64,000 nucleotides of DNA from Ignavibacteriota bacterium (GTDB taxonomy: Bacteria > Bacteroidota > Ignavibacteria > UBA10030 > CAVZMI01). The stretch lies in assembly GCA_963776275.1 (NCBI GenBank), contig CAVZMI010000006.1, positions 102,453 to 166,452 of the forward strand. The letters are read 5' to 3'. The notes beneath the pieces are model-generated. The model worked only from the letters and a program-made list of their open reading frames with translations. It made no database searches and was not told the DNA's origin. The translations under genes were made by a program, and so were the position numbers. Shown one piece after another: positions 1 to 64,000 of the stretch. Each line of letters opens with the position of its first letter. Positions within the stretch are counted from its first letter, which is position 1.

Positions 1-2108
1 GGCAGTATTCAGCCGCCCTCTTTTTTGTCAGTGTACAAATCGTATCAGCCATTACATTTTCAGGACGGAGGAAATATTCAACCTCCATATTAATATCCTT
101 ATCGTCGTACACATATTTCATGAAGCGGCCCCAGATCGGACCGACAGCCCGCGCTCCCTGTCCGTCCCAGTTATTGAAGTGAATCGATTTATTATCCCAT
201 CCGACCCAGCCGCCTGCGACAAGGTTTGGTGTAAATCCGATGAACCATGCATCGGCATATTCCTGTGTCGTTCCGGTCTTCCCCGCTGCAGGATAGCTGA
301 AGTATCGCCGCACGCCGGCGCCGGTTCCATAATTAATCACATCTTCCATCATCGTGGTCATGATGAATGCTGTTTCTTTGCTCAAGACCTCGTTCATCTC
401 AGCGGTACTATCTTCAATCACATTCCCGTCTTTATCCTCGATGCGCAGGACGGCATTCGGTTCCACAAAAACTCCTTCGTTGGCAAACACTCCGTAGGCG
501 GAGACAATTTCAAGGGGCGTCACTTCGCCTGTTCCCATGGCCAGCGATTCATATGGCGGAAGATCCGAATGAATTCCCATACGATGGGCATATTCTACAA
601 CCGTTTTCGCCGGTGCAATTTCCTGTGTGATCAACCGAGCCGTAATCAGGTTCACCGATTTTTCGAGACCTTCACGTAGCGTCATCTTCCCGCCGACACT
701 TCCATCGGCATTTGACGGGGTCCGACCGGGTCCCATCGGCGAGGATCACTGTGACAGGCTGGTTAAGAATTTCAAAACTCGGTGAATAACTGTTATCGAT
801 AGCAACGGTATAAACGAACGGTTTGAATGTCGAACCGGGCTGGCGATGAATTTGCGTGACGTGATTGAGTCCGTATTTGATGTTCTTATACGGATTCCCT
901 CCGACCATCGCAAGGATATTCCCGTTGCGCGGGTCAAGCGCCATGAACCCTACTTCAAGAGTCTGTGCAACTTTCCGGACAGAATCGATAAAAGCCGGAG
1001 TCGATTTTAACCGCTGGAACACCGATTTCCGAGCCTCGACTGTTTCTGCGCGCTGATATTCATCGCTCGATTTAATCGCCTTGTCGACCTCTTTAGCCAG
1101 AACATCGGCGTTGCTGGCCCATTTCCATTGACTATCAAAAAGTTTTTGATATTCCTTGAGATGCTCCATCACTGCACGGTTTGCATAACGCTGCATACGG
1201 CTGTCGAGCGTTGTGTAAATTGTCAACCCGTCCCGGTACAGATCGTATCCATGAAGCTTCGGATCTTTCGAAAGCTGCTGGCGAATCATCTCGACAAATT
1301 GCGGTGCGATGCCCGTGTTGAGCTCATCGACCGATCGAAGTTTCAACTCTATCGTGTGGGTCGAATCGAACCTCGCCTGTGAAATAAAGTTATACTTCAG
1401 CATCTGTGAAAGGACCGTGTTCCGCCGCTGATATGCACGTTCGGCGTGGTTGAACGGATCGTAGACCGCGGGTCCTTTTAATAACGCAACAAGTGTTGCG
1501 CATTCGGCGAGAGAAAGCTGTGTCGGCTCTTTTCCAAAATATATTTCCGCTGCCGCAGAGATGCCGTAGGCGCTCCGCCCAAAATAGGCCACATTGAGAT
1601 ATAGTTCGAGAATTTCTTTTTTTGTATATGTTCGTTCTATCTGGACAGCCGTAATAATTTCACGCATTTTCCGAACAATTTTATCAAGAAAATTTTCCTG
1701 ATGACTTTTTAGCTCATAGAGGTTCCGGGCAAGCTGCTGCGTGATTGTGCTTGCACCTTCGCGCATTTTGAAGGTAAGAAGATTTTTCACCTGTGCCTGA
1801 AGAAACCTGACGGCATCAACTCCCCAGTGATCGAAGAAATTTTTATCCTCCGTCGCAATCAGAGCATTAATCATCGTCAGGGGAATTTTATCTATTGTGA
1901 CGCGTGTTCGATTCTTAATATAATACTGATCGATCACTTCGCCGTCAATTGAAATCAATCGCGTCGCGAGTTCCGGACGCGGGTTTTCGAGCTCTTCCAG
2001 CGACGGGAGCCCGGATGCGATATAGATACTCCCAGCAATCACTATCGCCCCGACGACACTCAGTGTGATAATGATCTTGCGCTTGTGTTTTTCAAAAAAC
2101 TTACTCAC
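1..2108 (-). CDS. mrcA: Penicillin-binding protein 1A (transglycosylase/transpeptidase); apparent +1 frameshift at ~724; runs off the window edge
   Basis: N-terminal TM, GT51 motifs EDKNFFDHWG and GASTITQQLARN, SxxK motif QPGSTFKP. Removing one G at 724 continues the frame (RWTPSNADG...SVN...AAGKTGTTQ...) open to position 1. Confidence 0.93.
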
Positions 2109-2120
2109 CTATTATTCCCC

Positions 2121-2858
2121 CTATAATGTCTTCCAAGTTTTAAGATGAAGTTCCGTTTCATCAAACACTGCATACGAATTATGCACCATCCAATCACCGA
2201 GGTTGACATAGACTCCCTTCTCCATGAGGTGATACAACGGGATATGGCGATGCCCCATAATCACATAATCGAATCCCTCATTCAGCATTCGTTCCGCAAA
2301 CTCTTTCATTCCATCCCCTTCACCGTAATTCTTCGTATCGGTATAATCACGACTTTTTTTCGATACCATGCGTGCAATACCAAATGCCATCGTCGGATGA
2401 ATCATCGAAAAAAGAGCGACGGAGAGTTTGTTACGCAGTATCCGCCGTAATATCAGGTATCCCGTATCGTTTTTAGCAAATCCGTCTCCGTGAGCGATAT
2501 AGAACCGCCGGCCTGCGATCCCGAGCTCAAACGGTTTTTTTTCAATCTGAACCCCCAGCGCCTGTGGAAAAAATTTTCCAATCCAGAAATCATGGTTCCC
2601 GGCAAGAAACCGCACTTCAATTCCCCGCGATGTAAGCTGCTCGAGCTTCGTATAGAGCCTGTGATACCCGCGCGGAACGACATGCCGATACTCGAACCAG
2701 AAATCGAACAAATCGCCCGCGATGATCAGGCGTTCGCCCGTTGTCCTGACATGTTCAAGGAATCCGAGAAGCCGTTCCATCTTCGCTTCCTCGTTCTCGG
2801 GATGAGTCTTCGATTCAAGACCGAGATGGACGTTGGAGATAAAATACGTTAATGCCAT
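2121..2858 (-). CDS. lpxH: UDP-2,3-diacylglucosamine diphosphatase (LpxH-like metallophosphoesterase)
   Basis: GDLFDFWFEY, GNHDFW, HGDG, MGHRH and NLGDW motifs; first motif reads ISNVHLG. Confidence 0.85.
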   Translation of the reverse strand: MALTYFISNVHLGLESKTHPENEEAKMERLLGFLEHVRTTGERLIIAGDLFDFWFEYRHVVPRGYHRLYTKLEQLTSRGIEVRFLAGNHDFWIGKFFPQALGVQIEKKPFELGIAGRRFYIAHGDGFAKNDTGYLILRRILRNKLSVALFSMIHPTMAFGIARMVSKKSRDYTDTKNYGEGDGMKEFAERMLNEGFDYVIMGHRHIPLYHLMEKGVYVNLGDWMVHNSYAVFDETELHLKTWKTL

Positions 2859-2866
2859 TGTGAAAA

Positions 2867-4144
2867 TCAAGTGAATGTTTTTTCATAATTTTCTTCATAC
2901 GGTTCATGCTCCTTCACCCGTTGAAGCAGCAATAAACCGATGAGGAAAAATAGACCGATGGAAACAACTGCAAATCGCTCGCTTCCTGTAAGATACGAAA
3001 TAAATCCAAAGAGAAACGTCCCGATAACAGCCGATGCCTTCCCGCAGAGGCCGTCATAAAATCCAAAGAATTCAGCCTCTCGCTCTTTAGGCGTCAGCTG
3101 TGCCATAAAACTCCTGCTCGCCGATTGGGTTCCTCCCAGGCAGGCCCCGGCAAACAATCCTATGACATAAAAGAATGTTTTCGACGTTGTGAAATATGCA
3201 CCGATGACAATCGCACACCAGATTAAAAGCGACAGAGTGATAGTTCTCTTCGGTCCGTAGTGGTCGGTTAATACACCGAAGAGCACCGAACCAAGGATTG
3301 CTGTTGTCTGCACAACTGCAAAGAATGCCAGCACTTCCTGAAGTGAGAAATTTAACGATGTCCGGGCAAAGAGAGAAGAAAATGCGATCACCGAGAGGAT
3401 GCCGTCGTTGTACAGAAAGAATGCAAGAAGAAATCGGGCGACGTTTCGATAGTGACGCAGATGCTTCACAGTGTCGTTCACACGATGAAGACCTTCACGG
3501 ACATACGACAGACCCTTACCGTCGTTCCGGGAACGATCGCGCAAAAAGAGAAACAGCGGTATAGAAAACACCAGGAAGAAAAGTGCCGCAATGACAAAGC
3601 TGAACCGGATGGATGGAAGGTTCGATGAAGTAAAACCTGACTGATACAACGGCATCGCAATCAATAACGTTGCAAGCGAACCGACATATCCCATAGCAAA
3701 CCCGTAGCCTGAAACACGTCCGTAGCTTTTCTCTGTCGTCAAACCTGGTAGGAATGCATCATAGAATACCAGTCCCCCTTCGAAACCCATATTGGCAAGA
3801 ATAAAAAGCACCATTGCCCATGCAATCATCCCCGCCTTGAGAAAATACATCAATGCCGTACAGAGAATTGAAACAACTGTAAAAACAAAAAGGAATTGTT
3901 TTTTCCGATGCGAATAATCACTCGCGGCTCCGAGCACGGGAGAAATTGCGGCCGTCAGGAACATCGAAATACTTACCGTCACGCCCCAGAGAAAATCTCC
4001 ATATTCGCCGCCGCCCACAATGATTTCTTTAAAATAGAGCGAGAATCCGACCGTAACAATAAGGACGGAAAACGATGTATTTGCAAAATCGAAGAGAGTC
4101 CAAACGGCAATCTGCGATCGTGGACTTTTAAGCATTGGCATCAA
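2867..4144 (-). CDS. MFS transporter, UMF1/ATG22-like family
   Basis: WTLFDFANT N-terminal motif, ~12 hydrophobic segments, GGTQSASRS motif. Confidence 0.85.
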   Translation of the reverse strand: MMPMLKSPRSQIAVWTLFDFANTSFSVLIVTVGFSLYFKEIIVGGGEYGDFLWGVTVSISMFLTAAISPVLGAASDYSHRKKQFLFVFTVVSILCTALMYFLKAGMIAWAMVLFILANMGFEGGLVFYDAFLPGLTTEKSYGRVSGYGFAMGYVGSLATLLIAMPLYQSGFTSSNLPSIRFSFVIAALFFLVFSIPLFLFLRDRSRNDGKGLSYVREGLHRVNDTVKHLRHYRNVARFLLAFFLYNDGILSVIAFSSLFARTSLNFSLQEVLAFFAVVQTTAILGSVLFGVLTDHYGPKRTITLSLLIWCAIVIGAYFTTSKTFFYVIGLFAGACLGGTQSASRSFMAQLTPKEREAEFFGFYDGLCGKASAVIGTFLFGFISYLTGSERFAVVSIGLFFLIGLLLLQRVKEHEPYEENYEKTFT

Positions 4145-4623
4145 TGACCCTTTTTCTTTTTTTCGGGAAGACTCATTCCCATAAGGCCGCGTCCGGTTTT
4201 TACAAGAGTCCCGTCACGCATCATATCTTCAAGGATTGCATCCAAGACGCCGTTGACGAATTTCCCGCTTTTCTCCGTACTGAATTCTTTGGCAATTTCA
4301 ATTGCTTCATTGATCGTGACCTTCGGCGGGATGTCCGGACAGTACATGAGCTCACTTATGCCGAGACGAAGAACCAATCGATCGATGATTGCGAGACGAT
4401 TGAATTCCCAGTTGTCGACTTTCGCCCGGATTCGTTTATCAGCAGTTATCTGATGCTGAACTGTTTTATAGAGAATTTCTTTGGCAAATTCAAATGCTTC
4501 TCTATCCTTCCGCAGTTCGCCGAGAATATTCTCCACAATATTTGTTATGGGTTCCCGGGAAAGCTCATATGCGTACAGAGCCTGTAATACTTTTTCACGA
4601 ATAATACGACGTTTATAGAGCAT
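4141..4623 (-). CDS. nusB: Transcription antitermination factor NusB
   Basis: RRIIREKVLQALY, IDRLVLRL, PPKVTINEAIEIAK, FVNGVLD. Confidence 0.97.
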   Translation of the reverse strand: MLYKRRIIREKVLQALYAYELSREPITNIVENILGELRKDREAFEFAKEILYKTVQHQITADKRIRAKVDNWEFNRLAIIDRLVLRLGISELMYCPDIPPKVTINEAIEIAKEFSTEKSGKFVNGVLDAILEDMMRDGTLVKTGRGLMGMSLPEKKKKGH

Positions 4624-4672
4624 TGTTATTGCTTTCTTCTTCCGCCGTGTACTTTAATAAAAAGAGGCAGAT

Positions 4673-5488
4673 CTAATTCATTGTTCGGGAACGATCTTCT
4701 CCCTCTGATAATTCTACCGGAGTAATTGTGATGCGCGGAACGTTATTCCACGGATGCCTGTCGACCAGGACAGGCGTTCCGAATACCCGGGAAATTAGTG
4801 GCGATGTCAGCACTTCTATCGGAGTTCCGAGAGCGGCTATTTCACCTTCGTGAAGCATGAGGATGCGATCGCTGTAGACGGCCGTTAGATTGAGATCATG
4901 AGAGACTGAAATGACAGTCAACGCCTGCCGGGTCTTAAGGTGTTTGATAATCGTAAAGATACTCAACTGATGAGCTATATCGAGGTGAGTATTCGGTTCA
5001 TCCAGAAGAAGAATCGACGCCTGTTGTGCAAGTGCACGGGCGAGGTATGCCCGTTGCCGTTCACCGCCCGAGAGTGCGGTGATGGGATGATCCGCAAGAT
5101 CTCCGATATCAGTCAGTTCCATCATCTCACGTGCAATCGCAATATCTGCGGGGCGTTCGAATCCGATTCCGCGAAGATGGGGAGATCTCCCCATTAATAC
5201 AACCTCCATCACGGTAAATGGAAAAACTGTAGGGTGATCCTGCGGAACATAGGCGATACGACGGGCAATATCGGCATGAGAATAGCCTGAAAGCTTCAGA
5301 TCGTCAAGTAGAATGCGACCTGATGACGGCGAATGCAACCGGGCAAGCAACCGCAACAATGTAGTTTTTCCGGATCCATTCGGTCCTATCAGGCTGAGGA
5401 ATTCTCCTGTCTGGACTTCGAACGATATATGTTGAAGAACGGGACGAACCGTATACCAAAACGAGACATTCTCGATTCTCAGGTTCAC
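4673..5488 (-). CDS. Iron-chelate/cobalamin-family ABC transporter ATP-binding subunit
   Basis: Walker A GPNGSGKTT, LSGGERQR signature, LLLDEP, SHDLN; GTG start with GGAG RBS. Confidence 0.9.
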   Translation of the reverse strand: MNLRIENVSFWYTVRPVLQHISFEVQTGEFLSLIGPNGSGKTTLLRLLARLHSPSSGRILLDDLKLSGYSHADIARRIAYVPQDHPTVFPFTVMEVVLMGRSPHLRGIGFERPADIAIAREMMELTDIGDLADHPITALSGGERQRAYLARALAQQASILLLDEPNTHLDIAHQLSIFTIIKHLKTRQALTVISVSHDLNLTAVYSDRILMLHEGEIAALGTPIEVLTSPLISRVFGTPVLVDRHPWNNVPRITITPVELSEGEDRSRTMN

Positions 5489-5614
5489 TCTTACTCCATA
5501 CGAACAAGTAAATTAACGAGTTCACCAATGTTCACAGGGGAATCTCTTTCATTAATGAAATTACGGAATATTCTGGAGGAAGGCAATTCAGTGAAACAGT
5601 CCCTCTCCATGGTA

Positions 5615-5643
5615 TTGACAAAGAGAATCTATTGTGCTATATT
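5615..5643 (+). promoter_or_regulatory. sigma70-type promoter for the beta-barrel/cyclase pair
   Basis: TTGACA (5615-5620), 17-nt spacer, extended -10 TG-c-TATATT (5635-5643). Confidence 0.7.
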
Positions 5644-5716
5644 TTTTTGTCCTTTTTTAAAGAAGATACCAATATCCATATCGATCCAACCTCTTCAAAC
5701 TTTACGGGGAACATTT

Positions 5717-8140
5717 ATGCAAACTCTCGCGATTCTTCCTCGATTTATCTTCATTACTGCCTTTTTGGGAATGCTGATATTTTTACCGGCAGAAGCGCAG
5801 GTTTCCGGGAAGGTTCTTTCCACAAAGGCTGCCGATACCAATGAAGGGAATGACATCACTATTACTGCCGAGATCGTACCGGGTGCCAATATTGCACAGT
5901 TTTTCCTCATGTACCGGCAATATGGTCAGAGCGAATTCCGTCAGGCAGAGATGACGTATAGAGCAACCATAGCGACCGGTATTATTTCCAGCGCGAATGT
6001 GACTCCACCTTTTATCGAGTACTATATCCTCCTTCAATTAAAAGATGGGACGACCGAAACGTACCCTCTTCAAAACCCCGATGCTAATCCGTTACGTGTA
6101 ACCGTCATCGGACGTTCGGAGAAAGACCGCGAAGCCATCATTCTCAGTCCGGAAAAGGACGAACGCCTATCGAAGGAAGATCTCTTCATTTCAATCTCAT
6201 TGATTTATGCAAGTTCGAATGTCGATAAGAGCGCAACAAAATTATTCATCGACGGCATTGACGTAACAGCTAATGCTATTATCAGTAATGATGTTCTTAC
6301 ATACATCGCCGATAATTTTCCGGGAACTCTTGCGGCAGGGACACATACTTTTCGCGTTGAGCTACGCACACCGGGCGGCGAGCTGTACCATACTGTGAGC
6401 AGTTCGTTCTCCGTTGTCACCGTAGCAGTATTGGCAACCGAGGGGCGTGCATTTAAGTACGGGGTTTCTCTTCAAGCCGAGGCACGTAACGAAAGAATCA
6501 GCAACGTCGGCACGTGGTACAATCGTATTAGTCTTCGCCTCAACGGCGGCTGGCCGAGCGCGACATTCAATTCATACATTCACATAACTTCCGAGGAAAA
6601 GGAATACCGCCAGCCGCAAAACCGGTACTCCATATCCGGAGAAACAAGCTGGTTGAAAGTCGGACTCGGCGATGTGTATCCAGTTTTTCCAAGTCTGATT
6701 CTAAACGGACAGCGCGTGCGCGGCGTATCGGGCAATCTTATCCTTGGAGTTTTTCACCTGGATGTAGCATACGGTGAAGCTGTTCGCGGTATTGAAGGAA
6801 CGGAAAGAGCGCGTTTCCGTAAGGACACGCTGGCATATGTGCCATCAAACAGCCAACTTCTCAGCGGACCCGATTCGAACTACTATGCCCAGTATTATTA
6901 CGGAACATACAAACGGAACTTATTTGCAATTCGTCCAAGCTTCGGGAAAGGCGAGAATTTCCGTATAGGTTTCAATTATCTGCACTCGATTGACGATAAA
7001 AATTCGATCAAATTCAGCGTGAGACCGGCGGAAAATCTGGTTCTAGGATCGGATCTGCTTTTTGGTCTCGATAACCAACGATTCCTTTTCACGGCTCAGG
7101 CTGCAATAAGTGTGATGAACAATGATATTACAAGCGGCGATATAACCGATGCACGTATCGATTCGCTATTCGGTCCCGGTAAATCTTTTGAGGGAGATCC
7201 GCAAACTGTCAAGGACTTGAAAAAATTTGCATCACCTTTTATTACCGTCAATGAGAACCTGTCTCCGCTCGATCCGTCGAAAGGCGGCTCGCTGGCTTAC
7301 GAGGCCGCACTCAGTCTGAATTATTTTGGCAACTATCTTAAAGCAAGCTACATTTCACGCGGCGGCGAATATCACTCGTTCGGGCAGCTCTATCTCCGCA
7401 CCGATGTTGCAGGATTTAATATCATAGACCGGCTACGACTACTCGAGAATACACTCTTCCTTGCGGGGAATCTTGAACTTTTAAAAGATAACCTGAATAA
7501 TACAAAAATTGCTACAACCGATTTTACCAATTTCAATTTCTCAGTCTCGTACTATCCACGGATCAATTTCCCGAATGTTACGGTTGGCGTCGGCGGGTAC
7601 GGTAATAATAACAATCTCAACCTGCATGGTAGCGATTCTCTGAGTGCCATTGACAACATGACAATGCGTTTTTTCACACAACTGGGATATGATTTCACAT
7701 ATTACGCACGGCATAGTACGAGTCTTAGCATCAGCGCACTGAATACCGACGATCGTACACTGGCAAAGCTCAATATGAAAAATACAGTAATTGCGGCCGG
7801 TGTGACTACAACCTATAAGATACCCCTGCAGACAACGGTAAATCTGACCCTTAACTTTAATACTTTGCCCTATCTCTCTTCAGATACATCTACCGGTACA
7901 TCAAAGTACAACTATACGACACTCATGCTCAACGGAACCTATCGCTTCCTCGGAGAGAAGCTTAGTGTGGGAGCGACGGTAAGCCCCACTTTCGGCGATT
8001 TGAAGCGAACGCTTTTTGAGCTGGTGTCGCAATATCAGTTCACAACACAGCAGAGTCTTTCATTCCAATTTTACCTGATTAATAATCCAGGATCAAAGAA
8101 TGATATTATTGCCAGTCTTGTCTACCGGCTCGATCTTTAA
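5717..8140 (+). CDS. Large exported protein, probable outer-membrane beta-barrel with N-terminal Ig-like domains
   Basis: Signal peptide from ATG 5717 (MQTLAIL...AEA/Q); alternating beta-strand pattern in the C-terminal two-thirds, ending LVYRLDL. The ORF-track start at 5333 overlaps the divergent gene and promoter. Confidence 0.7.
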   Translation: MQTLAILPRFIFITAFLGMLIFLPAEAQVSGKVLSTKAADTNEGNDITITAEIVPGANIAQFFLMYRQYGQSEFRQAEMTYRATIATGIISSANVTPPFIEYYILLQLKDGTTETYPLQNPDANPLRVTVIGRSEKDREAIILSPEKDERLSKEDLFISISLIYASSNVDKSATKLFIDGIDVTANAIISNDVLTYIADNFPGTLAAGTHTFRVELRTPGGELYHTVSSSFSVVTVAVLATEGRAFKYGVSLQAEARNERISNVGTWYNRISLRLNGGWPSATFNSYIHITSEEKEYRQPQNRYSISGETSWLKVGLGDVYPVFPSLILNGQRVRGVSGNLILGVFHLDVAYGEAVRGIEGTERARFRKDTLAYVPSNSQLLSGPDSNYYAQYYYGTYKRNLFAIRPSFGKGENFRIGFNYLHSIDDKNSIKFSVRPAENLVLGSDLLFGLDNQRFLFTAQAAISVMNNDITSGDITDARIDSLFGPGKSFEGDPQTVKDLKKFASPFITVNENLSPLDPSKGGSLAYEAALSLNYFGNYLKASYISRGGEYHSFGQLYLRTDVAGFNIIDRLRLLENTLFLAGNLELLKDNLNNTKIATTDFTNFNFSVSYYPRINFPNVTVGVGGYGNNNNLNLHGSDSLSAIDNMTMRFFTQLGYDFTYYARHSTSLSISALNTDDRTLAKLNMKNTVIAAGVTTTYKIPLQTTVNLTLNFNTLPYLSSDTSTGTSKYNYTTLMLNGTYRFLGEKLSVGATVSPTFGDLKRTLFELVSQYQFTTQQSLSFQFYLINNPGSKNDIIASLVYRLDL

Positions 8141-8176
8141 TCGAGCCGGTCAGAATTTCACCGACTTCTTGCGTGA

Positions 8177-10387
8177 ATGAAAAAGCTCCAGTTCCAGACT
8201 CCATCGAAGAACATTTCTGCTCTCCGGCTTCTTGTCGGTGTGGTGTTCTCACTCTGTCTTGTCCTCATTACACGGAATATATTTTTTGATATTTCATTTT
8301 TGAGCGATCTTGAGCTTCTCACAATCGATTACCGTTTTCAGTATCGCGGTACTGTCCGAGACCTTACAACGAATCCGGATGTGATCATTTGTGAAATATC
8401 CGACGATGCAATCAAAGCCCTGCCGACAAAATTCCCGTGGCCGTATTCGTATTATGCACGTGCAATACGTAATTTGAACCGTGCCGGCGCAAAGGTTATC
8501 GCGTTTGATATCATCTGGGATACGCCGGTCGGTCCTGAACAGGAACGCGACTACCGTGAACTCTGGAATGCTATCCACACGGCCGGTAACGTGGTTCTTG
8601 GCGGACGGGCTGAAGTCAACATCGGCACAGGCAAATACACTATAAAGAGAACTGCTGAAAATTTTAATAATATTTTTTTCGATGCTGACAGCATTATAGG
8701 AATTGTGAATTTAAGAAACGACCGCGACGGCATTTTCCGGCGATATCAGCCGTTCACATATATCAGTGAAACACAGGTGCCCACATTCGCATCCGCAATT
8801 CTGCAGACATCTTTAGGAATACCACGTGGAACACCGATTTCGTATTCACGCAAGTCGTTCTTGATCGGAGATCGCGTAGTTCCGAATTTTGACGGTACCT
8901 CGGTTGCAATTAACTATTATGGACCGACACGGACGTTCAAATATCTCCAGTTTTCCGACGTGATGGATGATAAGGATTTCAAAACGCGTGACGAGCTTGC
9001 AATGGGAGTCGATGTTAATACTTTTGATGATCCGGATTTTGGATATATAAAGTCCGGCCTTTTTAAAAACAGAATTGTTCTTATCGGTTCATCTCTCCCT
9101 GAATTTAAAGACCTTCTTCCGGTTCCCATCCCGAACAGCGCCGAGGCAGGAGATAATCTTACCAACGGAGTCGAGGTTCATGCCACTGTGGTTCAGAATA
9201 TGCTGGATCAGTTTTATATCCGGCATATCTCTCCATGGATAGAGGTTCCTCTGTTTACACTCCTAGGCGTGTTGACGATGATTGCGATATTCCAGCTCAC
9301 GCATATAAAGACACGCTTCACTTTTTTTATCGAAATAGGTACGATCATTTTCGTACTTCTGTCCGTCGCTCTCATTGCATATATTGCCCTTGAACTCTTT
9401 ACTCGCTCATCGCTGCTCCTGAACATTGTCTGTCCTGCAATCACGATCTCTGCGAATTACATCGGGATTACCGCCTATCGATATATTGTTGAGCGAAGGC
9501 AAAAAGCAATGATCAAAGGGATGTTCAGTCTCTATCTTCATCCGGATATCGTTAACGAAATCATCTCTCATCCGGAAAAATTACGTCTGGGCGGTGACAA
9601 AAAAGAACTCACGGTGATGTTCAGCGATATCGCCAATTTCACCACGATATCGGAAGATATGCAGCCGGAAGAGCTAGTGCTGCTCCTGAACGATTTTCTG
9701 AGTCTTATGACCGAGATCGTCAAGAAACACCATGGAACACTCGATAAATATGTCGGCGATGCAATCATCGCCTTCTGGGGTGCTCCGGCTTCCCAGGACG
9801 ACCACGCACTCCGTGCTTGCAAAACCGCGCTGGATATGCAGAGGATACTTGAACAGTTGCGTGGCAAACTGGTCGCCGAAAATAAACCTGTGCTTACGAT
9901 TCGCATCGGTTTAAGCACAGGTAAAATGGTCGTAGGAAACATGGGCGGGAAGGAACGGTTTGCATATACCGTTATCGGCGATAGTGTCAACCTTGGCTCC
10001 CGCCTCGAAGGAGCGAACAAGCAATACGGCACGCGTATTTTGATCAGCGAAAATACATACGAGAAAGTGAAGAACGACGTCATCGCACGCGAGGTCGACT
10101 TGCTTGTTGTAAAGGGAAAGACCGCACCGGTTCGCACCTACGAGCTTATTTCACTCGCAAGTGATGGAATCAGCGACGAGCAACGCCGGGTGATCGACCA
10201 TTTCACCAGAGGACTTGCACTCTTTCGAAACCGCGAGTTCGGCAAAGCAATACAATGTTTCGAGGACGCTCTGGCGATCGATCCGGAAGATCATCCCTCG
10301 CAGCTCTATATCGAGCGTTCACAACTCTATCTCGACACACCCCCACCGCCGGATTGGGATGGGGTGTTCGTCATGAAGACAAAATAG
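8177..10387 (+). CDS. CHASE2-domain class III adenylate/guanylate cyclase with C-terminal TPR
   Basis: CHASE2 motifs (DYRFQYRG, GAKVIAFDI, GVEVHA), 3 TM helices, cyclase motifs FSDIANFT, DKYVGDAI, YTVIGDSVNLGSRLEG, VKGK; ends WDGVFVMKTK. Confidence 0.93.
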   Translation: MKKLQFQTPSKNISALRLLVGVVFSLCLVLITRNIFFDISFLSDLELLTIDYRFQYRGTVRDLTTNPDVIICEISDDAIKALPTKFPWPYSYYARAIRNLNRAGAKVIAFDIIWDTPVGPEQERDYRELWNAIHTAGNVVLGGRAEVNIGTGKYTIKRTAENFNNIFFDADSIIGIVNLRNDRDGIFRRYQPFTYISETQVPTFASAILQTSLGIPRGTPISYSRKSFLIGDRVVPNFDGTSVAINYYGPTRTFKYLQFSDVMDDKDFKTRDELAMGVDVNTFDDPDFGYIKSGLFKNRIVLIGSSLPEFKDLLPVPIPNSAEAGDNLTNGVEVHATVVQNMLDQFYIRHISPWIEVPLFTLLGVLTMIAIFQLTHIKTRFTFFIEIGTIIFVLLSVALIAYIALELFTRSSLLLNIVCPAITISANYIGITAYRYIVERRQKAMIKGMFSLYLHPDIVNEIISHPEKLRLGGDKKELTVMFSDIANFTTISEDMQPEELVLLLNDFLSLMTEIVKKHHGTLDKYVGDAIIAFWGAPASQDDHALRACKTALDMQRILEQLRGKLVAENKPVLTIRIGLSTGKMVVGNMGGKERFAYTVIGDSVNLGSRLEGANKQYGTRILISENTYEKVKNDVIAREVDLLVVKGKTAPVRTYELISLASDGISDEQRRVIDHFTRGLALFRNREFGKAIQCFEDALAIDPEDHPSQLYIERSQLYLDTPPPPDWDGVFVMKTK

Positions 10388-10404
10388 AAACAGGTTAAGG
10401 TTAA

Positions 10405-10553
10405 CCCTTCGAAGCTCTGCTGGCGCGGAGCTCTCGCCTCGCTCCCCGTCTCGCCTTCGGCTCTCTGAGGTGGACGTTTGGCGGAGCGGGTCGGCGGAAT
10501 TCGCTCCACATAATGGTCCCCTTCGACATGCCTGCGGCGTGCTCAGGGTAAAC
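10405..10553. repeat. Composite GC-rich REP-like palindromic element
   Basis: 10433-10493 is the reverse complement of 46001-46061 (56/61 identical by hand alignment); includes CCCTTCGAC...GCTCAGGGTAAA. Confidence 0.75.
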
Positions 10554-10598
10554 TTTAGTACAGGGCAAGGATTGAGGTCGGGATTAAAACTGAAAAGA

Positions 10599-11423
10599 AT
10601 GTTAATCATAAGACTCTTTGTTATTCCCGTTATTACTCTTTTAGTACTCAGTTGCGGACCCTCCTTGTTGGAAATGAATAATCCTGCATATCTCCTGAAA
10701 AAATCAGGCCCTTGGGAGAATCAGCCATCGGAACATTTCATGCTGTACTACCCTCCCCACTCAATTGCCGATACGACAATTGCCTCGATTCTTATTGCTC
10801 AAGAGAATAATTATTTCCATATCAGGCAGATTATAAAATTCCCCGATTCAACAACCTTTCCGAAAATCAATATTTGGCTGTTCAGGGATTCGGTGGAAAA
10901 GTACAAGAAAACCCATACTCGCTCATCTGCACACTCACTTCAGGAGTATTGGTCGGAATACTGTGTCGTGGGGAATGCACGCGGTGCACATGAAACCGCG
11001 CATCTTCTTATCAACCGTCTCTGGGGAGACCCCGTATCGCAGAAATACAAATTCTTGTTGGACGAGGGTTTTTCGATCTATTGTGATGAAGCCCGCTTTA
11101 TTCGATTAGGTCTGAAAATAGAATGCAGTGAGGCGATGCTTGACCGTAAGTATACTATTCGTTCTGTGATTGCCGATTCCTCGGACAGTCTTGACCTCCT
11201 GAAAAAAAGTATTATCTCGGGGACATTTATAAAATACCTTATCGAATCATATGGTATCGAGAAGTTCTCGATATTATGGAAAACGGCCCAAGAGGAAGAG
11301 ACCATTTTTCAAAGAATATACAGCCGTTCACAGAGGGAATTGGAGAAAGGATTTATGCTTTTCCTCCAGGGTGAACCCCGGCGTCTTATGAATCCTAATC
11401 GTAGCATTGAAGGAAAAGGATAA
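10599..11423 (+). CDS. Putative lipoprotein with gluzincin (peptidase MA-like) motif
   Basis: Lipobox LVLSC; AHETAH followed by LLDEGFS. Confidence 0.6.
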   Translation: MLIIRLFVIPVITLLVLSCGPSLLEMNNPAYLLKKSGPWENQPSEHFMLYYPPHSIADTTIASILIAQENNYFHIRQIIKFPDSTTFPKINIWLFRDSVEKYKKTHTRSSAHSLQEYWSEYCVVGNARGAHETAHLLINRLWGDPVSQKYKFLLDEGFSIYCDEARFIRLGLKIECSEAMLDRKYTIRSVIADSSDSLDLLKKSIISGTFIKYLIESYGIEKFSILWKTAQEEETIFQRIYSRSQRELEKGFMLFLQGEPRRLMNPNRSIEGKG

Positions 11424-11446
11424 AACGTAACCGAAAAGTGAATAAA

Positions 11447-11480
11447 AAATCCCAAGTCTTGAAATTCTGACTTGGGATTT
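11447..11480. terminator. Hairpin between convergent genes
   Basis: AAATCCCAAGTC ... GACTTGGGATTT inverted repeat. Confidence 0.6.
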
Positions 11481-11543
11481 GGCAATCTGTAATAGGGTAT
11501 TTCAAAGAAATGCAACGTTTTTATCCGATTCACGCGAGAAGAA

Positions 11544-11972
11544 TCATAGCGGTGGATTTTTCGCAGCAAATTCTTTTGCATGAACCGAATCTTTAAAGGC
11601 TACCTTTCCTGATCTGTTTGGTGTGGCTATTCCGGTCTTGACGATTGTCGCCCGATCATATGGAATCCATGTTCGCGTCTCATAATCTTTCACAAATATC
11701 GCATCAATCCTCGGAGCGTCGGGCTTCTGCATAAATGATTCCAAACATTTTAAATCATCAAACTTGTATACTTTTCCACCCGCTCCGATAATCTCCGAAG
11801 CGAACGCCTGATTTTTAATAATCATAGTACAATAATCACACTTGTCGTCTTTCAGAAGATTTACCGGTTTCGCCTCTTTTTTACCGCCACAGGATGCAAA
11901 CGATATTCCAATGACAGCCATAAATAAAAGAGCCGTAGCCGACCGAGCAACAAGCGAAATTTTCGTACTCAT
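11544..11972 (-). CDS. NosL-family copper-binding lipoprotein
   Basis: Lipobox FASC; CDYCTM, YKFDDLKC, FVKDY, ATP.SG..AF pattern; strong GGAGGAGG RBS. Confidence 0.8.
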   Translation of the reverse strand: MSTKISLVARSATALLFMAVIGISFASCGGKKEAKPVNLLKDDKCDYCTMIIKNQAFASEIIGAGGKVYKFDDLKCLESFMQKPDAPRIDAIFVKDYETRTWIPYDRATIVKTGIATPNRSGKVAFKDSVHAKEFAAKNPPL

Positions 11973-12281
11973 AGGAATAACCTCCTCCCTATCAATTCTG
12001 CGCAGCATTTTTCATCAAATACGGCCATTATCGGTTTCTTGTTTTTCACTTTTTTCTCGAGTATCTGCTCCTAAAATTAACAGCTCAGCAATTGATTGCG
12101 TTTCATATTTCTCTTATGAATGAATGTAGCAAATGATTTCTTATAATGCATAAACAAAACTTATTAAAAGTATGAAAGAGGTTTTTAAACTCGTAAAAAA
12201 TAACGAGACCAATTCAATAACACATATCGCCTGTAATTATCCTGATAGTCTGACTGCACTGCCAAAAAAGACTGACACAAA

Positions 12282-12850
12282 CTAGCCGTTTTGTACCCGA
12301 CCGGTTTTCATTTCTCCAAACTTCTTTTCTAACTCATGCGCTATACTGTGATATTTCTCGTGAATCCCTTCTCCAATCTCTTCAGCCTCAACCCTGTTAA
12401 AAGCTTTTTCCAGTTCAGATTGATCTTCAGACGTGAGAATGCGATCGCTCATTGGGAAAAGAACGCCGTTTTCCTTCATGATATGGGCACGCAATAACCG
12501 GACATAGGATGCGAGACTGTTTTTCATTGAAGTAATGGCGGCAGCGTCACCCTCCCGGGCTTTCGGGAATGCCCCGGCAATCTCTCCCATATATTTTCGT
12601 CCGGCTTCATGTTCAGACAGCATTACCGCGATCGGACCGATTCAGCCGACATACCCCGCTCACATAATTTTGGGAAAAGATGTTTCTCTTCCTTCGTATG
12701 GTGACATCCATCGGTGAAGTTCCTGGAAAAATCTATTATCTTTTCGAGCTCATCTGCGTAAAGATCGGAAGATTCCAGAATCTGTTCTGCTGAATCGAGG
12801 ATCAACGAAACGATTTGATGTTCATAACGCAATGTATTTATTGGCTTCAT
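12282..12850 (-). CDS. Hemerythrin-domain protein; apparent -1 frameshift at ~12638
   Basis: EH..I, DGCHHTKEEKHLFP, (GPIAV)MLSEHEAGR, HIMKENGVLFP; adding one base restores ESGPIAVML. Confidence 0.88.
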
Positions 12851-12884
12851 CTTTTTTACTCCCCGTCATTTTTTTCATAGTCCA

Positions 12885-13493
12885 TTATTCCTGGTGCTGA
12901 CCTTCATTTTTCTCGTGGGACTCGCCCTGTGCTTCAGCATCCAAATGTAGCCGCTCGATATAGTGAACATATTCCACATAGGCGGCAACATATGCACGCC
13001 CCACTTCAATACTTTTCCCTATTTCTTTCTTCAACTCCATAACCTTGTGAAAGCGCTCGTCGATCCCACTTTTTATATTATTGCCAATTAATTGGATAAC
13101 CGGATCAATTTTACCTGTTTCAAGCGCTCTATCGGCGCTTTCTGTAGCTGGACTAAGTCCACTTCCAGCAGGTTTTAATCCGGTATACGGTTCCCTCTCT
13201 CCAGCACGATGTAAACGTACAAGAGTCTCGAAGAAATACATATCCGCTAACTCTTTCGCCTGCGGATTTAATTTTCGCACTGCAAGAGTCCTCTCAAATG
13301 CTTCTTTGATTATCCCTTCATATTTCTGCTGTACCCATATCAACACAAGATTAATGTTGCCGGTTTCGAGCACTTTTTGGGCAGCTTGTACTACCGGTTC
13401 GTCCATCGTATCGCAATATGCGAGCACTTCAGGAACCAGGAAGAAGAATACGATAATTGACACTGACCATATTACAAATAGATTGGTTTTCAT
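12885..13493 (-). CDS. DUF6448-like exported protein
   Basis: Signal peptide then CDTMD.PVV, FFETLVRLHRAGE..PYTGLKP, YV.AYVEYVHY pattern, recognised from memory of the family. Confidence 0.75.
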   Translation of the reverse strand: MKTNLFVIWSVSIIVFFFLVPEVLAYCDTMDEPVVQAAQKVLETGNINLVLIWVQQKYEGIIKEAFERTLAVRKLNPQAKELADMYFFETLVRLHRAGEREPYTGLKPAGSGLSPATESADRALETGKIDPVIQLIGNNIKSGIDERFHKVMELKKEIGKSIEVGRAYVAAYVEYVHYIERLHLDAEAQGESHEKNEGQHQE

Positions 13494-13514
13494 GACACCA
13501 CCTCCATTCAATAA

Positions 13515-15742
13515 CTATTGCGATGATTCTTTCTTTAGAGAATGACCTGTTATCAAACCGAAAACAAATACAACAATCGCAATCGCGCCGATTGCAAATA
13601 TTGTATCGCCGAATGCACGTGTCCACTTTACAGTCTGGACGGTGGGCGAATATAAAAACTCGGCACTCCGGGCATACCAGTATCCATATTTCACTGAGGC
13701 CCATGTCTGAAGAAGGCCGACCGGCAGCAGACTGATTGCCACCATCGCCATCAAACCGATATTCAAGCACCAAAATCCGACTTTTAGTAATTTTCCTTTC
13801 CACGCGTTTTTCACCCAGAGGACACGCAAACAAAAGAGCATAAGACCGATACCGAGCATACCGTAGACTCCAAAGAGAGCTGCATGACCATGAACCGGAG
13901 TTGTATTAAGTCCCTGCATATAATATAACGCTATCGGCGGATTGATCATGAAACCGAAAAGTCCTGCACCAACCATATTCCAGAATGCAACTGCGATAAA
14001 GAAATAGATCGGCCATCGATATTTTTCCATCCACACACTCGTTCTAGATCGGCGAATATTGTTCCACGCTTCATAACCTACGAAGAGAAGTGGTACAACT
14101 TCGAGGGCACTAAAGACGGCTCCAAGTGCCAAGACAGCTGTCGGGGTGCCTGAGAAATACAAATGATGAAGCGTTCCGATAATACCACCCGAGAGAAATA
14201 TTGTCGATGATAGTACAACAGAGCTGTTTGCTGTTGAAGAGCGGATCAGTTTCAATTTGAAAAAAAGATATGCAATGACGACGGTGGCAAATACCTCGAA
14301 GAATCCTTCGACCCAGAGGTGTACAACCCACCAGCGCCAGTATTCGGCGACAGCAAGATTTGTCCTCTTACCATACATAAGTCCGGCCATATAAAAAGCG
14401 CCAATAGCCACAGAAGCAACAAAAAACAGAATAAGCAGCGATTTATGATCGGTTCCTTTCCTCAGGCCGACTAATACATTTCTTCCTACAAGATACACCC
14501 ATAATGCAAGACCGATAACGAGTCCGATCTGCCACACCCGACCGAGATCGATATACTCATAACCCTGATGACCGAAGTAATACCAGAGATCACCGGAAAG
14601 CTTGCGATAGACACTCAGCCATTCACCGATAAGCGAGCCGACAACGATTATCAGAAGAGCGATAAAAAGAAAATTCACTCCGAACCGTTGTCCCCTGAGT
14701 TCGATACCGCTTACTACCGGGGCGATATAAAGTCCGGCTGCAAGCCAGGCGGTAGCGATCCAGAATATACCGAGTTGAGTGTGCCATGTTCGCGTGATGA
14801 CATAGGGGAGCCATTTGCTCAATGGAATTCCGTATAAAGAATTCCCTTCCACGCTATAGTGGGCTGTGACAACACCAAGAGCAATTTGGACGAGGATTAA
14901 AAGAGACACAATCCAAAAATATTTTATGGTAGCACGTTGTGATGGTGTGGATTCATGAATGAGCAGTGGATCGTTGTCTGGAAGGAGCATATTCTCTTGT
15001 TTATACGATTGTGAAGCATTATACCATACCATTCCACCTATTCCGGCAAGTAGCAAAATAATACTGACACCGGTCCAGATAATCGCATCGGCGGTGGGAA
15101 TGTTATCCACGAGTTCCTCGTGCGGCCAGTTGCTGGTGTAGCTGATATCTTTTCCCGGTCTGTTTGTCGATGCAGCCCAGGAAGTCCAGAAAAAGAAAGT
15201 GCTTAGCTGTCGCAACTGTTCCTTGTCCGTCAGAGCACCGGGAGGAATCGAATACGGTTCGCTTCCTTTTGAAAAGAGTTCGGTGTAGTATGCTACGTTT
15301 GCTTCGAAGGCTCGTCGACGAATCGGATCAAGGACAAGCTTGCCCGTCAGGTCATCATAGGTGTTCGCACGCATTAATTCTTTGAGTCGTGCACGAAATT
15401 GAGCCTGCTTCTGTTCGCCGATCTGGGAATATGGTTGGGCTAGTTCATTTTGGGACCATTCATTGATGATAAACTCGCATTCACGATGAAGCCAATCGGC
15501 ACTCCAATCAGGTGCAACGTAGCTGCCGTGCCCCCAGATTGAGCCGAGTTCCATCCCGCCAATCGATCTCCAGATTTCCTGCCCTTTTTCAATATCACCT
15601 GTGGGAATCATGACGCTACCGTCTGGCGTGACAACACTCATCGGTACCGGCGGTTTTTCCTGATATATTCGAATACCGGCCCATCCCAGACCACAAACGA
15701 GATAATAATGACGGCAAAAAAGCCAATCCAGAGTTTTTTCAT
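13515..15742 (-). CDS. norB: Quinol-dependent nitric oxide reductase (qNor); apparent -1 frameshift at ~15689
   Basis: GSIWGHGSYVAPDWSADWLHRE, YWRWWVVHLWVEGFFEVF, GTLHHLYF, VHGHAALFG; N-terminus MKKLWIGF...VLGWAGIRIYQEKPPVP restored by one base. Confidence 0.95.
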
Positions 15743-15779
15743 GCCTCTCTCCCTAAGAATTATGGAACCTGTTGTCGTA

Positions 15780-16580
15780 CTACACCTTTTTCGCCATGAT
15801 GACCAGATCTTTTGTATTAGTAGGAACAAAATCAATCATTGAAATACTCCCAAATGTCTTTATATCTTTGAAACCTGCAGAATAGAGTCCCGGAATGATG
15901 TCGGTTCGGATCAGAGGTCTGATCTCTACGGTGTTAGCATTTTCAAGTTTTATTTTTCCATCGTGCCGGATTGTTCGTATCGTAAAACGAATTGTCTTTT
16001 CTTCATACTCATACTCACGAATTATTGTTACTCCCCCCTCTTCCTTTACATTTTGGATAATATTTCGTTCATTTAAAATTTTTTCATAATTAAGTATTTG
16101 AATAAACAGAATTCCCTCCAACCGAAGCAGGGATGAGAAATTCTTTAGCGTGACTTCAAGGTCTATTGGATTAATTAAATGGACGAGTGAGTTTCCAAGG
16201 CAAAATATCGCATCGAATTTCTCATCGATATGCGAAGGGAGATCCTGGAAACTGGATTTAGATATCCGAACCTGAACACCCAGCGTCCGTGCATGGTTCT
16301 CAGTTCTACGAAGCATTTCGTCCGATATATCCGTGGCGGTGACGTTAACGCCTAGTTGTGCAAGAAGCATGGAATGAAAACCTGTACCACAGCCGGCATC
16401 CAGAGCCTTCGCGATGTTATAACGATCGATAAGAAGTCTAAAAAATGGTTTCTCTTGCGCAAACCTCTTCTCAAAATTAATCATCATATCATAATCAGTC
16501 GCAAGAACATCATAGAATCGAGATAGTTCATTGATCGATTGTAATTTATGTTTATTCATTGGGTCCATGGTTTTGCACAT
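15780..16580 (-). CDS. Class I SAM-dependent methyltransferase
   Basis: ALDAGCGTG, FDAIFCLGNSLVHL; real start may be 16568 or 16559. Confidence 0.85.
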   Translation of the reverse strand: MCKTMDPMNKHKLQSINELSRFYDVLATDYDMMINFEKRFAQEKPFFRLLIDRYNIAKALDAGCGTGFHSMLLAQLGVNVTATDISDEMLRRTENHARTLGVQVRISKSSFQDLPSHIDEKFDAIFCLGNSLVHLINPIDLEVTLKNFSSLLRLEGILFIQILNYEKILNERNIIQNVKEEGGVTIIREYEYEEKTIRFTIRTIRHDGKIKLENANTVEIRPLIRTDIIPGLYSAGFKDIKTFGSISMIDFVPTNTKDLVIMAKKV

Positions 16581-16813
16581 GTACTGGAAAATGGTTGTTT
16601 TGGAGTTTTTCTAATTCCGGAATTCTTAGAAGATATTCCCTCATGGAATGAAATTGCACCGTCAACATCGAGGATCCTGAAATTCCGACAAACACACCGA
16701 CTACAGATGCAACGGCGTAGAATGAATCTCAGCATATCATCTTCTTTCTATTTCAGATGAAAAACCCTGATTATAATATAAAAAAAATTTAGTCTTTTGG
16801 AACGGCAGGGGCC

Positions 16814-17146
16814 CTAAGAGTAATAGCTGTATTCCCGGGGCTTTGGATCGATGAGATGGATCAGGAAGGCAATCACAACTGCTATCGTACATACCAGAAT
16901 AAAAGCTCCTGTCGCATTACCACTATCCACGGCGTCGATAACCATGTACGTTCCGATTGCCGTTACTATCGATAGGATGATAATATAGAGAATGTAGGCT
17001 TTCGGTGAAATTCTTCGATTTTTTATGATTCTTTTTTTGATTCGTACAGGATATGCCGGCGTCTTTTTACAGAACGGACATACATCGAGACTCTCAGAAA
17101 TCAAGTTCTGGCAGTATGTGCAATGCATTATGCCAATTCCCTTCAT
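16814..17146 (-). CDS. Small zinc-ribbon membrane protein
   Basis: CxxC-x10-CxxC followed by two TM helices; GAGGT RBS. Confidence 0.6.
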   Translation of the reverse strand: MKGIGIMHCTYCQNLISESLDVCPFCKKTPAYPVRIKKRIIKNRRISPKAYILYIIILSIVTAIGTYMVIDAVDSGNATGAFILVCTIAVVIAFLIHLIDPKPREYSYYS

Positions 17147-17560
17147 TTATAACCTCACTAATCTTTTTTAAAGAATAAACAAACTCCAAGTCTGATGAAA
17201 TGCTGCAGATCACATATTAATAAAATCGGTAGGAAGATATTCTGTCGGGTTGCTCTGAAAAAAATTAAACGAGTTTTACGAGTTTATTTCGCAGATTTCG
17301 AGGGCGATATTTCATAATCGATCGTGCTTTTTTACTCCCACCATGCAATATTTGGAACATAGAGAGAAATATTGATTAAAGCTGTTTCCCTAGAATGATA
17401 CAAATTCTTGAGTGGGCCGATTGTCGAGGCGAAAAAGAATTCTCCTTGATCTTCTCCATTTGTTCGAGGAAGAATTCATAGGGATTGACAGCCATCCAGC
17501 CTTCTATTTTTCGCCAGGCCGGTTCTTGACAAACTGAAACGTGTCCTTTGTCTTCACGAT

Positions 17561-19779
17561 TTACATTTTTCCGAACGTATCCATCAGTACGACCTGTGTC
17601 TCACCCGGTTGAGGTTGCAGTTGAACGCTCCGGTGTTGGCCGGGAAATTCTTCACCCGGCTCCCACATCCCTTCGCATCCACTATTTGTGAATTTATACT
17701 GAACCTCGATTCCACGCGGGACTTCAACAACAAGCGTCCATATTCCATCGCCTGCAGTGATATCGCCATGTGTACCGTCATCGTACATCCGAACCATGTT
17801 CGGTTTCCACTCCCCGAGTTGTGGAATATTTCCGGTAATAAAGATGCCTGAAGGGACATCAATATTCCGTGCGTCGCATTGAAAGAGAACGAGCACTTTT
17901 CCCGAATCACTCTTCGCCATTGTTCGGGAAGCACCCGCTTTTCTTTTCTGTCGGGGATTAATAATGGGATTAAATTTTCTTTGAGGCATAAGACCACCTG
18001 CTTTCCTTGCAAGGAAATATATGTTATTTAAATGAGTAATGAATCCGATATCGAACGGACTATCATCTCCAGACAATGATGTTTGGTCGGCGCCATACCA
18101 CCAGAACCAATCGGAACCTTCAGCTGCGTACATTTCTTCCCATGCCATCATTGCATACCATGCTTCGGTGCCTTTATGCTGTACCGGATCTGTTGTCCTA
18201 GGGCTTTTTACACCGGAAGCTGCAAGGTCTTCCCGGGCAATACGTAGATATTCCCATGCCCTGTTTTCTTCCCGCTCACCGATCCAGGTATCGAAATTCG
18301 CATTGATCCAGGATCCGGGCCAGAGTTTTTCAATTCTTGGCAGGTCCTGTACATAATGCGTGGGAACATTTCGCCGTGGATTTCCTTTCAAATATTCAGT
18401 CGTCGTTACCGTAACAACCTTCCCTTTTTTCTGAAGTTCCGTCAAACTCTTATACACACCGTTGAGAAAATCTTTCCCGTCATTGTCATAGCGATACCAT
18501 TCCCAGGCATTCTCTCCGTCCAGGATTACTGTAAGAAGACAATCGGGTTGATCGGGTAAAGGAGCGAATTCGAGAATACGGGTGATGAAATTCCGGATCG
18601 CCTCTTGAGGCTTCATTTCCTTGTACGTAAAACCGATCCGATCGGAAAGATCGGTTTCACGGAATACTATTGCCAGCGCATCTTCCGGCTTTTTCAATGA
18701 ACCGACGCTATAAGGAATCGTTACACATTTGTCCGTCGGATAGGCCGTTTGAGAATTTTCTCGTCGGTTGCGATCCACAGAATTTCATGACGTGTGAGTA
18801 TTTCGATGATTTCGTTGGCGACCGAGCCTTCCCCGGGCCACATTCCCGTCGGTTTTTGCCCGAACAGTTTTTGAAAATACTGTGCCGCTTTCCCCACCTG
18901 CGCCTCTGCATCTTCCGGATAACAAAACCGTTGAGGCATGGGATCGTTTGGCTGGCACGTTTTTGCGATATCGCTGTCACAGAGGAGCGGCAGGATCGGG
19001 TGATAGAACGGCGTTGTTACAATTTCAATTTGACCGCTGTGTTCTTCAGGTTTATAAATGAGCTTCTTATGAATGGGAACAATGTCGGCAAGGATCATAT
19101 AAGTGTCGGCAACGAGACGATTACAATCATCCTCGGTTATCAAATGACGCACGACAAATGAGCCGTCAGGTTTTTTCGCGACAAGATCGGTTAGATTGAT
19201 TACCGCCCGCGTCGTAAGCTTAACTGGTCCGCGAAGAATATCGGGGTCGAAATTCACCAATGAAAACCAGAATTTCAATTCCCGATAATCCTGTTCGGTA
19301 AGTTCCTCATTCCGTTTCCTGACTTTCCCGACAAGGGATTTATATTGAGGAAACCGATCGATTATAATTTCGCTTACGCTGAGTGCACTCCACGAATGTG
19401 AAGTCAATAATGCTTTTTCATTATCAGTAAGCGATGATGTCGGCTTCAACATGATATCAATCCATGGGTCGGTTTTTCCTTCCCACTTTGAGAAAAACTC
19501 CTGGGTATTGATACGATGCGACTTCATATTTACAAAGGGCTTCAACCGATCGACATAGTATGCTTGTAATTGAAAAAGAAGCACCGAAGTCAGGTTGACG
19601 TTAAAATGAATATCAGGATACTTGAGAAGTATCGATGTCATGTCGTAATAGTCTTTTGTACCGTGCGTACGTACCCACGGTGCAGAAAGCTGGTCCTTCG
19701 CCGAATCAAGATAGAGAGGCTGGTGCTGATGCCAAATAATATTTAGATAGACCGGCCTTGCGCCAGATTGTACTTCCAT
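17561..19779 (-). CDS. Glycoside hydrolase family 57 (amylopullulanase-like) with C-terminal CBM20-like domain; apparent frameshift at ~18744
   Basis: WHQHQPLY, PFYHPILPLL, GMWPGEGSV, LDGENAWE, AEGSDWFWW; GNIPQLGEW..N and YKF starch-binding pattern. Confidence 0.9.
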
Positions 19780-19913
19780 GAAGTATCCTCCGGTTTCACA
19801 AGAGGTGAACGGATTGGGTCAGAATTGTCCTGGTTTTACACTACTAAGATAATGATTTTCCTCTGAAAGTAAATCTTTACATCGTTCCGGATCTTTTGTA
19901 TATTCTTCATTAA

Positions 19914-20855
19914 ATGATCACGATAAAACCACCACGACTTGCTCGTGGGGACACCATCGGTATTGTGGCCCCTGCGAGTGCTCCCATATCGGCCGAGAAA
20001 ATCGAAAAAGGAGTCGCCTATCTCGAAAAAATGGGATATCGTGTAAAACTCGGGAAGCACGTTTATGAACTCAACGGCTACCTCGCCGGTCCCGATTCTC
20101 ATCGTGCACAGGATCTCAATGAAATGTTTGCCGATCCAGAAGTCAAGGCCATTATCGCGGTGCGCGGAGGTTACGGTTCTGCAAGAATTATCGATTTGAT
20201 TGATTATGAACTTATCCGGAAATATCCAAAAATATTTGTGGGATACAGCGACTGTACGGCACTTCACTGCGCATTTCTTCGACATGCCGGACTTGTCTCA
20301 TTTGCCGGTCCAATGGCTGCCGTCGAAATGTGTGAAGGAATCGATTCATTCACGGAAGAGAACTTCTGGCGGCTTCTTACAGATCCTTCGGATCACGAAG
20401 TGCTTCACAATCCTCCCGATCGTCGATGGCAGACGATTCATCATGGGACCTGCGAGGGAATCCTGGTCGGCGGAAATTTAACAATGCTGCTTTCGCTCGC
20501 AGGAACACCATATTGGCCCCCTCTTCGCGATGCTCTACTACTGGTTGAGGAGATCGACGAGAGACCGTATCGAATAGACAGAATGTGCGCCCAGCTCAAA
20601 CATGCCGGCGTTTTTAAGGAAATTGCAGGGCTCATCCTGGGTACTTTTTACGATTGTACTCCAATTGAACCGGATAAACCTTCGCTGACGCTTGACCAGG
20701 TGTTTTCGGACTATTTTTCAGAACTTACACTGCCTATTATCAGTAACTTTGCTCATGGACATCCGTCTCCAAAATTGACAATTCCGATTGGACTCAAAGC
20801 CCGACTCGACACCCACCGTGAACAAATCGAACTCCTCGAAGCTCCTGTCACTTAA
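19914..20855 (+). CDS. LD-carboxypeptidase (peptidase S66)
   Basis: RGGYG, GYSDCT, GGNL, EEIDE, HGH. Confidence 0.93.
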   Translation: MITIKPPRLARGDTIGIVAPASAPISAEKIEKGVAYLEKMGYRVKLGKHVYELNGYLAGPDSHRAQDLNEMFADPEVKAIIAVRGGYGSARIIDLIDYELIRKYPKIFVGYSDCTALHCAFLRHAGLVSFAGPMAAVEMCEGIDSFTEENFWRLLTDPSDHEVLHNPPDRRWQTIHHGTCEGILVGGNLTMLLSLAGTPYWPPLRDALLLVEEIDERPYRIDRMCAQLKHAGVFKEIAGLILGTFYDCTPIEPDKPSLTLDQVFSDYFSELTLPIISNFAHGHPSPKLTIPIGLKARLDTHREQIELLEAPVT

Positions 20856-20919
20856 ACCTATCATCATCGAAACGACGTGAAAAAATGGCTCAAACAGCCT
20901 CATTTTTCAATGTATTATA

Positions 20920-20948
20920 TTGACAACCTTTCTTTTTTTCAGTACCTT
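20920..20948 (+). promoter_or_regulatory. Putative sigma70 promoter for the purN-purH-mre operon
   Basis: TTGACA, 17 nt, TACCTT. Confidence 0.45.
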
Positions 20949-20977
20949 TTATAATACAAGGGAATCAACAGAACGCG

Positions 20978-21637
20978 TTGAATAATCAGCTCCACATCGC
21001 TGTTTTTGCTTCAGGTCGCGGTTCAAATTTCAGTGCGGTACTGGAGAAAATTCGCAGTGGGGAGATTCCGAACGCAAACATTGCAGTCGTTATCAGCAAT
21101 AATACGACAGCCGGGGCTCTTGAGATTGCCCGTTCGTATTCTATCCCTGCAATTCATTACAGCCGTGCGCAGTACGAATCCGATGAAGAATTTACAGCAC
21201 AGCTTCGCTCTCTTCTGTCAGAACACGGAGTGAACTTCATCATCCTCGCCGGTTACATGAAGATGATGCCGCAGGAGATTGTCCGGCAATTCCGTCATCG
21301 CATGCTCAATGTCCATCCAGCGCTATTACCGGCATTCGGCGGTAAAGGTATGTACGGACATCACGTTCACAAAGCTGTTATTGAGTATGGCGCAAAGGTA
21401 TCCGGAGCGACTGTACATCTTGTTGATGAAGAATATGATCACGGTCCGGTGGTTCTTCAAGCCTGTATTGCAGTCGAAGACGACGATTCACCTGATTCAC
21501 TTGCAGAAAAAGTATTAAAGATCGAGCATCGGCTCCTTCCGGAAGCAGTCAGACTTTTTGCCGAAGGACGGGTCATCGTGCAAGATCGTAAAGTTATTAT
21601 CAATCGAAACTCGCCCATCGCATCCACGTCATCGTAA
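20978..21637 (+). CDS. purN: Phosphoribosylglycinamide formyltransferase
   Basis: ASGRGSN, LAGYMK, NVHPALLP, SGATVHLVDEEYDHGP. Confidence 0.97.
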   Translation: MNNQLHIAVFASGRGSNFSAVLEKIRSGEIPNANIAVVISNNTTAGALEIARSYSIPAIHYSRAQYESDEEFTAQLRSLLSEHGVNFIILAGYMKMMPQEIVRQFRHRMLNVHPALLPAFGGKGMYGHHVHKAVIEYGAKVSGATVHLVDEEYDHGPVVLQACIAVEDDDSPDSLAEKVLKIEHRLLPEAVRLFAEGRVIVQDRKVIINRNSPIASTSS

Positions 21638-21666
21638 GCGACGGGCACACACCTTTAGGATCGCCA

Positions 21667-23211
21667 TTGATTAAAATCCGCCGCGCGCTCATTAGTGTTT
21701 CAAATAAAGAGGGGCTGTTTGAATTTGCCCATGCACTTCAACAACTTGGAGTTGAGATTATTTCGACCGGAGGAACTGCCGCCGCACTTCGGAACGAGAG
21801 CATTCCTGTCACATCAATCTTCAACGTCACTGGTTTTCCCGAGATCATGGATGGCCGGGTGAAAACGCTTCACCCAAAAATTCACGGTGCATTACTTGGT
21901 GTTCTCGACAACCCGAAGCATATGCAAGCCATGAAAGAAAATGGTATCGTCCCAATTGATCTTGTCGTGGTGAATCTCTACCCCTTTGAAGAAACCTTAA
22001 AACATGGACATACGACGCCGGAGGAGGCTATCGAGCAAATCGACATCGGCGGTCCGGCGATGCTACGATCGGCCGCAAAGAATTATCGGTTTAAAGCGGT
22101 GGTCGTCAATCCGAAACGTTATGCGGAGATCATCAAGGAGCTGCAGGAACAACACGGTCTTATTTCTGAAAAAACCCGCCTAAGCCTTGCATGCGAAGTA
22201 TTTCATCATACCGCTCATTATGATTCAGTGATAGCAAATTATTTCGATTCAATGCAGTGTCAGGAAGACGGTGCTCTTCCGCAGACGCTCCACTTCATGC
22301 TGAGCAAATCGATGGATCTCAGGTATGGCGAGAATCCTCACCAGCATGCGGCGTTCTATGGCGATTTCGAACGATGCTTCCAGAAATTACACGGAAAAGA
22401 ACTTTCATTTAACAATATTATTGACATCAACGCAGCCGCAATCCTGTTGGCCGAGTTTGATGCTCCCACTGCGGTGATTATCAAACATACAAATCCTTGC
22501 GGAGTTGGCTCTGACGCCGTACTTGCGCAAGCATATAAAAAGGCTTTTTCGACCGATACAATATCAGCATTCGGCGGGATTGTTGCAGTCAACCGTCCGC
22601 TTGATCTCGATACCGCCCGATTAATCAACGAAATCTTTACAGAAGTCATCATTGCACCTGAATTTTCTCCGGAAGTGCTTGAGCTGCTCATAAAAAAGAA
22701 AGACCGGCGGTTGATCAAACTTATCGCAGATCTTCGGGCAGTCAACGATCTGGAAATACGGAAGGTTGCCTCCGGTTATCTGGTACAGAGTCCTGACCAG
22801 CACCGCCTGTCAAAAAACGATTTAAAAATCGTCACGAAACGAAAACCGACCGATGAAGAAATCGATGCAATGCTGTTCGCCTGGAAAGTTGCGATGCACG
22901 TAAAATCGAATGCCATTGTTTATGCACGGAAAGATCAGACACTTGGCGTCGGTGCCGGACAGATGTCGCGTGTTGATTCATCACGTATCGCTGCATGGAA
23001 GGCTAAAGAGGCCAAATTTGATATGAGGGGGTGTGCTGTTGCATCAGATGCATTTTTCCCTTTTGCCGATGGGCTTCTGGAAGCCGTCAGGGCAGGAGCG
23101 ACTTCGGTAATTGAGCCGGGCGGATCGGTTCGCGATGAGGAAGTAATCAAAGCGGCAGATGACAATAATATCGCAATGGCATTTACGGGCATACGGCATT
23201 TCAAGCATTAA
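21667..23211 (+). CDS. purH: Bifunctional AICAR formyltransferase/IMP cyclohydrolase
   Basis: RALISVS, GRVKTLHP, LRYGENPHQ, KHTNPCG, ASDAFFPF, RHFKH. Confidence 0.98.
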   Translation: MIKIRRALISVSNKEGLFEFAHALQQLGVEIISTGGTAAALRNESIPVTSIFNVTGFPEIMDGRVKTLHPKIHGALLGVLDNPKHMQAMKENGIVPIDLVVVNLYPFEETLKHGHTTPEEAIEQIDIGGPAMLRSAAKNYRFKAVVVNPKRYAEIIKELQEQHGLISEKTRLSLACEVFHHTAHYDSVIANYFDSMQCQEDGALPQTLHFMLSKSMDLRYGENPHQHAAFYGDFERCFQKLHGKELSFNNIIDINAAAILLAEFDAPTAVIIKHTNPCGVGSDAVLAQAYKKAFSTDTISAFGGIVAVNRPLDLDTARLINEIFTEVIIAPEFSPEVLELLIKKKDRRLIKLIADLRAVNDLEIRKVASGYLVQSPDQHRLSKNDLKIVTKRKPTDEEIDAMLFAWKVAMHVKSNAIVYARKDQTLGVGAGQMSRVDSSRIAAWKAKEAKFDMRGCAVASDAFFPFADGLLEAVRAGATSVIEPGGSVRDEEVIKAADDNNIAMAFTGIRHFKH

Positions 23212-23244
23212 TGGTTTAGAATAACAGTGAAAAGATAATTATCC

Positions 23245-24270
23245 ATGGGACTTTTCTCACTTTTTTCCGCTGACCTTGCCATAGACCTCGGCACAGCAAA
23301 CACTCTGATCTGGGTGAAGGGTAGAGGGATCGTACTTAACGAGCCATCCATTGTCGCCTTTGACCGCAACACAAAAAAAATCGTCGCAATCGGGAATGAA
23401 GCCCGGGAAATGCTGGGCCGCACTCACCGCGATATCCGTACAATCCGTCCGATGAAAGACGGCGTGATTGCCGATTTTGAAATTGCCGAAGGAATGCTTC
23501 GTGAGTTTATCAAGAAGATTCATGCAAACTGGCTGCCAAGCCGTCGGATTGTCATATGCGTCCCTAGCGGGGTCACTGAAGTTGAAAAACGCGCAGTCCG
23601 TGATAGTGCGGAGCATGCCGGCGCGAAGGAAGTCCACCTTGTCGCAGAACCGATGGCTGCTGCGATTGGTATTGAGCTTGACGTTGATGCTCCGGCCGGA
23701 AATATGGTCGTCGATATTGGCGGAGGCACGACCGAAATCGCCGTTATTGCTTTGTCCGGCATCGTGAACGAAGAATCGATCCGTGTCGCCGGTGATGAGA
23801 TGAACAACTCGATCATCCAGTACTTCAAAAAAAACCATAATATACTTATCGGTGAAAGAACCGCCGAGGCGATAAAATGCGAGGTTGGTTCTGCAATGCC
23901 GTTGAAAGAGGAAATTACTATTCAGGTGAAGGGTCGTGATCTTGTCAATGGAATTCCCAAGACAATAGAAGCCAGTTCGGTTGAAATCCGTGAAGCGCTT
24001 GCCGAGCCAACCGCAGCTATAGTGAATGCTATCAAACTAACGCTGGAGCGAACTCCCCCCGAGCTCTCCGCCGATATTCTGGATCGTGGTGTGATGCTCA
24101 CCGGTGGCGGTGCATTGTTAAAAGGACTCGATGAACGCCTTCGACTCGAGACCAGCCTACCGGTCCATGTCGCTGAAGATCCGTTGACTGCAGTCGTTCG
24201 CGGAACGGGGAAAATCATGGAGGACATCGTAAAATATCGGAAAGTCCTAATCAAGAGCCGCCGATACTAA
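23245..24270 (+). CDS. mreB: Rod shape-determining actin-like protein MreB
   Basis: IDLGTANT, DIGGGTTE, LTGGGALL. Confidence 0.98.
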   Translation: MGLFSLFSADLAIDLGTANTLIWVKGRGIVLNEPSIVAFDRNTKKIVAIGNEAREMLGRTHRDIRTIRPMKDGVIADFEIAEGMLREFIKKIHANWLPSRRIVICVPSGVTEVEKRAVRDSAEHAGAKEVHLVAEPMAAAIGIELDVDAPAGNMVVDIGGGTTEIAVIALSGIVNEESIRVAGDEMNNSIIQYFKKNHNILIGERTAEAIKCEVGSAMPLKEEITIQVKGRDLVNGIPKTIEASSVEIREALAEPTAAIVNAIKLTLERTPPELSADILDRGVMLTGGGALLKGLDERLRLETSLPVHVAEDPLTAVVRGTGKIMEDIVKYRKVLIKSRRY

Positions 24271-24275
24271 GGTGT

Positions 24276-25106
24276 ATGCATCGTTTATATACAATACTGC
24301 AATTATTTAAAGAATACATCGTTCTTGCACTGTTCATATTCTGTTCGATCATTCTTCTCTTATCCAACAACAACATCCAGATTCAGTATATACGATCATT
24401 GACGGTAGCCGTTGTGGGGGTGGCAGAGAACACATTTTCTTTTATACCAAATCTTTTTGAGCTCCCCCGGGAAAACCGTATTCTAAGACGGCGTACCGTC
24501 GAACTTGCCGATGAAGTTGCAAAACTGCGTGAAGCACGACTCGAGAATATCCGACTCCGGAAATTACTCCGCTTCGCATCAACGACGCAACTTCGTATAA
24601 TATCTGCAGAGGTCATCAGCAAGAATCTTCATCTCCTTCACAATACAATGGTTATAAACGTCGGGAGCGCTGACAGTGTAGCCACTTCAATGCCCGTCAT
24701 TTCCGATGCCGGTCTTGTCGGACGCATTACAACCGTCAGTACGAATTATTCGATAGTGCAATTGTTGTTAAACCGCGACTTTCGTGCTAGCGTCAAAATA
24801 CAGCGGAGCCGTGTCGACGGAATCCTTGCATGGCAGGGTGGGATGATCGCCATCATTAAAAATATTTCCAAATCACAGGATGTACGTGTCGGCGATCTCG
24901 TAATGACATCCGAATACAGCAATACATTTCCGCCCAATATTGAGGTAGGCATTATCTCATCCGTCAGCGATGAAATTGGCACCCTTTTTAAAAAAGTGGC
25001 AGTACAGCCGTCGGTCGATTTCGCCAGATTACAGGAAGTGTTTGTTATTCGCACAACTCCTGATTCCGCTCGCGAGGCGATTTTCTTAAAACTTCCAAAG
25101 GAGTAA
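24276..25106 (+). CDS. mreC: Rod shape-determining protein MreC
   Basis: TM + coiled coil (ENIRLRKLL), GLVGRI, GDLVMTS; operon position. Confidence 0.93.
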   Translation: MHRLYTILQLFKEYIVLALFIFCSIILLLSNNNIQIQYIRSLTVAVVGVAENTFSFIPNLFELPRENRILRRRTVELADEVAKLREARLENIRLRKLLRFASTTQLRIISAEVISKNLHLLHNTMVINVGSADSVATSMPVISDAGLVGRITTVSTNYSIVQLLLNRDFRASVKIQRSRVDGILAWQGGMIAIIKNISKSQDVRVGDLVMTSEYSNTFPPNIEVGIISSVSDEIGTLFKKVAVQPSVDFARLQEVFVIRTTPDSAREAIFLKLPKE

Positions 25107-25110
25107 TACG

Positions 25111-25605
25111 GTGGAGATTCGTCGAATCGCGCGGTATTGTGGAAGTGCTCTTATCATCCTGATCCTTCAAATCATGGTGGTAAAATTTCTTGCCATCGAG
25201 GGAATTACGCCTGATATTCTCTTAATCTGGCTGTCGTACCTGACACTTACAGAGGGACAAATCGTCGGGACGATCGGGGGCTTTTCTCTCGGCGTACTGT
25301 TCGACCTGGCAGTGGGGGGATTCCTCGGATTGACCGCGTTATCCAAAACGATTGCATGTTTTTTCGGGGGGTACTTTTACAATGAAAGTAAAACACTCAT
25401 GACGCTCGGAAGTTTTCAGTTTGTTGCATTTGTCTTTGTTCTTTCCTTTGTGAATAATGCCATCTATTTTGCTATATTCGTGGCTGGAATTCAGATGCAT
25501 TATCCGGCAACGGTGCTCTGGTATGGACTTACCACAGCAATATACACAGCGGTTGTAAGCCTTTTACCGATGTTTCTTTTTTCACGAAAAGTGAAATTTG
25601 GATAG
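25111..25605 (+). CDS. mreD: Rod shape-determining protein MreD
   Basis: Hydrophobic, PDILLI motif, between mreC and mrdA. Confidence 0.88.
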   Translation: MEIRRIARYCGSALIILILQIMVVKFLAIEGITPDILLIWLSYLTLTEGQIVGTIGGFSLGVLFDLAVGGFLGLTALSKTIACFFGGYFYNESKTLMTLGSFQFVAFVFVLSFVNNAIYFAIFVAGIQMHYPATVLWYGLTTAIYTAVVSLLPMFLFSRKVKFG

Positions 25606-27484
25606 ATCGAGGACCCGTACAATGCTTGACAATCAATTCGGATCATTCTCACGGCGGAATGCCTTCAACGGCGTTATCGCCATCGTGATGATTATTTTCT
25701 TAGCCCGACTATACCAACTCCAACTCGTCGAACAAATCGAATACGGAAAAAAGTCGGAAGAAAACAGTATCCAGCCGATTACAAAAGAACCTATCCGCGG
25801 TTTTCTCTTTGACAGGAACGGAATGCTCATCGTCGACAGCCGTCCTTCTTATACACTTACTATCACACCGCACGAGTATAACGATAGGAATACAGATTTT
25901 CTCGCCTCGATTCTCCGCGTCAGTCCAGACCACATTCGTGAGCGTGTGCGTCGCGGCCGTCAGTACTCTGTTTTTCAACCTGTAAAAGTTCTGCGGGATC
26001 TTGATTTCCACACTCTTTCGATATTCGAAGAAAACCGGGAACACCTGCCCGGCGTCGATTATATCGTAGAATCCAAGCGATTCTATACAACACGTGCGCG
26101 TGCATCTCACCTTCTCGGATATACAAAAGAAATCTCCGACCGCCAACTCTCTGAAACAGGCGGCTATTATAAGCAGGGCGACGTCATAGGATCGGTGGGG
26201 ATCGAGTCATCATACGAACAATTCCTTCGGGGAGAAAAAGGAGTTGAATATATGTTGCGAAACGCCCGCGGTCAGCTTATCGGCAATTACGAAGAAGGAA
26301 AGCATGATATTCCTTCCAAAGACGGCTTCGATCTGTATCTTTCTTTCGACAGCAATTTACAAACCGCAGCCGAATCGCTTCTTGTCGGGAAACGGGGAAG
26401 CGTTGTCGCAATCGATCCGCAGAATGGTGAACTGCTTGCTGTGGCAAGTTCACCCGATTTCGATCTGGCCGATTTCAGCGGTGTTACCCCCACCGAACTG
26501 TGGTCTAAACTTTATGAAGATCCGGACGTCCCTCTGTACAACCGGGCGACACTCACCCGCTATCCTCCAGGATCGACATTCAAAATGGTGCTCGCCACGG
26601 CGGCAATCAACGAAGGGATTATTAACACCGAGTGGACGGCAAACTGTCCGGGTTCATTCAGGTTTGGGAATAAGGTCTTCAAGTGTTCCCACGGGAAGGC
26701 TCACGGACGCGTCAACATCACCCGTGCAATTCAAGTCTCGTGCAACGTCTTCTTTTATAATCTTATGTTGAAGGTCGGACTTGATCGATGGTCGAAGTAT
26801 GCGACAATGTTCGGGTTCGGTCAGACAACAGGGATTGATATCCCGGAGGAGAATCCCGGTCTTGTCCCTTCTACACAATATTATAATCGTGTATACGGAA
26901 AAGGAGGCTGGACACAGGGATATCTCGTAAGCCTCGGCATCGGTCAGGGTGAGGTTGGTGTTACTCCGCTGCAAATGGCCATCTATGCATCAGAGTTAGC
27001 TAATGAAGGACAATTTTTTCAACCTCATGCAGTACGCGCAATAAAAATTAAACGGACAGGACGAATCGATTCCATCCAGTACATATCGCGTATGATGGAT
27101 GTACAAAAAACTACATGGGATATCGTGCGGAACGGAATGCGCCTTGCAGTTCTCCCCGGAGGGACAGGAATGGCAGCTCACATTCCGGGAATTGAGATTG
27201 CCGGAAAAACGGGTACCGCACAAAATCCGCACGGAAAAGATCATGCATGGTTTATTGGGTTTGCACCTTATGAGAACCCGAAAATAGCCGTTGCGGTAAT
27301 CATCGAGAATGCCGGCTATGGAGGAACTGAAGCAGCTCCTATCGCCGGCCGTGTAATGGAACAATATCTCTACGGGGAAATCATCCGGGATAATCCCCAG
27401 AAAATGCGGTCTATTACCGGATCAGCACCAATAACGACAGAAAAAGCATTAAAAAATAAACCGGTCGGACTTCTCAACCATTAA
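25598..27484 (+). CDS. mrdA: Penicillin-binding protein 2 (alternative start ATG 25622)
   Basis: RGFLFDRNG, YPPGSTFK, SCNVFF, AGKTGTAQ. Confidence 0.96.
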   Translation: MDRSRTRTMLDNQFGSFSRRNAFNGVIAIVMIIFLARLYQLQLVEQIEYGKKSEENSIQPITKEPIRGFLFDRNGMLIVDSRPSYTLTITPHEYNDRNTDFLASILRVSPDHIRERVRRGRQYSVFQPVKVLRDLDFHTLSIFEENREHLPGVDYIVESKRFYTTRARASHLLGYTKEISDRQLSETGGYYKQGDVIGSVGIESSYEQFLRGEKGVEYMLRNARGQLIGNYEEGKHDIPSKDGFDLYLSFDSNLQTAAESLLVGKRGSVVAIDPQNGELLAVASSPDFDLADFSGVTPTELWSKLYEDPDVPLYNRATLTRYPPGSTFKMVLATAAINEGIINTEWTANCPGSFRFGNKVFKCSHGKAHGRVNITRAIQVSCNVFFYNLMLKVGLDRWSKYATMFGFGQTTGIDIPEENPGLVPSTQYYNRVYGKGGWTQGYLVSLGIGQGEVGVTPLQMAIYASELANEGQFFQPHAVRAIKIKRTGRIDSIQYISRMMDVQKTTWDIVRNGMRLAVLPGGTGMAAHIPGIEIAGKTGTAQNPHGKDHAWFIGFAPYENPKIAVAVIIENAGYGGTEAAPIAGRVMEQYLYGEIIRDNPQKMRSITGSAPITTEKALKNKPVGLLNH

Positions 27485-27496
27485 GACTGGTATCCA

Positions 27497-28714
27497 GTGA
27501 ATACATATTTTAAACAATATTTCGATTTTCACATTGCCGCTATAGCTACCGTTCTTCTCGGCGTGGGACTTCTTTCAATTTTCAGCGCCACGTATGATGC
27601 AGGTGCATCGCGATATTTTTCTCAGCAAATTCTCTGGACAGCCATGGGTATTTTAGGAATGTTGTTTATGATGGTGATTCCGAACAGAATGCTCGAACGG
27701 ATAGCAATTCCTGCCTATATCATTTCGCTCGGTTTTCTTTTCGCAATTCTTATCATTGGAAAATCTGTCGGAGGATCGACCAGCTGGTTTGGTCTGGGGG
27801 GAATTGGCGGTCAACCCTCGGAGTTCGCGAAAATAACCACCGTCCTGGCACTTGCCGCATATCTTTCACGAACCACCACCGACGTTGAAAGCGTCCGGGG
27901 ACTCCTCACGATGGCAGGAATAATCATCGCACCGGCCATTCTGATTCTGGCACAACCTGATACGGGTACAGCCCTCGTCTTTGCAGGAATTTTTCTTCCA
28001 ATCCTGTATTGGAGCGGTGCAACAATCTTCACGATTTTTGCCATGGTTGCCCCTATCATTGCCGCAGTCGCGGCGCTTTTCGGCACACTCTGGCTGCTAC
28101 TGACTCTCGTCGGAATATTTATAATATTGTACTTTATGAAACGCGACCGTTTTGTCTCGGCGGTTGTATTCAGTTCTGCGGTTCTTATCGGTTTCTCGGT
28201 TCAGTTTGTGTATCATAAACTTCCGCTCCACCAGCAAAAGAGGATCGCCACATTCCTCGCTCCAAATATCGATCCACTCGGTGCCGGATATAACGTCATG
28301 CAATCGAAAGTAGCCATCGGGTCAGGAGGTTTTACAGGGAAGGGATTTCTTCATGGAACGCAGACGCAACTTCGCTTTATTCCCGCACAATGGACCGATT
28401 TTATTTACTGTGTACCAAGTGAAGAGTTCGGTTTTATAGGGGCTGCGATTGTATTAATTCTCCTCACATTGTTTTTACTTCGCGGAGTGCGGATCGCTTC
28501 TGCGGCAAAAAACAAGTTTCTCAGCGTAGTTGCAATAGGGGTGACCTCGATTCTCGGAGTTCACATTTTCATTAACATCGCGATGGTGCTGGGCCTCATT
28601 CCGGTTATCGGTATACCTCTGCCATTTTTGAGTTATGGCGGCTCATCGCTCATCGCCACCATGTTAATTGTAGGACTTTTATTAAACGTATATGCTAACA
28701 GGAAGGAATACTAA
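27497..28714 (+). CDS. rodA: SEDS peptidoglycan polymerase RodA
   Basis: QPSEFAK, QPDTGT, TDFI, GIPLPFLSYGGSS. Confidence 0.96.
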   Translation: MNTYFKQYFDFHIAAIATVLLGVGLLSIFSATYDAGASRYFSQQILWTAMGILGMLFMMVIPNRMLERIAIPAYIISLGFLFAILIIGKSVGGSTSWFGLGGIGGQPSEFAKITTVLALAAYLSRTTTDVESVRGLLTMAGIIIAPAILILAQPDTGTALVFAGIFLPILYWSGATIFTIFAMVAPIIAAVAALFGTLWLLLTLVGIFIILYFMKRDRFVSAVVFSSAVLIGFSVQFVYHKLPLHQQKRIATFLAPNIDPLGAGYNVMQSKVAIGSGGFTGKGFLHGTQTQLRFIPAQWTDFIYCVPSEEFGFIGAAIVLILLTLFLLRGVRIASAAKNKFLSVVAIGVTSILGVHIFINIAMVLGLIPVIGIPLPFLSYGGSSLIATMLIVGLLLNVYANRKEY

Positions 28715-28719
28715 AATCT

Positions 28720-31147
28720 ATGAGCATAAAAGAGCTTCCTGTCTCGAAACTTCGTTGGCATTGTCTTCCGGAGGATCTCCCTCCCTCCACCACGGAAGTC
28801 CACCCCAGCAAGGATATCATTGGTCAGGAGCGTGCACTTAAAGCACTACGGCTCGGTCTTGAAATGAACCACTTTGGATACAATATCTTCGTCACCGGCC
28901 TTTCGGGTACCGGACGCACAACTACAATAAAGCGTCTGATTCATGAATTCGAGCGGCGAAAGGTTCATCTGACCGACAAATGCTATGTGCATAACTTTAA
29001 AAATCCCGACATGCCGCGTCTGATCGTTCTCCCGGCAGGACAAGGGTGCATGTTGAAGAACGACATGGACAACTTCGTCAACGACCTGTTGAAAAACATT
29101 CCATCCTTATTCGAGAGCAAAAGGTATCAGGAACAGCGAAAAAAATTATTGGAAGTCTTTCAGGAGCGGCAAAAATCCGTCCTCAAAGAATTTGAGAAAA
29201 AAGTCCGTGAACAACAGTTTGAATTGATTCAGGTACAGGTAGGATCGATCGTCCGGCCCGATATTATCCCGGTGATCAACGGCACACCGACAAGTTTCGA
29301 CCAGCTCGAGACTGCAGTGCAGTCGGGACAATTTTCATCGGAGGAGCTCGAACGGCTCCGTAATAGTTATATCGGCCTTGAAAAGGTAATGGAAACAACA
29401 TTCCGTGAAATGCGTAATATCGAACGAAAAGCGAAAGATGAACTAAGCGCGTTCGACACCAATACAATACTTCCGCTTATGAAGTACGCGATCAAAGACA
29501 TGAAGGAAAAGTATGCGAACGAGACGGTCAGCGCATATCTTGATGACGTTCTGGAGAATATTCTTGCCGATTTTCCCCGATTCCGGAACGAGGCTGCAGG
29601 AGAGCACGAGTCATCGGAATCACGAACCGAAAAAGGGGACCTGGAAGATGGATTCATCGAATATCAGGTCAATGTCCTTGTCGACAACGGTGAAACAAAA
29701 ACGCTGCCGATTATCATCGAAACCAACCCGCGATATAAAAATTTATTCGGGACCATCGAACGGGAATTTGAAGCCGGCGGCGTTCTCAGAACAGATTTCA
29801 TGCAAATAAAAGCCGGATCTCTGCTTCGTGCCGACGGCGGATTTCTTATTCTGTATGCACTCGATACGTTAATCGAACCTTCTGTCTGGACCGATCTGAA
29901 ACGCACCCTCCGGACAGAAAGGCTGGAACTTCACACAAATGATTTCGCGTACGGTATCTCCACTACTGTATTAAAACCGGAACCGATTCCACTAAACGTC
30001 AAAGTCATCATGATCGGCGACGCGGAAATCTATCAACTTCTGTATTACCGCGACGATGATTTTAAGAAAATATTCAAACTCCGTGCAGACTTCGACGTTG
30101 TGATGAATCTCGATAAGAAAAGCATCACCCGGTATGCATCGTTTATCAAGATGATCTGTGATGAAGAGAACCTGCTTCCGTTTGACAGCTCGGCAATCGG
30201 AGGCATGGTCGAATATGGAATAAGGCTCGCAGGACGCCAGACAAAACTCTCTACCCGATTCAATCTTGTTGCCGATGTACTTCGGGAAGCAAATTACTGG
30301 GCTCGCCGTGATCAAAAAACAATGGTTCTCCACGAACATGTCGAAAAAGCAATCGCAGAACGAATCGAGCGCGTCAACCTCATCGAAGAGAAAATTCAAG
30401 AGATGATCAACGAGGGAACAATCCTTATTGCCGCACACGGAAAAGCTGTCGGCCAGGTCAACGGACTGTCGGTGTACGACCTCGGCGAATATGCGTTCGG
30501 AAGACCGTCACGGATTACCGTGAAAACCGGCATGGGACGCGCGGGGTTGATCAATATCGAGCGCGAATCGGATATGAGCCGGTCCGACCCATAATAAAGG
30601 AGTACTAATCATCGCCGGATTCATGCGATCACGGTTTGCGCAAAATAAACCTCTCGTGATGAGCGCCAGCATTTGTTTTGAACAATCGTACAGCGGTGTC
30701 GACGGTGACAGCGCGTCATCGACGGAGATCTATGCCCTTCTCTCAAGTCTATCCGAGATCCCGCTTCGTCAAGATCTCGCGGTAACCGGCTCGGTGAATC
30801 AGAACGGCGAGATCCAGCCGATCGGCGGCGTCAATGAAAAAATCGAGGGATTTTTCGACGTCTGCAAAACCTTCGGCCTGACAGGAACACAGGGCGTTCT
30901 CATTCCACAACAGAACGTGTCCGATTTAATGCTGCGGAAAGACGTTGTTGAGGCGGTTCAAGTGAAGAAATTCCATGTATATCCTATCAGGACCAGCGAC
31001 GAAGGAATCGAACTCCTCACCGGCATTAAAGCGGGAAAGCGCCGTAAAAACGGCTCATTCGAGCCGAAGAGTGTCAACGCGTGCGTCGATGCGAAACTCA
31101 CTGAATTCGCCCGCCGGTGGAAAGAGCTGGAGGAAACTTCCTCATGA
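28720..31147 (+). CDS. Lon-like protease (LonC/LonB-type: AAA-like + Lon_C); apparent +1 frameshift at ~30580
   Basis: IIGQERA, Walker A variant [15 protein letters not shown], catalytic DGDSAS and NEKIEG; removing one C gives [14 protein letters not shown]. Confidence 0.9.
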
Positions 31148-31965
31148 GTTCGATGTCGCTCGAATCATTTCTCATTATCATTGCTGGAGGCTTCGTCACG
31201 GGGATATTGGGAGCGCTCTTCGGGATCGGCGGAGGGTTGTTTCTTATCCCGTTCCTCGTAATACTGTTTCACATCCCGATGCATACAGCGATCGCGACAA
31301 GCCTTGTAGCCATTATTGCAACATCGAGCGCCGCCGCATCGGTCTACGTCGAACGCCGGCAGACGAATATCCGCCTCGGGATGATACTGGAAATCACCAC
31401 AACAATAGGGGCCATCCTGGGCGGAATCACTGCGGTTATGGTCAGCGGTCTTCTTCTAAAAAAAATCTTTGCAGTGACTATCATGATCATGGGATTTATC
31501 ATGCTGCGCCGGTCTCGAAAGCGCGGCGAGCGGCAGACGGAGCTCATCCCCGGAGCCCGGCTAAACGGAAGATATCTGGACGGTGCTACGGGAAAAATTG
31601 TGGAATATTCCGTCCGGAGAATTCCGGTGGGAATGGGAATTTCATTCATAGCCGGCAATATCTCCGGCCTTCTCGGAGTCGGCGGTGGAGTCATTAAAGT
31701 ACCGGCGATGAACCTGTTCTGCGGTGTTCCGATGAAAGCCGCGACTGCAACGAGTAATTTCATGATCGGCGTTACTGCGGTGGCCAGCGCATTTATTTAT
31801 TACGCTCACGGCCATATCGAACCGCTCGTGACCAGCGCCGCCGTCATAGGCGTGCTGATCGGTTCGCTTCTTGGAACGCGCATTGGCTATCGGATTACCA
31901 ATAAGGTCATCACGGGCCTGTTCGCTCTTGTCATGCTTCTTATCGCACTGCGAATGTTCTTTTAA
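31144..31965 (+). CDS. Sulfite exporter TauE/SafE (TSUP) family protein
   Basis: [31 protein letters not shown]; ATGA overlap with the Lon stop. Confidence 0.9.
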
Positions 31966-31966
31966 T

Positions 31967-32338
31967 ATGATTACTGATACTACGTTGGAAAAAATTGTCA
32001 GCCGGACTCTCCGGTACGGAGTCTTCCTCAGCGCATTTTTCATGCTGGCCGGTTTCATTGCATATGCACTGACTTCATCGTCAATTCCTCTGCCGACCGA
32101 CAGTTCGCCGGCGACACTCTGGCATTTTTTCAATACGCAACCGCTGCACGTCGTCCTCATGCATCCATATTTTCTCTTTTATACCGGAATCCTTATTCTC
32201 CTTTGCACGCCGGTTCTCCGTGTCTTGGTCGCAGTGGCGAGTTTCAGCCTGGAAAAGGATTGGAGATTTGTCTGGATTTCAGGTCTTGTCTTTCTGATTA
32301 TCATTGTCAGCATGATAATTGCTTCAACGAAGTCATAA
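31967..32338 (+). CDS. DUF1634-family membrane protein
   Basis: LRYGV, GILIL.CTPVLRV, EKDW.F; usual partner of TSUP. Confidence 0.8.
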   Translation: MITDTTLEKIVSRTLRYGVFLSAFFMLAGFIAYALTSSSIPLPTDSSPATLWHFFNTQPLHVVLMHPYFLFYTGILILLCTPVLRVLVAVASFSLEKDWRFVWISGLVFLIIIVSMIIASTKS

Positions 32339-33024
32339 TGCTTAATATCAGCGAACAATTCTATTCGATACAGGGAGAGGGAAAAACAGCGGGAACGCCC
32401 GCGGTCTTTCTCCGCCTCTCCGGATGCAATCTTCTTTGTACGTGGCCGTGTGATACAATCGAAGTATGGCGACAGGGAAAACCATGGAGCAATAAAGACA
32501 TCTTAAACTTCTGGGAACGTAATGGCTGGATCGATTTGCTAGGCAATGGTTCGCACCTTGTTCTGACAGGCGGCGAACCTCTTCTTCAACAAAAAGCGCT
32601 GGCACAATTTCTTACCCTCCTTCCTAAAGATATATTTATCGAAGTGGAGACAAATGCGACGATTACACCAATCCCGGAACTTGAACAATGTATTTCATTG
32701 TATAACATCTCCCCAAAGACGGCCAACAGCGGCATCCCCCGGGAACACAGGTTCGTTCAGGACACTCTCGAATATTTCGGCCATAACAATAAATGCATAT
32801 TCAAATTTGTTGTGGAATCCCGCGAAGATGTCGAAGAAATACTACGTGAATTTATCACACCATTCGCGATCGCACGACAGCGGGTATTCCTGATGCCTCA
32901 GTGTGCGAGACGCAGTGAATTCATCGAAAAATCGACACGGGTCGTAGAGTTGTGCAAGGAATATCAATTCAATTTCTCACCACGTCTTCAGCTCATGATC
33001 TGGGATAAAGCAAATGGTGCATAA
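32338..33024 (+). CDS. queE: 7-carboxy-7-deazaguanine synthase QueE (radical SAM)
   Basis: EQFYSIQGEG, FLRLSGCNLLC..CDT, LTGGEPLLQ, EVETN, SPK, PRLQ..IW. Confidence 0.9.
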   Translation: MLNISEQFYSIQGEGKTAGTPAVFLRLSGCNLLCTWPCDTIEVWRQGKPWSNKDILNFWERNGWIDLLGNGSHLVLTGGEPLLQQKALAQFLTLLPKDIFIEVETNATITPIPELEQCISLYNISPKTANSGIPREHRFVQDTLEYFGHNNKCIFKFVVESREDVEEILREFITPFAIARQRVFLMPQCARRSEFIEKSTRVVELCKEYQFNFSPRLQLMIWDKANGA

Positions 33025-33094
33025 AAATCGTATTACCGTCGTATAGAAATCTAATTATTAAGACATCGTATTTCTAGAATGGCAATATAAAGTA

Positions 33095-33137
33095 AGAAAG
33101 CCCCGCATCAGTTGATGGATGTGGGACTTTCTCTTTT
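33095..33137. terminator. Bidirectional intrinsic terminator
   Basis: GAAAGCCCCGCATC...GATGTGGGACTTTC hairpin between convergent queE and C25 genes, with T-rich flank. Confidence 0.6.
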
Positions 33138-33153
33138 ATCATTTTGTGTAAAT

Positions 33154-36100
33154 CTACTTCAACAGCATCATTTTCTTTGTCGATATGAAATCATTCACCT
33201 TCAACTGATAGATATAGAGACCACTTGAGAGATTCGCTGCATTAAACTCCGCAGTGTATTTACCGGCTTTTTGGTTTTGATTCACAAGAGAAGCGACCTC
33301 TCTCCCTATAACGTCGAAAATCTTTATTGTAACAAATCCCTCTTGAGGTATCTGGTATCCGATTGACGTCGTTGGATTAAACGGATTAGGATAATTCTCG
33401 AATAAGTCATATTTATCAGGTGTTTCCACTTTCTTGTCTGACTCTCCTTTCCCTAAACCTGGAGGTGCAGCAATTCTCTTAGGTGTGGTAATTTCTCCGA
33501 GTAACACCATGCAGAGCAAAGTTAGATCATCATCCGGGTATTTGGCCTTTAATTCATTAAGGCAATCCTTTGCTTTTATTATGTCTGCTACATCATCAAA
33601 ATAAATATGGCATAGATTGAACAATGCTAATTTGTTTGCTCTTTCATTACCTGTAAAATTATTCTTCAGATTATAGTAGTTCTCTATTGCCTTATTATAT
33701 TCCCCGTCTGCTATTAGAAAAAGGTTTTCTAATTCTAATGTTATAGCATAAAGCTCATCGTTCTTCGATAAATTCGGGCGGATTTCTTTATCGAGAAAAT
33801 CGACGAAGTCTGTATGCTTAGCTAATCGATAACATTCTGCCAACTGTGTCAATGCATATTGTTTTTTATTATAACTTTTCTCCTTCTTATATTTCTGTGT
33901 ATACTTGATTATTGCATCATCATACTTACCTTTATTTATATCATCAAGTGCAGCACCAAATTCGGCATCGAAGACTGGGGTAGTATCGGTAACAGCTATG
34001 GTCTGATTTATTGGTACTCCTGATGTGTTTTCTTCCAATTCCCAATCATCTGTCACAACAGTTTTCCCCCTACCGCTATTTGGATCGTTAGGATACGGGT
34101 AATAATGGGCAGTATCAATGCTACAACCGCTTTGAATCGAGAATTGAGGATTCGACCCCCAATAGTCATACTGCGCATTAATAACAGTACCATAAGCTGC
34201 AATAGCTGCATAGTTAGTATTAGAATAAACACTATTAACCCCATGAGCAGTTGCCGTACCCATCCAGACAGTGCTACCATAAGCAGCTGAGATTCCTGAG
34301 CCATTCAATTTTATTACATTATGACCACTTAAATCGCCAGAACAACTGTTAAGATGGGGGCTTGCTCCATTGCAGAAAAGTCCAGCCCCGGTTGATTGAT
34401 TTTTAATAATGTTATACGTCAGATATGGGCTTGACCCTGATTCACAGAGAACTCCATAATATCCATTATAAGAGATAGTATCATTGTACATATTTGTAGG
34501 AGATGAATTGTATAGTTCAATTCCGTAATAGGAATTATTCGTGATTTTATTATTAAAAAATTGTGTATTTGACCCTAGTACGCCATTTAACCGAATTCCA
34601 ATAGTATTGTTCGATATTACGCAATTATTTATTACTGGTAAAGTATTTGATCCATTACAATAAACTCCCGTATATGCATTTTTAATATTGCAGTATATTA
34701 ATTCACTATTACTAGAGCTGCTATTGAATTTTATTCCGTTTTGCGTAGATGAATTCGGTGAGATAAAGTCGAATGTGATCATATTGGAGGAATATCCGCC
34801 GGTAGTTAAAGTACCATTAACAATAAGCGAAGCACCATTTACAAATCTTAGTTTTGTGTTGGGCTGTATATAAAGGTATACCCCCGGAGCAATTGTGATG
34901 TTATTAGAAATCTGAACCGTGCCTGACAATATAAGACTTTCAGTGACAGTGTAACCTACCGGCCAAAGATTCAATGCCGGGTCTCCATAAAGGTTAAATT
35001 GACGCCTGTACTCTTGATCTATATTTAATTTTGATTCCATTACTGCTTCACCCATAATCTGAGAAAAGCTACAATACATTGCATTTAGTACAGTCCCGTC
35101 AGTTACTCCAAATCCACCACCATCACTTTCTCTTGCAGAAGCAAGAACTCCAATTGCACCTTTGTTTGCTATATTCATAAATACTTCTGCCATGCAATCT
35201 CCTACACCCCAATCAAACTGGCCGGCTGAACAGCAATTAAAAATCATAAATGGATAAAAATTATTGTTTAGTCGATATTGCATTGTAGTTTGATCCGGGA
35301 CACCGGAACAATTCTCAATCTTAAATATATGACGACCGCATCCTTCATCAATAATACAACGCGGCATACCATGGCCTTCATAAATCCATGTATGAATTCT
35401 ATTGTTGACCCCTGCGTTTCCATTATCATAACACCAACTATCCAGAAGATCCGCCCCGCACAACTTAGTCGGATCGGCATAATCAGAAGCCGAGAATTGT
35501 TGACCGAATATTTGAGCTTCGGTAACTACCGTGAGAGGATCGGTATCGAGCTTCCTATAGGCATAATATTTCGGGGTCGTTGGAGGAATTATCTCCGTCA
35601 ATTGCTTCATTGTTGGATCAACAGTATTGTATAAAGACTTACAACCATTGACCAGTGTAGCTTTATCACACCAGTTTCCATTAGAATTGGTTTCATAACT
35701 AATAATTTTATTCACATTATTACTCAGTTCAGTTTCATTCCCGACTGATAATCTACCATACATTACATCAAGAAAGTCATCAGAATCACCACCAGTACAG
35801 GCATAATAGTAATCACCAGCTTGTTCATCACTACCGTAATATGTGGGATAAGCCGCCGGCAACATTTCGTTGGAGTTATCATCTTGGTTATCCCCCACTA
35901 ATAAAATATAACCCAAGTGCCCATCGCCCGTGTGATTTGCTTTACCATTTGTATAAACATCGGAAATAAAATCACGGATACTTTGATAATGTGTCGGCCT
36001 TGAATAATATTCATAAACACAATCATAGTTTGGTGGAGGTCCATTCATATCGTTGACGTGAACAATCGCGACATCAAATCCATTATAATCTTTTCGACGA

Positions 36101-36989
36101 TTTGCCAATGTTGTTAATGGACTGCTGTTAAATAAAGACGAATGAGTTATAACCAAATAATCTACCGGTATTGCGTTAGGCAGACGAGTGTACTTAAATT
36201 TGTCACTCGATTGACACTACCGGACGTAATATTAGAAATTGGAGATGATTTGGAAAGCTGACCATATTTAATGATTTCATTCAATTTCGACGATGCACTC
36301 AACCCGCTCAGATTATAATTTAGAGCAGCATGGTTCATCATATTCCGAAAAATTCCAAGCTCTTTATTAACCGAGGATGAAGGATTAGTAAACGAAACGC
36401 TAATATTGAAATCGGTATATGCATGTACAATTTTGCTTACAGGATTAAATTGAACGGGATAGATTGCGACGCGTGCTACTTTTTGTCCTCGCACATATCC
36501 GATATCGAGAATCTCGCCGTATTTTCCTGGAAAATCGGCGTTTGAGGAATAAACTGATTTGTCTTCTTCGAAAACCTCTGAATAACTATCACTTCCATCC
36601 TGCCGTTTCTTTTTCTCAATTCGCGGCATTGGTAGTACACTATATTTAAATTCAAGCATGTTCGAATATACAACTGAAATTGATACATCATCGCAATCAG
36701 GGATCGCTATTAACTTCGTTATCATCGGTACTTGTGGTAAGCTTTGCTTTGTCATTGTCTCAGCATGCGGAATAGAGACTTTTTGATAATTGGTCTCCCC
36801 AACTTTCATATCTGTAACCGACATTCCGTTTATTTTAATATTAAACGAGACATTATTGTTATTCGAGGAAGTCAGAGTTGTCGATGGCGCCGTCTCAGTT
36901 TGTTGCAAGAAAGGCACCCATTGTTGTTGGGCATGTACCTGTACCGTCATTATAACGGCAAGAATTACTATTAATAAGGAACGTGACAT
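33154..36989 (-). CDS. C25 (gingipain-like) cysteine peptidase with propeptide, beta-helix and TPR regions and T9SS-type CTD; apparent frameshift at ~36181
   Basis: Propeptide (LPQVP...IAIP, VRGQKVARVAIYPVQFNP), YILLVGD, YGRL, catalytic GHG and NCC, FNLYGDPAL, CTD NYPNPFNPTT...KKMMLLK. Confidence 0.85.
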
Positions 36990-37214
36990 TATTAATCTCC
37001 TTTGTTTTAATAGATTTCAAGATTCATTAGTTGCTTTTTTCCTTTTGAATTCATAAAATGGAAAAGCCTGTAAGGCCGAATTTCCGTATATAAAAATGCG
37101 GTATTCATGCTTTTTACAGGACGTTCTGCCCGCCGGAATCCCGAACCTAGCCGTTCCTTTTTCGGCGGGTTTTTATTTAAGGTGGTACACCGCTTTGAAA
37201 TAGCATTCGAATCA

Positions 37215-39473
37215 TTATCGAAGCAGGATCATTTTCTTGGTTTCAGAATATTTACCTGTCTTGAGTTGATAAAAGTAAATTCCACTAGGCAAGTTGTTTG
37301 TTTCCCAGCGTACTTCATATTCACCTTCTCGCTGAAATTTATTAACTAAAGTGTTTATAACTCTTCCTAGCACATCATACACTCTTAATGAAACAAGACC
37401 TGATTTAGGTAAATAATATTTTATTATTGTAGATGGATTAAATGGATTAGGATAATTTTGAAATAGTTTTATTTTATCGGGAAGATTGTTGCTAATATTA
37501 TTATCATTTTTTATCGAGACTACACCGCCACCGTCGATAGTTTTAATGATTCCATTTCCAATCGACCACCCTGTGCTTTCATTTATAAAAAAAATATTTG
37601 ATAATCCACCTTCATTTTTACATGGACTTTGTTGTTCATTCCAAGTATATCCGCCGTCAGTTGATTTAAGTATAAGAGAGGTACGGTTTAAGAAATCAAA
37701 GCCTGATATCCATCCGATATTTTCAGTAACAAACTGTATTGAAAAATTATAACCAGATGGCGTTGTACTGCATGGAACCCAAGAATTACCTCCATCTGTT
37801 GTTTTAAGAATATTATTATTCCCATTGGAAGAAGCGACAACCCAACCCATTTCCGAATTAATGAAATCGAAAGAGTTAATCGATGTTATTGGAATAACTT
37901 GTGGTTCCCAATTCTTACCTCCATCCATAGTTTTTAAAGTGCCACCTATCCACCCCACATTATCATTTATGAATTGCACTCTCCCATCCGGTTGCACTGA
38001 ATCCAAAACCACTATTTTCCATGTGATTCCTTTATCATCCGTTTTCAGTAATGATCCTGTGCCTGAAATCCATCCTATCGAATCATTAACAAAAGTAATT
38101 GAATTAAATCCATATAATGAATCATAAATTTGTTTTTGCCATGTCTGTCCGCCATTTATCGTTCTAAATATTAATCCGGTTCTATCATAAATCGATAATC
38201 CTTTTATAATCGATCCTACTGCAAATATATTTTGCGTATCAATTGCATAGACTGATGACAACAATGTGCTCTCAACAGAATTTTGTATATCCCAATTATC
38301 CCTTCCGTTTGTAGTATGAAGAATAATACCGCTGTCGCCTACAGCCCAACCGTTATATTCATCAACAAAATAAATCGAGTTGAAATGATAATTCTTATCT
38401 CTTTGCGGAACCCAGTTACCTCCCGCATCTGTAGTTCTGTATATCATACCGAACTGTCCTACTATCCAACCCGTGTTGTCGGAGGATTTGTTTGAATACC
38501 TTGTCTTGTAAAAGTGATGCATCATTTCATTATTATTATTTGCTTCCTCAGTCCAATTCTCTCCACCATCTGTCGTTTTCAAAATGAAGGCATAATAATC
38601 GCCTCCGACAATCCAACCGGTCAATGAATCAGTAAAAAATATCGAGTAGAAATATTGATACTCTTCTTTTTGATATTTCGTTGAAAGATTCTGGTATTGC
38701 CAAGTATTACCTCCATCGGTAGTTTTTAAAAAAGTACCGTGTGCTCCCGTAATAAATCCGTTATTCTTATCCGTAAAACAAATATCATTAAGTCCTGGAA
38801 AAACCATCGGCTGAATAATATTCCCGTTCCATTGCCACGTTCTTCCGCAATCCGTAGTCTTATAGATTTGATTGCCATAAAATCCAAGTCCAATAATCCA
38901 TCCTGTTTGTTTGTCTGTAAAGGTTATTGCAGTCAAATCGAATACATCCAACCAACCTTCACCGATATAATCATCTATCTTTCTCGTGTCCCAGCTTTGC
39001 CCGCCATTGCTCGTTCTTAAAAGAATTCCATCTTCTCCTATAACAAAACCTGTGTCGGCATCCACAAAATACACTGCATTGTAACATAACGAAGCGTCGG
39101 TTTTTACCTCCGTCCAGTTTTTACCGCCATCATCGGTTTTGAGTAAAATATTTTTTTGTGAATCCTTGATGCCACCCGCCGCCCAACCGTTTAATGAATC
39201 GATAAAATGAACGCTGTACAAATCGTTGGGAGTGCCACCGGCATGGTGTTGTACATCCCAATGTATCCCACCATCTGTCGTTTTTATAACCGTTCCCAAG
39301 TCACCTACGGCAATTGCCGATTCATTATTAAAAATATAAATATCATTCAGATTATTGCCTTGTGGTTTCGGATACTGCCAGAACCAGCCTTCCTGAGAAG
39401 ACGCTCGTGCAAATGAGAGGAATATGATCACAAATAACAATAAACAACTCGATTTCATGTTGTTATACCTCAT
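37215..39473 (-). CDS. YCF48/BNR-repeat beta-propeller protein with T9SS-type CTD
   Basis: Repeated KTTDGG.(N/T)W motifs; CTD QNYPNPFNPST...KKMILLR. Confidence 0.9.
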   Translation of the reverse strand: MRYNNMKSSCLLLFVIIFLSFARASSQEGWFWQYPKPQGNNLNDIYIFNNESAIAVGDLGTVIKTTDGGIHWDVQHHAGGTPNDLYSVHFIDSLNGWAAGGIKDSQKNILLKTDDGGKNWTEVKTDASLCYNAVYFVDADTGFVIGEDGILLRTSNGGQSWDTRKIDDYIGEGWLDVFDLTAITFTDKQTGWIIGLGFYGNQIYKTTDCGRTWQWNGNIIQPMVFPGLNDICFTDKNNGFITGAHGTFLKTTDGGNTWQYQNLSTKYQKEEYQYFYSIFFTDSLTGWIVGGDYYAFILKTTDGGENWTEEANNNNEMMHHFYKTRYSNKSSDNTGWIVGQFGMIYRTTDAGGNWVPQRDKNYHFNSIYFVDEYNGWAVGDSGIILHTTNGRDNWDIQNSVESTLLSSVYAIDTQNIFAVGSIIKGLSIYDRTGLIFRTINGGQTWQKQIYDSLYGFNSITFVNDSIGWISGTGSLLKTDDKGITWKIVVLDSVQPDGRVQFINDNVGWIGGTLKTMDGGKNWEPQVIPITSINSFDFINSEMGWVVASSNGNNNILKTTDGGNSWVPCSTTPSGYNFSIQFVTENIGWISGFDFLNRTSLILKSTDGGYTWNEQQSPCKNEGGLSNIFFINESTGWSIGNGIIKTIDGGGVVSIKNDNNISNNLPDKIKLFQNYPNPFNPSTIIKYYLPKSGLVSLRVYDVLGRVINTLVNKFQREGEYEVRWETNNLPSGIYFYQLKTGKYSETKKMILLR

Positions 39474-40048
39474 TTAGTAATTCCACTACACAATTGCGTG
39501 TTTCTCACACGTACTTGCATACGGGAATGTGTCGGATCAAAACCATCTTTATTAGTATCTCCAACACCTTCCATGAAAAGTCCAAACCAATCCTGTATCC
39601 AGCGTTCATAAAACTCATATTTGGGAATTGTATCTATAGTCGATCCACCGTAATACAAAAAAACCTTTCCCTCAGGAAAACCCCAATCACCAAAATGACC
39701 TCTAATTAAAAAATCATTGTACCCGTCTCCATTCACGTCGCCTATACCCGCACAATTTTCGGATGTATGCAAACTATCTTTCCCAGGATAATGAAATATG
39801 ATAGATGGAGTCAGATTAAAAGTCGATGAACCGAGATAAAGTTTTACTTCATTATTAAAAGTTGTCACCATGAAATCATCATATCCATCTCCGTTGACAT
39901 CACCTATCCCTTTTACCTCAGTAATTCTCTTGGCGACGGATTCGTTCGTTATTGTGCCTACTAAATATAGGCTGTCCTGGCTCAGAACTTTATCGGTTAA
40001 AATGGTTATCGCTAACAAAAGGAAGATTATTGGAAAATACATTTTCAT
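39470..40048 (-). pseudogene. Truncated FG-GAP repeat protein
   Basis: Signal peptide and three GDVNGDGY.D-type repeats; similarity stops abruptly at ~39536 mid-repeat; no CTD. Confidence 0.6.
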
Positions 40049-40202
40049 TATGAAATTCTTTCTATAAAAATCTTAACTCTACATTGAATGGCTAATAAAA
40101 AAAGGCCGCAAGTTACGAATTTATCGACCTGAAAAAGATTGAAGAAATAGAAATGCTCATAGGATTGAAAGATTTAGCACGAACATTTGCTAATATTTTA
40201 CG

Positions 40203-40231
40203 AATATATATAATTCCTCGACACTTGTCAA
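40203..40231 (-). promoter_or_regulatory. sigma70-type promoter for the T9SS-cargo block
   Basis: Minus strand TTGACA (40231-40226), 17 nt, TATATT (40208-40203). Confidence 0.65.
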
Positions 40232-40323
40232 GCAAATATTAAAAAATGTCATTATTCCTTAATAAAAACAAGCTAAACTCTTTTACCTGTTACGGCAATA
40301 AGAATCGCGGGGGGGTATATTGC

Positions 40324-42300
40324 TTATGGACTCCTCTTTTGAACGGCCGCACCCTGGTTGAGAAACCGCACAAATTCTTCCGGATTGCGGGTCAGTCCGG
40401 GGAATCGTGCGACCTCCCGATCGTCGGGCGAGAGGATTACATAGAATGGAAGAGCGATCGTTCCGAACCGGTTTTGCTCGAATAACCGGTTTCTGTCATA
40501 TTCGCTCCCGCTGCCGTCGGTATAGAGACGCACAAGAATAAATTTCTTCAGCTGTGCTTGTACGTCATCGCGCAAAAATATATTTGCTTCCATCCACCGG
40601 CAATTCGTGCAGGCAAAGCCCGTGAAATTGACAAAGATGTTTTTTCCTTCTGTCTTCGCTCTTTTCAATCCATCCTGATAATTCGAAATCCATTGCTCTT
40701 CCTCCACTGCAGTTCCGGATCCATTTAGTTTCCCGATCCACCCCGCAATATGACTATAACTCCGCGGTGGAAGGAACGCATCGAGCTCGCCCAGCGGTGC
40801 ACCAATGAGTCCTGTGAAAAGGAAAAATACCGCTGCTAGGAAGAAAACCGACCACAGCATTCTGACAACCCCTATTTTCTCCACCGGTGCATCATGTGAG
40901 AAAGAGAAACGTCCCATGAGGTAGAGCACCGTCATTATTGCAATAGCGATCCACAAAGAGAGAAACACTTCACGATTCAAGATGCCTGACTGCAAGACGA
41001 GATCGACGTTGCTGAGAAATTTCAGAGCAGCCGCCAGCTCGAGAAATCCCATGACGACCTTCACTGCATTCAACCATCCTCCGCTCTTTGGAAGGCGGAC
41101 GAGAAACGACGGAAATAATGCGAGCAGGAAAAAGGGCAGTGCGAATGTAACCGAAAATGCAAGCATACCGATAATCGGCCACATCCACTCTCCCTGTGCA
41201 GCAGTTACCATCACCGTTCCAACAAACGGCACCGTGCATGTGAAGGAGGTAATGGTAAATGTCAGCCCCATCAATAATACACCGGCCATGCTGTTAGTGT
41301 TCGAGTATTTAGTAAGTTTTGTCAACAGAGATGACGGCAGAATTATTTCGAAGGCACCGAAAAGATTGACGGCAAATGCAATGAATATACCCGCAATTGC
41401 CAGATTCACCCACGGATTCGCGGCAAATTGATTTAAGCCCGATGCACCGATTGTCAGTGCAAGAGCAAAGCCCAGCGCCGTGAATGTAAAAATGATGCCC
41501 ATGCTGTAGACAAGCGCATCGGCAATTCCCTTATTCCGTTTCCCCTCCCTGCGTTTTGTAAAGTACGAAACCGTAATTGGAATCATCGGGAAAACGCACG
41601 GTGTAAGAAGCGATAATGCTCCGAGCGACATCGCGAGCGTAAGATAATTCCATAAACCTTTTGCCTTTGCCTTAGCGACGATATCTGCGGGATCGATGCT
41701 GTATGTTTTGGGTTGGACGGCATCCGGGATAAATCTCGACGAATCTGGTGCGCCGTTTGACTGGCGGAGTTCCGGTATCTGAGATCCCGCCGCCCGTGTA
41801 ATTGATTCCTTTGACGATTGTTTTGCTTTTATGACTGTAACGGGAACTTCAATTATTTTCGTCACCGGCGGCAGGCAGACGGTATTACTGCACACCATGT
41901 ACCGCGCTTTGAGAATAATTTTCTGATTCCCATGCGGTGTATTGGCTGCGATCTTTACGGGCACTTCGAAAATTACATTACCGGAAAAATATTCCGTATT
42001 TATTCCAAACGATTCGTCATATGAAATTGTCGGGACAGGTTGTTTCGGCTGACCGGCAAGTGAAAAGAACGACTCTTCACTCATGCTGATCGATGTCGGA
42101 ATCGGTCCGCCCTCGGGCTGTGTGAGCGAGTAGATATGCCATATATTACCGATTCGCGCGCGGACCGTGACCATGACAATCGAACCGGCGGACACTTGTT
42201 TCTCTTTCACAGAACCAGACCAGCGCACGGGGTCCTGTGCACAGAGTTGTGAAGTCAGGATTACGAACAGCAAAAAAAAGAATCGTCGCATAGATTTCAT
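40324..42300 (-). CDS. dsbD: Protein-disulfide reductase DsbD family
   Basis: N-domain CSNTVCLPP, TM domain LLTPCVFPMIP and SFTCTVP, thioredoxin CTNC. Confidence 0.92.
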   Translation of the reverse strand: MKSMRRFFFLLFVILTSQLCAQDPVRWSGSVKEKQVSAGSIVMVTVRARIGNIWHIYSLTQPEGGPIPTSISMSEESFFSLAGQPKQPVPTISYDESFGINTEYFSGNVIFEVPVKIAANTPHGNQKIILKARYMVCSNTVCLPPVTKIIEVPVTVIKAKQSSKESITRAAGSQIPELRQSNGAPDSSRFIPDAVQPKTYSIDPADIVAKAKAKGLWNYLTLAMSLGALSLLTPCVFPMIPITVSYFTKRREGKRNKGIADALVYSMGIIFTFTALGFALALTIGASGLNQFAANPWVNLAIAGIFIAFAVNLFGAFEIILPSSLLTKLTKYSNTNSMAGVLLMGLTFTITSFTCTVPFVGTVMVTAAQGEWMWPIIGMLAFSVTFALPFFLLALFPSFLVRLPKSGGWLNAVKVVMGFLELAAALKFLSNVDLVLQSGILNREVFLSLWIAIAIMTVLYLMGRFSFSHDAPVEKIGVVRMLWSVFFLAAVFFLFTGLIGAPLGELDAFLPPRSYSHIAGWIGKLNGSGTAVEEEQWISNYQDGLKRAKTEGKNIFVNFTGFACTNCRWMEANIFLRDDVQAQLKKFILVRLYTDGSGSEYDRNRLFEQNRFGTIALPFYVILSPDDREVARFPGLTRNPEEFVRFLNQGAAVQKRSP

Positions 42301-42310
42301 CGTCGATAGT

Positions 42311-42769
42311 TTACGTCAATTCACACACTGTTGCTCCGGCAGCTTTTATCAGATCATTTGGATCGAGCAGAACCTGTATTCCCCTCATCCCTGCACTGAC
42401 ACTTATGAACGAGTGGAGCAGTGCGCTTTGATCGATAAACACCGGATATTTCTTTTTCCCACCGAGGGGCGTGCAGCCGCCGCGGAGATAACCTGTTAGC
42501 CTGAACACATCGTCCACATCGACAAGTTCCACTTTCTTGTCACGGGTGAGGCGTGCGAGTGTTTTCAAGCTGAGTTCATGGGTTCCGGGAATACACACTT
42601 CCATGATGCCGTTCCGGTCGCCGCGTACTACAAGCGTCTTAAAAACCTGTGCGAGCGGAATTTGAAGCTTTTCGGCTGCCTCTTCTGCCGAAAGAAGTTC
42701 TTCTTTAAATTCTCTTATATCGTAATGGATCGAAAGTGAGTCGAGTATTTGAGCGGCGCGTGTTTTCAT
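42311..42769 (-). CDS. ybaK: Cys-tRNA(Pro) deacylase YbaK
   Basis: MKTRAA, VFKTLV, TGYLRGGCTPLG, SAGMRG. Confidence 0.92.
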   Translation of the reverse strand: MKTRAAQILDSLSIHYDIREFKEELLSAEEAAEKLQIPLAQVFKTLVVRGDRNGIMEVCIPGTHELSLKTLARLTRDKKVELVDVDDVFRLTGYLRGGCTPLGGKKKYPVFIDQSALLHSFISVSAGMRGIQVLLDPNDLIKAAGATVCELT

Positions 42770-42811
42770 GATGCTACTCAAAGGTACGAAAAAGGATCAT
42801 GAAAGGAAATG
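42733..42811 (+). repeat. 79-bp direct repeat, copy 1 (ybaK 5' end plus upstream)
   Basis: 73/79 identical to 44611-44689 by hand alignment. Confidence 0.9.
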
Positions 42812-43013
42812 CCGTTCTCATGCCCGATCAATCCGCTTATTTGTCTGTTTTTCTTTCATCAAGGCGCGAAAAACGAAATCATTTGTTTCATGAGAAGCGG
42901 CACGGAGGTTCGGAGTGAGTACTATCTTGCGCCTCTTCTACTAAGTTTTAATTGCTTGTTAGTGATGAAGACCATCGTCAGCATTACCTGGTCTTATGAT
43001 GCTGAAACAAGCG

Positions 43014-43107
43014 GTATAACGGCGGAGTCGAGCGGAGTCCGCGTAATGCAGGAGCGCTGAAGGCGCGACGGAGTGAAGCGGGCTTCCACTCCAACGATTT
43101 GTTATCT
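43014..43107 (-). mobile_element. attC site (canonical)
   Basis: Minus strand AGATAAC-AAATC-GTTGGAGTGGA...TCCGCTCGAC-TCCGCC-GTTATAC imperfect palindrome overlapping the cassette gene stop. Confidence 0.85.
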
Positions 43108-43780
43108 ACTGTGAACTCATTTTTCGTTCAGCAATTTTTTTCATTTGTTGCTCTTGAGTACCAGTTCCCGAAATGTTTGAAGTGGCCGTCTGAATTGCAT
43201 CTTTGGCGTATTCCAAGAGTGCTACCCCTCCGGTACCTTGGAGGCTTGCTTCCTTGCCCGCCCATTGCAAATAATCTTCATATTCCCTGAGTTCATTTAT
43301 GTTTGAGATATACCCAGCCTCTTTGATAATCGCTTTTGGTGGATTCTCTTTGCTGAATTCAAGTTTCTTTCGTTTGACAGGCTTGAAACTATTTGACTTC
43401 TCATATTGTAAACGGAGATTACGTATGTTTCCCACTTCGCGGTCAACTTCTAACTTTAAAATCTGTGCCTGACGGATTTTTTCTTGGGCTATTTTGACGT
43501 TTTTATCGGCAATGGCTTTTACTTCCGTAAAAATTATTTTGATAGCATCCTGAAAGTCGGGTTTGCTCCTTTTTTCTTTTTCCACAAAGGTTTCCCAAAC
43601 TTTAAGGATTTGGGCCTCCGGTTTTTTATCCCAGATCATCCGTGCGATCTCCTTCAGCTTCTCTTGCTGTAATGAGCTAAAATTTCCGGCAGAAAGAGAC
43701 TGGGCCTGAAGTGGGAGTAATAAGGTCATCAATACTACAATTGATCCCGATAACAGGGCATAGAAAAACAATTTCTTCAT
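43106..43780 (-). CDS. Cassette-borne hypothetical exported, helical protein
   Basis: AAAGGAG RBS, signal peptide MKKLFFYALL...LQA/Q; bounded by GTTATCAC and an attC. Confidence 0.75.
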   Translation of the reverse strand: MKKLFFYALLSGSIVVLMTLLLPLQAQSLSAGNFSSLQQEKLKEIARMIWDKKPEAQILKVWETFVEKEKRSKPDFQDAIKIIFTEVKAIADKNVKIAQEKIRQAQILKLEVDREVGNIRNLRLQYEKSNSFKPVKRKKLEFSKENPPKAIIKEAGYISNINELREYEDYLQWAGKEASLQGTGGVALLEYAKDAIQTATSNISGTGTQEQQMKKIAERKMSSQ

Positions 43781-43802
43781 TTTTCTGTGTCTCCTTTCAA
43801 TG

Positions 43803-43869
43803 TGATAACAATAATTAGACTGATCCGTATAAGATACGGAGTTCTGGTTTTGTGACCATTCAACACGCC
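43803..43869 (-). mobile_element. attI-like module, copy a
   Basis: 51/60 identical to 52023-52082; ends CTAATTATT-GTT at the cassette start. Confidence 0.65.
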
Positions 43870-43945
43870 GCCTAACGAAAGAATTCAGCCGTGTTGTGGG
43901 TGTGGTTTGTGCACCCGCAATGTCGGCTGGAATGTCACGTTCGAT
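43870..43945 (-). mobile_element. attC site (canonical)
   Basis: Minus strand ATCGAAC...TTCCAGCCGAC...CGGCTGAA-TTCTTTC-GTTAGGC; the R'' ACATCGAAC is complementary to the cassette start GTTCGATGT at 44477. Confidence 0.85.
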
Positions 43946-43949
43946 GTTT

Positions 43950-44450
43950 TTAGTCACCCGAACACCCTTCAAAATATATTTCTTTTGGAATATCTTTTTC
44001 ATAAACAATCAAATACACTGCCTGAAACCGTATAATATTCAAAGTTTCCGATAGACATCCATGTTTTGATTCAACATCCCCGTGAGAAGGTTTAATTGTA
44101 CCATAGATCTTTTGAATAATATCCCTGGGTGCAGGATAGGCTATGCCAATATTCGGTTCCGTGCTAATCCTTTCAATATCTATAATGGTGTGAGTCCCTG
44201 CTTCGGCAAATGCTTCCCGCAAATCATCAATGGATTTTATTGGGCCGAATTCTCTTAGCACCTGTTCATCGAGTGTTTTTAACATGTCAGCAGATGCTTT
44301 TAACTGCGGGAATTGTTTCAAGAGTTCCGGAGTGAATTGGCTGGCAGGCCCATACTTACCACTTTCTAAAACTTTTTGTTGCAACTCTTGCAATGCTTTT
44401 TCAATGTTTTCTTGATATGGTGTAAAATAATCCCAACCGGTTGCTCCCAT
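43950..44450 (-). CDS. Cassette-borne hypothetical protein
   Basis: GGGAGG RBS, 166 aa ORF exactly between GTTCGAT and an attC. Confidence 0.8.
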   Translation of the reverse strand: MGATGWDYFTPYQENIEKALQELQQKVLESGKYGPASQFTPELLKQFPQLKASADMLKTLDEQVLREFGPIKSIDDLREAFAEAGTHTIIDIERISTEPNIGIAYPAPRDIIQKIYGTIKPSHGDVESKHGCLSETLNIIRFQAVYLIVYEKDIPKEIYFEGCSGD

Positions 44451-44470
44451 TTTACCTCCCTATTTGTGAC

Positions 44471-44536
44471 ATCGAACTATAATTAGATTGATCCGCATAA
44501 GATGCGAGGTGATTGCTTTTGCCAGTATAACATGCC
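44471..44536 (-). mobile_element. attI-like module, copy b (head of array 1)
   Basis: AAC-TATAATTAGATTGATCCGCATAAGATGCG shared with copies a and c; distal half more diverged. Confidence 0.65.
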
Positions 44537-44610
44537 CTCGGCATAACACGACCGCATAAATGATTTCAAAGATCGTCTACCGGACTGTGAACGCCCGCCG
44601 GTTCACGGTT

Positions 44611-44689
44611 AAAGTAAGTCGAGTATTTGAGCGGCACGGGTATTCATGATGCTGCTCAAAGGTACGAAAAAGGATCGTGAAAGGAAATG
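44611..44689 (+). repeat. 79-bp direct repeat, copy 2 (orphan ybaK 5' fragment)
   Basis: Encodes MNTRAAQILDLL on the minus strand versus MKTRAAQILDSL in ybaK. Confidence 0.9.
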
Positions 44690-44902
44690 AAAACCAGATA
44701 CTTGGCCGTTCTGAGAAAAATAGGTGCATATACTCTGTGGCAAAGAATGAAGGGTGCTCATGTTCAGATTATACCGGATGAGACGGGTTGACTGTTCTGG
44801 TTTGATTGGGAACGATAAGCTAACGCTTTTTTGTTCTTATAAGTAGCGCTTGATCACTTTTTCGGAATGAACAGACAATATTCAAAATGAGAAGTAAAAA
44901 AA

Positions 44903-44931
44903 TTGACTTTAACAGCCTTTTTTCGTAAATT
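44903..44931 (+). promoter_or_regulatory. Putative rplU promoter
   Basis: TTGACT, 17 nt, TAAATT. Confidence 0.55.
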
Positions 44932-44979
44932 TATTGACTTTTAATTATAGATACCACGCTTACTTAGGAGGAATTCAGG

Positions 44980-45288
44980 ATGTACGCCGTTGTAGAGATA
45001 GCAGGACACCAGTACAAAGTAACCCCGTCGAGTAAATGCTTCGTTCCGAAACTTGAAGGTGAAGCAGGGACAAAAGTGGAATTCGATAAGGTGTTACTGT
45101 TGGCTGACGAGAATAATATTAAAGTCGGTGCGCCGATTGTTGATGGTGTGAAGGTCGAAGCGACCGTTCTTGGCCATGTTAAAGACGATAAAGTCATCGT
45201 TTTCAAAAAGAAACGGCGGAAAGGTTACCGGGTAAAACGGGGTCATCGTCAGCAGTACACAGAAATTGAAATAACAAATATCGGATAG
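44980..45288 (+). CDS. rplU: 50S ribosomal protein L21
   Basis: MYAVVEIAGHQYKV, FKKKRRKGY, GHRQ. Confidence 0.98.
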   Translation: MYAVVEIAGHQYKVTPSSKCFVPKLEGEAGTKVEFDKVLLLADENNIKVGAPIVDGVKVEATVLGHVKDDKVIVFKKKRRKGYRVKRGHRQQYTEIEITNIG

Positions 45289-45335
45289 TAAATCCCGATT
45301 CGCGATATGCTCGGGAGATGTAAGGAGAAAAAGTC

Positions 45336-45587
45336 ATGGCTCATAAAAAAGGCGCCGGCAGCTCACGAAACGGCCGCGAGAGCAACGCTCAACGACTCGG
45401 CGTCAAGGCATTTGGCGGTCAGCGGGTAACCGCCGGAAGTATTATTATCAGACAGCGGGGTACAAAATTTGCTCCCGGAGTAAATGTCGGTATAGGCAGT
45501 GACGACACGCTTTTTGCGTTAGTCGATGGTGTTGTGAAGTTCGAGCAGCACAGTAAAACGAAAAAGACCGTCAGCGTATCCGCATAA
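45336..45587 (+). CDS. rpmA: 50S ribosomal protein L27
   Basis: [16 protein letters not shown]. Confidence 0.99.
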
Positions 45588-45634
45588 GTTCTTTCAATAT
45601 TTTTTACAACGTTCCGTTTCGAGGGACTTGATAG

Positions 45635-45835
<201 letters not shown>

Positions 45836-45857
45836 TTTTTTTACTTGCTATTAATGA

Positions 45858-45894
45858 CTCCGTGTACCATTCAGTTCGGGATACGGAGTTTTTT
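45858..45894 (+). terminator. Intrinsic terminator after rplU-rpmA-mdh'
   Basis: ACTCCGTGT...ATACGGAGT stem followed by a T run. Confidence 0.65.
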
Positions 45895-46000
45895 ATGAAA
45901 AAAAAGTTGATCAGATATATTTTCCCCCATCGACTCATCCCGACAATCCCACTGAGAAACGTGGGATGTAAGAAACACGAGAACGTCGGGATTCGCTCGA

Positions 46001-46125
46001 CGACCCGCTCCGCCGAGCGTCCGCCTCGGCGAGCCGAAGGCGAGACGGGGAGCGAGGCGAGCCTGTCCGTCGGAATCCGTCGAAGGCGGATGGAGGCGGA
46101 AGTCGTCCTTTAGGGCAGGGTAAAT
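46001..46125. repeat. Composite REP-like element
   Basis: 46001-46061 matches 10433-10493 (inverted); 46062-46104 matches 49856-49898 (38/43). Confidence 0.8.
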
Positions 46126-46166
46126 TTTTTAATTTTTCCTTTTTAATTTTTCCTTATCTTTTGGTT

Positions 46167-46937
46167 ATGATACTTCCACTAGCCATCGAAACTGCCAAAC
46201 AAGCCGGCATTTTCCTTAAAGCCAACATCGGCAATATTACTACCATCGAACAGAAATCATCCGAAATCAATCTCGTAACGGATATCGATAAACGTTCGGA
46301 AGCGATGATCATCGGCGCGATTAAAAAGCAATTCCCCACTCATGATATCGTCGCAGAGGAGAGCGGGAGAAGCGCAGGAACGTCAGACTACCGCTGGATT
46401 GTTGATCCGCTTGACGGCACGACAAACTATATGCACGGCCTACCGATGTTCTGTGTTTCAATCGGTATCGAACATAAGGGAGAAATAATTGCAGGCGTCA
46501 TCTACGATCCAATGCACGATGAGCTCTTCACCGCCGAAAAGGGAAGCGGTGCATTTCTAAATGGAAAGAAAATACGGGTTTCAGCCGAAGATCGTTTGAT
46601 TCGCAGTCTTCTCATCACCGGTTTTCCCTACGATGTTAAAAATAATCCCTTCAATGCCATTGAACATTTCAATAACTTTGTTATCGAAGCTCAGGCAATA
46701 CGCCGGCTCGGTTCAGCAGCGATCGATCTGGCATATGTGGCATGCGGCCGTGCCGAAGGTTTCTGGGAAGTGCAGCTTCATCCATGGGATATAGCAGCGG
46801 GAGTAATCATCATTCGTGAAGCGGGCGGCACGGTGACAAATTTCGAAGGAAAACCGATGAACGCCTATACTCCAAACATCGTGGCAAGCAACGGGAAGAT
46901 CCATGACGAGATATTGCGAGTGCTTTCAAAGTGCTGA
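46167..46937 (+). CDS. suhB: Inositol monophosphatase family protein
   Basis: WIVDPLDGTTNY, RRLGSAAIDL, PWDIAAG. Confidence 0.93.
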   Translation: MILPLAIETAKQAGIFLKANIGNITTIEQKSSEINLVTDIDKRSEAMIIGAIKKQFPTHDIVAEESGRSAGTSDYRWIVDPLDGTTNYMHGLPMFCVSIGIEHKGEIIAGVIYDPMHDELFTAEKGSGAFLNGKKIRVSAEDRLIRSLLITGFPYDVKNNPFNAIEHFNNFVIEAQAIRRLGSAAIDLAYVACGRAEGFWEVQLHPWDIAAGVIIIREAGGTVTNFEGKPMNAYTPNIVASNGKIHDEILRVLSKC

Positions 46938-46974
46938 GAGATTGCCGAATGAGTATTGTGGATTGCGAAATACG

Positions 46975-47023
46975 GAATTTTCGCGCGGCCGAAGGCCAAA
47001 TCGCCTGCAGTCGCGGGTTAGCT
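46975..47023 (-). mobile_element. Truncated terminal attC (left half only)
   Basis: Minus strand AGCTAAC-CCGCG-ACTGCAGGCGA 17 nt after the cassette stop; no matching right arm. Confidence 0.5.
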
Positions 47024-47040
47024 GGTATAATACTAGATTA

Positions 47041-47448
47041 CTATCGATTGTGAAATGAAGTGCGTACAGTTGCTAACCGTTTGCGATGATCGCAATACGG
47101 TCGAGCGTAGGTAGCAAAATCTGTGGTTGACAGCTTATCGATTAGATTTGGTACTCCATCCCAGACAGACTGCGCTTTTTCCAAATTAACACAAGATTCA
47201 ATTGGACATTCAGCACAACTACCGAATCCTTTGGATCGGCAGCAACGTCGCGCTTTGCAATTACGGCTTGTGTGAAATACTTCATCGTCTGGCCCGAGAC
47301 AACCATTGCATGAAATATGCTCGACCGTCTCATTCAGTTCATAGATTCTATACCATGCCTCAATTGTCCTCTTCTGATGCGCAATTCCTTTCGTCACCCC
47401 AAGATATGCCGGGCACTCCGAACAAAGCACTCCACATGCAGACATCAT
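47041..47448 (-). CDS. Cassette-borne DUF3795-like Cys-rich protein
   Basis: ACGVLCSECPAY, CNGC, C.ARRCC, CAECP..SC. Confidence 0.8.
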   Translation of the reverse strand: MMSACGVLCSECPAYLGVTKGIAHQKRTIEAWYRIYELNETVEHISCNGCLGPDDEVFHTSRNCKARRCCRSKGFGSCAECPIESCVNLEKAQSVWDGVPNLIDKLSTTDFATYARPYCDHRKRLATVRTSFHNR

Positions 47449-47494
47449 ATTGACCTCTATTCCATTGCCAATGGAAATTTCTATAGTTGGTGCC

Positions 47495-47606
47495 GCCTAA
47501 TGGATGGCGGCTCCGCCTACGTAAATAACACTCCGGCACTTGACCGCTGGAGTTTGCTTTGTAACGCAGGCGGGCTCATTCCGCTAGCTTGAGCACCTAG
47601 TCAGGT
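47495..47606 (-). mobile_element. Degenerate attC (A)
   Basis: Minus strand ACCTGAC-TAGGT-GCTCAAGC...CCATCC-ATTAGGC; shares ~45 bp with sites B and C. Confidence 0.7.
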
Positions 47607-47621
47607 TGCCCAAATCATTTT

Positions 47622-48134
47622 TTATGGTAGTTCCTTTAACTCATCAGAGATGGGCGGTTTTGTATCAAAGTACTCATCCATTTCTTTTTCATTCAAGTTG
47701 ACTTGTCTTATTTCTTTGTACTCCTTTTTCTCAAATGAATAATAGTGGACTGTCGCTTCACAACATCCTAGTTTCCAGTAAGTCTCAATTAATGGAAACC
47801 CATTTTCTTTCTTTTTGAGAATGTACACTATTATGCCTTCAACTGTACCGATTTCTTTATTTGTTTTACCATCGATAATAATCCAGGGACAGCCGCCTGA
47901 TCCACAGTTTACTTCGTCGCTCTCGAACTTTTCTGGTATTTTGTCTCCATTCAAGTCGATTGAAATTGTATATGTAATCGTTTCAGATTCTGCTGGAGGA
48001 CTTTGAATGGTGTCAATTTTCGCCGATTGAGAAGTAAAGAATATTTTATAAGGTGAATTAGTTTGAGCAAAGCAAATGCTTATGCCAAAGAAAAACACAA
48101 AACCGAATTGGATTATTTTCATAATTATCCTCAT
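47622..48134 (-). CDS. Cassette-borne hypothetical exported protein
   Basis: Signal peptide, DLNGDKIPE and CGSGGC; flanked by the inverted pair GGTTGCCCAAATC / GATTGGGCAACC. Confidence 0.75.
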   Translation of the reverse strand: MRIIMKIIQFGFVFFFGISICFAQTNSPYKIFFTSQSAKIDTIQSPPAESETITYTISIDLNGDKIPEKFESDEVNCGSGGCPWIIIDGKTNKEIGTVEGIIVYILKKKENGFPLIETYWKLGCCEATVHYYSFEKKEYKEIRQVNLNEKEMDEYFDTKPPISDELKELP

Positions 48135-48147
48135 AGAAGATTGGGCA

Positions 48148-48455
48148 ACCTCACGGATGGCGGCTCCGTCTACGTAAATATCACTCCGGCGCTTGTCCCT
48201 ACGGGTCGTAGACCGCCGGCCTGTCCCTGCCTGCTCGCCGACGCCCGAAGGGCTTAGGCGAGCCTACGTGCCGGAGGCCTTCGCCCGCCGAAGGCTTCAG
48301 CGAAGGCGGGCACTCCGGCAGGCAGGCGCCGTAGTGAAACGAAAGCGGAAGTTTGCTTTTCGACGTAGGCCTGCCTGCGTGCCTCCGGTAGGCAGGCGGG
48401 CTCATTCCGTTAACTTGCTTGCCCCGAATACTCTTCGGGGATGCGCTGGTTAGGC
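48148..48455 (-). mobile_element. Degenerate attC (B) expanded by nested palindromic insertions
   Basis: GCCTAAC-CAGCGCAT[insert]CAAGTTAACGG...CCATCC-GTGAGGT; collinear with site A apart from the insertions. Confidence 0.7.
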
Positions 48456-48503
48456 GGCCGATTATTTATTTGTTTTCGAATCTTCAAAATTTTTTTTCTC
48501 ATT

Positions 48504-49778
48504 TTAAAAATTACCCATTCTTTTAATAATGGTATTTATAAATAGATAAAGGATATAGATGTCAACCATAACAACCATTATAAAGACAATTCTAGGTAGC
48601 CAATGCCCTAAAGGTTTCTTATAAAGAACTCTCAGAGGGCCGAACTCACAAATGAGCCAGAAACCATAGCTGGTTAAAAATGTTAATAAACCCGGTGTAT
48701 GTCTAAAATTAGACGCTGCTTCGATAGTTCCCTTGATATCCGGCAATATGGAGTAAATTAAGTAAATTGAATATGAAAAAATTATTACACCGCCTACACA
48801 CAGAAGCCGACGGTTCGTAGACTCTGACATTTTAGACAATGTATTTAAGGGCCATCCGATAAAAAGAATGAACGATGATATCCCTTGAATTATGAGGTAT
48901 CTGTTATCGATTGCATCAGCAAACCCTTGAACGTGCATTACTATACCCATCACAACTGCAAATAGCCCAAAAGCACCAATCCATGCATTCACACCTAAAT
49001 ATGTAATTAATGGAGCGACTGCAACATCCTTTTTGCCTATAATGTGGAAGAATATTAATTTATTCAAAGGATATACTTTATCTTCTTTTGTTTCCATACT
49101 TTTCTGTACATAATCACTTTCTTTCTGTACTTCTTCAATTGTTTCTCCCGCCAAGTATTTTTCTAATATTTTCTGAATTCTACGGATGTCTTGTTCCGGA
49201 TATGTTGAAATAATTTCTAACTTCCCTTTATCATGTATAAGTAATAGCTTTTTATTTTCTTGGCTCATTGTTCCCTGCAAAGAAGTATTTTGCCATTTTA
49301 TTCTTTGTACTTTTTGTTTTGGCACTGCCAACTTTATCTTTGGTTTGAATCCGAAAAAACTATCTTGAATTACAATTTGGTATGTATCCAAGATTATTGA
49401 ACGTATTGTAAATATCGGCATAATTAATAATTTATAAACGATACACGGTGGGATAAGAAAGAATAGTAATAGAAAATACATGGGACCACGCATATTACCA
49501 AGCTCTCCGTTTCCTCGAAGTAATTCAAATAATACTCGAAAGAAACCTAATGCAATAGGAAGAATACCAAAACCAATTATAAGAAACAATGCGGTAATCC
49601 AGTTACGCCAGTTATTCTTTATGGCATTTGAAGGCACCCAAAAATATTGTATGTGTAATGTATCATGTAAATTATTGTATAAGACCTTTCGAGGAGATTT
49701 TAGATACGCATGAATTCTTGAAAAAATTGAACCCTTCCTTAATTCATTGTATCCATCTGAAGGACAAGTAATAATCAT
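48504..49778 (-). CDS. Cassette-borne hypothetical multi-pass membrane protein
   Basis: 424 aa, AT-rich, ~7 hydrophobic segments, AAGGA RBS just after site C. Confidence 0.75.
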   Translation of the reverse strand: MIITCPSDGYNELRKGSIFSRIHAYLKSPRKVLYNNLHDTLHIQYFWVPSNAIKNNWRNWITALFLIIGFGILPIALGFFRVLFELLRGNGELGNMRGPMYFLLLFFLIPPCIVYKLLIMPIFTIRSIILDTYQIVIQDSFFGFKPKIKLAVPKQKVQRIKWQNTSLQGTMSQENKKLLLIHDKGKLEIISTYPEQDIRRIQKILEKYLAGETIEEVQKESDYVQKSMETKEDKVYPLNKLIFFHIIGKKDVAVAPLITYLGVNAWIGAFGLFAVVMGIVMHVQGFADAIDNRYLIIQGISSFILFIGWPLNTLSKMSESTNRRLLCVGGVIIFSYSIYLIYSILPDIKGTIEAASNFRHTPGLLTFLTSYGFWLICEFGPLRVLYKKPLGHWLPRIVFIMVVMVDIYILYLFINTIIKRMGNF

Positions 49779-49799
49779 AATATATTCCTTATTTATATT

Positions 49800-49981
49800 G
49801 CTTCACGGATGGCGGCTCCGCCTACGTAAATATCACTCCGGCGCTTAACCGCCGACCTGTCCGTCGGAATACACCGGCGGCGGATGGAGGCGGAAGTCTG
49901 TTTCTCAAGACGCAGTCGGGTCAGCTTGTTGAACGTTTTTTGTGAAACCCCGTGTTTTTTACGGGGAGCGCATGGTTAGGG
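49800..49981 (-). mobile_element. Degenerate attC (C) with palindromic insertions
   Basis: CCCTAAC-CATGCGCT[insert]CAAGCTGAC...CCATCC-GTGAAGC; GTGTGCGCCCTAAC complements the cassette start GTTAGGGTGCACAC at 52022. Confidence 0.75.
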
Positions 49982-50019
49982 CGCACACTATTAGTGCGAT
50001 TGTTTTTTTATCAATATGT

Positions 50020-51986
50020 TCATTTTATTTTTAGTAATTCTGAATATGGCACTACACTCTTGAGCAACCCTCCATTCCAGGCACCAATATATATATTAGA
50101 ATCCGGGCCCAATGATAAAAAATTAATGTAAGTCTCGTTTGGTAATCCTGTCTCAAGCTTAGTCCAATTATTTCCAAGATTTACAGATATATATATAAGA
50201 TTATCTTCAGTCGCAACCATAATTGTATTTGAATCACAAATAGCAACCGCAGTGATTTCTTTATTCTTAAAACCTAATTGTTGCCAATTCTTCCCATGAT
50301 CTGTTGACCGAAGTACTCCTGATTCATCGGTACCTAATAGTAGTGTACCTTTTCCATTAATTGCAAAACATTCAACTCCTTTCTCTTTTGGACATAACGC
50401 TTTCCATGTCCGACAACTGTCCGTAGACTGTTGAATAGTTCCCAATCGTCGATCACCGGAATGTAAATCTCCGCTTATAGGTTCGAAGTCAACGATTATA
50501 CAATAGAATGAATTTGTCGACATGTCATAGTGCAATTTTTCTGCACGGTACCATTTATTAGAGAGGGGAATCAACTTATTATCATTTGAAAGTCTATGAA
50601 CGCCTTCATCCAAACAACCGACATATATATTTTCCATCGAATCTATTGCAAGAGATATTGCATCAATATTCCCAAATCCTGAACCTCCTTGATTCAGACA
50701 ATTCCAATGCTCACCTTTGTCAGTTGATCGAAAAATATATCCAGTCCAAGTTACGGCGTATATTCCTTTGCGGTGTCCAATTATAATAGATGTTATATCC
50801 ATATCTTCTAAATATACACTGACATTATTCCAAGTCAGACCAGCGTCTAATGAGCGGTATATACCGAAACTTGAGGTACCAACATAGATACATTCCTTTG
50901 AATCAAAAACGATGGATTTCACGTAAGCCGGTGACCATCCGGTAGTTAATTGTACCCATTGATTGGTAACCCGATTTAGCCGCAAAACACCTCGACCAGA
51001 TGTGCCAATAATGATGTTACTATCAGGCTCAAATGCAACAGATTTAATATAGGTGTTCGGTAATCCTAAGCTCGAAAAACTATTGCCATAATCAAAAGAT
51101 TCAAGGAGTCCACTATTATTGCTACATACAAACAAATGTCCCCTGCCAAGGTCTATTAAAATCTCATTTAGATGTGCTTTTTCTCCGATAGACCAATTGG
51201 CTCCACGATCTTTTGATCGATAAATATTACCATCTCCCATAATGACAACGAAATCGCCATTATCTAAGGCATTAATCACCTGGGCTACATAAGGATACTG
51301 AGCTCCAATATCGCTCCATACACGACCATCATCATTTGAAATCAAAATCCTTTTCTTATCTGTTATAATAAAAGCTTGTTCGTTTTGTCCAAATCCCATG
51401 TTGTATAATTTGCCAACATTTTTTGGAAGTTTAACTGTAGTCCATGTTTTTCCACAATCACCAGTATGATAGATATCCCCATTCTTATACTGAACAATTA
51501 ACGAACCATGCTCAGATAAAAATATGTTCTCCCAAATAGAGTCTGCTCCTCTTTGAATATTTTTCCAGGAATTACCATCATCTATCGAAAATAGACAGTG
51601 AGCAGGAAATGTTCCCAATTTTGCTATTATGCTTCCATTAGTATTACACCTGAGTGCTGCAATTCTCCATGGTGTATTTAGCGATCTGGTCCAAGTGACC
51701 CCATAGTCTTTAGAAATAAAAATACCATTAATATTTGTACCAGCTAGTATATATCCATTTTTGATGACCAAAACAGATAAAATATCATCAGAAAATCTGA
51801 ACTGTTGAGATTTCGCCAGAGAGGTTTACTTCTTTCTTTTGACGAATCCACTGAAACATTCGAAGTGATATTTTTTGAATTGTTTTCATTTTCTTGCTTT
51901 TTATTGGATCGACATCCAATTGGATAAAGTATAAAATATAGAATTATTAGATTACCAAATATTTTTAGTGTGAATTTTATGGGCAT
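50020..51986 (-). CDS. Cassette-borne BNR/Asp-box beta-propeller lipoprotein; frameshift at homopolymer ~51792-51795
   Basis: Lipobox-like PIGC in 51744..51986; S.D.G.TW repeats in 50020..51771; one extra A joins them (SDFSDDILSVLVIK). Confidence 0.8.
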
Positions 51987-52015
51987 AATATTTCTTTATA
52001 GAATATTTGTGTGCA

Positions 52016-52082
52016 CCCTAACTATAATTAGATTGACCCACATAAGATGCGGAGTTCTGGTTTTGTGCCCATATAACACGCC
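52016..52082 (-). mobile_element. attI-like module, copy c (head of array 2)
   Basis: Ends CTAATTATA-GTTAGGG at the first cassette; 85% identical to copy a. Confidence 0.65.
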
Positions 52083-52145
52083 ATAGTATTTCTCCCTGCT
52101 TCCTAATTACAATTCTGAATGGACGGAAATCCTTTAGTATAAACT

Positions 52146-52174
52146 TGTAGGACGATTTGACAAATCGTCCTACA
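52146..52174. repeat. Perfect palindrome, GTAG-type REP-like or rmuC terminator
   Basis: TGTAGGACGATTTG-A-CAAATCGTCCTACA. Confidence 0.7.
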
Positions 52175-52179
52175 TTGTT

Positions 52180-53364
52180 TCACTTCGAATTCTCTAATTG
52201 CTGCCGCTGATCCTCAGGCAGCGCCTGCGATGTCACAAGCTTCAGCTTATCGTCCAGCATATCGAGCTTCCGTGCCGATTCATCGTATTTGTTTTTTGCA
52301 TTTGTCAGATGTCTGCCTACGGTTTCAAAATCCTCCGCAAACCGCTGAAGATCGTTTTGGAGGCGTGAGAGGTTCTGTATAATTTCTTTTGCGCTTTTTT
52401 CGATCTGAAGCCCTTTAAACCCAAGCGAAACAACCTGCAGCTGTGTGTAGAATGTATTTGGGGAAACCGGGAATACCCGGCGTTCATAGGCATATTCATA
52501 AAGACTGTTATCGTCGCCATATACCTCGTTTTTAATGATGGTCTCGTAATAAATATTTTCCGCCGGGATATACATCAACGCAAAATCGAATGTTCCCTCG
52601 TCGGGAAGAATATATTTCTGAGCAATGGCATCGATATGCTTTTTGACGTCATTGATGAAAGTCCGATAGGCCGTCCTTTTCTCGGCATCGGTGTGCGCCT
52701 CTATCATCTTACGGAAATTCTCGAACGGGAATTTCGCATCGATGGGGATGATACCGTTTGGTGTACGGATAATGGCATCGACAGTCTGTCCGTTCCGGAA
52801 CCGGTATTGGGTCGCGTACGATGATGCAGGAATCACCTGCTTTAGAAGTTCTTCGAGCATCAGCTCACCCAATCCGCCTCGCAATTTTGGCGCCTGGAGC
52901 ATTTCTTCGAGTTTCGAAACATTCTGTCCGAGTTCCTTGATTTCCTGTGTCGCTTTTCCTAATTCTCCGAGGTTTTTCTGGACTTCGCCGATCACTTTTG
53001 CCGCACTATCAAGACGGTTGCCAACCTGTCCCGTGGCTTCCTGCACCTGCCGTGTCACACCGGCAAGCTGATTATTAATCATCTCGTTCGCCTTCTGCAT
53101 CTGTTGGACAACGGAAGCAATCTGTTGATTAACACTGTCCGTTGTATTCTTAAGATTTGTCGAAACAGTATCCGCAGTATTCTTCATGCTGCCTGTCATT
53201 TCTCCACGGAGAGCTTCAACCTGCTGTTGAACCAACAGTGCTATTTGAGCCGATTGATCGGACGGCTGTTGTGTCGGCATCGACGGCAGACGCTTCAGGA
53301 TAAGCCATAGAATAACGATGAGTATAATAAACAGAAATCCGACAATAATAAATGTGGCATCCAT
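52180..53364 (-). CDS. rmuC: DNA recombination protein RmuC
   Basis: RGGLGE..LE, PIDAKFP, KYI.P..GT.DFA.MYIPAE, VSPNT. Confidence 0.93.
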   Translation of the reverse strand: MDATFIIVGFLFIILIVILWLILKRLPSMPTQQPSDQSAQIALLVQQQVEALRGEMTGSMKNTADTVSTNLKNTTDSVNQQIASVVQQMQKANEMINNQLAGVTRQVQEATGQVGNRLDSAAKVIGEVQKNLGELGKATQEIKELGQNVSKLEEMLQAPKLRGGLGELMLEELLKQVIPASSYATQYRFRNGQTVDAIIRTPNGIIPIDAKFPFENFRKMIEAHTDAEKRTAYRTFINDVKKHIDAIAQKYILPDEGTFDFALMYIPAENIYYETIIKNEVYGDDNSLYEYAYERRVFPVSPNTFYTQLQVVSLGFKGLQIEKSAKEIIQNLSRLQNDLQRFAEDFETVGRHLTNAKNKYDESARKLDMLDDKLKLVTSQALPEDQRQQLENSK

Positions 53365-53447
53365 AGAACGGTAGTATAAATGTTTTTATGAGTGGCGCGT
53401 GTGGAAGAATATACACAGATGTTAAGGAAAGGTCAATTGGAGAGCCC

Positions 53448-53476
53448 TTGACAATAGAAATTCACTTCTGTACATT
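53448..53476 (+). promoter_or_regulatory. Putative sigma70 promoter
   Basis: TTGACA, 17 nt, TACATT. Confidence 0.55.
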
Positions 53477-53524
53477 GATTTCATTAGAACAATATCTTTC
53501 ATATACTTATTACCGGAGATTTCT

Positions 53525-54298
53525 ATGCGTGCAATACTAAATCATGTTACGGTCATTCTTGTAATATTTCTCATAACCGCGGCTATGGGATGCAAGAAAG
53601 AATCGTCGCCAACGGAGACACCGGCAACAATCACCGGCGATCTTTTCCCAATTATTGAAGGCCATATCTATGTCTATAATGAATACGAGACCAATGCACA
53701 AGGTACTAAAATTCCTGGAACCGATTACAGGATTGCGACAAAGGTGGGATCTTCAGTAACGATTGCAGGAAAGTCCGGCAATATTTTAGTCGACAGCATT
53801 TATACAACGAACGGACAATTTTTCAAACTCGACACGCTGATCACGGCTCGAAAAGGAACTGATGGGACAATTTACTTCACACTTCCGCAAAATATGTTTC
53901 AAGATTTTCCGGTCTCGCTCTCGCTGCCTTTAATATGGCTCCCCTTTTTCCAGCCTTCGGCCGGTGTGGGCACAAGTTACGATATCTATTCGCTGGACAC
54001 AACGGTAACGTATCAGTATACGCCTGATCTATCGATTCCCGTTCGAATACAATTAACGCTCTCCGGCGTTATCAATCAAAAAGAAAATGTCAATGTTCCT
54101 GCCGGGTCTTACTCGGCCTATCGCGGTGAACTTAATTATAATCTTATTGCCACCTCAGGAATGTTTACCAGTTCACAAAATGGTAATATCCTCACCATGT
54201 GGCTTTATGAAAATGTAGGTCCGGTGAAAATTGCATGGACTCCGATGGGATCGGACACGACCGGTACGGCCCGGGAATTAGTAAGTAAGAATTTTTAA
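53525..54298 (+). CDS. Hypothetical lipoprotein
   Basis: Lipobox AMGC-KK; E.V.VPAG.Y and W..ENVGPVK pattern. Confidence 0.75.
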   Translation: MRAILNHVTVILVIFLITAAMGCKKESSPTETPATITGDLFPIIEGHIYVYNEYETNAQGTKIPGTDYRIATKVGSSVTIAGKSGNILVDSIYTTNGQFFKLDTLITARKGTDGTIYFTLPQNMFQDFPVSLSLPLIWLPFFQPSAGVGTSYDIYSLDTTVTYQYTPDLSIPVRIQLTLSGVINQKENVNVPAGSYSAYRGELNYNLIATSGMFTSSQNGNILTMWLYENVGPVKIAWTPMGSDTTGTARELVSKNF

Positions 54299-54441
54299 GA
54301 GTACACAATAATGCCGGGTTACCAAATTTACGATGAAGTTGCCGAACGACCGAACCATTATGAGACGAGGCAACCTATTAAAAAATTATAGCAGAGATAT
54401 CAGGGAGGTTCAGTACAAAGGGCGGACGATAGTGTCTGCCT

Positions 54442-54867
54442 TTATTTTTTGTAGAAGTGCATAGTCATAATCACTTCGGTTCCATTCTTATGTTTCACAA
54501 AATCCACGGTATCCATCAATGTCCGCATCAGGAATATACCACGCCCGTGTTCATTGAGCAGGTTCTTTTCATCCAGCGGGCTCGGGATATTTACCGGATT
54601 GAAACCCTTTCCTTCATCGCGTACCCGGCATTCAAGCGCATCGGCGTTCACATGACAAACAACCGAGATTTTCTTTTCCGGATTCGATTTATTTCCGTGA
54701 AAAATGCCGTTATTCACAGCTTCTGTAACTGCAACGAGAAGTTTATGAAAATGGACTTCGTCAAGGTGGGTGTACATATTAACTTTATGAAGAAACCTTT
54801 CGACCCTTCGGATATTTCTTGGACTGCTTCCCAGACTCAAGCGAAATATTTTACCATTTTTTTTCAT
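54442..54867 (-). CDS. Anti-sigma factor-like ATP-binding protein (RsbW/HATPase_c)
   Basis: EAVNNGIFHGN, VRDEGKGF, GRGIFLMR.LMD. Confidence 0.9.
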   Translation of the reverse strand: MKKNGKIFRLSLGSSPRNIRRVERFLHKVNMYTHLDEVHFHKLLVAVTEAVNNGIFHGNKSNPEKKISVVCHVNADALECRVRDEGKGFNPVNIPSPLDEKNLLNEHGRGIFLMRTLMDTVDFVKHKNGTEVIMTMHFYKK

Positions 54868-56807
54868 AATGTAAATGTGACTCGCATTGTCAGATTTGAA
54901 TACGTCAGTGTCGTAACATCGGTCTGGTACTGTATCTCATACCATCCATTCAACGACAGCATTCCAGTACGACTGAACATCCAGTCGATCATGCAGGTGG
55001 GTCCAATATTAAGAATCGAGCTTTCAAGCTCCCTGGCGTCCCCTTGCGCGTTATACCGTTTCTGACTAAACATACGTATGCCTGCGGCAAAAGTGACACC
55101 CGATGCGCTGTACCGCATCTGCGTGAAGAGCGACCGTTCTGAAAAATAATTGGCCGGCCGTTCTTTAAACTCTTTCCAGAATAATTGTCCCCTTTCGTAG
55201 AATTTCCACAACACCACACCATCGATCCATATTCGTTGCGTAACCTGTATCGCCGTCGAATCCAGCCAGCTGAATTGTCTGAATGAATAACTTTTGACCG
55301 ATTTCACTTCTTCCTCGAAGTCGTACACAGTGTAATTTGCCAGCACTTCGAAAACATTTGTCGTATGAAACCACGATGCCGGTGAATAGTAGATTCTGGG
55401 TGCCAGGCGGATAATCCGGTTCCAATTATTATTCGCGCTTCGTTGAGAAAGCAGATATACCATATGATTAAGGACCACATCCGCATTCACCCGGACACGC
55501 AAGGATGGGCTCCATACCCGTTCTTCAGCGATGCCCGCCACAATTAAAAGTTCATCGCGGTCGTCCACATTTTCGAGACTCGGCGTGTCGTATTGAAGCA
55601 GGATTGTCGAAAACGACGTTTCAATCCGGTCGGAACCCGATAGGGGAAATGATGCACTTCCTGCAAGCGAAATTTTCCGTGAACTATTATCTTTTTTCTC
55701 CTCCTCCCGGCGGCGCATATCATAAAAATTCTTCTCTACCGACTCGATATTCTCGGCGGTATGGCGCTCATCACGCTCGGCATAGGTCAAGCGCATCATC
55801 GCATTCGAATTTTGATTAGTATACAAAAATTGAAGAAGTGTTTCAAGGCGAAATTCTCCGACATCGGCATCGAAAATACTGCTTGAGGGAAAGAGAAAAT
55901 TTTTATAGAGCGTCACGCGACTGACAAGACGATTGGAAATATCGGTCCCGAACGTCAAAGCCGAGACATCGCTGAAGTGATATGTCAGTTCCTCGCTTAC
56001 AGCAAAAATATTTTCTCGTCTACTATCGATATTGGATGTAACATTATATTGAAGTTGGGTAAGCGTATCGGCATTGAAATAAAAATCACGCCGATTCTGG
56101 AGAAATTGAAAATGGAGCTTATTCCACGCCTGATCAGAAAAAACTTTCGTAATCACGAGCGAGGCGAGGTTGCTTGTTCCTTTTCGAGGAGATATATCGT
56201 CACCGGAATATTTTCCCAGGAAATTCATCCGATACCCCGAAAGGTCAAGATCGGATATGCGCCCGTTCACCTGATAACTGAAACCCTGATTATTAATTCC
56301 AAGCTGGTTGTCATATCTGACTCCCAGCATAGGTGTAATTTCGACAAGATCATAAGGATGAAGCTCAACCCCGCCGAGGAGCTGATGGGATGACACTTCG
56401 CTGATACCGAGATTTCGATTGTCGGACAGGACAATGGAAGATACAAGCAGCCGTGCACCAAATGTTGAACTAAGTTTCTGGGTGAAGAGTGCGTTAAGTG
56501 ATTGTTCATCCTTGACGAATTTCTGAGTTGCGATTATTGTCGAAGAGCGGTATAGATCGTTCACATCCAGGGAAAAATCACCATATTTTTTTTGAAGCGC
56601 CAGACGACCCGTCCAGAGATATGTATTCAGGTTCCGTTCAAATCCAAAGAGCGATTGATTGCGAATTGCCATTAGGGAATCGGCAGGCTGCTCTTCGAAA
56701 CGCGTGGGTGAAGTCTGCTGAGCCATGCCGGTCGTCACGCACAGCATTATTCCCGTAATATTCACAAACAGACGGTTCATACCCTTTATGGTGATTTCAC
56801 CATTCAA
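54864..56807 (-). CDS. Hypothetical exported protein, probable outer-membrane beta-barrel (start may be 56780)
   Basis: Signal peptide, amphipathic beta pattern, ends MRVTFTL. Confidence 0.65.
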   Translation of the reverse strand: MNGEITIKGMNRLFVNITGIMLCVTTGMAQQTSPTRFEEQPADSLMAIRNQSLFGFERNLNTYLWTGRLALQKKYGDFSLDVNDLYRSSTIIATQKFVKDEQSLNALFTQKLSSTFGARLLVSSIVLSDNRNLGISEVSSHQLLGGVELHPYDLVEITPMLGVRYDNQLGINNQGFSYQVNGRISDLDLSGYRMNFLGKYSGDDISPRKGTSNLASLVITKVFSDQAWNKLHFQFLQNRRDFYFNADTLTQLQYNVTSNIDSRRENIFAVSEELTYHFSDVSALTFGTDISNRLVSRVTLYKNFLFPSSSIFDADVGEFRLETLLQFLYTNQNSNAMMRLTYAERDERHTAENIESVEKNFYDMRRREEEKKDNSSRKISLAGSASFPLSGSDRIETSFSTILLQYDTPSLENVDDRDELLIVAGIAEERVWSPSLRVRVNADVVLNHMVYLLSQRSANNNWNRIIRLAPRIYYSPASWFHTTNVFEVLANYTVYDFEEEVKSVKSYSFRQFSWLDSTAIQVTQRIWIDGVVLWKFYERGQLFWKEFKERPANYFSERSLFTQMRYSASGVTFAAGIRMFSQKRYNAQGDARELESSILNIGPTCMIDWMFSRTGMLSLNGWYEIQYQTDVTTLTYSNLTMRVTFTL

Positions 56808-58191
56808 CCTTTTGAAAACGTTCCGGTATTACCACATTCCGGAAACCTTTTTCTTTGAATGCTTCGGCAAGCTTTTCCTGACGGGACAACTCGCCATGCA
56901 CGAGAAAAATATCCTTCAATTCTTTTGTATTCTGATTGTTATAATAGTTAAGCATCTCACCGTGATCGGCATGGGCTGAAAACGAGTTCATGACAACGAC
57001 ACGGGCTCTTAATTCATATTCCCCGCCGAGGATTCTCAGCGGCGATTGACGGTCGACAATTCTTTTCCCGAGCGTGTTCTCCGCCTGATATCCAACTATC
57101 AAGATCGTATTCTTGGGATCTCCAACGCTATTCGCAAGATGATGAAGAATGCGCCCCGCTTCGCACATACCGGACGCGGCAATAACCATAAAAGGACCTT
57201 CGCGGGTATTCAGTCTTTTCGATTCTTCAACATCCTGAATGTAGGTCAGCTGGCTCAGTCCAAAAGGATCGTCATGCTGGAGGACGTGTTTACTAATTTC
57301 TTCATCGAAACATTCAGAGTGAAGTTTAAAGACTTCTGTCGCATTTACCGAGAGCGGACTGTCAACAAAAATCGGGAATCGAGGTAGTTTTCCTTCCTCG
57401 GCAAGTGTATGGAGTGTGAAGACAATTTCCTGTGTACGACCGACACTGAATGATGGGACAATAATTTTTCCTCCGCGGGATACGGCTTCACTAACTGCTT
57501 CAAGAAGCCGTTGAGGCATATCGACGATAGAATCGTGAAAATGACCGCCGTACGTACTTTCGGTAATCAATACATCAAGCTGCGGCAGCGGTTCCGGATC
57601 TTTCAGAATTGGCAGGTGTGGGCGCCCGAGATCGCCTGAGAAGCCAAGACGGAGCCTCGTTCCATTTTCACGGATATTCAGAAGTGTCGCAGCCGATCCC
57701 AGAATATGCCCCGCATCGTAATAGGTCATCATCACTCCTCCGGCGATTTCTGTTTCACGGTGATACCCGACACCATGGAAATATTGGATTGTTTCCCGAG
57801 CCTCGGCAACCGAGTACAGAGGTTCGACCGGAGGTTTATTGTTATGATGGTTTTTTTTATTTAGAAACTCGGCATCCTTTTCCTGAATATAGGCGCTATC
57901 CAGAAGCATGATAGCGCAGAGATCACGTGTCGCAGATGTCGAATAGATCGGACCACGATATCCCTGTTTTACAAGACCGGGCAAATTACCGCTGTGATCA
58001 ATATGGGCATGGGACAGGACGACAACATCAATCGATGCCGGATCGAACGGAAAATTCCTGTTGCGTTCATTCGCCTCGTCCCGGTGACCTTGATACATAC
58101 CGCAATCGAGGAGAATACGCTTTCCGTTGACCGTGATCAGATGCATAGATCCGGTGACAGTTTGCGCGGCGCCCAGGAATTGAATAACCAT
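56797..58191 (-). CDS. MBL-fold beta-CASP metallo-hydrolase (RNA-processing family)
   Basis: GAAQTVTGS, SHAHIDHSG, AGHILG, ESTYG, SGMCEAGR, FSAHAD, LVHGE. Confidence 0.92.
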   Translation of the reverse strand: MVIQFLGAAQTVTGSMHLITVNGKRILLDCGMYQGHRDEANERNRNFPFDPASIDVVVLSHAHIDHSGNLPGLVKQGYRGPIYSTSATRDLCAIMLLDSAYIQEKDAEFLNKKNHHNNKPPVEPLYSVAEARETIQYFHGVGYHRETEIAGGVMMTYYDAGHILGSAATLLNIRENGTRLRLGFSGDLGRPHLPILKDPEPLPQLDVLITESTYGGHFHDSIVDMPQRLLEAVSEAVSRGGKIIVPSFSVGRTQEIVFTLHTLAEEGKLPRFPIFVDSPLSVNATEVFKLHSECFDEEISKHVLQHDDPFGLSQLTYIQDVEESKRLNTREGPFMVIAASGMCEAGRILHHLANSVGDPKNTILIVGYQAENTLGKRIVDRQSPLRILGGEYELRARVVVMNSFSAHADHGEMLNYYNNQNTKELKDIFLVHGELSRQEKLAEAFKEKGFRNVVIPERFQKVEW

Positions 58192-58212
58192 ATGATCGAG
58201 TAAAAATAATTC

Positions 58213-59727
58213 TTATAGCCGTTCTTTGAGCCGTTCCGCCCGAAATGTCAACCACATTTTATAATCATAATTATCGGCGTCGAGAGCAATATCAAGGTAC
58301 TGTTTTGCAAGATCGTTATCACCGCGTTTTACGGCAACAACGGCAAGGTAATACCGTGCCCACGGTTGAATCCATGTCTCGGTGATAAATTTCAATCCGA
58401 ATATTCTATTGAGGATTTTTGCGGCATCATCCAGCCGGTTCATATCGATGTACGCCCGGCCGAGTCCGTGATAGATTTCCCCTTTCTCATCATCCGATAA
58501 ATCTGTGTGTTTCAGAAGCTGTTGATAAGCATTCACGACCGTTGTATAATCACCTGTATAATATAGGTTATCGGTTTTGAAAAGGATGAGTTCAATCGAT
58601 GACATTGGCCGTAGTTGTGCTTTCTGGGCTCGTCTAATTGCAGCCCGATCTTCCTGATGTTTATTCTGGATTGCCACAGCGTTGCCGTATTCCACAAGTG
58701 CTTGCTCTCGGTTCCCCATTGCTTCTTCACATTGTCCGATACGGAAAAAAGTGACCGCACGAAAATGTGGAGTGACTGATTGTTGAAGATACTGTGAGAA
58801 CCATTTTTTCGCTTCAGGAAAATCATTTACCCGCAACGCACACTCGCCTAGTCGATATGTTGAATACATTGCCATAATATCATAATCGGTTTTAGCATAT
58901 TGGAGCACTTTTTTATATAGTTCACGCGCCTGATCAACATGCTTTTGCCGTAATTCGGCTCCCGCAAGGTTATAAATGAAAATGACATTCCCGGGGAATT
59001 GCGTGGCAAGCGAATTCAGCAGATCGACTCCATGTTGTTCTTCTTCAAGATAGGCGTAGTACATGCCGAGGTAGAATTGGGCTTCTGTTTTGGCATAGAC
59101 TCCCTTTTCGGTAACTCGTTGTATCTCTGCAATTCCCTTACGCGTATCCGATTCAACACCGATAATTGCGAACATCCATCGGAGCGGTCTAGGAAGCATC
59201 GCGGCAACATAATGAATAAAACCCAGTCCGAGATAGGCATCATGATAATTTGGTTCCACTTCAACACAATCTTCAAGATAACTATATCCCTTCCGTGCAT
59301 CCCATGCAGCCTTGATATAACTGTCAAACCGTCCGTAGACACACGCCCGATACAAATATGTCATACCGATGGTGAACAGCGCATCGATATCACCCGGTTT
59401 TTTTTCAAGACTTTCTTCGGCGACTTTAAATGCCTGATCGGCCTTTTTCATGAACTCATCGTAATCCGCCTGATTTCTGTTTGCAAGAAGTTTCCAGATC
59501 AAGGGAAGCGAACGGTACAGCACGGCCGGTGAAAACGTCGTATCGGCAGCGATTGCCTGATCGAACTTATTGTTTGCATTCGCGACATCCAGGTTATATG
59601 CGTATTGAAGCCCTTCGATAGTTAATCTCCGTGCGGCAATATTATCGTGAACATTTGCATGTACACCGGAAAAGGGTACGATAAAAAGAAAAAGAACGAC
59701 TTTATATTTCCAAAAACGCCGGTGCAC
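58213..59727 (-). CDS. Exported tetratricopeptide-repeat protein
   Basis: Signal peptide, multiple TPR-like helices (DAYLGLG, AQFYLG); AAGGAG RBS before GTG. Confidence 0.8.
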   Translation of the reverse strand: MHRRFWKYKVVLFLFIVPFSGVHANVHDNIAARRLTIEGLQYAYNLDVANANNKFDQAIAADTTFSPAVLYRSLPLIWKLLANRNQADYDEFMKKADQAFKVAEESLEKKPGDIDALFTIGMTYLYRACVYGRFDSYIKAAWDARKGYSYLEDCVEVEPNYHDAYLGLGFIHYVAAMLPRPLRWMFAIIGVESDTRKGIAEIQRVTEKGVYAKTEAQFYLGMYYAYLEEEQHGVDLLNSLATQFPGNVIFIYNLAGAELRQKHVDQARELYKKVLQYAKTDYDIMAMYSTYRLGECALRVNDFPEAKKWFSQYLQQSVTPHFRAVTFFRIGQCEEAMGNREQALVEYGNAVAIQNKHQEDRAAIRRAQKAQLRPMSSIELILFKTDNLYYTGDYTTVVNAYQQLLKHTDLSDDEKGEIYHGLGRAYIDMNRLDDAAKILNRIFGLKFITETWIQPWARYYLAVVAVKRGDNDLAKQYLDIALDADNYDYKMWLTFRAERLKERL

Positions 59728-59777
59728 GTCTGTATTCTCCTTAAATAAATTTAAGTATTGATTGTTGACAGGGCATT

Positions 59778-59930
59778 AGTGTCTCGACTGATGCTCGACA
59801 CAAGTGTATCGACTGATGCTCGACACAAGTGTATCGACTGATGCTCGACACAAGTGTATCGACTGATGCTCGACACAAGTGTATCGACTGATGCTCGACA
59901 CAAGTGTATCGACTGATGCTCGACACAAGT
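59778..59930. repeat. Tandem repeat, 6 x 25 bp (AGTGTATCGACTGATGCTCGACACA)
   Basis: Period 25, no spacers; the first copy has one mismatch. Confidence 0.97.
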
Positions 59931-59953
59931 CAAGTTATTTTTGGTACTCGACA

Positions 59954-62234
<2,281 letters not shown>

Positions 62235-62238
<4 letters not shown>

Positions 62239-62993
62239 ACCTGTCCTTTGATAATGTCTACAACCCGCAATAAATCATCTGCCGTATCAACGGCTATGCT
62301 ATCGTCCAGCGTAACGACTACTCGTATCTTATATCCATTTTCCAGCACACGCAGCTGTTCAAGGCTTTCAGCTTTTTCCAGTTCTGTCTCAGGCAATATG
62401 GAATAGTGCAGTAAAAATTCTTTACGAAAAACATAAAGACCAAAATGTTTATAGAACCTGCAATGGTCGGCCCATTGTGTCTTCTCGGGAACGTCACGTA
62501 CAAAGGGAATTACTGACCGGCTGAAATACAGTGCAAATCCATTCCGGTCCATCACGACCTTCACTACAGCCGGATCACAAAGTTCTTCCGATAATGTAAT
62601 AGGACGAACAATCGTTCCCATCGGAATCGTCTGATTATCGATCAACGGCTGGATTGCCTCATCGATCATTGAAGGTGGAATAAGCGGCTCATCCCCCTGA
62701 ATATTCACGATAAGATCTGCGTCGATAGCCTGCGCCGCAACGGCACATCGATCGCTGCCGCTTGTACAGGTTGCGGGCGTCATCATTACATCGCCGCCGA
62801 ATTGCCGCACCACTTCTTCGATTCGTTCGTCATCAGTCGCAACGATCACTCGTGAAAGAAGCCGCGATTTCTTTGCCTGCTCATAGACCCGCTGCACCAT
62901 TGGTTTGCCGCAAATATCAATAAGTGCTTTCGCAGGCAGACGCGTCGAAGCATACCGTGCCGGAATGATGCCGACAATATAGTCCGAGCTCAT
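62235..62993 (-). CDS. kdsB: 3-deoxy-manno-octulosonate cytidylyltransferase
   Basis: IPARYASTRLPAK, VNIQGDEP, ALYFSR, ESLEQLR. Confidence 0.97.
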
Positions 62994-63280
62994 GATCCTA
63001 TGACCTTTGGTACCTTGAAGAATTTATCGTTTTTTGCAGGCGCGTTTTTTAACGCTTCTTCCGGAAGAATCGAACGTTTCACAACATCCTCACGAAAAAC
63101 ATTATTCAATTCGATGACATGTGAGAGAGGCTCGACGTTCTCCGTATTCAGCTCGTTTAGCTGCTCAACATATTTTAAAATTTCGTTGAGTTCATGAGCT
63201 AGCTTCTCCTTTTCTTCCGTTGAAAACTCCAATCGCGCCAGCGACGCAACATATTCAACATCGCTTATTGTCACCGCCAT
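62990..63280 (-). CDS. gatC: Asp/Glu-tRNA amidotransferase subunit C
   Basis: VEYVASLARL, FREDVV, FKVPKVI. Confidence 0.96.
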   Translation of the reverse strand: MAVTISDVEYVASLARLEFSTEEKEKLAHELNEILKYVEQLNELNTENVEPLSHVIELNNVFREDVVKRSILPEEALKNAPAKNDKFFKVPKVIGS

Positions 63281-63330
63281 AACGTACCCCTCTGGTAAAA
63301 CTCAAGACAAATTATTAATATCGAGTATGA

Positions 63331-64000
63331 CTATTGATCTTTATACTCTGAGGCGATTGCTGTCCGGACTTGCTCAAGCAGATGTAATTCAATCTGTTTC
63401 CCGCTCTGTCCATGAATCGGGACTGGTTTATTTAGGATCAGCTCTACTGTGCCGGGATTAATTCGAAATTTCTTTTTCGGGAGAATCTTAAAGCTCCCGT
63501 TTATCGTTACCGGTATGATTGGAACATTAGCCCTGGCAGCAAGGGAGAATGCTCCCCGTTTGAAATCCTGGAGCTTTCCGTCGAGGGTACGCGTACCCTC
63601 AGCAAATAAAAGAACCGATGCACCATGGCGCATTTTCTCGGCGGCCTGTTCCAGACTTCGCATCGCACCAACCGCCTTCGAGCGATCGATCCGGATATAA
63701 TGTCCAACCGCCAGCGACCATCCGAAAATTGGTATACGTTCGAGTTCCTTTTTATAAACGATGCGGACGTTGTCCGGAATACACCCGACAACGATCGGAA
63801 TATCGAATGCGCTTGCGTGGTTAGTCACATAAATATAATGTTCACCTTTTTGTATATGCTCGGTTCCCCGTACAATCACATCGATACCGCATATATTCAG
63901 GAGCAACCGGGACCAAAATCGTCCGATATGATGATAATGCCGTCCCGTACGACTAAGCAAACCAACTGCAATCGCATACAGTGCAATAAAGCTCAATGCG
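63331..64000 (-). CDS. plsC: 1-acyl-sn-glycerol-3-phosphate acyltransferase (5' end outside the window)
   Basis: NHASAFD, FAEGTR, FKRGAF. Confidence 0.9.
   Translation of the reverse strand, partial: ALSFIALYAIAVGLLSRTGRHYHHIGRFWSRLLLNICGIDVIVRGTEHIQKGEHYIYVTNHASAFDIPIVVGCIPDNVRIVYKKELERIPIFGWSLAVGHYIRIDRSKAVGAMRSLEQAAEKMRHGASVLLFAEGTRTLDGKLQDFKRGAFSLAARANVPIIPVTINGSFKILPKKKFRINPGTVELILNKPVPIHGQSGKQIELHLLEQVRTAIASEYKDQ

Follow-up and report, generated by a model that had tools for sequence, protein, structure and literature searches.

The window, by which we mean the whole 64,000-nt stretch of DNA analysed here, comes from a metagenome-assembled genome (MAG) of an uncultured member of the Ignavibacteriota, with 38 contigs, 96.4% complete and with 5.3% contamination. 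Two arrays of integron cassettes, of two and four cassettes, lie on its minus strand and are separated by housekeeping genes for ribosomal proteins L21 and L27 and inositol monophosphatase. This is the layout given in the initial annotation, with the refinement that the first array-2 cassette has its gene broken into two ORFs that overlap (51744-51986 and 50020-51771). The features are as follows.

44567..44643, minus strand: stump of an integrase gene (intI), its last 16-25 codons or so, ending ...PAGVHSPVDDL-stop
44475..44566, minus strand: shortened intI-attI spacer and the attI heading array 1 (attI about 44478-44543; crossover GTT 44475-44477)
43876..44476, minus strand: cassette 1.A, 166-aa protein (ORF 43950-44450), no family match
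43870-43945, minus strand: attC of cassette 1.A, canonical, 76 nt; R'' ATCGAAC, R' GTTAGGC (43870-43876)
43807..43875, minus strand: internal attI, directly behind the R' of cassette 1.A; crossover GTT 43807-43809
43014..43808, minus strand: cassette 1.B, 224-aa secreted-looking protein (ORF 43106-43780), no family match
43014-43107, minus strand: attC of cassette 1.B, 94 nt
44980..46937, plus strand: housekeeping block between the arrays, identified with Pfam (rplU, rpmA, stump of mdh with GC-rich repeats, suhB)
52020..52092, minus strand: attI heading array 2; crossover GTT 52020-52022; no intI stump
49806..52021, minus strand: cassette 2.1, BNR/Sortilin-type beta-propeller gene; attC 49800-49981 (182 nt), R' GTGAAGC
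48154..49805, minus strand: cassette 2.2, 424-aa protein (ORF 48504-49778), no family match
48148-48455, minus strand: attC of cassette 2.2, long (308 nt), with nested GC-rich repeats; R' GTGAGGT
47501..48153, minus strand: cassette 2.3, 170-aa protein (ORF 47622-48134); attC 47495-47606 (112 nt), R' ATTAGGC
46975..47500, minus strand: cassette 2.4, DUF3795 protein (ORF 47041-47448; PF12675, E 1.4e-13)

The attI of array 2 lies about 60 nt after the terminator hairpin of rmuC (52146-52174), and the array runs up to the 3' end of suhB, where the attC of cassette 2.4 is truncated (R'' at 47016-47022, R' not recognisable). The three complete array-2 attCs carry GTG, GTG, and ATT in place of the R' triplet GTT, which is present in 10 of 14 conserved-type sites genome-wide. 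The malate dehydrogenase (mdh) stump between the arrays keeps 57 codons (45662-45835) and then runs into GC-rich repeats. It should be mentioned that the array-2 R' triplets, the truncated last attC, and the mdh stump had all been overlooked earlier.

The attC sites were called by criteria of our own and not by the published covariance model. A classical attC has the order R''-L''...L'-R', an extrahelical base, and an R' of the form GTTRRRY. The bottom strand of the cassette 1.A attC forms a single bulged hairpin (-16.2 kcal/mol, z -3.24; one in 200 shuffles does as well), and 11 of 200 shuffles equal its R/L duplex. The whole-site fold of the cassette 1.B attC is not distinctive (z -1.33); its R box and L box, with a spacer of 5-6 nt between them, reach -21.2 kcal/mol when paired (matched by 7 of 200 shuffles), and the R/L box duplex of the cassette 2.3 attC has -20.8 kcal/mol (13 of 200). 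Overall, R/L-box pairing is better than in shuffled sequences at seven of 11 attCs and no better at the other four. In the long attCs, the reading of the conserved 17 nt past R'' as a bulge without pairing was rejected, as these nucleotides are an L'' box that pairs with the conserved 3' half.

The starts of three cassettes had been noted as complementary to their own R'' ends, with a fourth matching over GTTATC, and all four pairings hold: 9/9 in cassette 1.A (GTTCGATGT with ACATCGAAC), 13/14 in cassette 2.1 (GTTAGGGTGCACAC with GTGTGCGCCCTAAC), 12/13 in cassette 2.3 (GTGAGGTTGCCCA with TGGGCAACCTGAC), and 6/6 in cassette 1.B (GTTATC with GATAAC). By arithmetic rather than by shuffling, a 13-mer with at most one mismatch is expected about 0.003 times in the 4.4-kb search space; nine of the 18 attC-headed cassettes examined show such a match over 13 nt, and three of seven attI-headed cassettes show one over 14 nt. 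By our criteria, both are genuine arrays of integron cassettes that have no integrase close by, as had been proposed, and both come under the definition of CALINs (at least two same-strand attCs and no intI nearby), array 1 with two attCs and array 2 with three complete and one truncated.

A repeat search of the window places the sequences at the cassette starts in one family with three copies: 43806-43869, 44474-44537 (61% identical to the reference), and 52019-52082 (86%). In minus-strand orientation, all three end in ...TCTAATTATW followed by GTT. A module of about 60 bp had been described directly 5' of the GTT crossover at three sites; it is about 65 bp long, ends each time at a GTT with which a minus-strand cassette begins, and, to judge from the GTT positions, had been delimited correctly to within a few bases. 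It consists of two direct repeats of approximately TTATRYGGRYC and a TCTAAT-containing core that ends at G|TT. In genome-wide profile searches, the window copies score E 1.1e-20 (52020..52092), 7.7e-21 (44475..44566), and 1.1e-18 (43807..43875), and the genome holds at least eight copies, eight of them with an intact core, dispersed along the chromosome as the initial annotation had supposed. Only four of eight are followed by sequence that has its complement at a cassette end; no such complement was found for the copies on C20, C23, and C30 and the first copy on C32. In single-strand folding, the modules do no better than shuffled sequences (z -1.43 and +0.80), and the absence of a stable fold fits a double-stranded site, the form in which a functional attI is bound by IntI and recombined with attC.

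The identity of this module becomes clear beside intact integrase genes elsewhere. A profile built from 11 copies was searched at E<=1e-3 against 80 loci (539 kb) that encode close relatives of the IntI of two other genomes, G052 and G002. It matches at 28 of the 80 loci, from many phyla (27 of the 69 that offer 250 nt of room or more), and finds nothing at this threshold at the other 52. All 30 significant matches are on the intI strand; 28 of them begin 101-150 nt past the intI match, and the remaining two are some 3 kb farther away, where each follows an intI stump. Conversely, a reciprocal profile made only from the 28 intI-linked loci of other phyla recovers all three window copies in a whole-genome search (E 8.2e-14 at 52011-52092, 3.1e-9 at 43805-43875, and 1.7e-8 at 44468-44538). 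G052 has, in this order, intI (485.9 bits; cut-off 265), the module, GTT, and a cassette that begins with 14 nt in perfect complementarity to its own R''. Between genomes, the sequences diverge right after the module GTT, the divergence beginning at GTTAG.

The clade records are labelled Nitrospirota, Planctomycetota, Chlorobiaceae, Bacteroidota, Ignavibacteriota, and others. Among 28 IntI loci from the same order as our genome, none has the module downstream, one has opposite-strand matches upstream of intI, and most of the 28 proteins are only 51-59% identical to that of G052; this ties the module to a single IntI clade and not to integrons in general. A 29-nt degenerate pattern, far less sensitive than the profile, finds the core in only four of 101 genomes sampled from the order.

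As the site between intI and the first cassette that ends at G|TT, the module is assigned by homology and position only, and on this sequence-level footing it is a genuine attI. The attI-like identity suggested earlier is thereby upheld by the profile, the reciprocal profile, and the position after intI; the check then proposed, whether copies elsewhere adjoin an intI, finds an intact gene at the 28 loci and several copies followed by GTT and a cassette. The attI1 of class 1 integrons has two direct repeats upstream of a core ending in GTT, where cassettes enter; it is similar to the module in length, has no attC-like hairpin, and lies between the divergent intI and the cassettes. The likeness is one of architecture (length, two direct repeats, GTT-ended core, no attC-like hairpin), whereas the module lies past the 3' end of intI and not between a divergent intI and the cassettes.

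An integrase gene did exist at array 1. The stump at 44567-44643, overlooked in the initial annotation, aligns by tblastn with residues 321-345 of the G052 IntI at 48% identity, a match that is weak alone (E 0.85), and the intI-3'/spacer part of the reciprocal profile matches 44538-44613 with E 6.4e-10. The spacer is shortened: at the array-1 attI, positions 126-211 of the reciprocal profile are missing. A complete integron has an adjacent IntI with the IntI-specific additional domain, of which array 1 keeps only the stump of about 25 codons. At least array 1 is a decayed complete integron whose intI stump adjoins its attI. Four such stumps of 12-25 codons lie upstream of an attI in this genome, at array 1, C30, C27, and C32, so the stump-plus-attI unit of array 1 recurs at three other loci. 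The attI-like landing pads that had been proposed as solo are not primary solo sites.

No intact gene could be found. PF00589 has seven matches in the genome, the nearest about 65 kb before the window start, and none within the window, in agreement with the earlier statement that the 64 kb encode no tyrosine recombinase. Neither this assembly (G000, 96.4% complete) nor its 99%-complete congener G001 encodes an IntI above the family cut-off (TIGR02249, 265 bits), tblastn for IntI returns stumps only, and in a sample of 101 genomes of the order, 41 encode an IntI. With 237.7 bits, the highest TIGR02249 score in G000 falls below the cut-off; it belongs to a 311-aa recombinase on C23, whose match splits around profile positions 181-234; the IntI-specific insert is absent, and within 90 kb there is neither an attI nor an attC of the conserved type (D1). 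In G002, a 318-aa recombinase with 24% identity to the C23 protein lies 1.4 kb from a solo attI; we did not take the two as linked, and two genes lie between them.

Comparison with relatives gives the locus a history. In G002, the backbone rmuC...suhB-mdh-rpmA-rplU...ybaK-dsbD has the same order with a full-length mdh and neither module nor cassettes, which makes the arrays genus-specific insertions. In G001, array 1 has the same content and, together with its flanks, 94.2% identity. Array 2 differs from its G001 counterpart by three cassettes, exactly from the attI GTTAG (52018) to the attC crossover near 47507: cassette 2.1 is absent from the G001 array, and cassette 2.4 is common to both (92.9%). 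Homology with G001 stops at 52018, as does that with a 33.7-kb metagenome contig; the same rmuC-attI junction is followed by different first cassettes in G000, G001, and the metagenome contig. A 542-aa cassette of G001 is 93.5% (amino acids) and 94.6% (nucleotides) identical to the cassette at C30:4590-6340 of our genome, which belongs to a different array. Two peat metagenome runs, the only sequencing runs with contigs of the stretch (small shares of 0.06 and 0.05), have contigs in which the segment 48448-49814 stands as a discrete unit among different neighbours, and a separate 650-nt metagenome contig covers 47032-47507. For the integron relics at C27 and C32, we found no syntenic copy in G001. 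Orthologous attI copies of the two congeners are identical at 240 of 270 positions (88.9%), which is not above the 91.5-94.6% of flanks and cassettes. The turnover of cassettes at an integrase-less attI beside rmuC suggests that an integrase once acted in trans there, after the site had lost its own.

We consider it probable (about 0.8) that both arrays are decayed chromosomal integrons, of the type that has its intI transcribed in the direction of attI. On this reading, the 65-bp module would be the attI of that type, its direct repeats would serve as accessory integrase-binding sites, and cassettes would enter at the G|TT that ends the TCTAAT core. The integrase gene would have been deleted in this genus, leaving its last codons at array 1 and no remnant upstream of the array-2 attI, and stump-plus-attI units may have been multiplied, or left behind, at several loci. 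An IntI encoded elsewhere would then have inserted and exchanged cassettes after the array-2 attI had lost its own integrase. With no intact IntI detectable, what is left today is most likely a pair of static fossils of a CALIN-like kind. This is a known kind of decay, in which the multi-attI feature is unusual.

The initial annotation had gone further and proposed a distributed integron served in trans by a remote IntI. Past action in trans is what the cassette turnover indicates; no intact IntI that could serve the sites was found in G000 or G001. A system working today, in which an IntI on an unassembled or unbinned replicon, or the C23 recombinase, serves solo attI pads in trans, is unlikely. 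It would account for the eight or more attI copies, for the different first cassettes after one rmuC-attI junction, for the cassette that occupies different arrays in two congeners, and for the GTT kept in all three window copies; G002 and G052 each combine an intact IntI with a further attI-headed array elsewhere, the C23 protein has the integron integrase as its best family match, and, the MAG being incomplete, an intI could be missing from the assembly. However, the 99%-complete congener has no IntI above the cut-off either, the C23 protein is without the IntI-specific insert and has no attI or conserved-type attC within 90 kb, and array 1 is unchanged in content between the two species. 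The mutated R' triplets of array 2, together with attI copies whose conservation does not exceed that of their surroundings, speak for a fossil rather than a working system, and present activity of the arrays is doubtful.

It is highly improbable that the module is a cassette-borne or intergenic repeat (a promoter, small RNA, or MITE end) rather than a recombination site. One copy does lie inside an array, directly behind an attC (43810-43875), and most copies contain the short palindrome CCGYAT CTT ATRCGG; against this stand the fixed position and strand after intact intI at the 28 loci across phyla, the divergence that begins exactly past GTT, the lack of a fold better than shuffles, a sigma-70 promoter scan of 22 sites against 24.5 expected with no promoter signal in or near the modules, and no match to Rfam at gathering thresholds in the window. 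Entry at genomic sites of a non-classical kind (attG), the route described by Loot and co-workers, with arrays growing without attI, is documented and proposed as an origin of small CALINs (bioRxiv 10.1101/2022.09.11.507474) and would suit small arrays in core-genome intergenic regions, but is very improbable here, where both arrays start at a conserved 65-bp homologue of the intI-adjacent site and not at an arbitrary GTT, and an intI stump adjoins array 1.

The attG sites share with our loci the placement of cassettes in core chromosomal intergenic regions away from an integrase; they are described as diverse and not attI-like in sequence or structure, whereas the insertion points here are conserved attI homologues. 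Pseudogenes of intI near CALINs are on record in 15 of 279 cases (Cury et al. 2016), and Xanthomonas, with an inactivated intI and CALINs at other loci, and Treponema phagedenis, with integron remnants, are comparable (PMC4889954, PMC3607928, and bioRxiv 10.1101/2025.06.18.660453). Like these, our arrays are attC arrays without a working integrase nearby, with lineage-specific loss of intI, stable within a lineage and different between lineages. Unlike them, each is headed by a recognisable attI, with at least eight copies in the genome, and intI survives as stumps of 12-25 codons in a recurring stump-plus-attI unit. These sources describe one attI per integron and an attI unknown for most integrons. 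Transcription of intI toward attI marks the "inverted integron-integrase group" of Treponema denticola type (PMC3607928 and PMC4889954). With it our loci share intI, attI, and cassettes on one strand and an attI just past the 3' end of intI (G052, G002, and the 28 of 80 loci), except that the window holds only the attI and cassette parts. A non-exhaustive search of literature accessible in part held no description of a 65-bp attI common to several phyla for this clade.

Taken by itself, the locus is what integron decay ordinarily leaves. More tentatively, and with the odds against it, attI may be a portable multi-copy element in this integron clade, stump-plus-attI units being seeded behind attCs and at new chromosomal loci into a network that one resident or visiting integrase fills and shuffles in trans. 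If so, cassette capture would continue in lineages that have no integrase next to any array, and should attI units prove to be multiplying actively, integron dynamics would gain a new layer.

Current integron finders are blind to attI outside classes 1-3, so arrays such as these are classed as CALINs and remain anonymous, their origin unknown. Here the attI of an IntI clade that is widespread in the environment is recognisable by its sequence, and a profile of it tells decayed integrons among the CALINs apart from cassettes inserted at secondary sites. An attI that lacks an integrase of its own appears to have exchanged cassettes, which bears on how long a "dead" integron stays a usable platform.

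The assembly G000, in which the window occupies G000:C6:102453-166452, comprises 38 contigs with a completeness of 96.4% and a contamination of 5.3%. A reading of the sequence from 42800 to 52400, the ORF list and repeat finding bore out the layout given in the initial annotation, that is, three copies of a short module and two minus-strand cassette arrays:

43806-43869, 44474-44537 and 52019-52082: the three window copies of the ~65-bp module, located by repeat finding
Array 1, minus strand: two cassettes, encoding a 166-aa and a 224-aa protein
Between the arrays: rplU, rpmA, a 57-codon malate dehydrogenase stump and suhB
Array 2, minus strand: four cassettes, with a split BNR/Sortilin-type propeller gene, a 424-aa protein, a 170-aa protein and a DUF3795 protein
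Outside the arrays: rmuC on one side; a YbaK-type editing protein and DsbD on the other

On the minus strand, the 3' end of every module copy reads TCTAATTATW, followed by GTT and then by a minus-strand gene, and the copy at 43806-43869 immediately follows the R' box of cassette 1.A. Neither array-1 protein has a match in Pfam or NCBIfam. In array 2, the gene of the first cassette consists of two overlapping ORFs, 51744-51986 (80 aa, with a lipoprotein-like N-terminus) and 50020-51771 (583 aa, with propeller repeats), a split that reflects either a frameshifted pseudogene or a fault in the assembly. The malate dehydrogenase gene at 45662-45835 is cut to its N-terminal 57 codons and is followed by GC-rich repeats (45836-46160); the congener G001 is homologous across this stretch, G002, from the same family, has the full-length gene (307 aa) in this position, and the only other malate dehydrogenase match in G000 is a 30%-identical paralogue (C23:255048-255902).

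The starts of the window cassettes are complementary to the R'' boxes at their own ends over 9/9, 13/14, 12/13 and 6/6 positions, well past the 7-bp core. A match of 13 nt with at most one mismatch was found in nine of 18 attC-headed cassettes from G000, G001 and G052 (a genome from another family of the order), and one of 14 nt, again with at most one mismatch, in three of seven attI-headed cassettes. In cassette 2.3, a pairing position has changed in both the start GTGAGG (48148-48154) and the R'' box CCTGAC (47600-47606), without compensation. The 76-nt attC at 43870-43945 has the boxes ATCGAAC (R'') and GTTAGGC (R'), and a single bulged hairpin forms from its bottom strand (z -3.24; 1/200 shuffles as good). 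For the site at 43014-43107, the whole-site fold is not distinctive (z -1.33), but the pairing of its R box, 5-6 nt spacer and L box is stronger than in 193 of 200 shuffles. Over all 11 attC sites tested, R/L pairing was better than in shuffles at seven and not at four. The attC sites of array 2 are long (112-308 nt) with a conserved 3' half, of which G000 has 14 occurrences in all (contigs C4, C6, C23, C25 and C30). Nested in them are GC-rich mini-hairpins of a family present at 19 loci across G000. Members of this family (e.g., TCCCAC...GTGGGA), which in the window lie at 45900-46115, 48190-48440 and 49850-49960, also occur in ordinary intergenic regions, and they make attC length differ between orthologous cassettes. 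Judged from their sequences, the window cassettes appear to be real integron cassettes.

As far as the published accounts cover it, there is one attI per integron, and the site is unknown for most integrons (PMC4889954, PMC3607928, bioRxiv 10.1101/2025.06.18.660453); the orientation in which intI is transcribed toward attI has already been described in parts of this literature (PMC4889954, PMC3607928). This orientation is seen in G052, where the intI stop codon is followed by a spacer of ~110 nt, a homologue of the module, GTT and then a cassette, the first 14 nt of which form a perfect complement to its R''. G002 has the arrangement in a more divergent form, inside which the contig ends. We fetched 80 loci encoding close relatives of the G052 and G002 IntI (67-100% identity), labelled Nitrospirota, Planctomycetota, Chlorobiaceae, NC10, Acidobacteriota, Desulfobacterota, Bacteroidota, Ignavibacteriota and others, and searched these 539 kb with a profile built from 11 module copies (significance at E<=1e-3). 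The profile matched 28 of the 80 loci (27/69 among those with at least 250 nt of room), always on the intI strand and starting 101-150 nt past the intI match. There were 30 significant matches in all, none on the opposite strand, and the two outside this zone lie ~3 kb downstream and are each preceded by an intI stump (12 or 38 codons). These second, stump-backed attI sites (L082:7800-8040 and L083:8069-8360, from Nitrospira and Chlorobiaceae MAG records) occur in genomes that also have an intact intI-attI pair, so that the stump-plus-attI unit is not peculiar to G000.

A reciprocal profile, built from those 28 loci only, recovered the window copies genome-wide (52011-52092, E 8.2e-14; 43805-43875, E 3.1e-9; 44468-44538, E 1.7e-8), as well as copies on C20, C23, C30 and C32 and a truncated copy on C27. 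The alignment consists of two direct repeats and then a core ending in GTT, after which the sequences diverge. The earlier proposal that the module is an attI is thus probably right, given its same-strand position after an intact intI in 28 of 80 loci and the reciprocal recovery of the window copies. The other 52 loci gave no match at E<=1e-3, and none of 28 IntI loci from the same order, most with an IntI 51-59% identical to the G052 protein, has the module downstream, which places this attI in one IntI clade. In the sole same-order locus with module-profile matches (L138, G057:C2:58656-62597), the matches lie upstream of intI on the other strand, which is the classical divergent arrangement. 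A limited literature search found no report of a cross-phylum attI for the G052/G002 IntI clade.

The initial annotation was also correct that no tyrosine recombinase is encoded in the 64 kb: G000 has seven Phage_integrase (PFAM) matches, none within the window. Neither G000 nor G001 (99% complete) has an IntI above the TIGR02249 cut-off of 265 bits; G002 and G052 have one each, at ~485 bits. The best candidate in G000, a 311-aa protein (C23:235648-236583), scores 237.7 bits and is without the IntI-specific insert, the match being split around the insert position. A second copy of this recombinase (C22:9512-10336) is broken by ~306 bp after codon 267, beside the catalytic tyrosine, and is followed by a 1.15-kb repeat that occurs on four contigs. 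Three such recombinase genes are present in G002.

Remnants of intI do remain. Immediately 5' of the array-1 attI, translation of the minus strand gives ...PAGVHSPVDDL-stop, a match to the last residues of IntI; this stump is weak by tblastn alone (48% over 25 residues, E 0.85), and its stretch is covered by an independent DNA profile (E 6.4e-10). Similar stumps precede the attI copies on C30 and C27, and the C32 intI is internally deleted, with residues 33-54 fused to residues 329-345. On C32 (G000:C32:79602-80580, L156:1100-2080), two attI copies of a distinct subtype flank a GC-rich 245-aa ORF and the deleted intI, a stretch for which no match was found in G001. The rmuC-side attI of array 2 has no stump and is only ~60 nt away from the rmuC terminator. 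The attI units are found behind attC sites, half attCs and intI stumps, and an integrase gene appears to have been present once at the locus and to be now gone. Arrays left behind after intI loss and CALINs with intI pseudogenes nearby (15/279) are already in print (PMC4889954, PMC3607928, bioRxiv 10.1101/2025.06.18.660453).

In G002, the same backbone (rmuC...suhB-mdh-rpmA-rplU...ybaK-dsbD) carries neither module nor cassettes, which indicates that both arrays are insertions of the genus of G000 and G001. These two congeners are 94.2% identical over 40337-45895 (array 1 and its flanks) and 91.5% over 52018-55000. In G001, three other cassettes stand in place of the 4.5 kb that run from the GTTAG of the attI to the crossover of the attC near 47507. 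They encode a 170-aa protein, a GNAT acetyltransferase and a beta-lactamase-fold protein of 542 aa, and in two of them the start is perfectly complementary to R'' over 13-14 nt. The 542-aa cassette also occurs in G000 (94.6% nucleotide identity), where it belongs to the C30 array. Peat metagenome contigs from two runs carry cassettes 2.2 and 2.4 as discrete units with other neighbours, and one contig of 33.7 kb retains the rmuC-attI junction, its match ending at 52018. The 90-95% similarity of these contigs assigns them to relatives rather than to the source strain. Since the rmuC-attI junction without intI is common to both congeners while their first cassettes differ, site-specific events would have occurred at an attI without its own integrase, and the comparison points to past use of this site in trans. 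If the whole array had been brought in from another strain by homologous recombination, the site-specific event would simply have taken place in that strain. Mobilization in trans, by a functional IntI, of CALINs located elsewhere than the resident intI has been described (PMC4889954, PMC3607928, bioRxiv 10.1101/2025.06.18.660453).

Present activity is another matter. The three complete attC sites of array 2 have the R' triplets GTG, GTG and ATT; the triplet is GTT at all four sites in G001 and in 10 of the 14 G000 sites of the conserved long-attC type. Of 270 aligned positions, 240 agree between the orthologous attI copies of G000 and G001 (88.9%), which is no higher than the identity of flanks and cassettes (91.5-94.6%), and array 1 is unchanged between the two genomes. 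The failure to find an intact intI in either genome, the altered R' triplets, the attI conservation and the static array 1 all argue against present activity. The suggestion of a distributed integron with a remote IntI is upheld for the past, but not as a demonstrated system of the present day. A limited literature search found no account of additional attI copies at the head of arrays. On the sequence evidence, the window arrays are best described as a decayed integron of a known kind, unusual in the multiplicity of its attI sites.

Follow-up and report, generated by a model that had tools for sequence, protein, structure and literature searches.

The window analysed here is a stretch of 64,000 nt of contig CAVZMI010000006.1 (GCA_963776275.1), from a genome (G000) that is 96% complete and in which two arrays begin at contig ends. 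Between an RmuC gene and an inositol monophosphatase gene it carries array 2, which consists of four single-gene cassettes on the minus strand, parted by three attC sites, A, B and C (Table 1; all array 2 positions are window coordinates). Each of the four ORFs precedes, in the same orientation, either one of these sites or the array end. Both flanking genes are conserved chromosomal genes: the nucleotide identity of the inositol monophosphatase gene is 95% in G009, a sister species of the same genus, and 69% in G018, which belongs to the same family, while the respective values for RmuC are 93% and 74%. The attC sites were recognised by hand, not with the covariance model of IntegronFinder, and the 25 sites of G000 were curated by eye.

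Table 1. Features of array 2 and its chromosomal flanks, in window coordinates.
Feature	Position	Strand	Details
Inositol monophosphatase gene	46161..46937	+	conserved chromosomal flank, far array end; Pfam PF00459, E 8.6e-75
Array end	47023..47040	-	G000 lacks about 110 nt located after the DUF3795 cassette in G009
Cassette 1 ORF, DUF3795, 135 aa	47041..47448	-	PF12675, E 1.4e-13
Site A, attC of the 170-aa cassette, 112 nt	47495..47606	-	R' ATTAGGC 47495-47501; spacer ATCC 47502-47505; outer L' AGCCGCC 47506-47512; arm module 47513-47545; stem 47513-47522 with 47564-47573; GGAATGAGC 47574-47582; L'' GGTGCTCAAGCT 47586-47597; R'' ACCTGAC 47600-47606; inner L' absent
Cassette 2 ORF, 170 aa	47622..48134	-	no confident family
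Site B, attC of the 424-aa cassette, 308 nt	48148..48455	-	R' GTGAGGT 48148-48154; ATCC 48155-48158; outer L' 48159-48165; arm 48166-48198; nested GC-rich hairpin modules 48199-48399; GGAATGAGC 48400-48408; CCCCG hairpin 48422-48440; outer L'' GCGCAT 48441-48446; R'' GCCTAAC 48449-48455
Cassette 3 ORF, 424 aa	48504..49778	-	91% aa and 93% nt identity to G057:C15
Site C, attC of the BNR cassette, 182 nt	49800..49981	-	R' GTGAAGC 49800-49806; ATCC 49807-49810; outer L' 49811-49817; arm 49818-49850; GC-rich inner part 49851-49947; CCCCGT hairpin 49948-49966; outer L'' GCGCT 49967-49971; R'' CCCTAAC 49975-49981
Cassette 4 ORF, BNR/Sortilin-type beta-propeller, 583 aa	50020..51771	-	Pfam matches
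Array head, attI-like module 52023-52082	52016..52082	-	ends in TAATTATAG, then TTAGGG; core 52016-52022
RmuC gene	52180..53364	-	conserved chromosomal flank, head side; PF02646, E 3.8e-58

The DUF3795 cassette occupies the same locus in G009, with 92.9% nucleotide identity (L041 4785-5260), and the best relative of the 170-aa cassette was found in G097, with 60% protein identity and unrelated flanks. The 424-aa ORF of G000 is shorter by 129 nt (43 codons), the gap falling at 49759/49760, than its counterparts in G057, a relative with integrase-linked arrays, and in two sets of peat-metagenome contigs. The latter stem from runs X1 and X2 (shares 0.05-0.06, contigs only), and at the 85% likeness used for alignment they match DUF3795 and 424-aa cassettes that belong to relatives. 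Skips in the peat contigs from 48272 to 49918 and from 48359 to 49895 were rejected as evidence of excision, since they represent joined repeat modules from other organisms. The start of the 170-aa cassette (48139-48154) has a 16-nt complement at 47600-47616, and that of the BNR cassette, which follows the core of the head, matches the complement of the R'' side of site C in 11 of 12 bases. For the 424-aa cassette the complement between its start and R'' extends to 5 of 7 positions in G000 and to 7 of 7 in G057.

At the array head, G000 is homologous to G009 up to the GTT and unrelated beyond it, the homology ending at 52018. The attI-like module occurs in five copies in G000, and its 3' end matches a stretch in the attI region adjoining intI in G057. 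At the opposite end, the BLAST blocks between G000 and G009 are interrupted at 47032-47036, against 5260-5371 of L041, and the additional sequence of G009 comprises GTGCCGTTCAAAC, which resembles an R'', as well as AATAGTTGG and a hairpin that has a T run. This difference could be a loss in G000 or a gain in G009; G018 has other genes at the locus and offers no outgroup.

A sequence-only reading of the window had described A, B and C as sites with a near-identical right arm, a missing L' box, an interrupted L'' box and cores other than GTT. The arm is indeed a 40-nt sequence with three copies in the window at ≤2 mismatches (47502-47541, 48155-48194 and 49807-49846), compared to none in 100 shuffles. 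On the minus strand the arms are followed by the cores ATT (A) and GTG (B and C), as had been read. In site A the plus-strand CCGCCTACGT pairs with ACGCAGGCGG in the DNA fold of either strand, and the CCCCG...CGGGG hairpins of B and C both lie directly after the outer L'' bases. A partner for CAAGCT was absent from all three sites in a motif search covering 330 nt upstream of each arm. The description needed correction in other respects. The junction proposed as GGAGC/CGCC was misplaced, the break being GG/AGCCGCC where the canonical site reads TT/AGCCGCC, and the R'' of site A is the one given in Table 1, not GGGCAAC. Only the inner half of L' is lost; AGCCGCC represents the retained outer half, which pairs with GCG(G)CT located 2-3 nt after R''.

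The canonical attC reference was taken from G057, where the site reads R''-CA-GCGGCT-C-AAGCTGAC ... GCAGCTT-AGCCGCC-ATCC-GTTAGGC, is 155-197 nt long, and folds with bulged T-N6-G bases. Folded without constraint, two of four G057 sites gave an R box, a 3-nt spacer and an L box whose bulged G and T lie six bases from each other. The motif CCATCCGTTAGGC (≤1 mismatch) was counted 67 times in G057, 82 times in G047 and 67 times in G107, compared to 0-5 per strand for backwards patterns used as a control. For triplet counts the pattern CCATCCNNNRRG was too loose, and a 13-mer at ≤2 mismatches hits randomly (85 control matches). In G057 the CCATCCGTTAGGC matches form arrays directly adjoining both integron integrase genes, one of which scored 453 bits on rescanning against a cut-off of 265, and GTT is retained in 66 of the 67 sites. 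The intI region of G018 had no recognisable cassette array within 18 kb and provided no reference site. Intact homologous attC sites thus exist beside integrase genes in a relative, and the comparison confirms what distinguishes A, B and C: they keep R'', outer L'', outer L' (AGCCGCC), ATCC and the position of R', and they miss the inner L' (GCAGCTT). Cassettes shared by G000 and G009 (93-97.5% identity) are distributed over different arrays and arranged in a different order in each genome, with breaks at G/TT, and one and the same cassette start can be preceded by different sites in G000, G009 and G057, indicating cassette exchange at this point. By these sequence comparisons A, B and C are genuine if worn members of the attC family used by integrase-linked arrays across the order. 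The adjacency to intI in G057 is indirect evidence that this family may be recombined as a folded bottom strand by an integron integrase.

When compared to the consensus pair R'' (RYYYAAC) and R' (GTTRRRY), all three sites deviate at R', and site A also at R''; a GCCTAAC-like R'' together with a GTTAGGC-like R' was found in 20 of the 25 G000 sites. An L''/L' duplex with extrahelical bases is present in the TTAG-type sites of G000 and absent from A, B and C, where outer 6-7 bp alone remain of it, together with the spacer and most of the R box. Because the inner L' is gone, the bulged-base geometry is lost. Predicted R-box closing probabilities were 5e-5 (A), 2e-4 (B) and 5e-4 (C), and did not separate these sites from GTT-cored relatives, the ranges overlapping (3e-5 to 0.93, with 7e-5 and 7e-3 for two of the four integrase-linked G057 sites). 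Covariation between L'' and L' gave no signal (p = 0.58, partner shuffling, 19 sites), both sides being too conserved for a usable test of the L box.

Both the arm and the hairpin also occur outside array 2. The arm is a GC-rich insertion inside L' which occurs genus-wide, with 14 copies in G000 and 6 in three loci of G009, and its pattern was found in two of the 151 genomes of the order, both of this genus. That it is an insertion can be seen from the attC of one cassette, which reads GCAGCTT/AGTGCCC in G009, while its G000 counterpart has about 150 nt, including the arm, between GCAGCT and AGCGCCC. Fourteen of the 20 arm copies have a GTT core, and the cassettes next to arm-bearing sites have different neighbours in the two species. 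Among the 14 copies of G000, only A, B, C and the attC at C30:8802 have an upstream flank ending in ..AAG(C/T)GCC, in place of ATTTATCC or a variant of it. GCAGCT is absent from these four sites, a match 257 nt upstream of C30:8802 falling in an ORF; three copies on C23, with another arm variant, had no adjacent GCAGCT match either. Comparison of C30:8802 with its G009 orthologue L044:14643 revealed that everything between two CCGCCTNCGT repeats is missing in G000. The L'-less form matches a deletion between these direct repeats, which is directly visible in this orthologous pair and deduced for A, B and C from their shared junction. It was found in 4 of the 14 arm copies of G000 and in none of the 6 of G009, and three of the four have altered cores.

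The core triplets of two of the sites are demonstrably derived. Site A reads ATTAGGC in G000 and GTTAGGC at the orthologous G009 junction, and site C reads GTGAAGC in G000 and GTTAGGC ahead of the same cassette start in G057. Peat contigs spanning 49760-49814 (55 nt, covering the core of site C) differ at 2 letters. For site B the ancestral core was not recovered among the examined homologues of the 170-aa cassette, the best of which is in G097. Cores other than GTT were found in 3 of 3 sites of array 2, compared to 2 of the 22 other G000 sites (Fisher p ~0.004, calculated by hand). Frumerie et al. (PMC2811028) report that recombination drops 10^3 to 10^4-fold when the first base is changed in just one partner, that a third-base change in both partners lowers it 17 to 150-fold, and that IntI1 is hardly affected by a third-base change confined to one partner; their third-base figures concern GTA and GTC, not GTG.

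No integron integrase above the family cut-off was found in G000 or G009. The best TIGR02249 scores in G000 were 218 and 237 bits against the cut-off of 265, both matches being without model positions ~181-234, and similar IntI-like partial matches exist in G018. G009 had no TIGR02249 match at E <= 1e-40, and 60 of the 151 genomes of the order exceed the cut-off. The two IntI-like recombinases of G000, on C22 and C23, were rejected as integrases of the arrays, having no attC or attI motifs around them. Given the 96% completeness and the two arrays at contig ends, G000 may possess an intI that was not assembled. Moreover, the cassettes are shuffled between G000 and G009, neither of which has a detected integrase, and hence some integrase must have acted recently or acts in trans.

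Our findings suggest that array 2 is a small CALIN with an attI-like head, which is fossilising and probably frozen, and on the sequence comparisons we consider this the likely explanation. It contains three sites and the head within 4.6 kb, with no intI found in G000, and it is not a complete integron, since no intI adjoins it and its flanks are RmuC and inositol monophosphatase. Its history would have started with the insertion of GC-rich hairpin modules in the variable part and in both L arms, at the bulged-base position, as orthologous comparison shows; the shared right arm is one such module within L'. In the G000 lineage, a deletion between CCGCCTNCGT repeats would then have taken the AT-rich 3' half and the inner L', leaving the remnant AGCCGCC-ATCC-R'; this is shown for one orthologous site on C30 and presumed for A, B and C from the junction they share with it. 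Point substitutions, shown for A and C and presumed for B, would have altered the cleavage triplet, and the site after the last cassette would be missing as a further step. In a genome without integrase such changes would be neutral. By analogy with the class 1 integrase data, their combination should make the excision of the three distal cassettes very inefficient. The sequence-only reading that the sites are locked thus holds by canonical rules, given the loss of the inner L', the changed triplets and the derived cores of A and C, and as a prediction from sequence.

The same reading had offered two explanations, neither of which we favour. One of them, that A, B and C form a working non-canonical class of attC, would require an integrase that makes do with the R box, the ATCC spacer and an L box reduced to its outer 6-8 bp, and tolerates hairpin branches at the bulged-base position as well as GTG and ATT cores. 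The outer L''/L' pairing of -5.9 to -9.6 kcal/mol in A, B and C, compared to a family mean of -7.6, is consistent with this notion, as are the prevalence of GTT among arm-bearing sites (14/20), the differing neighbours of the cassettes that these sites flank in G000 and G009, the hairpin-type L'' seen also in peat-metagenome contigs of other organisms, and the tolerance of IntI1 for a one-partner third-base change (PMC2811028). However, the cores of A and C arose recently from GTTAGGC by substitution, integrase-bearing G057 retains GTT almost throughout (66/67), the L'-less form is confined to G000 (4/14 arms vs 0/6 in G009) and mostly coincides with altered cores (3/4), and the T-N6-G bulge geometry is impossible without the inner L'. 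A working class is therefore unlikely for A, B and C, and the arm as such may still be part of functional sites. According to the other explanation, gene conversion spread one dead attC allele through array 2 and thereby fixed the cassettes. B and C uniquely share derived letters, namely GTGATATT (2/20 arms) and the GTG core, and the ..AAG(C/T)G/CCGGAG junction is common to all three sites. Yet the core of site A changed in another way (G to A) and its arm is of the common GTGTTATT type, the inner parts are unrelated in length and content (sites of 112, 308 and 182 nt), and the same junction recurs in another array, at C30:8802, with a GTT core. Since the arm itself is genus-wide, mostly GTT-cored, and found beside neighbours that differ between species, homogenisation to one dead allele does not account for it, and we give this explanation even less weight. 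The letters shared by B and C would allow one conversion or duplication event between these two sites.

It is far less probable that the repeats are not recombination sites but structured RNAs, terminators or promoters, or intergenic repeats of the REP/MITE type. Parts of B and C do belong to GC-rich repeats that also exist outside arrays, and the hairpins could serve as terminators, with 9 terminator-like sites against 3.4 expected, a few of which lie inside the attC sites. Promoter-like sites were not enriched (17 against 18.2 expected), and no Rfam match at E <= 1 was obtained in 42000-53500. Against this possibility, the repeat ends are the R''/R' cores that relatives have in the sites next to their integron integrases, and cassette content switches exactly at G/TT between genomes.

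The CALIN interpretation places array 2 among known systems. CALIN are defined as attC clusters without integron integrase, with an origin proposed as intI loss or insertion at secondary sites, in work that also lists Chlorobi and Ignavibacteriae among the carriers of integrons (Cury et al., 2016, PMC4889954; Neron et al., 2022, PMC9024848). Array 2 resembles them in having same-strand single-gene cassettes with attC between them and no intI within reach, and it differs in retaining an attI-like head module and in the length of its sites, which were identified manually and not by IntegronFinder (112-308 nt, compared to the canonical 155-197 nt of G057). A frozen integrase-less array is a known fate, and we see no new kind of system here. 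What this case adds is a sequence-level picture of array immobilisation after integrase loss, through invasion by GC-rich modules, a deletion that removes an arm, and loss of the triplet, with two of these changes dated by orthologous copies.

In sedentary chromosomal integrons, such as those with the Vibrio cholerae repeats, one conserved attC family serves many unrelated cassettes. This also applies to the family described here, and its bottom strand has T-N6-G bulges in the G057 folds, an arrangement named by Larouche and Roy (2011, PMC3053210). Unlike the Vibrio cholerae type, this attC family spans several families of the Ignavibacteria-like order, and in one genus it has been invaded by GC-rich modules. 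The canonical site, with its defined length and bulges, could help to annotate integrase-less arrays in Ignavibacteria-like genomes.

The arm and the site ends are confined to arrays, except for one solo copy on C25. The inner modules of site B recur at 5 places without an attC landmark within 1.5 kb (e.g. C7:36059 and C32:76712), and a related GC-rich block at 45960-46110 at 9 further such places; the inner module of site C was found only near attC landmarks. Foreign DNA inserting repeatedly at a fixed position inside attC is known from group IIC-attC introns and IS1111-attC elements (PMC3001079). The modules described here differ from these in being hairpins of 33-150 nt with no coding capacity, situated inside L' and L'' at the bulged-base position. 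One might speculate that they are a small family of non-autonomous elements entering the folded attC at the extrahelical-base position of either L arm (the arm in L', the CCCCG hairpin in L''), and that the side-branched sites still recombine. We find this combined reading improbable; if it were true, the genus would use attC sites with three- or four-way junctions, and only the later deletions and core changes would lock array 2. For the spread of the modules, inheritance combined with gene conversion explains the data as well as transposition.

Array 2, the integrase-less array that holds the attC sites A, B and C, lies between an RmuC gene and an inositol monophosphatase gene, and is a CALIN as Cury et al. 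(PMC4889954) use the term. Integrons have already been recorded from Ignavibacteriae (PMC9024848). Between the flanks are four minus-strand ORFs: a DUF3795 protein of 135 aa, two proteins without family (170 and 424 aa) and a 583-aa BNR propeller, the G+C of this stretch being below that of its surroundings. The GC-rich repeats that separate them, A, B and C, are integron sites. The head module, the 3' end of which matches a stretch of the attI region adjoining intI in G057 (an integrase-bearing relative from a different family), is read as a putative attI-like insertion site.

Features of array 2 and of neighbouring parts of the window
Feature	Position	Strand
37-nt repeats	37641-39294	
Direct repeats flanking array 1	42733-42811; 44611-44689	
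Array 1	43100-44700	
Array 1 ORFs	43106-43783; 43950-44450	-
Array 1 attI-like modules	43806-43869; 44474-44537	
Array 1 attC-like palindrome	~43870-43945	
Short ORF	45662-45835	
GC-rich repeat block	45960-46110	
Inositol monophosphatase gene	46161-46937	+
Site A	47495-47606	
Site B	48148-48455	
424-aa cassette gene	48504-49778	-
Site C	49800-49981	
Head module	52023-82	
RmuC gene	52180-53364	-
25-nt tandem array	59753-59952	

Integron integrases above the curated TIGR02249 cut-off occur in 60 of the 151 genomes of the order. The same search found none above the cut-off in the source genome (G000, where the window is C6:102453-166452; completeness 96%, with contig ends forming the start of two arrays) or in its sister species (G009). 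Two tyrosine recombinases of the source genome (C22:9542-10312 and C23:235729-236553) score 218 and 237 bits with the integron-integrase model and lower, 165-179 bits, with XerC/XerD models; they have no integron-specific insert and no adjoining array, and similar genes are present in a same-family genome with an intI region (G018).

The canonical site was taken from G057. The motif CCATCCGTTAGGC (at most 1 mismatch) occurs 67 times there, 82 times in G047 and 67 times in G107, against 0-5 per strand for backwards control patterns; two genomes of another family have 3-5 matches only. In G057 the matches form one-strand arrays beginning directly next to both integrase genes, one of which scores 453 bits (TIGR02249). 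Sites in these arrays are 155-197 nt long and read R'' GCCTAAC, CA, GCGGCT-C-AAGCTGAC, CGGATGAGCG and a GGTAC.TTAAGCATGGC block, followed by an AT-rich part that ends in TTTGAAAGTTATCAG, and then by GGCAGCTT-AGCCGCC, ATCC and GTTAGGC. Unconstrained bottom-strand folds of two out of four sites gave an R box of 7 bp, a spacer of 3 nt and an L box in which a G and a T bulge out at a distance of six bases. Larouche and Roy (PMC3053210) refer to this arrangement in their abstract as T-N6-G. The abstract of Nivina et al. (PMC5027507) lists, as the functional unpaired features of attC, the extrahelical bases, the spacer and the variable terminal structure.

Measured against this site, the anatomy that a sequence-only reading had given for A, B and C proved largely right. 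The 40-nt right arm that it saw in all three has three occurrences (at most 2 mismatches) versus 0 in 100 shuffles, the pairing claimed within A is present in DNA folds, and CCCCG...CGGGG hairpins do stand between the outer L'' and CAAGC in B and C, which bears out the broken L'' box that it described. R'' is kept in all three sites (mutated to ACCTGAC in A), as are the outer L'' (GGTGCT, GCGCAT and GCGCT in A, B and C), the outer L' AGCCGCC, the ATCC spacer and the R' position; GGAATGAGC is kept in A and B, and C has a diverged version only. The L' box described as missing is lost from all three in its inner half, GCAGCTT, the partner of AAGCTG, but retained in its outer half, and the break lies at GG/AGCCGCC rather than at GGAGC/CGCC. 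Outer L''/L' duplexes persist (-5.9 to -9.6 kcal/mol), and the predicted R-box closing probability fails to set A, B and C apart from related sites.

One of the two explanations offered for the locked sites was homogenisation to a dead attC allele. The four sister-species sites that have the same junction, ..GGCA(A/C)GCG|CCGGAGTG, retain GCAGCTT-ATTTATCC upstream; in the source genome GCAGCTT and ATTTATCC are both absent at the junction only in A, B, C and C30:8802. L044:14643 of the sister species belongs to the same cassette as C30:8802. It has what C30:8802 lacks: the whole stretch between one CCGCCTTCGT, which follows GGAATGAGC, and a further CCGCCTACGT within the module on the arm side. 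The architecture of A, B and C is the same as that of C30:8802, which suggests that recurrent deletion between the CCGCCTTCGT/CCGCCTACGT direct repeats took out the inner L'; the shared junction would be explained by such deletion without homogenisation. Of the 20 arms, just those of B and C contain GTGATATT, so that a single event of conversion or duplication may link these two sites.

The arm itself is spread more widely. It has 14 copies in the source genome (nhmmer) and a motif count of 20 across this genome and three loci of the sister species, GTT following in 14 of the 20 and two sister-species copies having no core behind them; among the 151 genomes of the order the pattern occurs in two, both from the same genus. 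On C25 a lone copy has the order GCAGCTT, 33-nt arm, AGCCGCC ATCC GTTAGGC. In the attC of one cassette common to both species, GCAGCTT is directly joined to AGTGCCC in the sister species, whereas the source genome has ~150 nt between GCAGCT and AGCGCCC, consisting of a small hairpin, a 20-bp palindrome and the arm. From these comparisons the arm is an insertion within L' opposite the bulged base, not specific to array 2. Copies of certain GC-rich inner modules of B, and of the repeat block at 45960-46110, which has a 43-nt module in common with C, are also present at places that have no attC landmark within 1.5 kb. Modular invasion of the L arms is the single feature that may merit specialist attention.

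The non-GTT cores were likewise read correctly: the gene strand after the arms is ATTAGGC (A), GTGAGGT (B) and GTGAAGC (C). Among ~25 sites of the source genome, curated by eye, such cores make up 3/3 in array 2 versus 2/22 elsewhere; GTT is retained in 66 of the 67 CCATCCGTTAGGC matches of G057. At A, ...GCCATCC ATTAGGC GGCAC... corresponds to ...CCCATCC GTTAGGC GGCAC... at the orthologous sister-species junction. At C, the same cassette start is preceded in G057 by GTTAGGC, the exact complement of the cassette's own R'' GCCTAAC, and GTGAAGC differs from GTTAGGC by two substitutions; peat-metagenome contigs across 49760-49814 differ at 2 letters. Comparison of homologous cassettes did not recover the ancestral core of B, and the R'' of its cassette likewise has G where the two pair. 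With IntI1, altering the first base of a single partner cuts recombination 10^3 to 10^4-fold; altering the third base does no harm in a single partner but brings a 17 to 150-fold loss when both partners are altered (PMC2811028). The triplets with figures there include GTA and GTC, the first part of its Results giving no GTG value. By analogy, the head module and C would pair with an alteration in one partner, C and B with one in both, and B and A with a mismatch at the first bases. Some 110 nt present in the sister species after the DUF3795 cassette are missing here. Altered cores, this absence and the lost bulge geometry together make the three distal cassettes look fixed in place. The finding is real, but amounts to the decay that an orphan array is expected to undergo.

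The cassettes themselves have moved. In the 170-aa cassette the start complements 16 nt that end in the R'' of A; in the BNR cassette 11 of 12 positions of the start match the R'' side of C. RmuC, head module and phosphatase gene are 89-95% identical between the two species, while the cassettes between RmuC and phosphatase differ, DUF3795 excepted, and homology at the array head breaks off exactly at GTT. Cassettes of C30 and C4 reappear, shuffled in order and at 93-97.5% identity, in the sister-species loci L041, L044 and L045; one cassette from that species' RmuC locus is found on C30, and different sites precede identical cassette starts. As neither species has an integron integrase above the cut-off, the recombinase behind this shuffling may be lost, act in trans or be unassembled. 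The 424-aa cassette has a copy at 93% nucleotide identity in G057. Its gene in the window is without a stretch of 129 nt, or 43 codons, which includes two CxxC pairs in the manner of a zinc ribbon and is present directly after codon 7 in G057 and two peat-metagenome contig sets.

Array 1 consists of two ORFs, each with an attI-like module ahead of it, and an attC-like palindrome with terminal GTTAGGC directly abutting a module; the 79-nt direct repeat around it (92% identical) is the duplicated start of a tRNA-editing-domain gene. The module, ending ...TCTAATTAT(A/T)GTT, has five copies in the source genome (three on C6, C20:155914 and C30:1925), none adjoining an integrase, and also occurs within arrays. 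The short ORF resembles the Rossmann portion at the N-terminus of a malate/lactate dehydrogenase, breaks off after 57 aa and may be a gene fragment; behind it lie a hairpin and the GC-rich block. The tandem array comprises about eight units of 25 nt (AGTGTATCGACTGATGCTCGACACA), all of which contain an inverted repeat, and the eight diverged 37-nt repeat copies lie at irregular spacing (129-414 nt) in a low-G+C region.
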